A stretch of 64,000 bases of DNA from Takakia lepidozioides. Lineage: Eukaryota > Plantae > Bryophyta. Shown piece after piece: positions 1 through 64,000 of the stretch. The position numbers were made by a program, and so were the translations under genes. The notes beneath the pieces are model-generated. The model was given only the letters and a program-made list of their open reading frames with translations. It was not told the origin of the DNA and made no database searches. The DNA is taken from positions 13,082,001 through 13,146,000 of the forward strand of contig CM060734.1 of NCBI GenBank assembly GCA_030704615.1. Direction: 5' to 3'. The stretch's first letter is position 1, and each line of letters begins with the position of its first letter.

Positions 1-2450
1 CATGCACCTAGCCACAAACTGTTGTACCTCTGTATGCATACCACGCCATCAATACTGCCCCTGCAGTAAATTGTGAGTGCGTCGCACTCCAAAATGCCCC
101 AATTCCTCATGGGCATGCTGCACTAACCGTGCACGCTGTGTGGGGTGAGGCACAATCCTCATCCGACCATCCTCCCATACTTGGAGCAGGTGTATCCCCT
201 CCCACTTGAACCTCTTGGCTCGTTGTAGGATCCGATCCATCTCCTTGGCAGTCATAGTGGCTGCCGTGTCTCCAGTACGGAGGTAGTCCAACACAGCCGA
301 ATCCTCATGTATATCTCTGGTACCACCTGGCTCATCACTAGCCTCAGGGTCCTCAGACACTCCGTCTACAGTCATCCCTGTTGTAGGTCCAACCTGACCT
401 CCCGATGCCAAGATACACAAAAACGCAGATGCATGCCATCCCGACACCATCTCCTCGTCCGTCTCACCATGCCACCGAGCTCCAGTGTCATCATGCTGGC
501 TCGTGCATGGATTGCGACTCAATCCATCCGCATCCCGATTGACCAAACCCGGTTTATGCACAACCTGAAAGTCATACTCCTGGAGTATGAGTGCCTACCG
601 TGCAAGCTTCCCCGTAAGCTTGTCTGACTCCATCAACCACTTGAGTGGCTGGTGATCCGTGACAAGGGTGAAGAGATTGTCGTATAGATAGCACCTGAAA
701 TGTGCCACGGCCCACACTGCAGCTAAGCACTTTCCCTCATATAAGCTATACTTAGCCTCTGCAGCGTTGTTTGAGCGGCTAACATAAGCCACTACGAACT
801 CTCTTCCCTCATCATCCACCTGTGTGAGCACCGCTCCAAGCCCCAACATGCTCCAATCCATATGCAGCTGAAAGAGACGCCCCCTGATAGGTCGTCTCAG
901 GATAGGCGCCGAAGTCAACCTCGCCTTGAGCTCTTGAAAAGCTCGTTCCTGCTCATCTTCCCACTACCACTCTTGGTCCACCTTGATCAGCTTGGTTAGA
1001 GCCTTTGCAATGGCACTAAATCCCTTGACAAACCGTCTATAATAGTTTGCCAACCCCATGAAAGCTCGAACTCGGCTCACATCCATGGGGCGTGGAATTT
1101 GTGCAATGGCCTCTACCTTAGTCTGTTGTACCCCCAATCCTCCAGAATATATCATGTGACCCAGATACTCAATCTGGTTGTGGAAAAACTTGCACTTCCC
1201 CGGATGCAACTTCAATCTGTGCGCTCTTAAGCGCTCCAATACCACCTGAAGGTGTCTCTCATGCTCCTCCACCGTAGCACTAAAGGTGATGATGTCATCT
1301 ATGTAGCACCGAGTAAAGTCCACCCCTGCTTGGATCCTATCCATGACTCTCCGAAACTGTGCAAGAGCGTTCTTAAGCCCAAATGGTAAGAACCGCCACT
1401 GATATAGGCAAACCTTGCCGTGCTCATTGATCCCCCAGAATGTCGTCTTCTGCTTGTCCGCCTCCTTGATCGGCAACTGGTGATATCCGGATCATAAATC
1501 CAAAGTGCTAAAGACCTTAGCATGCCCGATGGCATCAAAGATCTCCTCTGGTGTTGGCATGGCATACTTATCGGACTTGGTCTGACGATTTACAGGCCGG
1601 TAATCACCGCACATACGTCTCTCCGTCCAATTGCCATAGACATCCTTCTTGGCTAACATCACTGTGGCTAAAGCACCAGAGAGCTCCACCAAACCTGCCT
1701 CCCAGAGATCTTGAGTCCTCATCTGAATCAAAGACCTCTCCATGTCACTGTATCTATAGGGTCTCCGAAAGATTGGCGTGTCAGTGGCCAACTCAATACG
1801 GATCTCTTGACCCTTCAATGCTCCCAAGTCCTTCAAACTGAAGGCAAAGCAATTCCTGTAAGCCCTCAGGAACCGCCGTATACGTCGTCTCTCCTCCGGT
1901 GACAATGGGTCCAATGTCAGGCTCCCAATTGTCCTCCGTAATTGTAACCTTAAGTCCAGTGGGCTTAGAGGGTAGAGGACACGTCCAATGGTTGCTATGT
2001 TGCAACCTCTTGAGCAGTACTCCCTACCTGTTCAGTCAATGACAAGGCCTCATCCTGCCCCATCATCTCATCCTCGAGGACTTCCTCAACCCGAGAAAAA
2101 TCCCCAACCTCATCCATCACTGCCACCTGGCTGCCAACTCCCTCTGAACCTCGAGCACCTCCCACGGGTGCCATGGATGCCTGCACCCCGTGGTCCTCAC
2201 ATGCTCGCCCCCACTCACTGCCTGTACCGTCTCGGTAGGCAGAGAGACGAGCGAGGGAAGTGTACTCCGCACTCTGCGTTGCTCGGCCATAGCCAAGCTG
2301 ATAATCCAGGTCAAGCAATTGAGATCCATTGCTTGCCCCAACATCTGACGACGTGATGCCTCAGAAAGAGACGGCACCGCCGTGGTACTACTGGTAAAAC
2401 CCATTTCCCGCTCACGCTCGTCAGCATTAGGCTCCACTAACTGCTGCAAC
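1..2450 (-). mobile_element. Ty3/gypsy LTR retrotransposon pol remnant (RT, RNase H, start of integrase zinc-binding domain), pseudogenised, runs off window start
   Basis: Consecutive minus-strand ORFs: RMCGDYRPVN..FSTLDL*SGYHQ; LPFGLKNA..CYIDDII (RT); LHMDWS..GAVLTQ..TDHQPLKWL (RNase H); HEELGHFG (integrase HHCC). In-frame stops at ~1492, ~964, ~595 and ~49. Confidence 0.93.
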
Positions 2451-2570
2451 TAAGCATCCCACATGAGGCCAGCAATGACTACAGAATTAACAGCAAACAA
2501 TTACAACAAGGGCAAGGTCGAAGGCATTGGCACTGGGGCTATTAAGCAGAGATAAGACAGATCATGTGAG

Positions 2571-4264
2571 CATGGAAAACAACCATTTGGATGGTGACAA
2601 AGTAGTGGATGATTTAGTACTTTATGTGGAAGCAATGTTGAATGAGGGTGCCACAATGAAATCAATCGCCACTGCCCTTTCTTTTGATGATGTACGACCA
2701 TTGAGAAGATTGCTATCAGAAGTCCAAGGGTCTCCTTTCAAAGTTCATCATCAATTGAGTGTCCAACGCTTGTGTGAAAAGATTCAAGAGTTACTTCCTA
2801 TTGAAGAGAATGGGACAAATTGGGGAATGAGAACAGTGCAATCTGCCTTAAGGAGGTCAAATTTGCGGATTCCTCGAAGGAAGGTGGGGGAAGCTTTGAA
2901 AATCATCTCACCCTACCATTATGAGCGTAGGAGAAGGGCACAGGCAATTCGGAGGACTTAGTATAATGTGACAATGCCTATGGCTCTATGGCACATTGAC
3001 TGTAAGTATTTTATCTCATGCATCTTAATGTTCTTTGAAGATGCACATGCAAGACGTTTTCTTGCATTACATATCGCACAAAATTGTAGGCAAACTAAAA
3101 CATGTATGCAATTCGTGGTGCAGCTTATGACAAATTGGTTATGTTTGGTCTTCGAGTACATGCTGGCATTGATGGGGCCTCTCATTTTGTTTTATGGGCG
3201 AACGTTGCAAGAAACAAGAAAGAAAAAACCATTTTCAAAGGATATCACGATGCTGTTTCCAAGTTTGGAGCACCTTTACAAATTCGATCTGATTTTGCAG
3301 TAGAGCACTCTCTTATAAAACAACACATTGAAGCCACACGTTCTGAAACACCCAATCCGTACTTGACTGGGTCTTCCACACACAATCAGGTTAGTGCTCT
3401 ATACAATTCTATCTTGCATATCAACTTTACGTTTCTGTCATATTTCTTGGTTCATCTTTATTAATCATTGAGTGTGTAATATTGTGCATATTTCTAATAT
3501 TTTGTGTGGTGTAATCACCACGTTAGAGGATTGAACACTTTTGGCGGCATCTATGGGAGAAGGTAATGTTCTACTACAAAAATTGCTTCCAAGCAATGGT
3601 CAATGATGGATTATTGGATATGGATGATCCGTGGCAACGAGAATCTTTTATTGACGTATATATGCCCATAGTACAAGAAGCTGTTGATGAATACGTGAAG
3701 ATTTGGAATGGACATCGAGTTCGCACGATTAATGAAAACGGTCGATATCGTCGATCACATGTTCCTGCTCGTTTCTTTCGCGAGTATGAACGTTTGCATG
3801 GGTAAGCTCATGGTTTTCTCTTGTTTGTACTTTCATTCTTAAGCTACAATTTACATTGGAATGTTATTCTAATGTGGTGATGTGTTTGATCATGTAGATG
3901 GACCAACCACCTTATTGATGACCCACGATTTAGGGAAGACCCCCAACACATTGGTAACCAAGACTTGGGGCCTCGTGGGAATCAAAGGTGACGATGTGCA
4001 GGTGGTTTGCATGACCTTCCCACCAAAGGAGCTGAACTCATTCCTGACATGGTTCGTGTCCGTGCACAAGCTTATGAAATTGGAAAGGTTGGGAAGGATT
4101 CGATCTCTTGTTTTCATCTCCACTACTACATGTCTCGGTATTGTGGTTTGGCAACGCATGAACATAGATATTTTGATCAATTGGACCTCATTGATAATAC
4201 CGTGTTAAGTAGGGAAGCTCTCCAACTTTTAATTACACAAGCACTTGTATGTAATTGTGATTAA
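2571..4264 (+). pseudogene. Intron-containing IS3EU-like (integrase-core) DDE transposase
   Basis: Exons read WGMRTVQSALRR..RIPRRKV..ALWHID / YDKLVMFGLRVHAGIDGASHF..PLQIRSD..YLTGSSTHNQ / RIEHFWR..WNGHRVR, matching the WHID..HGGIDG..RSD..SxHNQRIE pattern of IS3EU-type transposases. GT-AG introns near 3001, 3390 and 3802; premature stops at ~2959 and ~3990. Confidence 0.8.
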
Positions 4265-4357
4265 GTGAATAAGTGGGACAATCACATTCAAAGATAATTG
4301 TTTTATGTCACGTACTTTGAGGATTTTTGTTAAATAAATGTCATCTTTTCCCTTCAT

Positions 4358-4960
4358 CATATCCATTGTCCATATTGAACCATACACCCTAAACCATTAT
4401 CATCTCCCAACCATACTACTCGGGGGCAGGGCCTGGGTTGTACGATCTCTGGAGGGTTGTGAAATTGTTGGGTTTCATTGGGAAGTGCACAGCGTGAGGC
4501 TCATGAGGCCGCCTTTTATCTCCAACAATCTTTGTCTACCCCACATATGAGACAATGATGACCAACTTGCCTCATTTTCAAGAACCCTCTATTCATAATC
4601 TAAGAATTTTGCATACAGTAATAAAAATCTGAATATACACTCATGGAGACACGAATATTCAACCAGGACTTATAGCTGCACCCTTGTCTCTTATATGCCA
4701 TGTAGCTTGAGTTTAAAATCTGATAACTTGTGTTCTGTTGATTGGAGTCATGGTTTCTCCAACTGCTGTATAGTTTCCATAGCCACCGAGAGGTCTATCT
4801 CTCCAGGTTCTGGAACACTCCTGTAGCCTGTACAACCACAAAGTGGATTTTTTTGCTTCCATGTAACATTTGTTTTTCTCACATAAGTGGTCAACAACCT
4901 TACACTTGGCATGATGATGATAGGTATGACAGGTATGATGATGAATGGTATCACTTGGCA
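4358..4960 (-). pseudogene. Convergent Cys-containing coding remnant, possibly the second gene of the IS3EU-like element
   Basis: After a ttcttag acceptor (~4600) the minus strand reads MNRGFLKMRQVGHHCLICGVDKDCWR*KAAS*ASRCALPNE..PRPCPRVVWLG; an upstream segment reads KNPLCGCTGYRS. Tail-to-tail with the transposase; no family recognised. Confidence 0.35.
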
Positions 4961-5039
4961 TGATAGGTTAGGAGTCTACTTTGAGATGCCCAAGTCAAGT
5001 TTCAACCTCTACTGAATGGACGCCCTTTGCGCAGGTGTA

Positions 5040-5442
5040 GCGGTATAGCGCTTGATTACAACGGAACTTAGTTAGTTTTGGTAAATTAGTCTATATGCAG
5101 GTAGAGGTATCGTCATTGGGTACTAGCCCTGTTTGGTATACTCACAGAGGTACAGCGCTTGATTCCAAAGAAACTTAGTCAAAACTAGACTATATGTAGG
5201 TAAGGGTATTGTTATGAGGTAGTTTCCCTGTTTGGTATACCTATAGAGGTATAGCGTTTGATTTACAAATAAATTTTGCTAAATCAGTGTATATTTATGT
5301 GGAGGTATTGTCATGAGGTAGTAGCCCTGATTAGTATACCAATAGAGGTATAACGCTTGATTTACAAAGAAACTTAGCTATATATGCTAGTAGAGGTATC
5401 GTCATTATGTAGTAGTGATCCTCTTTGGTATACCTATAGAGG
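5040..5442 (+). repeat. ~4 degenerate tandem copies of a ~98-bp repeat
   Basis: Recurring gaggtatagcgcttgatt..aaagaaactta..gtagaggtatcgtcatgaggtagtagccctgtttggtatacc. Confidence 0.85.
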
Positions 5443-7000
5443 TTGGTGCATTTGTGAGTTGAGATCCATTAAACAATGGGATTTTTTGGAATTCCCTGCA
5501 CGTTGTGAGGAATTGGCACGGTTTTGTCACCAATGCTCAAGTGTCACACGGTTAGCAGTCTTCCATTGTGTGCTGGCTTAATTCTTCAGTAACCTACTTG
5601 AGCTCTAAACTTCTGAAAAAAACACCCGGATTGGCTTACTTGAGGTATACAATATGGCCACTTTAGAGATACGCTATACATGTGAGCATAAATGCTTGTC
5701 ATTTTTCAGAGAGCGCCGGCAGTCTGAATGAAGATACTGTAACTATGATATATAATAAACGATAGTGTAGAGAAATTCCCTAGCAGTGGGCTTCAGTTAC
5801 AAGGAATAAATTGACTAGCATTCTACCTGCATGAGGCACTCCATCGCCAAGCAATGTTTGGGTTTCTTAGACTGGGGGTTATATTGTGACGCACTCCTGT
5901 GGTCGCAACAAACTTCTGCTTTCTCTTTCCTTCTTTCCTCTCTCGTTGACATAGAAAATTGAGAGAGGTTATGGTATGGGAGAAGAGAGAGGGGATGCAA
6001 TTGACATCATGATGAGTTGAAGTTGGGAGCAGAGGGAAGTGGTAAATTTGCAGAGAAGCACAGAGGTCCCCGGGAGACTTACTTTTGTAGTTGCAGCGTG
6101 AAGTGAAAGCCAGGGTGGGTAGTATGGCTGTCGATGAGTTCAGGGCGAGTTATGCTAGTGAGACACCTTCCCTGAAATGTATGTGTGCGCTGTCTTTGTA
6201 ATTCAACAGATATGGACCAAGAATTATCACTTGGCTTCACTCGCTGAAAAGAACACGAGAGAAGTCTCCTTCCTTATGCTTCCATCACCAGGAAGTGAGT
6301 TGCTGACTTCTTTGGAGTTATTGAGAAACAATGGTATCATTTCGATTCAATTTTGGCTGCTGTCATTATGGCACGATCTCCTAAACTTCTAGCGCGTGTT
6401 CCGTTTGTTCACTTTCAATAATGGGCTTCATGGTGGTTATCTTTTTAGGTTCTTAACAGGCTTATTAGCATATTAATGGGCTTTCAATAATGGGCTCCAT
6501 TCCCCTTCTAACATCTTCAAAATAACCATAATAACGGTAATTTGGTGTGTTAAGTTGTCCCTAACACCCATCCAAAATTATGTTATGTATTTCCATCTAT
6601 TTCCACCCTTTTTATTTTGCCAACTTAACCTTAGGTGAGATTTCAACCCACAATGCAGATTTGTGCTTGCTGGTCTTGCATCGAGGAGATATGACGGAGC
6701 GGCATATTGTTGGCGAGACAGATGCAATTGTAGGTCCATTGCTATGCGAACTTCAGGAATTGACAAGGTCTTGTTTTGATTATGTTCTGGATGTAATGTT
6801 TGGGACTGAGCTTCGGGGAATCCTTGCACTTCCTCTCTTTTCTCCCGGTCTGGTTTTCCTTCTTGTACTATTTTATCCTCATCTCTGCAGTTTTCTATAC
6901 CTTTATCTTCTATGTATTGACATTTGATTGAAATTGTAGACCAGCAAGCCAGGAGAGCAACGATGGGCTCTCTCCTTTCTAATCAGCATGTGTTTGGCAG

Positions 7001-7545
7001 AAATTACGACATCTTTTTGACCCGGCATATTCAAAGATTAAGCTAGCATCGAAACCTATCCTTACTTCCAGCGTGAATCATTGGTGAATTTCTACCAGAA
7101 GCATGGGATAGCTGTCACTGCCCACGCGCCATTGGGTGGTGGGGTTGATAACACGGAATTTGTTGGGCACCGTTTCGTGTCTTGATGACGCTGTTCTTCA
7201 GGTTTGCATCTTCCCTAAGTGCTCCCTTATGAATTATTGACTTCAGTTGTGATTCACTACTCTATGTAAGGCGTGATCTCTCGCTTCCCTCTCTCAAACA
7301 CACACACTATAAACACACTACATGGATTGCCAAGAAAGTACAACAAGACACCGACACAACTTGCGATGCACTGGGGCATTGAGCACAAGACAATTGTCAT
7401 TCCTAAGTCAGACAAGATGGAGAGATTGAAGTAGAACCTTGATGTCTTTGACTTTGAGTTGACCGATGATGATATCAAGCCCTTGACAAAAGCCTGCGCA
7501 CCAACGACCCTGAGAAATTTTTGTGTATCAATCTCTTCTGAGGAT
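7001..7545 (+). pseudogene. Fragment of AKR2A-type aldo-keto reductase (mannose-6-P reductase / sorbitol-6-P dehydrogenase-like), 3' exons only
   Basis: NYDIFLTR..YSKIK..PYFQRESLVNF.QKHGIAVTAHAPLGGG..GTVSCLDD / KYNKTPTQLAMHWGIEHKTIVIPKSDKMERLK*NLDVFDFELT..RTNDPEKF, with frameshifts and a stop. Confidence 0.85.
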
Positions 7546-8217
7546 GAGTTTGACTGGTGGGTGTTGCTTACAATCTAAATATGTTTGCATGTTTCATCTG
7601 CACCTTGAGACACTAACCAATTTCATACTGCCAAGCCCTTATAGTGCCAATATATGGCTATGTACATATACCAAACATGATACCACTGTAAGAGTATCAA
7701 CGTCTAAGAGTTGATATATTAAACTCTCTATCGAACACACAGCCCAATTGCAACATGATACCTTTGTAAGGGTATCGAAACAAGATTATTGGAGATAATT
7801 CTCGAAATGAACATGTCATTTGTTTTCTCTAGGGTTGTGTCATGGGGGCCAGATACTAGTGCCAGGGGACTACATGATGATGCAGGGGAAGCCATTCATC
7901 AATTGTCAGATTTGAAATTGTCTATTTCTTTCAGAGCTAGCCATATTTTTTTTGCCAGTGAATCACAGGAAGCTGAAGCACTTCTGAGTAAGCCATCTGT
8001 CTCCCAAAGGGTCCCCCAAAAATGAGATGGAGCTAGCCCTGGCATGCACATCAAACCCATTTAGCTCACAAGCAGTTTAAGGAGGTTTGCATAAACATTT
8101 GGCCAAGGTTTGAGGGCTTTGGCTCATTCCAACAACAGTATTTACCAAAGCACATAACGTGCTTGTAATAACACTCGGGCTGCATGTGGGGTTCATGGGA
8201 TGCTGAATGGAAGTTGA

Positions 8218-8361
8218 GGAATTTCAAAGGCTGGAGTGGGAATCGAGAGCATGAATGTTGAGTTCTGCAATAGTGATGAGATTATGGTTGTAGTGCAACA
8301 TTGTAGTGGGTTTGTTATTGGCAGCCCAACACTTGCAAGCCACATGCCCACTCCTATGAAG
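8218..8361 (+). pseudogene. Fragment of a flavodiiron protein (FLV) flavodoxin domain
   Basis: GISKAGVGIESMNVEFCNSDEIMVVVQHCSGFVIGSPTLASHMPTPMK followed by a GT donor; matches the GITKAGV..GFVIGSPTLGGHMPTP pattern of cyanobacterial/algal/moss class C flavodiiron proteins. Not in the ORF track. Confidence 0.8.
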
Positions 8362-8439
8362 GTGTGACTGGTGATCTAGTGACCAGTCACTTAGTCAAAC
8401 CAGCGATAATGGATTGTGATGACAATATAGGGATCCGAC

Positions 8440-8655
8440 ATGCCAGCCTTGGCATTCCTGGCAAGGGATGTGCACGACGTAATCGCAGGTGCGGGAGGGC
8501 TTTTGTGCATGGAAGGGGGCCGACAGCCAAGGTCACATGCAGACAAGAATGATCCACCCTATATGTGTGATTGGGATTTTTGTTTTCCTCCACAATCTAT
8601 CATGGTTGTTTGCAACCCTGTAACAGAGGACTATACATTCGTCCCGGCTTTATGA
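8440..8655 (+). pseudogene. Fragment of a plant F-box/kelch-like beta-propeller protein
   Basis: AGAGGLLC....IMVVCNPVTEDYTFVP resembles the 'GGLLC...VCNPxT...LP' repeat of plant F-box proteins. Confidence 0.55.
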
Positions 8656-9423
8656 AAGCATTTGGAAAGCAAGGTACACTAGCTACATCCGTTCACTTAT
8701 TTGTCTCGGACAACCTCTTCATCTTTCAGATCTTGGGTTGATATGTGATTGTCTTCAGACATATTTATTTTCGGGATAGTGGACATTTCAATTCTTTCCC
8801 TCTTCTTTCCTCTTTGGTTTCATTGCTATGCATCTTGCAATGTAAGTTTGCAACTCCATACATGATTAGTTTTGGCAGGTGGCTCGCATGGATTTGAACC
8901 GCTCATGCGACAAAGGGTACACCATCATTGTTGTGGGGTACAACAACTCTCAGGTTTTGGCACGAGATAGGCCTGATGTCTTGGAGATGGTGGTTGCCAT
9001 CTAGAGGGGAGTGGGTGTATTGGCATGATACTAGCGGGTTGCGAACCAATAGTTGTGGACAAAGCTTGTTGGCACTTATCGATGAAATTATTTGCATTAG
9101 TTGGACTTCGCAGATGTAGAGACACTTTCCAGCAATTTGCCTTCAGATCATAAGTTTTCTGGACGACAATCAATTGATTATTGAAGCCCCACTCCTTTTG
9201 CAAGCACCGCTCGAGGCAAAGTTCCATGTAGACGTCAGGAGATCCTTGGAGCTATACAGCCAAGCAGCAACCACCAAGGCCATTAATTTGTTGGTGCATA
9301 TTCACATCATTTAGGAGTTTTTGTGTCTCTAACAAGAACCCCCTGTCTGTCATAATCATACCTTGAGAAGTTCGGCATCAACATAATTTGTTGCTAGCTA
9401 CTAGTAGTGTCTAAGTTCTTGAT

Positions 9424-9700
9424 CCTGGGGATCCCATAGAGCAATACACCCTGTCCAGTAGATAACAAATCACAGGAAGGCATATAACCTGATCCACTGT
9501 TCGTCCTTCATAAGTACAGTAGTTTGCGAAACATAACATTTGTGAGAGGATCATCAATTACCTCAAGTGCCTCAGTTGATGCCAACACGAAGGACGAGTG
9601 AGCAGGGTTCATAATAGGCAGTTCGATGGACTCTCGAGGCTCCATAATCTGTTCACTTAGCCCTCCAACAGCAGAATAACTCACATTCCTTGCGTCCTCG
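9424..9700 (-). pseudogene. RPT4: Two-exon fragment of 26S proteasome AAA-ATPase subunit RPT4
   Basis: [37 protein letters not shown], then an intron (gtaatt..ggacag), then GVLLYG.PG (start of Walker A). Confidence 0.85.
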
Positions 9701-10121
9701 CACGGGCCTTGAGAACTAAAGAATGTTCGAAGTACATGCTCGAGGGGATTACGCATACATATCCACCACACCAGAAAGAGAAGAAAGCTCTTTGAACTTA
9801 CTTGAAGCATCTTGTATTTCCGAGGGTGCAACATCCTTCATACTCAGGATGGACACGGTTGCCTTACCAAATGTGTCAGCTCTGCTGCTGCCTCTTCCTT
9901 GGCCTCTTCCTGTCCACCCAACCATGACACGTACCATGAAAAACTCACTTGACATTTCTATCCCACTCTTCTTATTGAGTAAACCAGAAACAATAGACAA
10001 TCATGTAGCCAAGTGTTACGCGATGAACAGCTGTAGATTCTAACAAGCGAGGACTGGGATAAAAACAGAGATAAGAATGCGTACGTTGCCAATTTATCTT
10101 GAGTTTCTTTGGCTATCATGC

Positions 10122-10380
10122 GTTATACCTCTGTAGGTATACTAAACAGGGCAACTACCTCATAACGATACCTCAACCTGCATATAGGCTGATTTGACCA
10201 AGTTTCTTTGTAAGTCAGGCGCTATACCTCTGGTGGTATACTAAACAGGGCTACTGTCTCATGACGATACCTCCGCATAAATATAGATTAATTTGGCCAA
10301 CTTTTCTTGTAAAATGAAATACTATACCTCTGTAGATATATCAAACAGGGCTACAACCTAATGACGATACCTCTACTAGT
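10122..10380 (-). repeat. ~2.6 copies of the ~98-bp repeat, inverted relative to 5040-5442
   Basis: tatacctctgtaggtatactaaacagggc..cctcatgacgatacctc is the reverse complement of the left array unit. Confidence 0.85.
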
Positions 10381-10601
10381 ATATATCTCTCTCTCATCTC
10401 TCTCCTTTAGGCTACGCGACTCATCTCGTGACTTAGGCCTTACGACAAACAAAGGATGGACGGGCAGCAGGAATAGACGGGCAACATGTATATTCAGCTT
10501 ATACTCTCATATGTATATGTGTATACGATGCATATACATATACATATACATGATAATATATTATATATTATATACAAAAATAAGTTAAAAATTATAGATT
10601 A

Positions 10602-10793
10602 CAATTCAATTGAATTGTAGTCAGCAATTCAGTTGAATTGTTGACTGCAATTCAATTGAATTACGAGTTGACAATTCAATTGAATTGCCAATTCGCAATT
10701 CAATTGAATCGTGTGCCGACAATTCAATTGAATTGCAAATTAGGGTTAGTTCAATTGAATTGCGCACTTTTAGGGGGTTATCAAGTGAATTGT
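10602..10793. repeat. Array of the 16-bp palindrome CAATTCAATTGAATTG at 23-24-bp spacing
   Basis: Copies start at 10602, 10625, 10648, 10672, 10696 and 10720, with degenerate copies near 10750 and 10780. Confidence 0.9.
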
Positions 10794-11094
10794 GATGCAT
10801 TTCACATCAAGGCCTTTTTGGAATTCCCTAGATGTTCATGCAGATTCAGAAACAACAAAATGTCTTGACAACAGCCAAGACCAACGGTACCTCTATTCCC
10901 AACTCTGTTGATGGTGGCGATATGGCAGGCCGTGCAGTAGTAGCTGCTACTGTAAGCTACTTGCCCTCATTAGGCCTTGGTCAATGGTTTGTAGCACTGC
11001 TAAATGGGAGTTGTTGGACTGGCATGTCCACTGTCCCTTTTGTATGGTCGCTTATTCAACGTTGTGCGGCTTTCTTGTTTTCTGCAGTTCCATG

Positions 11095-11346
11095 TGGGTG
11101 ACAAGGTAGTTTTGTTCGGCCCTTGTGCACCAAAAAGGAGGGCAGGGGCATATATCTGGATGCAGTCTGGCAGGGCATTACTGTGCCTGCAGGGTATGCT
11201 GTTGTCTCAGTGGACTCTGTTCATGGTGGGGATGTTGCACTACCATACCCAGCTCCGAGGACCCTCCACATACGCTTCTCAGTGACGTTGTTGGTAGCAC
11301 AAGTCTATGGTCTGCGAAGTTCCTTAGACGAGCTAAGTTTACATGA
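11095..11346 (+). pseudogene. CACTA (En/Spm) TnpA-associated domain remnant
   Basis: Frameshift-joined KVVLFGP..GRGIYLDAVWQGITVPAGYAVVSVDSVHGGDVALPYP..TLLSDVVGSTSLW resembles the C-terminal domain of CACTA accessory proteins. Short tccaca-type subterminal repeats lie at 11.9-12.45 kb. Confidence 0.45.
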
Positions 11347-14300
11347 GGCAGTTATGTTTTGAGACTTTTAGGATGAAGGTCTCCTATGTGCGAGTCCATT
11401 TTGTATGATCAGAGCTTTGTCTTGCTCATTTAGATCATGGGCTACATTTCATTGCCACAAGGAACAATATAGGACAGACGACGTAGAATGTCCCATTGTC
11501 TCTCATGACAGTCGTATGGCAATGAAGCACAATTAATATTTTGGAATTCATTGCATGTTGCAGGTCCTAGTTAAGTGATATTGAGTGGTAATGTACGTTG
11601 CTCTATTGGCTGAGCTCATGTTTCATCTTGCTGTTACAATGTTTTTGTGAGGGAAATGTGAGTGATGCATGTCAAAACGTATGTGTTCTCAGCTTGCCTT
11701 GTGTCATGGTGATATGATGTATTTGCAGTGTGAATAGCTTTATGGGCTGTGTAATAAACCCCAGGCAGATCTGAGGAAAGTCCCACAGGGCAATGTTGCA
11801 CTATTGCACACGTATGTAGAATGAACCACGGAATTATGGTGTCATAATGTACACACATATATGCGGAATGAACCACACCTCAACTCAGTCATATCATCCA
11901 CACACCTGTAGAACAAAACACATTATGAACATGTGGATCGTCCACAGGTATGTGGAATCATTGACCACTCCGCGCGTGCAATCTTCCACATTGTGTGCCA
12001 GTGAACCTGTGGCATCTTCCACGGGTATGTGGATGCATTCACAACTCCGCGCGTGCAATCTTCCACATTTGTGTCAAGCCCCTTTGGCTCAATATACTAC
12101 GTGTCACATTCATGTAAGTACACGTGTCGTAAGTGCCTCGTGACATGTGCCATGACCCTAAAGTAACACGCGCCGTCCTTAGGTGATCCGGTTGGTCTGA
12201 AATAGTGCACAGGGTCTCTGGTGTTGCGACAAGTGTCAGCACAGCGTCAGAACACGCGTCCCGAACTTGCTGTGGAAGGTGTGAAATCGGACATGTAGGC
12301 TCAGCCTGTGATAAACGCCTCCACGGCTTTTTCCACATAATCACATGACAGCCATGGCTGTCCATAGGTGTCCGAAAGGACGGGTCTATTCGACACCCAT
12401 GTGGCCCGTGAACAGAGGCAGATTCCACAGAAAAAAATGTGGAAAAAGCCGTGAAAAAAACTGATTTCTAAGGAGAAGGAAACTTGCATAACCTGAGCTC
12501 TGGAAAGGACTGACCAGCAGCCAAGAAGGCTGAGTCAAAGGCCTGAGGCCAACTAATATCCCCAAGGATACACAAAGGCAAGAGGCCTTGGGGGGCAAAG
12601 GTTGAGATTCTTTTGTTGAGGATCTTGTTGAGGCTTTATGGCCATTCCTTTCAGGAATGATGAACTCTCAGACAGTTCAAGAATACATGGAGGAGAATTA
12701 CTGGAAGTGTGCAAATGTTCAGATGCCTGCCGATAGTTCTCACCCTGATTGGATATGGCTAGCGAGATATGCAAATTCCCTAGGGATTACTGACCCTTGT
12801 GTGTTCTTAGGTATGTTACCCCTTTGCCTTCAACTACTTGTTATTTTGTCAACTCTGGCATTATGTCTTATGAGTTGGTTAAGAAGTTAGGGGATTGTAA
12901 GCACGGGAGATCTCCCGTTCCTGCTGCGCACCTTTCATCTGACAACCCTGCTGATTTGTCTAATGACAAAGCTCGGCTCAGTGATGAGCACGTGTGGTTG
13001 GAAGTGAGCTTGAAGACTGGTGAACTGTAGCCCTTTTGGATCGTCGAGGTAGATGCACATGGAGAATTTAAGAACTACATGTAAATGGTAGGGAGTAGCT
13101 TGATGGTGAAGGGAGCTTTCAAGATGCGGCTGAAAAAACAGTTTCCGGATACACATGATGCCATGGACTTCCCTTGGTCTCTGGGCATCGTGCGCCAATC
13201 CATGTTTATGTTATTGATCACATGAACACGATGGAAAGCACTGTTCTGGATGAGTTGGCCTTCTCCATGGCTGAAATGCGTGTTAGCAGCCGTCTTTTGG
13301 GCAGCCTTCGTGGTGGCCACTCCACCAGTACATAGAATGCAAAAGGAACAGTTTATTGTATGTGGAGAGATTGTTAGCAACAATGTATGCCCCATTTCTT
13401 CGTCCACTTCTTAGTATGTATGACATAGTCTGTTTGGCATGAGGACGCGGGATTTTTGCAGTGGATATCCCCGATGTTCTCAATGTGCTTGCATGTGACA
13501 AACTTAGCAAGGCAATATCCATCGGTGAGGCTTATGACACATTAAATTGTGATGTAGCATAATGGGTTTATTACCACTATCCGCATCAATTCCATTTTGT
13601 TGTACAATGCACAACAGTCCTTCTGCCATGCTAGTATCAGAGGACACTTCCCGACAAAGAAGTATTGCATATCTATTGCCACCAATTGTGGACGCCTTCA
13701 AGTCATGGCCCCACTTTTTGCAACATCATTAGTTTGCAAGTCCTGTATGTGTCAATTCCTTCTGCTATGTAGGCCAACACTGAGGCCATGGATGGAGAGC
13801 AGAACATGTGCCTTGTCCATGGTCCAAACATCACAACATTGTATGCAAATTGGTGGTGCTCTAGTGACACCATTTCGTATGATAAACTCCATTTATTTTT
13901 ATTTTTATTTTTTTAGAACAGGGGGATTGTATCCATGTTTTACTTTACTATAAGAGTTTGTATCCCTGTTTTACTTTATTACTTTCTCCAAGGAAATTTA
14001 CGTGAGGCGCATAAATAATAGATGCAATCTGAAGTGTGGTCACATGCTTCCCTGGGGTAGGTGGCACTCAAATTCGGTGTAACATTTTGCCTCTGGCTGA
14101 TTTAACCAAGGCATTTAGGTGTTGTTGTAGAACTATATTGTGTGATGCCATATGCAAAACCCCCTCAAAAGTGACATAGTCATGGTTTCTCCCGCTTGTC
14201 ACGGGACCATCTTTTCACGGGACCAATGTTTTTGTTGGATGATTGTCATCCATTGTCAGATCCATTTGGGAACACATGCAGTGACAAAAGGAAGTTATGT

Positions 14301-15551
14301 TCGCGAGACTGATACAATGCTGAGGTTTTCAGTAGGACAAAACGTGAGAAGATCATAGACAGTTTCCGATAGACAACCAACAGATGGGATTGTGAATGTT
14401 TGCTTTGAAATGCATGAAATGGCACGCGATGAGGTTATGTGCAAGAGAAAACCCTAAATCCCTGATTCTCTCGTTCCTTCCTCGTGGGGTCCTGCAATTG
14501 AGATTGGTGCAGCGCTGAGGTTTTCAGTAGGACAAGACGTGAGAATATCGGAGACAGGTGATAAAGATCAAGATAGCTTCAAACAGCCAGCAGTTGGGAT
14601 TGAGAATGCTTGCAGCAGCCTTCGGAAGTGTCGTGTTCAGTTTCTCTAGTAGTTCTTCTTGTCCCATGGGCTGCATATGGACGTCTCTCTCTCCAGGAGT
14701 GTGGTGACCTAAACTTGTTTGGTAATCGCGTTCACCAGGGCTTCAGAAAGAAGACATGAATGTAAGTCCATCTTTGGTAAGAGGTGGTTGTGCTATAGTA
14801 CTTAGAAAGGTCTTTGAACTTATATGATTTTTGGCATCTTACACTTTGTTTTTAAGCTCATGTCCTCTTGTTTGCAGGGGGAATTGGAGATTGCCAGAGA
14901 CATACTTGTCCCAGTGGTATTGCCGATCCTTGTTCTGAAGCCATGTAGAATCTCTCCTCCTTTGCATTTGTCCTATCCTTTCTCTGAATTGGGTTCATTG
15001 TGCTTGTGTGTGCATATGCACTACAGGATATGTTTAAAGGAAGTTCCAAAAATAAAAAACATTTGATGGATTTGTTCTGGCAGAAAAATCTACATATAAA
15101 GTTACATGGCCTTCGGAAAATTGTCTCCCTACTTTCATTCATAGCATCGTTTTCCAGATGTTGAGAAATAAATGTAACTACTGGTTGTATCGAAGTTTCA
15201 GGGGGGTGATTGCTATAAGCTGCATGCGTAGTGCAGGTATTGGGGGAACCTGCCAACAATGGTGCTTTTGTACAAACGGCTGATATCATGGTCATAGACT
15301 CCAAGACAAACCACAATCTTTTGGGCAGATGTGGAGATGATGATGACATGGACGTGGCATGCTTGGGTCGGTGATGATACTGCAAATTTATAACAATTTT
15401 TGACTGCATGATGATGCTGCCACGGCCTGCTCGATGCTGTAAACAAGTTGTGTTATTCTATGCCCTAGGACCTCCTAAACTGTCCTTCAACCCCTAGTCT
15501 TCATCTCCGTTGGGATTCAGAGCTACCCACCTTGTTACCTGTGCCATCTCC

Positions 15552-15848
15552 AAGGCCTTGTCATACCGGCAGGATATTCTGGAAGAAAACATCCGCCTCA
15601 CCTATGCTGTTCAGGTCTATTATTATTTTTATCTTACCTCATTCTATTGCAACAGTTGGCCATCTTAGCCTAATATGTCCTGAGTTGTAAGCATTATACG
15701 GTGAGACTCTCAAAATGATTGCAGATGGGTGTAGGTGGCAGAACATGAGAGAACAGTCTATGTGCAGTCGTTGATGCCATTAATGTTGGCCGAGTTTGAC
15801 TTGCAACCTCCGGTCACTAATGCGCACTCGATGGTCAGTCACATCAAG
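15552..15848 (+). pseudogene. Two-exon fragment of a conserved plant coiled-coil protein (At5g23490/At5g08440-like, recalled from memory)
   Basis: KALSYRQDILEENIRLTYAVQ |intron 15615-15734| VAEHERTVYVQSLMPLMLAEFDLQPPVTNAHSMVSHIK|gt. Confidence 0.55.
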
Positions 15849-17052
15849 GTTGGTTTGTTGTGGTTCTCTATACATTTCACCATTTCCTTTTGGCTACTGT
15901 CTTGTGTGTTGAAGGCCTCGACTCCATTTGCTTGATAACCCTTGGCATCAACCCACGTGAGTCCTGAGCTGCAACATTGCTATGTGTTATTTTCCAAATT
16001 AAATATTATGGAGTAGACTGTACAATTGAATCCCATTTTGCCAAAGCCAATTTGAAGGGTCTTGAGCATCTTTGCAGCATAAGGACCTTGAACATGATTT
16101 TAGGATACCTTGGTGTTCCCCATATAATTGTTGACCATCAATTCAGTAGCAGGAAGAGATCTGACCAAACCCTTGTATAACCAAAGAAGTTTTATTTCAT
16201 GTGAAGTATATTGATTGCGGGTGGAGGAAGATGTGGCCATGTTTTGAAGCGTAAATATACTCTGTACTTCACATAGGGAATGACCTAACTAGGTGAGAAT
16301 TGTTGAGACTTCAGCTTTGATTACCTTCAGGCTTAAGTAGTCATCAATGGTGCAAATTCGAGCTCACCATAGGGTGTGCTCATGTTTTGAGCAAGGACAT
16401 GGTGTAGAGATTGTCCCATCTTATATGGGCAGGCCTCCATCCACAACGCCACACTGCACTTCTGTTTGTAGATATTGAGGCTCACACTGAACATAGAGAG
16501 GGTATGATTTGTAATAGTGAGTGAAGGGGACGCCGTAAACAATGAAGTGTCACTATCAACAGTGTACCGAGATCATCTATGAGTGGTTGATACTTTGATA
16601 TGTCTTCATCCAATTTGTAGCTCTATTGCAAAATCCTTACTTCTCAGCCACTTGACAGCGCTACATGTGCTACATGTAGTTGTTAATCCAAAGTGGAGAT
16701 TGGGTTACGAATTATTATATGTGATAGATTCCGACTTTGATAGGCTAGAAGCTGCACCTCGCTCTCCACCTGATTGAAAGTTTTATGTATGGTTAATTCT
16801 TGACACAGACTGATCTTTCAAGTTCTTGCCATCAGCCATAAGCAATCAGCAATCAGCTATTAGCAAGGGTCACTTGGTATTTGCCGAAGTGACAAAGCAA
16901 AAGCTTCATCAGCTAATAAACGATTACATATATTAAATTTATTTATCAAGTGGTTTGTCACAATTACATAGAATCCATGGTTTCAATAATAAATCATAAA
17001 TATTGTTTTAGTTTTTCAACATTGTTTTGTATACAATATAATAAGCTTGTTC

Positions 17053-18164
17053 GGGGATTGAAAATGCATGAGCGGTGAGCGCATGAGCATGAGCGGAGTA
17101 TTCCGAACCTTGCCCGAACCTACACCGAGCCACAATGAGAACCGAAAACAAAGCTTCCCGACGTCCCCACGTACCGACTTGTTTATACATAAAGGGGTCA
17201 ATTTCGAATTTGCCAAAAATCATCAAAATTAGGGGGTAGAACGCCTATACCCGTGCCCGGATTTTGGGTAGTATAGTCGCCACCGACTACAACAGAGCAT
17301 GCGAATTAGAATTGTTCGAATTCTACAAATTCGTTCAATTTCAATGTGGTGAAAAAAACTTGGTTATTATTATGTGGCGAAAAGAAGTTGGTTGTTATTA
17401 TAGTCGGCACCGACTACGTCACCCCAGTGGTACAACAACCTTCATAAATTTACGAATTACGTTCATGAGCAGAGGTACTGTGTAGTCGGCACAACCTATA
17501 GTCGGCATAGACTACAGTTGGCATCGACTTCATGTCCGAATGTCATTCCACAAAGTGGAATGTCACTTGTTAAACAGAAACGTAGCCCTAACAAGACAAG
17601 GCCATCACTTTGGCTCCTTTCTATTGTGTTTTCTACATGCACGAGCGGGAAAATGATTGCCGCAAACGTTTCCCACTCCCTCCAATGGCTATAGTCGTTG
17701 TCGACTACTCCTTAAGCGGCCATTGGATACTATTCCACGGAAAATAAATAACAAAGTTCCGAATGTCGGATGCGTCGATTTTAACCATGTTAAAAAAATC
17801 TTGTTTATTACAAAATTTCCTATTACCGCGGACCTATTACCGCGCATTTTTGTCACGCGCCTATACCCGTGATGGAGGTCGCAGTGCCTATAGTCGGCAC
17901 CGACTACCTATCCATTAAATTTTTTTCTCATATAGTCTGCACCGACTATTTAAGTTCGGCAACTCCCAAACCAAATCTCGATAATTTAACCACATCTGCG
18001 GTCTATGGGCCACAACGATGGCTATCGTACCTATTTTTCACCTCAAAAGCAATGGGAAATTGCGTGGTGGCGGGCAAAAATCCGGGAATATTCCTTGGAT
18101 TATGCTCTGCTCATGCTTATATTTGCTCATGCTCATGCTCACCGCTCATGTAAAATCCACACCC
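17053..18164. mobile_element. Non-autonomous MULE (1112 bp) with TIRs and 9-bp TSD
   Basis: Left end GGGGATTGAAAATGCATGAGCGGTGAGC versus right-end reverse complement GGGTGTGGATTTTACATGAGCGGTGAGC. Flanks agcttgttc (17044-17052) and aacttgttc (18165-18173). Internal repeated palindrome TAGTCGGCACCGACTA. Confidence 0.85.
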
Positions 18165-18242
18165 AACTTGTTCGGAATGATATATAGATTCACGTGGCCA
18201 TGCAGACTAATTTGTATTGCTGATTAGTCAAGGTCTTTGTTT

Positions 18243-18883
18243 TGTAAGGTTGTGTATCATGCCTATGCCATGGTGTCTCTATTCTACCCTACTGTATAAT
18301 TTTACAGCTTGCATGAATTAAGCCTCAATCAAGTCATCATCTCCTCTTCACTGTTTCCGCTCTCCGTTACGTCTCCTCCTCCCCTGAAAAAATCGCCCTC
18401 CTCAAGAAGTGATCCCCTTCCTGTTGCCGCTCTGCCTAATCTACCCGCAAGCTGTTCTAACCATCTAACTAACTAACCGTCACCCCTAAAGTAACACGTT
18501 CCCTCTGCAGATGTCGTTCCCTGTCAATGATAACTGTTCCCCATGTACTGTGACAGACTGTGTCAAGCTGTGCCGAGCTGTGACTGGTTGTGTAAAGCTG
18601 TGTCGGGCTGTGACTGGTTGTGCGAAGCTGTGTCGGGCTGTGTCAGACTGTGTATGGATGTGATAGACTGTGACGGGCTTTGTAAAGCTGTGTCTGGCTG
18701 TGATAGACTGTGACGGGCTGTGTAAAGCTGTGTCTGGCTGTGATAGACTGTGACGAGCTGTCTAACCCCCCTAAAGCCTGCGCCTGCCACCCCTAAGGCT
18801 CCTGTTGGTCTCAGTCTGCGCAAAAATTAAGGGTACCCTACAGAACCCGTAAAAGCGTCTAAGTCCCAAGCAGCCCTTTAACA
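18243..18883 (-). repeat. 3' LTR of the adjacent gypsy element, with an internal ~20-40-bp minisatellite (18551-18762)
   Basis: Minus strand: polypurine tract AAAGGGGGAGGGG immediately precedes TGTTAAAGG (18883). Candidate end ..CCTTACA at 18243. No 5' LTR is present to confirm the far boundary. Confidence 0.65.
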
Positions 18884-18921
18884 TTACCCCTCCCCCTTTC
18901 AAAAAGCAGTGTCCTCACGGT

Positions 18922-21900
18922 TTACTGTTTGGGATCAGCAAACCTTTGTGAGCGAACACCCTTCTGTCGGTGAGAGTCTCGTGAAGGACTCCATGTGCGA
19001 GCCCGAGTCCTGTCACTGGCTGATGGAGATGATTGAGCACTACCTGGAAATGTCTGACCCTCCTTTGGCTGATAACGAGGTAACCTCTCAGGCATAGGAG
19101 ATCCCCGTCGTTTCTTCTCTGCCATCTGAAGTGCATAATCCTCTGCCATGTCAAAAGAGTCCTCTGAAGAAACAGTAGTATCAGAATCCTCGTCCCCCCT
19201 TAGGTGTTTTAACGGCCGAACTTTAAGTGGTTTCTCGGGAATCCTTCGTGGCATACAATGTAGGCCCACCATGTCTGGAAGTTCAAACTGTGCGACTTGC
19301 TGTAAGCGCTTGCAAGCAAAATTAGTGAACGCCCTGAACTCCTTAGCCGTATAGGTGAGAGGTGTGCCAATGACTTTGGAATAGTGTAAGTATTTCCAGG
19401 CTTCATGTCCCTTAAAGAAAATATCCTCAGGGCCGAATTTCTGTGTTGCCAAATTGTTCCAAGCCGAATTAAACCATAAACGAAGTTGGGAATCCTTCTG
19501 CATCATAATTTTTGCATCATATAGGTACATATGAGGTGGCACTGAAGGTAAGACCCAATGATCCCCACTGGAATAACTCAGAAATCGTGATTGCATCTTC
19601 TGCTGCTCCAATGTGATAACGTGCCATAAAACAAACAGCATAGTATAATCCACAGCCCATGACAATACTAGATACCTCCTTGGTCTTGGTATAGATGTAC
19701 CCATGTACAACCTGGAAGACAATTAATTCCTTCAGCATGGTACTTGCCTCAGACCAGTACCTTGCAAAGTGATGATCCTCAATGGGTCGATTGTTCGGAA
19801 GAACCTTAGTCCGAGTTGCCACTGGCAACCAAATGCGCATGATCTGGTAGTAATGTGCCAACGATTGCGGAGGACTAAATTCCTTCCAAGCCAAATCCAG
19901 CACAATGGGAATTTGGTTGAAGGGCATAATCATAGCCCGACTGTACTCCCGTGCAGCAGGAGTCCTAGGTGGGTTAAAAGCAGCATCCCCCCATACCTCA
20001 GGCTGTGGTTTGGCTGTAGTAGCAACAGGGTCAACTACCTGCACAGGCACCTGCTGTGGTATTGGTACCAGTGGCCCTTCTACCACTGGCATCTCCTTGC
20101 ACCCCCTGCAAAGAAGATTGAAAAATTAGAGTCATGGCATGTAAATAAGTAGCCATCAGCTGCTCCTCAAGAACAAAAACTCTCTTGTGAATATTTGAAC
20201 TCGGGTCATCCACTTGAGTCTGCACGCCTTCCACATCCTCCTGTAGCTCCGCTATTCTACTATAGACATTGTCTATAGTATTTGTGGTAATGTTCTGCAC
20301 CTGCAATTTGAGCTCATTCATCTCGCCCTGGGTGAGTTTCCTTGGTGCTTTGCCTTCTACCGGCCCTTGTACTAACCAGACCTGCATAAGGTGGTTATCC
20401 ACCAAGTCCTGTGTGGCACCCCTGAGAGTCTGCTCCTCCGTGAGTCTGTACACATCTAACTGCTGCTGTAAAGCCTCCATGCGCTTCGCATGAGGTTCAA
20501 CTAGGCCCGCATAGGCAGCAGGCAGATTATTGGTTTCCTTCCAAGCCTTGTTAGCCACAGAGAGTTCATTTCTATTGACCATGACTGTTTGTTGCAACTC
20601 CAAGATGTACCTCTCCTGGTCAGCCTCAACCTGTCTATACTGTTGGAAAGTATTCTCATTGCGACAAATTGTAGCCTACAAATCAACAATGAGTTTCCCT
20701 TGCTCTATTACCTTAGCTTCTGCCATCATACATCTCTCCCCTTGTTCGTTAACTTCTAATGCAGTTTGCTCTAGAGCAGTTGTGAGTGTAACACATTATA
20801 TGGTCATCCTCTGATGTACTGCCTCCAATTCTGTATGTAGTACGTTCACTTCTTGCAACTTGCCCTCATGCTTCATCTGCAATTGGTATAACTGTTGCTT
20901 ATGTGCTTCATGCAACTGGTCCTGCTCGAGACCTGCTTCAATCAAATGTCCCTTAGCCAACTGCAAGGCAGCCTTTGTGTCCTCCAACTCTTGTTGTAAC
21001 TTGAGATTGACCTCCTCATCTACCTTATTAGCACATTCAGTGGCAATTCGAGTCTCAAACTCCTTCCTGAGTTCCTCCCTCAAAGCTGCCAATTGGGTAG
21101 ATGGAACATGGGATTTCACATAAGTGCCCAACAAATTGAGTGTCATGCTTATGGAACTCATAAGCATGGCCTGCTGAGGGTCATCATGGTGAACTTGCTG
21201 TTGTTCTCCCTGATCTTCCACAGTGTGATGCTTCACCAACCATTCAGGCCATTGCCCCACCAGATCCTCTTCCTGAACCACCTCATCCTCCACTGGTGCT
21301 GCAGTGTCTTTATATTCTACCCCTGGTACCTCCGTCACAGGTGTGGGTATTACATGCACAGTAGGGATTTCCCTGGACAGACTCTACACCTCTGGTACCA
21401 CTGATTCCCTGAACAAGCCAGAGTTTTCATAGAGAAGGTCACCCTTCTCAATTTCTGCCACGACCTACTCTGTAGTGGGAATGTCCAACCCTTCTCTTTC
21501 CAGAGCAATAGGCTCTGGTGGAACAGCATGTACTAACTGAGGTACCTCTGAGACAACCGATTCAACTGGCTGTGATGGCTGTGGTACCAAAGTGACTTCT
21601 TCTTCCCTCTCCAAAGGTCGTGCTTTTAGTAATAACAGCCCTCTGTGCTGCTGTGCCCTATCCTGCACAAGAGCTTGAGAAACATCATCTTGCGGCTTTC
21701 TTGAAGCCAGTGGATCCGCCACTACAGTCATACCCCTCTTCTGTCTCTTAGACTGGTGTTGCTCTGCCAGTCCACCCTCACTATGTGAAGAACCCTGCTC
21801 CTCCATTGCAGTGGTTGTTGCCTCAAACACTCCCATCTCCTTACGTTCTCGCGCATCAAGTATGCAAGAGTCAAGAATGATCTGAGCAATGACTGGGCTA

Positions 21901-22697
21901 GACACGATGATTGGAGACTTAGCAGCAGTGCCCTGTAACCTCTTCATCTCTTCCACCAGACCATTGTACATTAACTCTGCCCAAGCTACATCCTCTCCTC
22001 GCAAGGCTTTCAGTATCTCCTCTGTGAATGACTTGCTCAAATACTGTTGGTTCTGTTTCATGGCAAACAGAATGTTCAGTATTTGGCCAACATCTCTGAG
22101 CCCTGGGTACTCAGCTTTGGTGCAAGCGTAACCTTGAGTCTTAAAGAAACTCCCTTCTTGGAACAAATTCCATATCTGCAATCTTGCCATGTGCTCATCC
22201 ACATCCACATGACCCGATGACAATTCAAACAATTGCTGCAGGTACTGGGGAGTAATTTCTATATCTACTCCCCTCACCTGGGTTACTCCCGTCCTAGGCT
22301 CAAAATTCTGAAGAAATTGAAGCATATATTGCCGATGATGCAAGGACCAGTCCTTGCGTAGCAGCCCCTCCAATCGCAACTCCCTCAGCAGCTGCACTGC
22401 CTGCGGTATAGCAATTGTTTGCTTCTGCAGTATCGTGGTGCTCTTCATCTTGATATCCTCCATTCCCCTCACTCTCTTCATTCTAGACAAGCAAAAAGGC
22501 CTTGTTTGAAACAGCTGAAGAAAAGCTTGCAGGGTACAGAGCATAAAGGTATGGTTGGCACAGAATGGAACGGGTAAGTGCGTGTAAGCCTGTGGGGCTT
22601 GCAAGTATCGAGTGAGAGAGAATGTACTCTCAACCCGTCCGTCCTTGTGCCACTGTGTGAGAAGTAAAGCGAGCGTGTAATCTGTAATATCCGACAT
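18922..22697 (-). pseudogene. Long extra ORF 3' of pol (plant-transposon/Athila ORF-like N-terminal domain, coiled coil, unknown C-terminal domain), fragmented
   Basis: ORFs 21465-22697, 20796-21359, 20031-20603, 19517-20092 and 18922-19722 join across stops and frameshifts. The N-terminal domain is homologous to 57511-58220. Confidence 0.7.
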
Positions 22698-23439
22698 AGC
22701 TACAAAGCTATAGCTTTGATTGACGCTGGTTATTCGGAGCCACCCCGACTCTCGCGCTCATAACCCTGCTAATTTATTGCTCTTGTTTCTTGGAGGAAAC
22801 CGCCTGCATGTAATTCTCGTTCGTGATTGGCTGTTGCCTCCTTGGGTAACTTCTTAATTTAACTCCCCTCAGTGGACTTTCCCCCCTGGAATGTCCACTA
22901 GGATAGCACATGCGGCAAAGATCCCCTTTTTCTGTACTCGTAAAGGGTTCCGTTACCCTTGCCCTGAATGCATTAATGGGCCCACAAATAGTTTTGCGGT
23001 GTGCTTCGCCCTGGCGACCACGGGTTTGTTTCTAGACCTACCTCCGTCTTTCCCTGTTCACGTGGCATTTTCTCCGAGTTTGACTTCCAAGCTGTCTTTT
23101 CTTCCGCCGGCCACTTTTCGGACGTTAACCCACGTCCACCTGTTACTGAACCTATTGACTGTGTAACCCGCGTGGGCTGTGTTGGGCTGTGACAGGCTGT
23201 GTCAAACTGTGGTGGGCTGTGATAAACTGTGTGGCACTGTTGTAGGCTGTGATAGGCTGTGTGATGTTGTGGTGGGCTGTGATATCTATGCGAACACCCG
23301 TGTTCTCCACTCAGGCCATACACATTCGGCTTTACGACAAGTGCTTCATGCTCCGTTGGTATTACCGGTGCAGCCCGTGACTGTTTCTGTGTTTTAATAT
23401 GCAAGTCGTGCTGCAATGGTTTGTCATGGATACCACTGT

Positions 23440-26400
23440 ATCCCTTCAACTTATTGGCATTGACTCTTCCCAGCATCTCTTTGTTAATGGTTTGTAACAT
23501 GGCGGTGTTGTTATCATACATCTTCTGTATGACATAAGGTCCTTTCCATGGTGATTTAAGCTTAGAAGCCTTAATCTTCCCCTTCTTTTGCAACCACAGA
23601 ACCAAATCTCCCGTCTTAAAAGTCTTTAATTTACCTTCATCAAAACTGATCCTTCCTCTTCATCTGAATTCTGGTCATGTTATCAGCTGCATCAGCACGT
23701 ACTTCTTCCACATGGTATAATTCATGTTTCCTGACCTTAATTGAATCTTCCAATTCCATTCTCCTTCCCCATTCAGTTCTCATGGTAGGTAACAAGAATT
23801 CCACTGGAAGTAAAGCTTCCATACCATAAACTAATTGGAATGGTGTATACTTAGTGGTGACTTTATATGAAGTCCTGTATGACCACAAAGCTGTCAGCAA
23901 CTTTGTATCCCAATCTGTTCTGTTTGCATTGACTATCTTAGCCAAGATAGTACATAGTATTTTGTTGGTAGCCTCTGCCTGCCCATTACCCTGTGGGTAA
24001 TAAGTTGTACTCTTCCTATGCACAATCATGCTCTCTTTAGTCAATAGTTCTATGGTCTCATTAATGAAGTGACTTCCCTGGTCACGGATAAATTCCAGGG
24101 GACAGCCAAATCGTGTAAGTATGTTCTCATACAGGAATCTTGTTGTGGACTTAGCTGTGTTGTCCCTCAGAGCTTTAGCTTCCACCCACTTTGTAGTATA
24201 ATCAGTGGCTGTGATTATATATTTGTTCTGTGTATTCTTGGCTGGTGGGTTAATTGGTCCAACAAAGTCTAGTCCCCATTTCTGAAATGGTTCAGTAGGC
24301 ATCGTAGGATGCAAAGCCATCTTCCCAGATCTCTGCAATGGTCCTAGCCTCTGACACTCATCACAACTCTTACAATACTTGTGTACATCCTTGAACAAAG
24401 TAGGCCACCAGTAACCTGCAAGTAGTATCTTTCTACTGGTAGTCTCTTCTCCAACTTCCTCCAAAACTTTTATTTACTTCATGGTGGTACAATCATCGTT
24501 TTAAGTACTCCATCAGGTCCTAGCGTATACATTCTGCCCCCTACCATAGGTAAAGCCTTGATAGCGATTCTCTTCCTTTGCTCCTTTCCATAACTAGGTG
24601 GGCACTGACCATGAGTAAGGTAGTATCTGATTGGCCACTGCCAATCTAACCAGTCATTTGCACTTCCCTGCACCTCCACTGCAAATAAACTTGCATTAGG
24701 TAATTGGTTGTCTACTCCTGTGGCTGGCTCTCCTGTTGATAGGCATGACAAGTGATCTGCCACAAGATGCAAACGACCAGGCTTGTAAACAACCTCGAAC
24801 TCAAACTCGTGCAAGATTATTAACCACCTTGCTATCCTTCCACTTATCAAAGGTTTGTTCACCAGATTTATCAGAGCCTGGTGATCCACATAAAACATAA
24901 ACTTCATTCCCAATAGGTAATGCCTGAATTTCTTGACTGCATAAATCATTGCCAGTGCTTATCTTTCAGTTGTGCTATAGTTCCTTTCAACACTGTTCAT
25001 CAACCTGCTAGCATAGTACACAAGTGAATCTATATTTCCTGTAACATTTTGGGCTAACACTGCTCCCAACGCTTCTCCTGAGGCATCACAGTGAACATGA
25101 AATACTACATGCCAGTGAGGGTTAATCAGCACAGGTGTAGTTGTTACTGACAATGTAAGTTCCTCAAAAGCCTGTTGACATTCAGCTGTCCATGCAAACA
25201 CTGCATCTTTCTTCAGAAGCTTGCTCAATGGTGCTGCTATCTGTGCATACCGTCTGACAAATCTTCTGTAATAACTGGTTTGTCCAAGGAATCTCCTTAG
25301 ACTCTTAACATTTACTGGTGGTGGTGAGGCTTTAATGGCCTCTGTCTTTCTGGGATCCACAAGAAGTCCCCTCTTACACACAATGTGTCCCAAAAGCACC
25401 CCTGAGTTCACACAGAAAGTACACTTCTCTGGATTCAGGCCCAGACCTCTCATCCTGCATCTGGCCAAACATAACTCCAATTTATGCAAGTACTCATTCT
25501 TAGAGCTGTACACACTGAAATCATCCAAGAACACCTGCATGAAATCATCCAGATACTCATGAAAAGATTCACTTATCACTCTCTGAAAGGTTGCTGGTGC
25601 ATTACAAAGTCCAAAAGGCATGACTTTGTATGCATAAGCACCCCAGTCTGTGATGAAAGTTGTCTTTCCCTGGTCTTCTTCTGCCACTTGCACTTGATTA
25701 TAACCACTGAAGCCATCCATGAATGAGTACATCTCATGGCCTGCCACAGTGTCTATCGCTTCTATGAATGGCGAAGGGAAAGGATCTTTCTTTGTACAAG
25801 CATTCAACTTCTTATAGTTCACACAAACTCTCAGTTTACCATTCTTCTTGGGAACTATCACAATGGGTGACAACAAAGTTGTATACTCTATCGGGTATAT
25901 AAACTTAGCCTCAGCCAACTTCTTGATCTCTTCTCCAACCTTCTATGCATAGTTGGGATTCATTCTGTACCTTGCCTGTTTGATTGGTTCTTACCCTGGT
26001 TCCAGTTCAATCTTATGCTGACAGATCTCAGGTGGTATCCCTTTCAGATCCTCGTAGCTCCAAGCAAATACATCTCTGTATTTGATGAACAGACTCTTAG
26101 CTTCCTCAAAGAATTCTGGCTCCAAATCAGCCCCTACCTTCACCATCCTCGGTTCCCCTTCAGTTCCCACATTCACTTCTCTCACCTGCTCATCAGCTGT
26201 GATTGTCCACCCAGTCACCACTTCATCCTGTAAACTCACAGCGGCTGGTTCCTCTAGGATTTCCATTTCTCCTTCTCTTTCTTCATAGAAATGTGGTGGG
26301 TAACTGCTTGTTTCACCCTCAATTGGTGTTGCTGTCACTACACCACAACATATACCTTTTAAACAACTTAGGCCTTCCAGTTGCATCTCTGCAACCTGCT

Positions 26401-27043
26401 CCCACTCTGGGTGTGCAGCGAACAGGGTAGCTTCCTGCTCCTCATCAAGTCCTCCCCTCCAGTCATACTCCCTGACCCCTCGAGGTCTTCTCGTAGCAAG
26501 TAATCTACTAGATTTCTTAGTGGTGATTTGTATCTTGTGCATCCCATCATGCACAGTTAGTAACTGGGAATTCCAGTCATGGAATACCCTGGCCTGTTTC
26601 AGCCACGGTCGACCCAGCAATAAGGAGTAAGCTTCCATGACTTCATCCATTTTCAACACAGTTACTGTGATCTTAAAGATCATCTTTTGAATCTGTATCT
26701 TAACTCCTCTTATCAATCCCAATGGTTGAACACTTCTTTGATCTGCCATTGTTACTATAAATGGGGCTGGTTTTATGTTACTTAGACCAAGCTTTTGCCT
26801 CAATTGGTCTGTCATGATATTCACTCCAGAGCCTCTATCTATCAGTACATCAGTTAGTTCTGTGCTTCCAATTCTCAATTGGATTACTGGCATAGAATCA
26901 TCAAAGTCCATGACTGTTTCTCGCCCTTCCGGCTTCACATTATAACTGGTCACCTTGTTGTTCGGGTCTGTGTTCCCTGTCACATAAGTAATCCGATTGA
27001 TTGCTTGATACAGCCTGTGTCTACAATAAGGTGCCACAGCCAA
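23440..27043 (-). pseudogene. pol: aspartic protease, RT, RNase H, integrase
   Basis: VLIDRGSGVNIM / LLLGRPWL (PR); YSFMDGFSGYNQ, MPFGLCNAPATFQR, FLDDFSVY (RT); VHCDASGEALGAVL, YVDHQAL (RNase H); [38 protein letters not shown] (INT). Confidence 0.93.
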
Positions 27044-27046
27044 TAG

Positions 27047-28890
27047 TTATCCAATGGTAATCTCCGCTTTGGACTGGCATATTACTTCAGCCAAAGTCCC
27101 TTCATTACTCTGCATTTCTGCAGCTTCTTTCTTCCCTTCATCCTCACTCACTTCCTCTTCTCTTTCAGAATCAGAGGAATCTGCCATAGGAATATCAGTA
27201 CTATTCTGCATTTCCCTTATGGTATCTGCCACTTCCTTGTGCAGTTCCTTCTCATCTCTCCAAGCCTCATCATCTTTAGGCACATCACTGCCATCTTTCA
27301 TTATCATCACCCCATTAGGTCCTCGCCCTTGGTCTGTTCTGGGATTGTTTCTGTAATCCTGATTCCCTGGCTGGTAATTCCCCCTTGGATTACCCTGATA
27401 GTTGCCTCTGGAATTTCCTTGGTAATTCCCTCTTGGATTACCTCTCCCTTCCATGCCATTGTTATAACCACTAGGCCTACCATAGTGGTCCTGATCACTG
27501 TTTCTTCTTGGCTAGGGCTGCACTTGATGCACCCTTACTTGCCTAGGTTCTCTTGCTGCTGTCCTTCTGTTGTAGTAACAATTCTTAGTAGAATGGTTAT
27601 CCATTTTACAGATAATACAATGTTTCTCCTTCATGTGGCATTCAGTGGTGGTATGGCCTTCATTCTGGCATTTTGCACACCAAACACCCTTCCTCCAATG
27701 TGTTGCAACCTCTGTGGCATACTTCTTCAAGATTTCTCCCTCTTCAACTTTTCCTTCCTCTTACTCTTCCTCTTAAGCTCTTGCTCTTCTTCCTCATCTG
27801 ACTCATCCTTAGAGTCCTCATCATCCCTTTTCTCTCTCCTGAGCATTCCCAATTGCTCAATTCTGTTCGCTGTTTCAAATGCCTCTTCCACTGTATTATG
27901 GGGTAATATATCCACTTTCTTTTGCAACTCTGGTCTTAGTCCACTCACAAACCAAGTCTTCTGTAAACCCGGTGCTGGTACAGCAGCCAGCTTTTTCATC
28001 ATTAATTCCATCTTTTCCATATACTCCTCAACAGTTTCATGCTTCTTTTGCTTTAACTGTTGTAAACTTCCATACACTTCATCCTCAGTTTTACTTGTCC
28101 TGAACCTATTTCGGAATGTTGTATTCAAGCCATTCCAGGTTAGGAAATGTTTATCAGGGAATCTTGCATACCATTCACTTGCTTTCTTTATAAGTGAATC
28201 AGGAAACAGTCTCATCTTGGCATCATCGCCATTCTCATTGTTCACAATACACATGTGCTCAAATTGGCTAATGTGTACATCAAGATCCCCTTTTCTTGAA
28301 TATATTGGAAAATGTGGTTTTGCCCGTGTTGGTTGTAACGCCATCTGTGGCCCTACCTTCTGCCCACTGACAGATGCTGGCACCTTTGCTGGTGCTGGTC
28401 CTTGAGGACCTGTTGTAGTTGTGGTGGATCTTCCACCCAGTGGTGGCCCCTGAGCACTCCCTGCTACTGGCCCCACGATATTCACAGTATTCCCAGCTCC
28501 AGTTGCACTACTTCCCACACTCCCTGTCCCCCCAGAGCCAGATCCAGGCTGCCCGCCTGTTCCCCCTGAGCCGACACCTTCGTTGGCCTGTGATCCAAGT
28601 GCTCCACTTGATCCAGGTCCAACGGGTTGGGATGTCCTGGTTGTAGTCTCACTCAGCTGCTGGGTCTACTTCTTCATACTCTTCATCTTCCAATTTCTTC
28701 TCCCTGTTTTCATCTTCCAAGTTCTGCCCTTGGGTTTCTTCTTCTTCACTTATGTAACTCAATTGCAATGGTGTTGGAGAGTTTGAACTCTCCGTTGGCT
28801 CTGCCACATCCTCTCCTCCTTCTTCATCTTCTATTTCAGAAACTAGAATTCCTGCTTTTGGTGTTCCATGCCAACTCTTATCAAAGATTT
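27047..28890 (-). pseudogene. gag with retrotransposon gag domain and two CCHC zinc knuckles
   Basis: ASEWYARF..LKQKKHETVEEYMEKM..FVSGLRPELQ; CAKCQNEGHTTTEC and CIICKMDNHSTKNC. Confidence 0.88.
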
Positions 28891-31800
28891 ATGTCAAATC
28901 TTTTATCCATGGATGCACAAATCGCAAGCCAACACCACACAACGTGCAGAAGGACCCTCGCCCTTCCGAAAGACGGGGCTCGCAAGGTTGGCGTGCGTAA
29001 GAAGTTGGACGTGATACGTCCAACGTAACGGCTCACTGCAAAAGATGAGCGCACCCCACGTGCAAAATGTGCCATGCAAGCCATACACGCGGCAGCGGCC
29101 CATTCAATGCGCATGAGAAAGATCTAATGTCCCGGCGGCGCAATAATTACCGCCGTCAGGGTCTGCAGTACTGGTCTGTCCTAAGTCTCCGTCAGTCCGG
29201 TCCGCCCCTGGGGTCTGCCATCGGGGTCTGCCCTTCTAGTCTGCCCTTCCGGTCCTCTGGTCTATTGAAGTGATATGTCGAAGTGGTCTGCTCTTCTGGT
29301 GTGCCATAGTGGTCTGCTATTCTGGTCTGCTCTTCTGGTCTGCCCCATGCTGGCAACGTTTTCGTGTACAATATGCATTCCATGGAAGGGTCTGTCGGCG
29401 GGGTCACTAAGGAAGGCCATCCATTTGACCATTTGAATGGTCCCCTCTATCGGTCTGTCGATCGGGTCTCTGTCATGCATCCATATGGAAGGTCCACTAG
29501 TTGGGTGCGCAACAAATTTCGCCGGACATTCCCACTGGCAAGGTCCACACGCTGGGTCCACCTGCAAACAACATTGAAGACACGCAACTCGGAAGCAAAT
29601 CTGAATTTTATATAGCCAACCATGCACATATGCTTCCACCATTTTTGCAATGTTGTTCTACACATGCAGGTATATGGAGGACTCGCCTCAAACAAGAGAA
29701 TGAGACAAGGGAAAGAATGATTCACAATTGCTGTCCACCAAAATGACTCGTTGAATACTTCCAATTGTTAGTAAAGAGCTACATACTTCCAACCATTTTC
29801 ACTTCCATTCAAGTCTTTACTGTAAATTACTCAACGTAAACACGGACGCGTTGCGCATATGGACCACTGTTTCAACATCACAACCATGCACAACCCTAAA
29901 CATGGCAATGGCCCCTGTTGAATAAAATTAACGACCTCTTCCGCGCCCTCATGCAGTCCCCTGCATAGGCAAACAACAAAGCAAAAATAATAGAAGCATA
30001 TGAACGAAGGAGGCTGTGGCCTGAAATGATGGACTCCGACGTTGTGCCGGAAGTCCACGACTCCTTCGCATTGAGTCATGCTCCAAGATTCTTCACAACC
30101 GCGCTTACAACGTCGCAGAAATCTGTTGGGTCCAAACAGTCAAACAAGAAACAAGAAACAAGAAACAGCAAAAGGCAGGGAAGACAAAACGAGGAACAAG
30201 GGAAGACGAAAGAGGAGGAAACAGAAAAAGAGCAGTGGGGTCCTAGGAGCCGATCGGCAGTTGCGATGCGATGCCCTAAATCCGGACGGTCTGGATAGAA
30301 CTGGGGTTGGACGGGCAGATACGCGTCACGTCTACTCGGGTCTGCTCGGATGTGCGCGGGTTTGGCGTGGTCTGCCGCAACGAGAAGGGTGGACCCAGCC
30401 GCGGGCAGACCCAGCGACGGACCCAACGGCGGCCAGTCGGGTGGACCCAGCCGCGGGTGGGCCGGGGGGACACGAGGGCGACCCCGCGTCCGTGCGTTGC
30501 CTGGCCCACACATGAGACTTTAAGACCCAATTAATCTAAAATGAGAGGCCTTATTTATCTAGGTCCTTATTCACTTATCGAAGCCAAAAATGTGGCTATA
30601 GCCCTTCAAATTAATACCCTCTTTGCCTGACACGTAGCACCTGGAACAGCAAACATAAAATATGGCCTGCACTTTGAAAGTTTGAAGGGGGCCGATGAGT
30701 ATGTGTTTCAAAGGCAACATGGCGGTGGTAGATGTAGGCTGTCGGTTGGTCAGCCTCAAGACGTCAAACTCATTTTCATTCATTTTCTGAGAAGCATGGT
30801 GAACGCGAGTCGTCCAAAGGAATTACCTGCAGGCTGGTCTCCCCCGTAGTTAAGAATTGGGCTGAAAACCCGAAAAGATTACCTGCAGGGAGGTAACCCC
30901 CTTTGTCAAAACGCAACAGGGAGGCAATTCCGACTTTTCTGCCGGATCAGCTAGCTCAAAACCGTTGTTCTTCAGAGCCCAGCCTCCCCATCAAGGTCCC
31001 ACGAAACGAGTGAAAAAAGTTTGTTTGTTTGTTTGTTTGTTTGTTTGTTTTTTTTTTTTTTTTCCCCACTCTGCCTGTTCGCGGCCTTCCGTGGCTCTAA
31101 CCGCCATGACTTCCCACGCTTCCCGGCCACGGCCTGCCATAGGCACGAACCGGCCCCAAGTGCCTCCTGTGATACCCTCATGGTATCACGACCACGACCC
31201 CTCAATGGCCACTACCACGGCCTGGGTTCGTGGCATCCCGTGGCACCATGACCACGACACGGCCATGGTCCACGGTCCACGGTCCACGGCCACTATTCAC
31301 GACCCTGACCAGGGCCTGTGGTATCTCGTGATACTGGCACCACGACCCATCACGTCACGACCACGGTCACCGTTCACGTGCATTCCTAGGAACTCGCCAC
31401 GAGTTCCCACGTGTTCCCAAGGCATTCCCACGCGTTCCCGAGCTTTCCCCGAGCTGGGGTTTGCTCCTGCACCTGCTGCCGACGAGCTATGGCTTCTGCA
31501 AAGCCACCAGACCTACTGTCATGCTCTCTTGGGCTCTCATGGCCCACCAGAGGCGCCCTCAACTCACCAAACAAGCTCTTGGCTCTCCAACAAACTCTCT
31601 TGCTCCATGAAACTCACAAAATGAAGCTGGAAAATACACACCTTTGCCACCTTGGTGCACTTGCATCTCTCATGCATATTCCCTGGCTCTAGGATGCCTC
31701 GTTGCTGCCCTTCTAGCCCCACTCTTGCCACTCCAAGAGCCCTTATAGTGCTAGAGTTTCATATTGAACTTTCCAACTCAAGCACATGCTTCACAAGTGC

Positions 31801-32592
31801 ACTGATTTGCACACAAGAGGGACAACCCCATCTCTTCACTCATACCTCTTCATGAGCTTGGAGCTGAAGCTCCCAACAGGCTGCGATGCATCCCCTCGCA
31901 GCTCCACTATTCGGCTGCTCCTCATCTACCCGCAACAACTAGTTTCGGGCAAAAATACCTGGAGCTGATCATATCATCTCCAACCTGCAACACGCTAGCT
32001 TCCCATGCGCAGCCCACATTCCTGCAGCTCCTTAACTCGGCCTGCAGCTGAAGAAGACGACCACCAGTTCGCCCACTCGTGGCTAGCATCTCCTCCGCTT
32101 GCAGCGTAGCTACGGCGTGAGCCCAGCCCCGTGAGCCTAGGAGCTGAGCTCACGTTGTAGCTGCAAAGCGTGAGCGGCACAAATTTGCTGGAGAAGCAGG
32201 TCCTATAGGCGAGGATTGCAAGAAGAGGGCCTATTACCGTGGACAAAACAAAGGGGGCCACCATGCACCATGTCTGCAATGCCTGCAGAAAAAGAGGAAT
32301 ATGAAAATATGGCAGAATTGAGCTCAGAATGATTGACACACTTTATTTCAATTCACAGATAGACGCTTACAATGAATGGCATGTGCATTTGCCCTGGTTC
32401 CATGAACAAAATGTATGTGTTTGTCCTAAATGCAAAGTCTTCACACGGTAACCTGGAAACCAGCGTGGGAAGCGGGCATGGCTCGTATGTGTTCACAGAG
32501 AATTTGGCGGAGCCCTACGTGAGGTGTCCCGCTGCAGAAGGGTGATGACTTCTCCGTAGCCTAGTATGGCTTGGTGAATGAATTGGTCTCTC

Positions 32593-35500
32593 TTACCGTC
32601 TAATTACAAGGTATATGTAATATTGATGCTTGCAGGGGACCCACTTCCCTCTCATGCCGAGAGCGCCCTCACGCATCGTTACAAAATCCGGACAAGTGCA
32701 AGTAGGGAAATTCCCCACGGTAACCTGATATTCTTTGCCATGAAGAACTGAGCCAATAGACAGCACTGTGTAAGTCCGTCCATACCCCGGGGCAGGGACT
32801 TCGGTGATACGAGCCACCCGAGCCTGCAAAATTCTAGCCGATTCCATCTTGCATTCGTGATCTGCACCCGAAGCGACACGGCGCACTATTTTTCCATCTC
32901 TTTTTGTTGGGTGGGAGTCGGCACCGGGTGGAGGCATTGCCGGAGCATGTGGCACATCTGTGCCGACAGTGCATAAGGGCACCACCCGGGACCGCGCAAG
33001 ACAAAACCCTCCCTCCTCCAGCATGCTTATCTCGGTTGTTGACAGCGACGTCCCAAGTTTCACAGGCCAAATTGCGGGGGGAGAGGGTTTCATTATCACC
33101 GAAGGACGAACTGTTCCCTTGACGCATCGTGCCATATCGTCTGGGCAGAACCAGAACTTGTGGTCCTTTGACTCCCCACTATGATAAGGTCGGAACAACC
33201 CTGTGAATGTTGGAGCTGGAGTCCCCCTGGAGCCTTTGCATATTTTTGATTTGCATTTCTTGAAAGAGGGGGTCCGAATTGCCATGCAAACAACTCTAGA
33301 TCCTGGGGGTGCGTTGCTATATGCCACTCACTATCAATGCAATCAGATTCCTGCACCATGGCCACCACCTCCTCCAATGGGATTCCTGCTGCTGTGCTTG
33401 CATGTTTTGCACCTGCTCCACTGGAAGAGGACCCACCTGGGAAGGGGCTGGCACACGACTTACTCTGCACTGGAGACACCTTTGGCATAGAGAAATTGAC
33501 CCTGTCTGGGCGATGGGAATCTCCATCTGACCCTGGAAGAGTGTTCAATTTCCTTTTGCATGATCCAAATCTTTCCTCGCCTTCCAAATGTGGGAGCCTG
33601 GATTGCAAAGGGGAGCCTTCAGTGCACCTGTTCAGAGCTCTGGCCATCTTCGATGGGTCTCCGGACCTACTCACAGCCCTTAGCATCAACAAAGTCGTAC
33701 CGGGGCCCATGCCCCCACCCCGTCCCATCAGAAAATTGCGGTATCTGGTTTGTTGTGTAAGTGCCCGCACCATGTCATCAGCAGTGGCCACATACAAGTC
33801 ACGACCTGCTTTGGTAGATTGCTGCATCCAGGCGTTGTGAACAGTCTCCGCCAAATTACAGGATGGCATGTCGGCCAAGTCCTCCAAGGACATGTCCTGT
33901 AGGAGGCATTGCATGGAAATGTGAGGAACAAAAGGAAATGGAAGAGGTTCTGCAAGCGACAATCCAAGAACCCCAAATGAACAGGCACGATGCAAAATTT
34001 GTGTTTTTGGGATTGAAGAGGCTTACCGCCGTCATGAAAGCTCCCCACTGTTTGTACCTGAAGTGCCAGAAAACCAACCAGTCCTCCAACTCCTTCAGGT
34101 GGATACCAGTAGCAGCACCAGAGGAGAACCACCAAGCCCGGATTGCCTGGTAAGTGCTCTTAGCTTCTCCCATTGAGGTGGCATTTTTGTACTTGAGACA
34201 GAGCCTTCTGTGCTCCAACTGAAGGTCAAGGCGAATGCAGCGCTTTGTATGACGTGCCAGAGATTGACTCCAATGGAAGAGGCATGTGCGCTCCCTATTT
34301 TCCATTGGGACCTTAGGATCCCCCGAACTAAACACGCGCCGCACTGCATTGAAATTTGACTGTGCACTATCAGCCATGAAGCCCGCAAAATTTGTGTTCT
34401 GTATTCCATTGCGCTGCATGACGGCCAGGAGCGAATTCCACATGAGCATCTGGGATTCAGTGTCCTCCGACTGCATATCACAAATTGCTATTGAGAGCAC
34501 ACGCTGGTACGCTGGATCATACACATGGCACGCCATGGTTGTCCAACCCTTCACCCGTTTGCAGTGACCAAACATCAACCAACATTTAGCCAAATCTCCT
34601 CCAGGTTGCATTCGGCGGACAATGCTCACACCACTGCCTTCGCCCACTGCGGACATCTTGAACAAATACACCTTGGACGAGCCTTGGCCAGGGAAGATAC
34701 TGTTTTGAATGAATTCATAGCGACTTCTCCGTTTGAGGTCCATAATGTTGTCCATGAATCCAGCAGTGCCTGTGCCGACTCTGATTGCATTCCCCTGGTT
34801 TCGAATATTGGGAGAGCTCATCACGGAGAAATGGTCCATCACTGCATCAAGCAAATCTGTATCCAGCATTGGTTGTGTCGAATCCCCTTCACCCAGTATG
34901 TGTTTTTCCAGGAAAGCCTTGCTAGCTGCAAGCGCTATAGCAGAAGGTGTTGCACAAGGGGCATTGTGGAACTCCTGCTTCAGCAATTTCTAGCGATGTC
35001 CACGCTATCCCTGCAACTTCCTTTGGACACAGGATGCTCGTGTGCACCCATATGAATGCAGGCACGAGTCATTGTCTTGCATCGGTGTGCCACCTGGTAC
35101 ATACGAGCGTGGCACACAGAAACACAGGACGGGGAAAGTTTGCAGAACCTGCACACAAAAGTATTGGTCTTGGGAGGGCAGTCCTGGGTGCAAAGATTCA
35201 TCAGGGGCACACCTTCCCACTCACTTTCGTTTGATTGAGCGATGTTTCTCATCCGAGGGCAAGAATATTTAGAGCACTTGCAATGCCAACGCAAACCGAC
35301 CTTCAAAATTTCAATCCAATGTCGTTGTGGATGTTCGACGTTTTTGTCCTGCACCAAGGGTGTCCGTCATGTTTCTTGTCCATGCCTCCAGAAGCCCAGC
35401 CAATCCATTGGAAGACGTGGAGGGTTGAGCTCAAACAGATGTCCCCATCAAACTCTGCCGGCACGTATTGAACCCGCTGCACAACGAAGGGACTCCCAAT

Positions 35501-35697
35501 CAACAAAACGCATCTCGCTCTTGCACCCAGGAACCCCTGCAAGGGCTTTCAATTTTGGGAATGACACTCGTTATCTCTTGCAATTCGTCATCATCCAAAA
35601 TGGAGTCTGCACTGGCGGAGGGAATCTCAGAAACATCCTCCGAGGACGAGTTTTGAAGAGTCACGAATGTAGTGGATGTGCTCACCTCTTGTTTCAC
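32593..35697 (-). pseudogene. MULE transposase: GCM/WRKY-like N-terminal zinc domain, DDE core, SWIM finger; frameshifted and spliced
   Basis: DGHPW..CRFCK..C..RACIHMGAHEHP (N-terminal zinc domain); WLMFGHCKRV..WTTMACHVYD..FMADSAQ..CLFHW (CxxH motif)..CNLAETVH (E); CTCPDF..PCKH (SWIM). The 5' boundary is approximate. Confidence 0.85.
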
Positions 35698-36914
35698 CTG
35701 AACCTGTGCCCTTTTGCTGCACGACCGATGCTGCAGTTCCAGGGGTAATGACTGATCCTGCTGATTGTCTTCTCTCTTTTCAAGAGCAACGGTATGTGCC
35801 TGGAAGGACTCTCCACTTCCTTCCTACTCGCCAACCAATGGTTTCTCCAAGTGTCCTGAATCCAAATTCCTATCCCTCGTCATACACCTCTTTTTGAACA
35901 AGCAGAGAACCCAATTCCAGTGGGAACACTGTAACCAGCTCATCCTCATGAACAACTGCAAACCCATCGTCGTCTGCAGTGGCAGTTAGTGGAAGGCTAC
36001 TTGCATTGGAATGAAATCGGGCGAGTCTATCTCGCTCCCTCGACATGTTTTCCTACGCTGACCGAAAGTTGCTCACAACGGAATCCCCGAATTGATAGCC
36101 CGTAATTCTCGAAAGGGGATCCACCACAAACAAATTGAGGTCAACAAGGGTAGCACTAACCCAAAGGCTGCGGGTGATGCATCAAAAGGATGTAGGAATG
36201 ACATGCACTGAACTTCGCAGACAACCACGCTGAGAGACTCCAACCAGAAAAACTGTTTTCAAAGACAAGAAGCCACAAGAAGCCGTGCTGTTTTTGGATG
36301 AAAAACAAACCCTGAACATGACATGAAACCATCCATTATGGAAAGACGGCAACAACCCTGGAGAGCAGTAAACAGGAAGACCCCGAATGTAATGAGGTTG
36401 TGCTGTGCCAGAAGAGCACAGCACAAACACTGACACTCCAAGAGTCACCTCGCACGGATGTGTGCACAAGATCATTTCCGACACAACCCTTTATACCGAA
36501 TGACCCCATGGCGATGATGATGGCAAAATGCAAACCACAGGGTAGGCAGTACGACACACGTGGATGCATATGTGAAGCATAACATTTATGGCGAATCTGC
36601 AAGAACTGCTCGAAATTGAACTAGCATTAGATTTCTACGGCACTTCCGAATTTGAAAGAATGCAAGAAGGCTACCATGTATTGGCAGATGGCGAAGTACA
36701 TCTAATATATATCACAAGTACATGCAACGGATGTACATATTTTCTAGCACTTTATTTCTTGGATAATACAAAGACGCCGAAATGGATGAATTCCGTTCAC
36801 ACACAATAACAACACCCGCATCCAAATACGGTTGACAATGTCCAATTTTGATTTTGGTTACATGCCATAGCAACCCTTGTTGCAAACGTCAAACTGGAGA
36901 GCTCTAGAGGCATC

Positions 36915-37355
36915 GTGGGGAGCCCTTGTTTCCAGCGGAGGAGGAAGAGAAAGAAGTCATTATACTTCACGAGCTCTAGAAACAGGAATAGAGCCAGATA
37001 TAGAATGAGGATGGAAAGAGTGGACGAAGCGGAAAAGGCGGAAGAAGAGGGCAAAGAGGAAAGTATGGCGATGGAAGAGCAGGAATCCGGAGAGGAACAA
37101 CAACCTGCCAAAGTTCCAAGAACAGATGAGGAGGACACTGCATCCGAGGGAGAGACAGACGCCAAAGATGATGTTGATGCTGGCCTCACGAAGAACCTCA
37201 TAGTGGAAGAGAGGATGGGGGAGATGCTCCAACATGCGATGCGTGGGGAGCAGTCCGAAGCGCAAAGGGTCCCCGGCGATTGGGGAGTCTTCTCGAGCAG
37301 CCCAAAAAAAGGTACAATCTTTGAAAACCACCTTTGTGCTTCATTGCTGATGTGA
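36915..37355 (+). CDS. Basic/acidic low-complexity ORF, possibly the first exon of the cargo gene
   Basis: RRRKRKK (NLS-like) plus an E/D-rich tract. Candidate GT donor at 37312; joining to the 39838 exon needs a 1-nt slip in the A7 run. Confidence 0.35.
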   Translation: MGSPCFQRRRKRKKSLYFTSSRNRNRARYRMRMERVDEAEKAEEEGKEESMAMEEQESGEEQQPAKVPRTDEEDTASEGETDAKDDVDAGLTKNLIVEERMGEMLQHAMRGEQSEAQRVPGDWGVFSSSPKKGTIFENHLCASLLM

Positions 37356-37436
37356 ACCCCAGTTGAGATTGTATTTCGATATGAACATAGTCTACACACG
37401 GCATCTCTGCCAGGTTGCATCAACCGCGAACAAGAA

Positions 37437-39720
37437 GCTCAAACAGTGTGCGTTGACGCACACTGTTTGAGCCTTCCATTTTGCTTGCTTGCTGATGTGC
37501 GAAACGGCCAAATTGGGGAACTAGGGCAGGTTCAATCCACCATGAATTGGAAGCTCAAACAGTGTGCGTTGACGCACACTGTTTGAGCCCCCCATTTTAC
37601 TTGGTTGTTGGTGTGCAAAACGGCCAGATAGGGCCACTATGCCCGGTTCAATCCTCCACTATTTGGAAGCTCAAACAGTGTGCGTTGACGCACACTGTTT
37701 GAGCCCCCTTATCACTGTTCTTCTCACAAAAAAATTACCCAGCCAGGGTATCTCTTTGAGGTTCAATCATCAATTTCCTGGTAGCTCCAGCAGTGTGCGT
37801 CAACGCACACTGTTTGAGCTCACCTTGTCATTGTTTTTTTTGTTTCAAAATCAGCCACACAGGGCTTGTCTCTGAGGATCAATGAACACTTACCTGGTAG
37901 CTCCAACAGTGTGCGTTGGTGCACACTGTTTGAGCCCACATTCTCATTGATTTTTCATCTGAAAAACGGCCACAAACGGCATGTATTTGAGGATCAATCA
38001 TCACTTACCTGGCAGCTCAAACAGTGTGCGTCAACGCACACTGTTTGAGCTCACCTTGTCATTGCCTTTGTCATCTGAAAATCGGCCACATAGGGTATGT
38101 ATTTGAGGATCAATCATCACTTACCTGGCAACTCAAACAGTGTGCGTCAACGCACACTGTTTGAGCTCACATTGTCATTGTTTTTTTCATTCGAAAATCG
38201 GCCACATAGGGCATGTCTCTGAGGATCAATGAACACTTACCTGGCAGCTCAAGCAGTGTGCATCGGCGCACACTGTTTGAGCCCACCTTCTCATTGTTTT
38301 TTTCATCTGGAAATCGGCCACAAAGGGCATGTATTTGATGATCAATGAACACTTACCTGGCAGCTCAAACAGTGTGCGTCAACGCACACTGTTTGAGCCC
38401 ACCTTGTCACTGATCTTTTCCTGTGAAATTCGGCAATACAGGGCATGTCTGTGAGGATCAATGAACACTTACCTGGCAGCTCAAACTGTTTGAGCTCACT
38501 TTTTCTTTGTTTTTGTCATCTTAAATTCGGCCACAAAGGGCATGTATTTGAAGATCAATGAACACTTACCTGGCAGCTCAAACAGTGTGCGTCAACGCAC
38601 ATTGATTGAGCCCACCATGTCATTGTTTTTTCGTTTGAAAATCGGCCACAGAGGGCTTGTCACTGAGGATCAATCATCACTTACCTGGCAGCTCAAACAG
38701 TGTGCGTCAACGCACACTGTTTGAGCCCACCTTCTCATTGTTTTTTTCGTTTGAAAATTGGCCACACAGGGCATGTAACTGAGGATCAATGAACACTTAC
38801 CTAGTAGCTCAAATAGTGTGCATTGGCACACACTGTTTGAGCCCAACTTCTCATTATTTTTTCATCTGAAAAAGGCCACAAACAGCATGTATTTGAGGAT
38901 CAATCATCACATACCTGGCAGCTCAAACAGTGTGTGTCAATGCACACTGTTTGAGCTCACCTTGTCAGTGCCTTTGTCATCTGAAATCGGCCACATAGGG
39001 CATGTATTTGAGGATCAATCATCACTTACCTGGCACTCAAACAGTATGCGTCAACGCACACTGTTTGAGCTCACCTTCTCATTATTTTGTCAGCTGAAAA
39101 AAGGCCACAAATGGCATGTATTTGAGGATCAATCATCACTTACCTGGCAGCTCAAACAGTGTGCGTCAACGCACACTGTTTGAGCTCACCTTGTCATTGC
39201 CTTTGTCATCTGAAAATCGGCCACATAGGGTATATATTTGAGGATCAATCATCACTTACCTGGCAGCTCAAACAGTGTGCGTCAACGCACACTGTTTGAG
39301 CCCACCTTGTCATTGTTTTTTTCCTGTGATATTCGGCAACACACTGGCAGCTCAAACAGTGTGCGTCAACGCACACTGTTTGAGCTCACCTTTTCTTTGT
39401 TTTTTTCATCTGAAAATCAGCCACTAAGGGCATGTCTTTGAGGTTCAATGAACACTTACCTGGCAGCTCAAACAGTGTGCGTCAACGCACACTGTTTGAG
39501 CCCACCTTGTCATTGTTTTTTTCTTGTGAAATTCGGCATCATGGGGCATGTCTTTGAGGTTCAATGCACACTTACTAGGCAGCTCAAACAGTGTGCGTCA
39601 ACGCACACTGTTTGAGCCCACCTTGTCATTGCTTTTTTCTTTGAATAGGGCGAAATATCATGTTCAAAACACTTGAATTTGGAAGCTGAAACATTGTGCG
39701 GCAACGCACGGTGTTTTTGG
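37437..39720. repeat. Tandem array of ~21 x ~116-bp units, each with a 36-bp palindrome GCTCAAACAGTGTGCGT-(CA/TG)-ACGCACACTGTTTGAGC
   Basis: Palindrome starts at 37437, 37553, 37669, 37784, 37900, 38015, 38131, 38247, 38363, 38479 and onward to 39582. Inter-palindrome sequence is also homologous between units. Confidence 0.95.
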
Positions 39721-39837
39721 CCCCCACAATGCTTGTTTTCTGGTGAGAAATTTGGCCACACAGGGCCTGTCTGCCATGCTCAAACACCATCGTTTCATGC
39801 CTCTCTCTTATATCAATTTGAATGAACAACCCTGCAG

Positions 39838-42800
39838 GAGAAGATGCAAAGTGTGGCGGAGGAGATCACTTCGGGGCAAGGGAATGAGATCATTGTTGAT
39901 GTTGACGATGAGTTCTATGAAAGCAAAGCCGCTGAGATGTTGTGGGGTCAGAAGGTAAACTCTCAGCTTGTGGTGCAAAGTATGCTTGCCCCGGGTGGGA
40001 GGTTGAAGATTCCCCTGTGTAGGTTGGTTTCCATGCCCGTCGTTCGTCCACCCCTCATCAAGGACATCCTGAAGCTAGAGGCGGAGTTTGTTCATGGGTA
40101 TTTGGATGGATCCGCAGTCTTTTACGTTTCTACAAAGGATTCCAGAGGCAATGAGTTCCTTGTGGATGAGTCAATCGTGGACTCCTGGGATCCCATTTGG
40201 AGACAGGTGAACGAATCCTTCGAACTTCTTCTTTCCAGGAAACCTTCCACCTAGGCATTCTCAGGGAAGATGTTTCACGTTTGGGATGACAACCACCGGT
40301 TGCTTGCATGGATGGCTGTCATTGGGAGGCTGCACTCACAGGAGGAAGAGTGGCATTACTCTGTTCGATCGATGGTGCTGGATTGCGACGGGAACATGAT
40401 GGGTCTTCTGACGGCAATGAATGATGTGAACAGGTTGGTTTCTCATTCTACATGTTCCACTTGTGGTTTCGTGGTTCTTTGATTCAAGTCCTTGAATTTC
40501 ATTCTGACTTTCAGATATCATTTTGCAGAGGGATGGAGACATTGCATGTCAAAACGAGTCTGGTTCACACACTGTATAGGATACAAAGGATCGGGCAGAT
40601 GCCCTTGACCAACTTCAAGACCATCCTTTTAGCAGAGACGTACAAGAAGTGTGAAAGCTCCAAGACATCGGAAATGTGGTACTCGTTGACTCGTGAGGCT
40701 TTCATGGAGTACATGTACACGGTGAGATACATCTTCCTTCATCTGGCCTTTCCATATTCCTACTTCCACATGTTTGTTTCTGTTTGTTTCCCTTGACCTT
40801 GGGTTGATGCAACTCTCGTGCATTCCCTTGCAGCAAGACATTGCAGATGCAGGGGAGCGTGGCAAACTGGAATACTACAGCTCAACCCCTGAGGAGAGAA
40901 GGACAGCAAAGGGGGTTGAGAGTCACATCCAGAAAGAGATGACCGCTACAAGAAGGACTATAATGAGTGCTTTTGTGAAGCAGTTGAGAATTGCCGACCC
41001 ATCATTCGGATCGCAGTTTCTCCTAGAGATAAAAAAACCATTATAACAAGCCAGGCAAGCCAGAGATGGCCTAGGAGAAGTTGCACAGGTTGTCTACCGC
41101 CGTTGTGTCTTCAGAACAGAAGGTGAAGTGGCTACAGTTATGGAACTCCGATCCCACAGTTAGGGATACCCACATGTTCCCCAGGCCGGAGAAAGAGAAG
41201 AAGACCCAGCGTGTCATTCCTGTCAGTGACAATGTGCTGGACACATGGCTTCACAAGGCCACTTACTGGAGCCAGGTGTGATGTCCTTTCCTGTGTCACT
41301 TTCTTTTCTCTTTTCCTGTCCTTCTCTTTCCATTGCCTCTTACATTCGCTGTGATTGTTTTTGGGTTCATTCTTGCATTTGAATTGTTTTGCAGTTGGAA
41401 GAAAGGGCCCGGTCGGTTCTGCATACTCAGCTGGCTGACTATGGCATCACTATGACAGCACCGAAGGTCTCCTTCGAAGCATACATGAGGAAATGGAGAG
41501 CCACAGTGTGGCACTCTTGTTTCTTTAGAGAGTTCAGCAAGGAGGGTGGCATCAGTCAAACAAATGACCTTGACTAGCAAGAAAAAGGAGAGGAAGCCTA
41601 GAAACGATGCCTTTACAGGTGCACACCCTGGGCCGTTCAGGCTACTTAGTGTGCTGTGGTTGCAATGTACTGTGCCGCATACTGTTTAAGGGGGTCTTCC
41701 TGGTGTGATGGAAAAGCTGAGAGACAATAATTGCATTGCATAATGAGGTTGTCTCTGTTCCTGCAGGTACATAAAGTTTGTTCTCATGGAAGATAATTGC
41801 TTAGACAAACATCCAGATTTCGTGGACCTTTGGCTTGTCCCTGCTGGCAACCAGACCATGTTTACTACTGGGATCTTGCATGACTCGGGCCCAGACCATC
41901 TTTCTTCTTGTGGTTGGTATTTGGATTGCCCTCCTTCTGAGACCCCAGCTCCGGAGGTGTCTTTGAGGAGAGAGAATGAGCGTATTGCAGCCACTGCCGC
42001 AGTAGCCGACCTCGACATTTATGAACGAAATTTGAGGACTCTTGCAGAGAAGGAACCTCCTGCTCAGGATACCCCGGGTAGAGGAAGAAAGGCAAAGGGA
42101 AAAGATGTTGCTGGTGTTGTGGGGAAAGGAAGGGGTAGAGGGAAGGTGGCACAAGGGCAGGGAAGTGTTGCAGATATTGGCCCAGTCGTGCATGTCCAGC
42201 AGACTCCACTGCATGGTAGGGGATCCATGAGAAAGAACAAGGGGGTGGTTGATCCCAAGGACCCGTACCATGCAGTGGAACATCCCACGAGGGTCATTTG
42301 CCCTACCAGGTTGGAGATGGCCAACGTCGGGTTCTTTGCCATGATGGAGTCCAAGAAATCTGATTTCAAGGGCGAGCCATGTGGGAGAGGATTGTGGAGT
42401 TCCTCGGCACGGTGCGTGTTCTCTTTTGCTTCTTCTCTGCTGTGGGCATGGATCGTTTCAATCCTCTTGAGTATTCCATTGTAATTTTGTTTGCAGGCTA
42501 AAATGACCAAATCCTGGGTGAACGGGAAGAGAAGCCATATGCAGCGAACTCATCATCTTGGACATCCCTGATGGGTTGGCAGTCCCGGATGTCCCTCCAT
42601 CGGGTGCTTGTTCGGGTTGGAATGCTTTTGATGAGCGTTATTGGCGGTGGGTTTTCTCCTTTTGCAATTTTTTCCTGTCCGATGCAGGTGTTTTGGTGCT
42701 CATCCAGTCCATCGACGTTCGCTGTCGCCGTGCACTTGCCAGCTATTTGAAAGCCTCGGGCATGAGAGTCGTGAAGACATGGAATTGTGTGAACAGCATG

Positions 42801-43544
42801 TACCTTACGAAGGGGGATCGTCCGGGAGAGATGGTAAATTTGCCTTCTTCTTCCCTTCTTGGTGGTTCTCGGATGGAGTTGTATAGGTCGCTCGAACTCA
42901 TATGTAGGGGCCTGATTTTTTAAGCTTCTTAGTTCCTTGTGGATGTCCTGTTCGCAGACTTGTTTGTTTGAAGCTGTTTGTCTCGTCCGAGTGCATCCAC
43001 CAACGACTCCGGCCGGCATTGCGGAGTTCGCCATCACTCATGGGGGCAAGTTCATAGACGACAGGATAGATCCTCCCACGGATGACATGCACCACAACCA
43101 CGTCGACAGCAACGTGTGCTTGCGAAGGGGGAATGGGGTTCCTTGGAGAGGGGCGAGGGAGAGGAGCTCGGCTTTCATTCAAACGATTGTGGAGTGCTGC
43201 ACCTACACAGACGCCAGAGTTCTGGATTTGTCAATGGGCACAGGTTCGTCTCTTCAACATTCACATTTCATGAGGTTTGATTGAGCTTGCACTTCCCACC
43301 GTTCCAAATGTGTCTTCAATGTCTGCTTCCTTCATTTTATTCCACTGTAGGTGCTTCGTACCACGCTTGCAAGGCCAGTGCGCGACATCTCTTTGGAATT
43401 GAAGGGGATGTTGAGATTTGCAAGAACCTCCTGATGGGTTTGGGTGGACACACTTCTCAAGTCCTTCCGAAGCCCCGTCCCGCTGATATTGATACAGATG
43501 AGACTTCCGACAAGGAGCTGGACTCCGACTTTACCTGTGAGTAA
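39838..43544 (+). pseudogene. Multi-exon ParB/Srx-like domain fused to a beta-class N4-cytosine/N6-adenine DNA methyltransferase-like domain
   Basis: N-terminal IPLCRLV..VRP..KLEAEF..GY..FHVWDDNHRLLAW (ParB DGNHR-like). C-terminal LIILDIPDG (motif IV position), then PWRGARERS..VECCTYTDARVLDLSMGTG|ASYHACKASARHLFGIEGD (motifs X-I-II; compare VLDPFxGSGTT..GRxxIGIE). About 8 GT-AG exons; stops at 40252 and 41044. Confidence 0.8.
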
Positions 43545-44145
43545 GTTCAACCTGTGGATGCTTGCATTGTTGTTTCAATATCGAGAATCACTGTTCTTGA
43601 GGCAAAGTTCACATGGGAGACATCATCTTCGTTGGACTTGTGCATTGCATCATTGTGTTCAAAATGGGTTTTTGTCGACATGTGCAGGAGTCCGCGTGCT
43701 TCCACTTACCCTCCAGGGCTATCACACCTATTTGGACTTCTTTCCAGTCCTCCTCGGTCTTGCGTGCTACCTGTCTATGCGGAGGCACTTGCAGCAAGCA
43801 TGTCCGTTCATGGCACTCGGAGTCCACCCATCGACGGCCGTGGTACCACTTTAGTTGATGTCAGTGTGCACCTCCTCACGACGTACCCACATAAACTTGT
43901 GAGGGCTTGGTATGTTGATAATGTCTGGATGGATGCAATGGATACAATGGATGTAACATATCCACTCTGCATTCCCGGAAAATGGCTGATCAACCCGCGG
44001 AAATAGGTGACACCCGCGGAAATAGGCCCTGTATGCATGCTGACGTGGCGTGAGCCTGTGCTGGGCTCACGGTTTCCTGGGCTCACAGGCTCACGGAATA
44101 GCACCCCCCCTCCGCTCAGCTTCACACTAGAAGCCTAAACTTGGT

Positions 44146-44586
44146 TGTCATAGCGTTGAGCTATGCAACACTGACCGCCTCTCTACTCATTGCAAACCTG
44201 CAACCTGTTCGCCTTTGCACTCTATCCGCTTTGGATAGGCTCATGCACGGATCCCAGCACTCTAGGCTGAACCGTTTCTCATGATCTGAAAACACAAGTG
44301 CTACAACTAACTCGCACCTGGCACTCACAGACTCAAGCTCATCTTTCTCGAGTGATAAACAAGAAGGATACAAGCACACAAGCTCTCTCAAGTTCACACA
44401 CTTGCACATGAAAACATCACTCATATATTAAGTCAAGCCAAGTACACCCCACGCCATGGGGAATCCACGCTACGGCGCCATAGCTAGACGCGGTGAGGCT
44501 CAACTCGAGAAAGATGAGCCCACCGCGATATGCCGTGAAGATAACAACGCCAGGTGCCCAAACATATATTGGCCCCTGGATTGACA
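44146..44586. mobile_element. Solo LTR (~441 bp)
   Basis: TGTCA...TGACA termini; CTTGG on both flanks (44140-44144, with one extra T, and 44587-44591). Confidence 0.6.
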
Positions 44587-44804
44587 CTTGGATCAATCCC
44601 AAATGTCAATATATCAAAACTAATTATTTTCTAGCTAGTTTCACACTAGTGGTAAAATAACTTGACAAGACTGACTCCAACTTGGAGCGGATTGGCAGAC
44701 CCTCCAGCACCCTCCATCCTCGACTCCAACCTTAGAGTGGACTGGCATACCATTTGACAAAATATATATTTAGTAACACATAATTATTGCCATAATACAT
44801 CCTA

Positions 44805-44865
44805 ACAAGATTTGAACACCAAACCTCATGCTTATAATTCATTGCTCTTTACCACCACACTACCC
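44805..44865 (-). mobile_element. Degenerate tRNA-derived SINE head
   Basis: Minus strand GGGTAGTGTGGTGG (A box) ... GGTGTTCAAATC (B box) at tRNA-like spacing, without a foldable cloverleaf. Confidence 0.45.
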
Positions 44866-45519
44866 ACCACTTTCTACAGACCTTTCAAATAACTAATCTT
44901 TTATGTGCATATTTATGTGTTTTGTGGGCCCAAGCAAATTGGCTTGCCGGGTAGACCTCATCAGCAGACTGGGATTGGCTAGGTCCGGGTAAGGGCGCTC
45001 CGCGACCCCCTCTACCACACACGCGGGCCCGCCGCACCCACACGTGCGGGCATTGAAGACACTATTATCTTTCAATGAGAAGTGGCTTGTAACTACACTT
45101 GATAATTGCACTCTGAGAATCATATCTGACCAAAACGTTCTTGAAATCAGATGCCCGCAGCTTCGATCATGGGTTCAAAGTTAAAACCCATGAGCGAGCC
45201 TATGTGTCCAAAGCTTTTTTCTTAATTTTTCGAAAGCTTCAAAGTAGGTAAGTTATGGTTGTTTTCTTCAGAACTTGTCATTCATGAGTGTATGGCATTT
45301 GAGGGCTTAAATTTTTCCCCGGCCTTGGAGTCTTTTTCCAAAAAGAAGAAAAAAGATGAAAAGGTCATATGCTAATTTTGGGCAGTGTGGTGGCACCATA
45401 CCCACCTCCCAAAGACAAGGCCCTGAATGAGTGAAGATTATCAGCAACCACAACTCCCAAGGACCATGAAAAAGTCGTGTAACATCCAACTTGTCCGCGC
45501 TCCAGTCCTTTCAGTAAGA

Positions 45520-45598
45520 GGTAAAGACCTCGCCCTTGGACTTTCCTGGATGTCCACAGGGCGAAAATCCAGGAAAGTCATGGGGCGAGGGCTTTACC
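45520..45598. repeat. Hairpin with ~32-bp imperfect arms
   Basis: GGTAAAGACCTCGCCCTTGGACTTTCCTGGAT ... ATCCAGGAAAGTCATGGGGCGAGGGCTTTACC. Confidence 0.75.
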
Positions 45599-47739
45599 TT
45601 TTGTAAAAAATGAAGCTGCCCGTTTTCGAGACTGCCCGTTTCTCCTCTGCGTTGCCACTAGGGTTTCATTGTCACGTCATTGTAGCTCGCTGCCTAAGTT
45701 TGAAAATCGTCTGCCCAAAATAGATCCATAAAGTATGGGGGGACAGATTCCATAATCTGGGATTACAGCCCCCGTCCCGGGCAAAACCTGTAATCACACG
45801 TGCGACAAAATTCCATGGCATTCCCGCAGGAAGCCCTAATTTAAACAAAGCCCAAAAATCTGAAGGTTTTTACGGGACTTGGGTAAGCTGGTAAGCAATT
45901 TTAAAAGAGAGAGAGATTGTAAGTAGAACTCTTCCTTCCGACAAACCTGATGAACACCTAGTAGTAAAAGTACGAGAATGACTTAGTGAATTACGAGAGC
46001 GGGCCAAGTTGACTCAAGCCTCACACTGCGGGCTGTGGGCCCTCCTTCCCCAAGTGTCTTTGCAAATTAAAACAAAGACAGAGCCTGGGATCCATTTTGG
46101 ATTCCATATTCGCATTGCTGGACTGTAAAGCCTCAGAATTTTGTGTGGCCTCGTCGTACTGAGGCCGCAGGGTGCAGAGGGGACAGGACCTGACAGCGGC
46201 CCCGCTACATTAAAGGATCCCTATTCCCCTGTTTCTCTTATATACTGAAAAAACGTCCAATCGTTGGTACGGTGGAGGTTGTGGTCTGGTGGTAGGTCGA
46301 TGGCGATGTGGCGATGCAGGTCTCGGGTTTCATTCCTTGAACGTAGTTCCGGTGGTTGGCGCTTACTGTATCTACTCTACGGAGGTGGTATGCAACTACT
46401 CTCATGCAGGTAGTTCAGCTTGGTTTTGCAGCTACCTTTATGTAGAAAATCCTAAAACTACCTGCATGGAGGTAGTTGTAAAATTCATATGCCAAAAAAA
46501 TTCTAAGTCCTTCACGCATGAAGGTAGTTTGCTCCTATATTAATGAGACGGCCTGACGGTCGTCTGACAAGCCTCATAACGACGAGGTCACACAAAATTC
46601 TGAGCCGACAGTAAACGTAGTGTGCGGAAGAAGGGCCCAAGAGGTTGACAGTGTGCTTGACACACCGGTTGTTCTTGAGCACGAAAAAGAAAATCTGGAG
46701 TGGGTCAGAGGCGGTGTCACCCAAGCGTCCCCTTTGTCTGGTCGCACATGTGATCCCGAAAGAAGCACTTTTCCACTGTTCTAGCGGGGCTACAGCCCAC
46801 TCTTTGCGTTTTATTCCCAAGTTGGAATTGGAGTGAAATTGTTTCGGGTGCGAGGGTTTTGTCAAGGTGAGAAAATGTCGATGCCCACATGGGTTTTTCT
46901 TGTTTAATGCGCAGTCCCGTTTATCTGTTGTCAGCTGTTCGTTTGGTAGATATTGAGTGTGGGGATGATTTCGCCAAACCTAGCTTTTGGAAGACCAATT
47001 TGCAGCCTGGAATTCTGAAACTGAGCCCTGCACGATCATGTTTCTTCATGTTTCTTTACTGTCTGCATAGGGAGTGACGGTTTTGTTCTGTCTGAAGGAG
47101 AACGTAGGCTTGCTTTCGATTGTATGTTAACTCTGAGGGCGGATGCCGACTTTGAATGGAGCAATTGGTGGATTTGCGGATTGTTCGATGAGCGTGGAAA
47201 TGCCTCCAGGGAAGTACACAAAGGATTTTTCCTTGGGCCCTGTGGGCCACAGAAACTGTATAGTAGTATACTACTTTGGTAGAAGACTGCTGTGATTGTT
47301 GATTGAAGGAATTTTGAGTGTCTGTATTGAACCTGTTTGGTTTCTCTTGCTGCCATGTTAGTGCCTTCAAGAATTTACATTTTACTGTCCTCTGATTCCA
47401 TCAGCTTGCCTGCACATGGAATTCCTTAAGCAAACTGCGTTCCAGTATTCATGTTGGATATTCGTTATTTAACCCATTGTCGAAGCCTATATTCTCTAGT
47501 TCGATGACATTTCTCCCTTCAAACGAATTTTGCATTGCAGGAGTACTGCCTTGGTGACACTGGCTTGCCTTTCAGGGTAGATAACGTGTAGAGTTTGGAG
47601 GAGGTACATATAGTTTTGGTTCATGTGGTCTGGTCAGCTGCACGAGAGGAAGGCTTGCTAGCTGGAATTATTTTGTCTCATTTGTTGGGCTACTATTCAA
47701 CTTAAGTGTGTCATGTGTTTGTGCAGCTGATTTGCGGGG

Positions 47740-49083
47740 ATGGCAGGTGGCCTGCGGCTCTCCCTCACGCTACCTCCCACCACATCTTATCCAGGTGTGG
47801 CACCCCCTTAGTTTTTGTGCTTTCTGGTGTGCCTTACTCATATTTTCACTTTTTTTGTGTACCTCATGGCCTAGGTGGTGGGTTCACCACCCCGTATCCC
47901 ATGCAAAACAAACAATGCGTCCTCTTCAAAGTTTGTCACATTCATTGTCATTGTGTCTGTAGTCGAAGTTTATTGAATGCAGATCAGAGCTCCCATAGCG
48001 TACCTGGGTCTCCTGGTTTTGCAGGATGGACCTTGCAATACACATGTTTTCAGTCTTTCCATTACTGGATGGCTTGGCAGGGTTGAACAAGGTTCAAAGT
48101 CTGCAGAGGAAGGGGCGGGGGCGGGGTGGCTACTTGATATGTGCAGCAACACTCCCGGGCAAGTCCAGTGGTGGTGTTCTTGACAGACCCACGATTGAGA
48201 AGGCCACTCCAGGTCGAGAAAGTGAATTTGATGTAAGGTATGTTTCCAGTCCCCACCTCACCATCTGCAGAGTACACTGGCTATCTGGGAAAAATCCCAA
48301 TTTATGAGTTATTAACTATGTCTGAAAATCATGCCCATGTGTAGACATTTTTATGTGTAAATGTCAATCCCTGTTTCTGAAATGTGGAAAAGCAAAAGAC
48401 AGGGTTTAAAACCCTGTTGGACCGCTTTTACATGTACACAAACTGCATAAAACCCCTGAGGCACTGGGTCCTGTATGTAATTCTATTTGATTTATGATCT
48501 CTGAGTGTGCTGAGAGATAATAAACATTCTGAAAAGAGACCGGATTAGCATGTGTGAATGATAAGAGAGAAAGCATCTACAACCTGAAAGGGCAGCAGTA
48601 ATAGTTGTGCAGGTTTTATTGGACTGTGTGCTGAGTTTATCGTGATGATAGGGACCCAAAAGAGGCAATATTTAGCTGTCGACCATAAAGCCCTACAGTC
48701 TTCACAATGGTTGGAGCGAGTTAAAGTCACTTCTGTTATGTTTGGTTGCGAATTATCATTCTGGTGTATGTCACGCCACCTGAGACGGTTTGGAATAAGG
48801 CTGAACATAGGTGAGAGGGTGCAGAAAAGTTCGGAAGGTTGCACCACCATACCGTGTGATGCTGCACAACGATAACTATAACAAGCGGGAGTATGTGGTC
48901 CAAGTGCTGATGAAGGTAATTCCAGGCATGACAGTTGACATTGCAGTCAACGTAATGCAGGAAGCACATGTGAATGGGATGGCGATTGTCATTGTCTGTG
49001 CGCAAAATGATGCCGAGGAACACTGCTTGCAATTGCGCAGCAATGGCCTTCTTAGTTCCATTGAACCAGCCAGTGGTTGCTAG
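47740..49083 (+). CDS. CLPS1: Chloroplast ATP-dependent Clp protease adaptor ClpS1; probable join(47740..47794, 48054 or 48081..48237, 48825..49083)
   Basis: GGVLDRPTIEKATPGRESEFDVR|KVRKVAPPYRVMLHNDNYNKREYVVQVLMKVIPGMTVD..EAHVNG..CAQNDAEEHC.QLRSNGLLSSIEPASGC closely matches plant ClpS1. GT-AG phases are consistent; the transit-peptide exon is less certain. Confidence 0.93.
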
Positions 49084-50404
49084 TCAAATTGCCAGCCTTG
49101 GGTCCTGCAAGTGCAGTGTACAGAGATCCCTGTTGGTGGTAAATCTTTTGACTGCATCTTGCACATAATGATATGAGGCTCACAGCAGCAGCCCTTTCCA
49201 GAGAACTGTATGCCTTAGGAGAGGCTGTTGCAGAATCATTTTGAACCTTATAGAAGAGGCAAGATTGCACCAGTATCTTAAGAGGTCAGTAATACTGTAC
49301 ATGAATTGTTCAGAGTTTATGCCCAGGTACATTACCTGCTTTTAGCTCCAAAGAGATGGAATTGCTCAAAACCAATTACCATATAGGTAAGGCACTGATC
49401 TTGAAGATCAGCCAGGGATCAGCCTACTACGTTCAGCAGTACTGTCGTCATCCATGCTTGAATGGGCATCTGGGGTTGGCGTGGTACAGAGGCAGTCACA
49501 TGATCACGGTTTCCGTTGTGAATGCAATCTCAGGGTGTACTGTTGTCATCCATGCTGGAATGGGCATCTGGGGTTGGCATGGGACAGAGGCAGTCACATG
49601 ATCACAAAACCTCATAGTTGCCCTTTGTATGTGCAATCCTAAATGAATGCAGCTTTGAGGCAAGGATGATTTATGCACGCAACCCATTTCTTGTCTAACA
49701 GACAATGTGTGCCTAAGTAGGTGCTAGGCATGTGGCAAAGATTTCTATTGTATACTCCACTGGAACAGCTTTTATCAAACTATTTACTATCATTTACTAT
49801 CATAAGTCTACATATTGCCTTGAGCTTGTAACTTTAATTGTTCTTCAAGAAAAAGTTTGCAGAACTGTCCACTATAAGTGACTCCCCAGTAGTAAGCATT
49901 GCATGTGCTGCAAGGATTGAGAAGTTTCAGCCAGCAACTGAAGTAGTTGATTGTTATAGAATCTATTTTGTCCATGACACTGTAAAATGAGTATGGAAAT
50001 ATTCTTGGCCACATTTCTACAACAGCTCAGGCTAGCTTTCTGTTGGGACACAGCTAGTGAGAGGATGTGGACACAGATCCCACATGTCATTCTGTTACCC
50101 TATCTCATCTCAGTTGTGGGAACATGGAGAATGCAAGCCAAGATGAGCGAGACTGCAATTTTCCACGAGGATGTAGAAAATGTACTCGGGCGCACTTTGG
50201 GATTTATGCCAGAATTTTGCAGAAATGTGTGATGCAAGATATTTTCCGGAGCAACCGCCGGAATAGTGTATTCACAAGGGCAACAATGACGGCCCTGACT
50301 AAACACTAAACAATTTTTTACTGTCCTTCCTTACAATGGGAGGAGACTGCGTGCAGGCCGGAACTCATTTACAAATAAAATCTGCATATCATGAGCTACC
50401 TGAA

Positions 50405-51210
50405 ATGATGATGAAACCCTGTAAGACTTTATTTACAACATGTACAATGGGTGAACATACATAGGATGAGAAGTTCCCAAAAAGGGGGGGCGGGGAGGAA
50501 CAAGAAACAAGAGAAGAAAACAAACAGCTATAGTAAGCTACTCAGCTAGAGAAGAAAACAGAAGCTATAGTAAGCTACTCAACCAGAGACGAAAACAAAA
50601 GCTATAGTAAACTACTCAAGCAGAGCGACCCTCCCAGCCAACAGCCTGGAGGAGATCAAGCAAGGAGATAGGCAAAGTGTCAGGCATAGGCGGAAGATGA
50701 GATGACGCGGAGCTAGCCACATCAGCTCGATGCAAAATAGATATGGCTTGTGCTCTCTGCAAAGCAACTGAAACACGCTGTCGATAGTAGGCGACAAGGA
50801 CGGAGGCATGCGGGATGCCAGTGGACCCGCTCTTGGTTGCATGATGTGCATATGTCCGCAGGAAATCGTCGAAGTGCCGGTGCAATGAGCCAAATATCTC
50901 GACCGCCAGCGGAAGAAATCTGTCGGTGGGGTGACGATCGCTGTAGTCGCGCTCCTTGGCCTGAGCTGCTACAGTGGCTGTCGTGCCTGGTGTGGTAGCT
51001 GTGCGAGATAGCAGATCCATTCGAGTGGGGTCGGCGAAAACGACATCCGCTAGGGTACGCAAACCTCTAGATAGGACGATGTCAACACGGCGGCGTGTAG
51101 AGTGGGACGTGAGCGTGGGTCGTAGATGTGGTTGCTCACGCAGTACATGATACCCTGCCTCCCGAGCAATAGATGCCACCGCATCGCAAACCATATCATG
51201 AGACACAGTT
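50405..51210 (-). mobile_element. 5'-truncated CRE-like non-LTR retrotransposon (restriction-like endonuclease domain plus 3' UTR)
   Basis: HDMVCDAV..RRRVDIVL..LADVVFADP..AAQAKERDY..FLPLAVEIFG..RQRVSVALQRAQA. 3' UTR has 3 x ~35-bp repeats (50515-50618), AATAAA and a (CAT)n-like tail. Confidence 0.8.
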
Positions 51211-51249
51211 CCACGCTTCCTACTTTGCGTTCTCTTCAATTCATGCCCT

Positions 51250-54200
51250 ACAGTGCCCACACATATCACCACTAAAAGACTCTACTCAGTACTCAAGCAC
51301 TCGATCTTATTTGCCCGACTCACCCTCAAAATCCGCCCAACACCTCAGATCCTTGGCTCAACCCCTCCCCCCCTATATAGGTCCCAGCCGTTGTCCAAGA
51401 CCTTCTGCCCTACCATAACCCACCCCACTCCCACTGCAGATCCCCACACCACATATTTCACACCCTACTGTAGCACACTGAACCTTCTCAGCCTGCCTAA
51501 GCTCTCGATACCAGCGTTGCTTCCCTATTGGCACCTTGTTACACATACAGCCTCTCTGCTCATGCCCGCCGACTCTGCAAACTGCACCCACGACCACAGT
51601 ATTCTATTAAATAAGTCCCTCAAATGCCACACTTCATGCACTGCCCCCGCCCTGCTTGATTACACAGCCACTCTGCCACCTCCCCCATCTCTTTTATACT
51701 ACATCTCTCCCTGAATTCGCCCCAATACCCAGTTCACTTCCCCCTGTCCAGCTTCTGAGTACCAGCCATCCCCCATCTCAGCCCTGCCAGTTCTCACCCT
51801 CTGCCGAGCCATCCATCCTCACCAGCCTGGTGCTCCCATCAGCGCGCCCCCCCCCCTCACTTTCCTAGAGCACCAGAACTCTGACATGCATCAGCCTCTA
51901 CCCCTGGCCTTTTCGTACCCCACAGTTCATTACCTCCCAGACATGCCACCCCCCCCTTACTCTTTACAATACCCAGCATCATAAAACAACCCTTCAATAC
52001 CAGCCTATCTCTCCTCTCCCTCTCCTGCCAATGTGCCTGATCCCTCCCTCCCCCCTTGTCACCTGGCCCCACAACTCTGCCTCTGATCTATGGCCTGCTC
52101 CTGCTCACCACACTTGGTTCCCCAATTTATATTCCGCTGGCTTTTTCTCCCAGTATGTGCCCTTTACCTACTCTTCCCAATTTCATGTTGCCTCACTTTG
52201 CATATTCCCATAATAGGCCTTACAATGCCCTCACTGTATGCCCCATGTTCTAACTCCCCTCTCTCTTTTACAGGATGCGTACCAAATCTCCACTCCACAC
52301 ATTACATATGTCCCACATATGTTCATGTTCTTCATAGTCAGCACCACCTCTTTTTACAACTTGGTGAGCCCTTTGGCTTAAGGGAAGATCTCTCTCTTCC
52401 CCTGATTCACTTTCCTACTCTAACAATTCTCTCTCGCAGGCTTGCCCACTATCACCACCTGCTCAACCCTGTCACATCCAATCAGTACCGCCTCGTATTC
52501 ATACCCAGGAGCCCAAAGATGTCCCAACTATCTCACCCTCTCCTGCTGCCAAAGCATTCTGCTATTCCACCTTACCCCACTGCCCCAAAACACTGCCATT
52601 GGCATCCTCTATGGCCTCAGCTCAATCCCCGGTTCCTTCACTCTATGTACTCAGCCAGTAACCTCCCTTACCCATTCCACCCAATTCACCCCTCCCCACA
52701 CACAGGTGAGTGCCACGGCCTATCTCTTCTCACCCCCCTTGCCCATCTGCTGCCCCAACCTCAGGTCCCCTTCTTCCTACCATGCTTTCGAGCTTCCCTT
52801 CAACAACTATCTGTCCAACCCAACACCCACCCAGCTACCCACAAGCCAACTAACCTTAATCTTGTCTGCCTAGACTCCGCTAGACCCCTTTTGAGCAACC
52901 CCTCTTCCAAGTCTACTCCCCCCCCCCTCTCTGGGGCTGCCACATTCATGATAGCCACCACCCTAACAGTCTACCCCCCTCTTTACAATCTTGCCACAAT
53001 GCCCGTACCCCTCTTAGCACATACAATATGATCTCACTCTACACTGCATCTCGTTCTAACCCTTACTTCCTGATTGCAGGCTATCCATACAACACTTACC
53101 GCACAGCACACCCACACTTCCCCCTATGGGGCTCTCTCACACAATGGTCCTCTATATTCCACTCAGTCAGTTACATATGCCCCGGATATGTCCATTCAAA
53201 TAATTTGCAAAAAGCTTCCACACCCCTACCAATTACACACATATGTTCTGCATATGTACACTTATCACACCAGATCTGGCACCACAATCTCTCACCACAT
53301 AACTCTTGCGGCACCCTGCCATGTCATCCCACAAAGCCCTCTACCCATTCCGAATTCCATCTCTCCAGCAATTGCATATCATATGCCTACCCACCACTCA
53401 CAAGGGCCCTCGTTGCCTCACCATTTCATCCCTACCCCCTGCCCCCTCCCATCATCCGTGTCACCCCACCTCCCTTGCCCAGATTTGACCCATATGCCAT
53501 GCCAAGCCCTGAAAGTGATTACCTGTTATCTCACCAGCCGGCCACCACAACCCAATCCCGCATTCCCAACCCAAGACCCAATCAATTCTACTCCTACTTA
53601 ACACCCTACCACATGCAATACTCAGTATGCCTATACATATGCCCAAGCCCACACACTATACAACACATAAGAAACATACCCTGCTACCAATTTTCTCCCA
53701 TCCCACGCTGCTTGACCAACAGAATTCCCACTGTCTAAACAAATATCACTGGGCCCTGCCCACCTCAACTCCATTTACAGCTCCCTACCCCTGCTTGCAC
53801 CCAATATTAACCACCAAGCAACACTTAATGATATACCAGACTGCAGACTGCCAAAATTGCAACCTCTTAATACACAACTCTTCAAGCTGGATTAATTACG
53901 CCCCCCCCCCCCCCCCCCCCCCTCCCTTGTAATCACTACCTCCCACTTATAACCAAATCAACGCCGACTCCCAATCTCGAACCACCACACCCAACCTCAC
54001 CCACAGTACACAGTAAAGAGATGTTTACTGACAAAGGCATGCCACCACCTTGACATGCGTTTACACTTCTTAATACCTCTCCTTACTCCAATACCTCTCA
54101 GCCGCCACCCAGCCACAAAGGGCTAACGGCTCTAATTACTACACCAAGACAACCCTGCCGCCAGGCTACCTCACACTGCTGCCATACTGCCCCCACATAT

Positions 54201-54880
54201 AGGCTACAGCCACACCCCAAGCCAGCCACTTCATCCCCCCCACCACCTTGGCAATTTTGTCTCAACCCGCCCTCTCTGCTCTCAACACACTGCCCATCTC
54301 CCTCTTTTTCACAGCTCCCAACTGTTGGCTTCTCTCTACGTATGTCTCTTTCCAAACATGGTAGTACCCAGAAGAGTACAGGCAGTATCCAAAAGCACCA
54401 TCGTCCCCTCTCTACTATAGTCACCCGCACCAAATGAGCTAGCTCACTCCAGCTCGCGGCACTCCACTCCGCGTCCACAGCTAGTCACATGGATAAGGAT
54501 TATGACATGGACATCCGCTAGGAAGAAGGCATGGATGTCAGCGACATGCACCCCTCCGACGAATTATTCTTTGCAGCAGAGAACGCCTATTCCACACAGA
54601 GCCCTGCGAAGGTCAGCATTGAGCAGACTCCAGCAATTCAAGCCATCACCACCCCGTCATCTACAACAACACCCAGGAAACGGCGCGTCCCACCTCAAAC
54701 TGCAAACACCTCGCCAGTACAGCTCCCAGCTACCACCCCCCACTCCAAGCGGTCAGCTAGCGAATCCAACAGCGAGGCTGGCAGAAGCCCAGCTGACTCC
54801 AAAAAATCCAAAGGCACTGGCACACCAAGCCCCTCAACACATCGTAGCTACCTATTTCTCTCCAACATACAGCAATACTG
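51250..54880 (+). other. Strongly C/A-skewed degenerate region, probably a decayed non-LTR retrotransposon
   Basis: Composition matches the C/A-rich sense strand of the LINE fragment at 59.7-60.5 kb; no diagnostic motif recognised. Confidence 0.35.
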
Positions 54881-54916
54881 GATAGGCTACCCCACACTCG
54901 AGCAGCCTGCAAGGGA

Positions 54917-57900
54917 CTATTACTTCTTCATGAGTATGATTTTGAAGTTGTTCATAAACCAGGGAGATTACATGTTACAGCAGATCATCTGTCAAGGATT
55001 ACTACAGGAGAACCAGCCACGGGAGTAGAGGATCAACTTCCCGACGCATTTATGTTTGTTGTTCAACCAGAAGCACCAGATGAAGAGACAGATCCTATAG
55101 ACACTTTGGGAATGTTTCAAGGAGACTATGACCTTCCAAATGCGTTTAAACTCATGGATGACACTGATGAAGAAGAGGACTCATCAGATGAAGATGAACC
55201 TCTTGATGAAGGACCTATTATTGAGGAAGAGCCAGATCTAGAAGAAGAAGATGACAAGGAAAGCAAAGAAACAAACAATCAAAATATCAGTATTGGAGCA
55301 TATACAGTTACCAAGGAAGAATCAGAAAACATTCAGAATCAAGATCAAGATGATTGGCAATGGCCAATCAAATACTATCTGAACACAGGGAAATTTCTTG
55401 AAGACTACACCAAAGATGACAGGACGAAGTTTTCAATGAAAAGCAAGCCATACACAGTAATCAAGGGGATTATGTACAAAAGAGGAATTGACTCCATAAT
55501 GAGAAGATGTGTGAACAAAGAGCAAGCCAAAACAGTGATGCAAGAACTACACGAAGGAATTGCAGGAAGACACTTCAGTTCGGACCTGACAGCAAAGAAG
55601 ATATTATTAGCAGGTTATTGGTGGCCTACTGTATTTGGAGACACTTATGAACACTGTCAATAGTGTGATGTTTGCCAGAGGATGGGACCAGTAGAATGAA
55701 CTGGGAAGGGTACTATGCACCCAATACTACCAACAGAACCATTTCAGCGATGGGGGCTAGACTTCGTGGGACCCATTAAACCTCCAGCAAGGTACACACA
55801 AAACCAATACATCCTCACAACCACTGACTACACTACCAAATGGGTAGAGGCCAAGGCACTAAGAGACAACACTGCCAGATCGACAGCCAAATTCTTATAT
55901 GAAAACATCATCACACGATTTGGTTGCCCACTGGAATTCGTCAGTGATCAAGGATCACATTTTATAAATGACGCCATAAAATGCTTGACGGAGGAGTTCA
56001 TGATCGTACATCACAAGAGTATTGCTTACTATCCCCAAGGAAATGGCCAGGCCGAATCTACCAACAAGATATTATGCACTATCTTAACCAAGATAGTAAA
56101 TGCCAACAGATTGGGACACCAAATTGAACACAACACTATGGGCATTCAGGACATCATACAAGGTGACCACGAAACATACACCATTTCAACTGGTGTATGG
56201 AGCAGAGGCACTATTACCCATTGAATGTATGATACCCACACTACGAACCAGAACTCATGAACGATGGGGTTTAGAAGAATCTCTACGAGTCAGGGAATAT
56301 GAGTTATTCCATCTAGAAGAAGTTCGGGCAGACGCCGCAGATAACATGGCACGGTTCAAGAACAACAAAGAAAAAGAATATCCGAAGGGAAAGAGAAATC
56401 TTTCCAGGACGGGGACATTGTTTTGTGGTTACCAAAAATCAAGAAGATCAATCTGGGCAGAAAATTGAAAATGTCGTGGATGGGACCATTTCAAATCAAA
56501 AAGGTACATGACAATGGAATTGTTGATTTGCAGACCTTGGAACAAGAATTCGTGGGACGAATTAATATTAACAAGTTAAAAGGCTACCAAGGAATACATG
56601 ACAAAGCCCTTATACATGACTTATATGCCAATGAGGAAGATCAAACTGAAGATGAGGAGCGTGAAACCGCCAGCGCATACTACATTCATCACGACACGGT
56701 GAATCGGCATGTACTAAGACAGGTGGCAACACGAATTCAGGGCACCACGATGGCTAGACCACCATTCATCTGGAGGACAACATTACCACCCCATATACCA
56801 TATGGTGAACCGTGGCCAGCACAGATGTCCTACAGAACTGTGAACAAATACGAAGCAGCCAACGAGTCACTGCTTGTGTTAAACTCCGAGATGTACGCTC
56901 CAGATCACCCCACCGACCGTGGTAATCATACACCACTAGCCATCGATTATAACACGGAGGCAGAACGACGGCGCAATCCAACGGATTGCCAAAAGACGGC
57001 GGATGATAAGGGCAAAGCCATTAAACCAAGCTGCAAGTACTGCGCACACACCGCCCATCTAAAAACAGACCACGTACCAAAGTGGATGAACACATCCAAG
57101 ATGAACATAAACTGACCGAAACTGGACAATCATCAACAACCATCAGTTCGATCCAAAACAAACCACGGAGAAAACAGCAACGGAAGAAAATCAGGCACAA
57201 AAGGGATGAAGTTTTCTCAAAACTGTTACCAGAAGCTAAATGCTTCTTGGTAAGCCTGGGCCCAGCAATTAAAGCTAACTGCGCTTTAAACCTAGGCAAC
57301 CAGCATGACAGAATTACCTTCACGAAAACCTCGAGAGAAGTTAGAGGAGAAGCCTACAGAGGAGAACCCCTACTTAAACCCAGAAGCGAACTCCTCACCT
57401 TCTCTTCCGCAAACTGAAAATTGTTGTCTACACTTCCAGTGTGCTTCATACTCCTTGTGATACAGGAATTGGTGCTCCAATTCCTTACAGCAACCGCAAG
57501 ACTAAGAGAAATGGCAGGCACCAAGCGGAAGGCACCAAGTTCTTATGCGCAAGTGAATTTCAAAATCAGCCCGGCGTTACGGAAGATTGAGCAGGATACA
57601 GAGACACAGGAGACGTTGGACAATCTTGGTCTGCGATACTTCATCACCACGCTGGACTGGAACCTGAAGCATGACGAGCTGTGTAGGGAGTTCTTGGAGA
57701 ATTACAACACCAGCACTCGGAGCACAAATGTCCGTGACACACACATCCTGCTGACGGAGAAGTACTTGGCGGAAGTGTTTCACCTTCCCAATCTGGACAT
57801 ACCGGCGCACAGCGGCAAACCTCCAAGGTTTGTACTTGCAAATTTGTTTGAGAATCTCAACCAAGCAGATCAGGGCTACACATGCAATCACAACAAAAGC

Positions 57901-58944
57901 CTCGGCTTTAGGAAGATAGCCCCGGTACTTAGCACGTTGCTTTGCCTCAGGCAAAACCACAGCTAATGTACCAAGGAGCTAATCGATCAAGTGTTGATTT
58001 GCCTCAATGGGCAAATCGTGAATTGGGCAAGCTTCTTATTGAAGAAGTTAACCCAAGAATTGACCTGGTTGACAAAGAAGAAGAAGGATGCGATTGTTAC
58101 CATGGCCACTCCCTTGTTACTCCAAATGATTTGACACACTGTACACCTGACACCCGAAGAGCAAACGATGTTGGGGATTATGCAGCGGGTAGATACCATG
58201 GAGGAAGAAGGAAGTAACACGGCAGCAGGTCAAGAAGAAAAAGAGGGTGGACTTGCAAACAGAGCCCGGATCAACGAAGCAACCACAAGTGCAGCAGTAG
58301 AGGACATCATCAACTCGACGGCTGATTCCACAGTGCAGAGAGAAGGGGAGAGTCAACAGCCAGAAGGAGGCAACCAACCACAGACCAATGAAGCAACACC
58401 CATGGAAATTAGCCATGGTAACACTGAAATCCAACGAACATCACACACAGAGGCCACACAACCAGAAGCAGAGGAGGGGGACATAGTGGCGCAGCAACAA
58501 CAGATGGTGCAAGAGGCACCCAGTCAACAGCGACAACAGGTGGTGCAAGAGGCACAAAATCAGCAGCAGCAAGACCGTAATTCCAATTTGGAATTACTAC
58601 TAGCACAACAAGTTCTGGATACAACAGCATGGGACACAGGGTTGGAAGAAACGCCACAGAATGTAATTCTGCAGGCAATACAAGCATTGGGTCAAGTGAC
58701 AACTTGTATGGACAGGGCCAAGGATTACATCAGCCCGGAGAACCTGAGCATGATCTTAGACCATATCAAGGAGAAACACCAGAGGGAATTGGCGACAGCA
58801 AGAATAGTATGTAACCACGAGGTTACAATTGCAGCGTTAGAAGATCAAAAGACGACCTTACTTCGCCAATACAACACCTTGACACAATACAAAGATGATT
58901 GGAGAAGAAGTGGGAAAGACAGAGATGATTTTGGTTCGCTTTGA
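54917..58944 (+). mobile_element. Second non-chromovirus gypsy fragment (RNase H end, integrase, extra ORF), related to the 18.2-28.9 kb element
   Basis: LLHEYDFEVVHKPGRLHVTADHLSR; KKILLAGYWWPT; [46 protein letters not shown], close to 23640-24464; extra ORF from ~57511. Confidence 0.9.
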
Positions 58945-59679
58945 GACTTGGCCACTATGTTCAATGTGCCATGTAAGAGGCCCCAGAGTAATATCAGATC
59001 AATCGAAATTCGTTCAATGGGCCAACGGATGGTTGCCCATCCAAATGATTTTCGTTCGCTTTGAAACTTGGCCAGTGTACCCTCTGATACGTCCCAGTGT
59101 AATACGAGATCAATCGAAAATCGTTCAATTGTCCAATGAGGCGTTCACTTGTCATTTGGTTTTTGTTCAATGCGAAAAAAAAATCTTGTAATGCGTGCAC
59201 GGCTATTGCATCCATTGAACGGATGTGGTTGAAGCCCCTCTTTTGCCCGCATGTGCTTGAACATGTGTGCAACACATGTGCGGAGACACAACAGATGAAT
59301 AAATCATTTGCCTCCCCATCGACGCGCTCCCCCCTCAAGCCATTCCACATTTAATTGAATTTAAATTTATTTTAAGCCAATAAATAGGTTTGCATTGCCT
59401 TTCAGTGGGGGTTTCTGGCACGTATCGATTTTGTTTTTGGCTCAATTTTGTTCTGCAGCTTCCAGCATCCCACGGCTACTCCCCCGCCAAAATTTGGACC
59501 AATCAAAAATGCCTAAAAAAAAAAGTGTTCTCTTCGCTCACTATTGCAGAACTCTCTATAAAGAGTGCATGAAGTAGAACACAAATCAAGTTTGGAGTGC
59601 AAAACAGGGAAGAAACTGTGGTTTTGGGTCCAAATGAATTTTGATTGCTCCCAAATTTGTTGAGGGCAGGGTTGAAGAT

Positions 59680-60490
59680 GGCTTTGTGGGCGCGCTTAGG
59701 GTGATCACGTAAAAGTTTCCCCAAGGATGAGACGAATTTCTTGTGATTGGCAGTGGCTTTTTGTTTGGTGATGTTATATGCGGCCTTCTTTGCATCCCTG
59801 CCAATTTTGGCTAGGATATCAATCCAGTTGGGTATGGCTGTGGGGTCGGACGGCGGGGGTAGAAGTGGTTGGCAGAGGGGGATAGCGTTTAAGCACAAGA
59901 TACGGCGATCGGTGGACCAGTTGTTGAGTGGGGTGGTGGTGGGTGTGCTGGGGATAATCGTGAGGGCGCGACGTATGGTGTGGTATGTGTTGAGATGGGA
60001 GGTCCACTTGCGTTTTTGAGTGCGTGTAAGGTAGCCCCCGTTTTGTTGTGAATGGGGGTTTGAGGGAGTTCCGGGGGAGCGGAGCAAGTGGCAAGCACGC
60101 TGGTGGTCATGAGTTGTAGGATGGATGTGAGGGTACGTTCAGCTGCAAGCCATGTGGTTTCCGGGTGTTGGGAAAGGTTCGAGTCGGATAGGGTGTGCGA
60201 GAGGGTGAGCATTAAGGCGGAGGCGGCTGGGTGAAAATGGGATTTGAATGCAGCTATATTACTATAGGGTAGAGGGGAGAGGAGACGTGGATGAAGGGGT
60301 GGTGCCTGCGTGATGGGAACTGGTCAAAAGGGGATGAGTGATGGTGGGAGGGAAAGGGAGATCGGGTAGTGGTCGGAATTACATAGGCTATCAATATGTA
60401 CATGGCTTTGCAAGTGAGGAGGGATGGCCTCGCTGGTACGTAGGTAGAATCCATCAATGAGGCTTAGTGAGGAATAATTGAGGCCACCTT
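59680..60490 (-). mobile_element. APE-type LINE ORF2 fragment (endonuclease end plus linker), interrupted at 60491 by a MULE
   Basis: SLIDGFY..NSDHYPISL (APE C-terminal motif), then ..HPKRAHKAIFNP. Confidence 0.7.
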
Positions 60491-60723
60491 GGGGGGCTGC
60501 TATTTCATGAGCGGCATGAGCACGAGCGGAAAAAAAAAAAACATGAGCGGACCATTGTGTGTCCACGGAAATAGGGTTAGGAGGCACGGAAATAGGGTCA
60601 TGTGAAGTTGGAATGTGGCACTAGTGGACTCGTCATAGCAATGAAATGCAACATTTTATTGCAAATTTTGTGGCAAGCCACATCTATACAAGTGTGTCCT
60701 AACTATCATAGCCGGAATGGGCA

Positions 60724-63077
60724 CTACTCTCTTACACCCTCCGAGGAACTTGCCCCACCTTCCTCCTCATCCCCCTCATCCCCCCCATCCTCCGAGCTCT
60801 GTGATGCATCAGTTCCACTTTGCCTCTCAAAAAATCCGTCCTCTCCTTGGGGGACTGTCCACCTCACCTCCTGGGAATCTTCTGCCTCTCCTCCCCCACT
60901 TTCCTCAGCAGAATCCAAGACAAATCTACGAGCCTGACGGGCTCTAATAGCTGTTGCCTCCTCCCTCATCTTCATTTTCTTGAGGCTTGCCTTGTCTAAA
61001 ATCTGCTGTACACGACTAGGTTCGGAAGACCTCCTAATGGACACCGAAGCAAGCTGGGCAACATAAGTAGGAAGGATGTAGTCCCTTTCTGGACTCGACA
61101 TGAAATCCCCCCTGGCAAAAAAAAAGCACATTCCTCCTGCCCATGAACTGCGGTGTAGACGTCCCTCCTGCAGTACTTGGCATCTTGCAGTAAGAACAAA
61201 TCCACTTTAAGAATGTCAATACCAGCAGAAGCCAAAAATGGTCTTTCAATGAAATAAGAGAGTGAAGGGAGGTGCCTCGCGAAATCAGGAGGCAACTTAC
61301 AATGCGACCACTCACTTGTAAACCAGGGGCTCCTCGGCCTCGATCCCAACTTGTACCTCCCCCACCTCCTTCTCGGATTCTTCCTCATCCTCCGTGGATG
61401 CCTCTTCCTCTTTCGGCAAACGTTCAGCCACTGCAAGTTCAGAGTTGTGGAGGGCAGTATCTGGCTCGAAGGCAAAGACATGCCTGTCAGACAACGTCCC
61501 TGCCCACATTGAAGCACCTGAGGGACAAAACGGGTGGTTAGTAGCATGCGGCATGCAATTGCAATCGGGCCAGGGGACAAAATATGCACGTGAAGGCTTA
61601 CCCGTGCCGCATGTGAGGTCAAGAATCCGCCCTTGGACATCCGAGCACGTCTCCATGAGGGTTTGGATGAAAGTAGGGCTCCGGGTCCGGCTGTACAGCC
61701 ACGGTTTGCCTGTCTTTGTGTCCTTCGGCATACTGGATTGGGACACATAGTTGTAGAGGACATCGTAGGTAACAGTGTCCACAGCGGCATCAACAAGACG
61801 ACCATCATTGCGGAATTCGAACGTAGAACTTCTCTTCACAAAACAATATGCCTCAAACACCAATGTCTGCACATCCAACAAAAGAGGGATCCACTCCAGG
61901 GTCTAGTTTAGATACACCACAATATGAAGTGAATGCAATAGATTGATAACTTACACTTTGGCCCTCTGTTTGCAACCCCTACGTATTGATGCAGAACCAT
62001 TTTTTGAGGAGGACCAGGGTGACACTTTTTGGTGTCTACCTTGCCACAACATTCTCTGTGGTCTTCCCTCTTGTGGCAAGGACCACCATACATCCACCGT
62101 CATCCAGGAGCATCCCCGCCAGCCCAAACCCGGCTCTCCAGTAGTCCTCCGTAAACTTGTTCCAGGTGGGCACACCATCCAGGCCTCCAGCAGGTCCCCA
62201 TCTGGAATATTGAGGAGAATCATATCGCAGGCTCTCTCCACCTCAACGACCCCCCCCCCCGAGTGCTCTTGCAATCCGTGCTCACAGTCGTGAAGAATTC
62301 CATCATGGCTTCCAAACCAGGGGTGTCTTTAGGCTCTGTAGCAACAGCCCTCTTCTTGGCTTTCCCCTTCAGCTCCTCCAGAGACTTGCTGTGTGCCACC
62401 TTCTTCGCCCTGGCAGCCAGAGCGTCAAGGAAGCTCTCATTGATGCATTGGATGATAGTTGGGGATTCTAGCTTCTGCAGAAACATCACCGCCGAATACC
62501 GCCGTGTAGGCTCGCCCTCAAATGCCAACTTCTTGGCAGAGCCAGTCCCAGTCCGAACTGACTTGGGAACCCGGACGACCGGTGACTTGGTAGCAGCAGC
62601 AGTAGTCGCAGGACCTTGCACAAAGTCGTCGTCAGAGTCACTCCCTTGGGGCCCCTCTTGCGCCTCCTCTGGTACCCCGGTGGTTTTCTGTTTTTTGGGG
62701 GTTACTTTACTCCCCTGTTTCCGTGTCCTTTTCATTTGTCCTTTATTCCTCTCATTCAATTTCTCCTGAATACCTGCCTGAGCAAGCTCTGCCGCTTTCC
62801 TGGACTTGGCAAGCGCTTTCGCCTCCTTTGGACCCAGCGGAGGCAGCGGAGCCCGGTTTTGTCGGGCCTCCGCATCTAGCTTCAATTGGAACTCGGATGA
62901 GTCGAGCGAGCCGGGCGGAAGGTCCACATACCAAGGGCAGTCGCGCAAATGCTCCAGATGCCACTCCTTCACGATAACGTCAGTGTACATGGAGTCAACT
63001 CAGGGTTCCTCCATGCGAGGAAGAATGGCGGCTCGAAGGACAGATGACCTTTCTCCAACATGAGAACTTACAGTACC
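60724..63077 (-). pseudogene. C-terminal exons of a beta-class DNA amino-methyltransferase-like cargo gene (homologue of 39838-43544)
   Basis: HLRDCPWYVDLPP (copy 1: HLSSCGWYLDCPP); CDMILLNIPDG; GKPWLYSRTRSPTFIQTLMETCSDVQGRILDLTCGTG|ASMWAG..RHVFAFEPD. Has the same phase-1 intron in motif I as copy 1. Confidence 0.8.
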
Positions 63078-63253
63078 TGCATTCAAAAAACACAGACAGA
63101 ATCACATCCATTTTTCCAGGCTGGGTCCGAAAATGGCTAAGTCCCAGATCTGATTGGGCCCGGAACTGGAAAAATGGCGCCATTTATCCAGTACAGGGTC
63201 CGAAAATGGCTAAGTCCCAGAAATGACTGGGCCTGGAATTGGAAAAATGGCGC

Positions 63254-64000
63254 TCCCCCCGAGACGACTTCATCCGACGGGCCTCGTATGGAAATTCGGC
63301 GCCGTTTTTCCATCCGGGGGATGTTCTCTGTCGGCCAGGTGTCGGCCTCTCCCCACGAGACGACTTCACCCGAACGGCCTCGTATGGAAATTCGGCGCTG
63401 TTTTTCCATCCGAGGGATGTTCTCTGTTGGGCAGGTGTCGGCCTCTCCCCCCGAAATGACTTCATCCGACGGGCCTCGTATGGAAATCCGGCGCCGTTTT
63501 TCCATCCAGGGGATATTCTCTGTCGACCAGGTGTCAGCCTCTCCCCCCGAGACAACTTCATCCGAACGGCCTCGGATGGAAATTCGCCGCCATTTTTTCA
63601 TCCGAGGGATGTTCTCTGTCGGGCAGGTGTCGTCCTCTCCCCACGAGACGACTTCATCCGAACGGCCTCGGATGGAAATTCGGCGCCGTTTTTCCATCCG
63701 AGGGATATTCTCTGTCGGCCAGTCCCCCCGAGACAACTTCGTCCGACGGGCCTCGTATGGAAATTCGGCGCCGTTTTGCCATCCGGGGGATATTCTTTGT
63801 AGGCCAGGTGTCGGTCTCTCCCCCCGAGACAACTTCATCCGAACGGCCTCGGATGGAGATTCGGCACCGTTTTTCCATCCGGGGGATGTTCTCTGTTGGC
63901 CAGGTGTCGGCCTCTCCCCCCGAGACGACTTCATCCGACGGGCCTCGCATGAAAATTCGGCGCCATTTTTCCATCCGTGGGATGTTCTCTGTCGGCCAGG
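63254..64000. repeat. Tandem array of ~8 x 96-bp CpG-rich units with an imperfect palindrome GGATGGAAA-TT-CGGCGCCG-TT-TTTCCATCC
   Basis: gagacgacttc recurs at 63261, 63357 and onward. Preceded by two copies of a related ~74-bp unit (63122-63253). Runs off the window end. Confidence 0.93.

Follow-up and report, generated by a model that had tools for sequence, protein, structure and literature searches.

The window analysed here, a stretch of 64,000 nucleotides from the genome of the moss Takakia lepidozioides (contig CM060734.1), carries two copies of a gene for a protein with a β-class amino-methyltransferase fold as modelled, in which catalytic motif IV takes the form D-x-P-[E/D]-[G/N]. The aromatic residue that would grip the target base is gone in every relative examined, so that DNA bases are likely not its substrate any longer. 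As far as can be judged from sequence, this form of motif IV is likely to mark a protein that has ceased to methylate them. What is new here is the conserved exchange of the aromatic residue for an acid with the SAM-binding acids kept, as the combination of ParB-like and methyltransferase cargo is already in print for algae. The reading that we prefer, with a probability of about 0.45, is that the protein is a pseudo-methyltransferase that serves as a binding factor for its own transposon.

Organization of the two gene copies

The exon ends in both copies were set using splice signals and homologue mapping, and the genes in the window carry GT–AG introns, which together with its Gypsy elements and a ClpS exon give it a land-plant-like character. 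The first coding exon of copy 1 (39844–40434, forward strand) contains the sequence MFHVWDDNHR and one in-frame stop; most relatives read WDGNHR at this place, and we take DGNHR to be a ParB-type motif. This N-terminal region, which lies upstream of the methyltransferase exons and is linked to them, is predicted to be ParB-like. The middle exons, placed approximately at 40516–42480 (+) by homologue mapping, contain a conserved W-Y-[LV]-[DE]-x-P segment that is present in 20 of 51 related loci. The relatives P0047 and P0013 align to 41473–42010 and continue in one frame into the methyltransferase. Exon A (42497–42833, +), with AG and GT ends assigned from the sequence and with 55 relatives, holds motif IV, the WN lid, the LxDxG strand and WxxxN. 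Exon B (42958–43243, +), placed by alignment and by a spliced relative in runs guessed to be RNA, holds the altered motif X (WRGARER) and motif I (DLSMGTG), while exon C (43351–43544, +; homologue mapping) runs to the stop codon and contributes the motif II acid in GIEGD.

The whole visible part of copy 2 spans 61312–63076 on the reverse strand, with its ParB-like part lying beyond the window. Homologue mapping places the middle region and exon A at 63076–61955 (−), exon B with DLTCGTG at 61866–61602 (−) and exon C with AFEPD at 61517–61312 (−). The two copies match in five collinear tblastx segments that are 33–51% identical, plus one 12-residue match, and they are divergent paralogues of one multi-exon gene. 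A further segment conserved between them (43740–43796, + and 61045–61101, −; 47% over 19 residues) is located 3′ of the exon C stop and is possibly an extra exon or a second small gene.

Pfam searches with the window exons returned nothing relevant and single-sequence searches of the PDB gave no match. Word searches aimed at long homologues returned 0, 1 and 0 matches (the last one spanning only 866–2470 residues), so that a full-length spliced protein was not recovered.

Motif IV in the window and across the family

The codons CTC ATC ATC TTG GAC ATC CCT GAT GGG at 42549–42575 (+) translate to LIILDIPDG, in which motif IV of copy 1 (DIPDG, i.e. D-x-P-acid-G, aligned onto DPPY) occupies 42561–42575. 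In copy 2 the motif reads NIPDG at 62197–62211 (−), as seen in the sequence and by tblastn with the relatives P0013 and P0017. This codon reading confirms the two motif forms reported in the earlier note on this DNA. Both are pseudogenes. In copy 1 single bases are missing at 42528 and 42544 compared with most aligned contig copies, both losses lying in exon A on the 5′ side of motif IV, and in copy 2 frameshifts and stops surround the motif.

The motif itself is invariant at the 1% level in the contigs: at 42561–42575 no substitution reaches 1% of the depth in 214 contigs from run X1, 79 from run X3 and five from run X5, and six sites close to motif IV do vary in the same contig set. Runs X1 and X3 come from a single sample, from which the window itself possibly stems, and the contigs were aligned to the window at 80%, a level below which the motif IV region of the transcribed relative described later falls. 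The gene is part of a many-copy repeat in Takakia, with 2,578 contigs of run X1 aligning over 1,261 bases, a depth that is not equivalent to a copy number.

A phmmer search with exon A against 1.84 billion cluster representatives resulted in 60 matches. Five of these (P0006, P0009, P0037, P0046 and P0052) were excluded as unrelated repeats, leaving 55 true relatives, and two of the 55 stop short of motif IV, so that motif counts refer to 53 sequences with a median pairwise identity of 34%. Their consensus is D-x-P-[E/D]-[G/N]. Position 1 is Asp or Glu in 51 of the 53 and position 3 is Pro in 47, while position 4 is Glu in 30, Asp in 16, Lys in three, Ser in two and Asn in two, corresponding to an acid in 46/53 and an aromatic residue in 0/53. 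After the motif, a Trp is found in 53 and an Asn in 54 of the 55 relatives. Together with the invariant contigs, the 46 acidic relatives rule out copy-specific decay of motif IV, in line with what had been argued earlier from the two copies. The claim that Asp occupies the aromatic position holds for both window copies; for the family it has to be widened, as the residue there is an acid, Glu or Asp, and not Asp specifically.

Bias from the Asp-bearing query was also considered and rejected. Matches of at least 39.7 bits, which are found whatever residue stands at position 4, are acidic in 24 of 29 cases and never aromatic, and a second set of relatives, collected with the ParB-like exon, is independent of the motif. 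This second set stems from a metagenome scan, with many near-duplicates among its 51 loci. In 18 of these, exon A follows downstream on the same strand, and the motif is readable in 16 loci, which represent ten distinct sequences. Position 4 in these ten is R, E, M, V, S, S, S, L, R and S, an acid once and an aromatic residue never, so the acid is favoured but not essential. The DPPY or DIPY that the earlier note named as speaking against its claim was thus not encountered, and the aromatic residue of [DNSH]-P-P-[YFW] that is expected of an active N6-adenine or N4-cytosine methyltransferase is found in none of the 53 relatives and in none of the ten ParB-found sequences.

On a tree calculated from 60 rows and 102 columns, in which many forks are unresolved and a long branch leads to the phage outgroup, the non-acid state arises through five separate changes, i.e. 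the acid was lost at least five times. One clade of six non-acid members, with Ser, Arg, Lys or Leu at position 4, has a support of 100/98. The Ser codons at position 4 are of the type TCN and do not represent simple decay of GAN. When the motif columns are left out of the tree, position 1 shows a single class change and position 4 shows six, which ranks seventh among 36 polar columns; the tree length for this column-conservation test is 35.5.

Position 2 is aromatic in eight of the 53 relatives (EYPDG, DYPDG, DFSDG and QFPDG), which involves subclades with P0018, P0031, P0055, P0058, P0063 and with P0026, P0036. It is possible that an aromatic side chain here acts as a compensating stacking residue.

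Fold and register of the motif

The relative P0017 contains exons A, B and C together in one frame. Its predicted model (pTM 0.51) has pLDDT values of 87–91 over residues 101–180 and low values from motif I onward. The model matches CcrM in Foldseek (E 6e-8) and M.MboIIA (VIA; Z 12.7, rmsd 3.3, 179 aligned). All 20 structural matches with a Z of at least 8 are β-class or MT-A70 proteins, and the next row follows at Z 6.6. ESM Atlas gave 0.94 to PF01555 clusters, and the PF01555 profile matches the family with at best E 0.21.

In sequence, the family profile vDliivDiPeg pairs with VDLIFADPPYN of CcrM with E 0.83, a match that is weak alone. Using tblastn, six weak matches (E 0.5–5) were obtained in phages, all annotated as methyltransferases. 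The family profile further matches three phage methyltransferases that adjoin terminase genes, 92% in the global and 79% in the local comparison, in an alignment that pairs DIPEG with DPPYN and WRGxREKD with HPTMKP as well as the motif I and motif II regions. No family relative was found in four scans of viral contigs.

In these models and alignments the family adopts the β-class (N6_N4_Mtase-type) amino-methyltransferase fold, circularly permuted with motif IV before motif I, and the DIPDG/NIPDG segment is motif IV, with D-I-P-E placed on D-P-P-Y. The segment aligns to the post-β4 motif of β-class methyltransferases, so that a misfit to strand β4, the other finding that the earlier note named as speaking against its claim, was not encountered either. 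A misregistered motif was likewise rejected, given this pairing and the fact that positions 5 and 6 are each aromatic in 0/53 relatives. The fold and the motif order IV–X–I–II are shared with CcrM, M.MboIIA, M1.HpyAVI, M.PvuII, N4CMT and the terminase-adjacent phage methyltransferases. Unlike in these enzymes, Tyr, Phe or Trp in motif IV is replaced by Glu or Asp, HPTxKP has become WRGxRE[KR]D and the Phe of FxGxG is lost.

The model of the ParB-like region is of low confidence (pLDDT 56). Its best fold rows, sulfiredoxin (E 1.5) and Noc (E 2.7), are not significant, and neither is the match to a serine kinase (Z 2.6, rmsd 4.1, 71 aligned); all three are presumably ParB/Srx folds. Pfam gave no match on this region, and a ParB profile did not match the N-terminal regions of the phage methyltransferases.

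The cofactor site

Motif IV of amino-methyltransferases is defined as [DNSH]PP[YFW], which leaves an acid at the stacking position outside the definition (PMC4738411). Stacking on the target base is the role of the aromatic residue (PMC4738411, PMC10406627), and on this point the earlier note agrees with the former paper. The DPPY mutant Y107G of HP0593 is inactive (PMC3036652). SAM binding by M1.HpyAVI requires the Asp of motif IV as well as the Glu of motif II and depends critically on the middle Gly of FxGxG, with a contribution from the motif X His (PMC5173035).

Both of these acids are kept in the family, the one in motif IV as Asp or Glu in 51/53 relatives and the motif II Glu in all six distinct exon C sequences, three of which are weak locus matches (E 0.18–0.61). 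FxGxG is altered among the seven distinct proteins and copies: Phe is absent from all seven, the middle Gly is kept in four and is Ala or Ser in three (P0013, P0017 and P0047), and the last Gly is kept in all seven. The His of HPT is replaced in 7/7, and nothing in the profile alignment corresponds to the β-class W-x-K lysine or H-E glutamate. In many lineages the fold can probably still accommodate SAM.

A transcribed relative

Contigs of 2,253 and 2,005 bases from the guessed-RNA runs X10 and X11 match the window at 42965–43245 and 43488–43519. They represent a relative in which 281 bases of exon B contain 46 differences. Around 107 bases are absent at the next intron, and this relative is therefore likely transcribed and spliced. 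Of the 32 listed differences from copy 1, 17 fall at third codon positions (p 0.016). The relative is possibly an active or a domesticated copy. Some of the same differences are seen in a DNA contig of 2,707 bases from run X1. None of the RNA runs listed contains the window copy itself.

Transposon context

Directly upstream of copy 1 lies a 116 bp tandem array (37409–39770) with 19 near-copies of a 36 bp palindrome that has no copies elsewhere in the window. These palindromes are candidate binding sites for the ParB-like region. Palindromes repeated at least four times are present in only one of the 51 related loci, most of which are decayed or short. The first three units of the array have the central TTG/CAA spacer opposite to that of the later units, which points either to an inverted portion of the array or to spacers that flip. 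A 96 bp tandem array (63253–64000) is located upstream of the first visible exon of copy 2 and runs past the window end.

Broken transposase-like ORFs with a C-terminal SWIM-like finger (32596–34989, −) are positioned head-to-head with the ParB-methyltransferase gene. For a Mutator-like (MULE) DNA transposon, of which a linked DDE transposase with a SWIM finger would be expected, SWIM scores E 0.062, below the Pfam cut-off, and there is no MULE Pfam match. Homologues of these ORFs are present in 12 of the 51 loci, five times head-to-head and seven times downstream on the same strand. No terminal inverted repeats or target-site duplication were found between the flanks. In plants the ParB-methyltransferase gene is likely transposon cargo.

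The remainder of the window contains an exon of the host ClpS adaptor gene (48811–49083, +; PF02617, E 9.5e-18) and three decayed Gypsy-type LTR retrotransposons at 52–2031 (−), 18925–28665 (−) and 54848–58941 (+), recognized by eye from reverse transcriptase, RNase H and integrase motifs. The second and third of these resemble each other (71% over 765 bases) and have extra ORFs after the integrase. Two inverted 99 bp tandem arrays (5083–5378 and 10102–10373), about 5 kb apart, resemble the subterminal repeats of another DNA transposon. The stop-free stretches 2491–3300 (+) and 50619–51281 (−) have no significant Pfam match; the latter resembles, in our view, the C-terminal part of a non-LTR retroelement protein.

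Related cargo has been described in algae. By its description, the Ectocarpus element Sola1-1_Ec32 likewise has an accessory protein in which a ParB-like domain is joined to a prokaryote-type N4C/N6A amino-methyltransferase. It is encoded on the other strand than the transposase and has been proposed to target the element that carries it, but it comes from a brown alga and an element of the Sola superfamily and is predicted to be active (PMC12477816). In Bostrychia, the Plavaka accessory genes PAG2/PAG3 represent ParB-like cargo beside inverted-repeat tandem arrays together with an N6-adenine methylase gene, on DNA transposons that include Mutator elements. There, as described, the fusion partner of ParB is a 2OG-oxygenase and that of the methylase, in which PF01555 is detected, is SET, whereas here the ParB-like region and the methyltransferase belong to one gene (bioRxiv 10.1101/2025.02.11.637652). 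The literature searched, including bioRxiv 10.64898/2026.08.24.746577, contains no report of this motif or of ParB-methyltransferase cargo in land plants; the Bostrychia supplements may show algal motifs.

Possible functions of the protein

If the protein is a pseudo-methyltransferase, its ParB-like region would bind the palindrome array of its own element, while the methyltransferase fold would serve as a DNA-binding, chromatin-binding or scaffolding module that would help the element to escape silencing or to transpose, as VANC does. The acid at position 4 would stabilize the post-β4 loop or contact DNA or a partner, and not take part in catalysis. We favour this reading because the stacking residue is gone (absent in 53/53 and 10/10), several contacts are altered (Phe and His replaced in 7/7) and the acid, with its five or more losses, is dispensable in some clades. 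The palindrome array beside the gene and the transposase-like homologues in 12/51 loci also speak for it. Precedents are found in the pseudo-enzymes MTA9 and METTL14 of the same fold (PMC12485025) and in the methyltransferases of DIRS1 transposons, which are predicted to be inactive (PMC4738411). VANC, an accessory protein encoded by VANDAL transposons, likewise has targets that are specific to its element and lie in tandem repeats; the abstract mentions neither a methyltransferase nor a ParB fold for it, and the activity of VANC has been shown, whereas that of the plant family is proposed here (PMC5735166). What speaks against a pseudo-enzyme is that the pocket is clearly constrained in the position 1, W-N and position 4 columns. 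Retention of the motif IV acid together with the motif II Glu leaves a cofactor site that would be expected of an enzyme more than of a scaffold. The ParB fold rows without significance and the failure to find terminal repeats also count against this reading. To our knowledge, the plant ParB-methyltransferase family has no active paralogue as a partner. MTA9, MTA9-B and METTL14, which belong to the same fold group (Z 8–9) and bind nucleic acids without being catalytic, are in contrast paired with an active paralogue, and they differ from the plant family, in which the SAM-binding acids are kept (PMC12485025).

It is possible, although doubtful, that the protein is instead an active enzyme that has been rewired, with the position-4 acid binding a cationic amine, such that a protein lysine or N-terminus (for example of histones over its own element) or a polyamine would be methylated or aminoalkylated. 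The D-x-x-D that follows β4 has the spacing of Asp173 and Asp176 of spermidine synthase, which bind the amine substrate putrescine and are needed for catalysis, and two similar aspartates are used by METTL13-C, a protein N-terminal methyltransferase (PMC6109062). Spermidine synthase has an unpermuted fold, however, and matches at Z 5.4, compared with Z 12.7 for the permuted DNA-methyltransferase type, so that the likeness would be convergent. Both SAM-essential acids are kept and the position-4 acid is conserved across clusters with a median identity of 34%, including 24/29 of the query-unbiased matches, as an enzyme would suggest, and red-algal transposon cargo couples an N6-adenine methylase with a SET domain (bioRxiv 10.1101/2025.02.11.637652). 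Against this stand the repeated losses of the acid, its occurrence in only 1/10 ParB-found relatives and the replacement of the motif I Gly in 3/7. The alternative drawn in the earlier note, altered chemistry or substrate or else a dead SAM-binding or DNA-binding factor, is supported by the family-wide loss of the aromatic residue and by the fold, and the losses of the acid limit its 'new chemistry' arm. A bolder version, which we consider rather unlikely, is that plant transposons made an amine methyltransferase out of a DNA adenine methyltransferase of the phage type, in which case D-x-P-[E/D] would grip a lysine or N-terminal amine much as spermidine synthase does putrescine, the ParB-like clamp would load the enzyme at the palindrome array and the element would write a chromatin-protein mark of its own. 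A DPPE motif in branched-chain polyamine synthase could not be confirmed (PMC12979288) and does not enter the argument.

There is little chance that the protein is still an N6-adenine or N4-cytosine methyltransferase of DNA or RNA in which stacking on the base is taken over by a different residue, for instance the invariant Trp of P-x-W-N. This Trp aligns to one that CcrM has beside its Tyr and is thus inherited and not a replacement, the acid falls outside the [DNSH]PP[YFW] definition (PMC4738411) and copy 2 has Asn at position 1, even if positions 1 and 3 are well kept (D/E in 51/53, P in 47/53), another residue helps to place the base in MTA1 (PMC12485025) and 4mC or 6mA is the predicted product of the ParB-methyltransferase cargo in algae (PMC12477816). 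Least probable of all is a neutral relic, in which the aromatic residue was lost once, the acid persists by descent or as a structural cap and the domain is functionless. Every copy read at the DNA level is decayed and non-acid states recur, as would fit such a relic, but the strong column conservation over the tree and the excess of third-position differences in the spliced relative (17/32, p 0.016) argue against it.

The algal papers propose that cargo of this kind lets transposons write 6mA or 4mC on themselves. With the stacking residue lost family-wide and the pocket conserved in this plant lineage, it is not safe to take ParB-methyltransferase cargo for a DNA methylase. If the protein is a pseudo-enzyme, as we prefer, it would be one that is encoded by a transposon and serves self-recognition. 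If it acts on amines, a DNA-methyltransferase fold would have been re-aimed at proteins or polyamines, and it may then provide a sequence-targeted epigenome tool.
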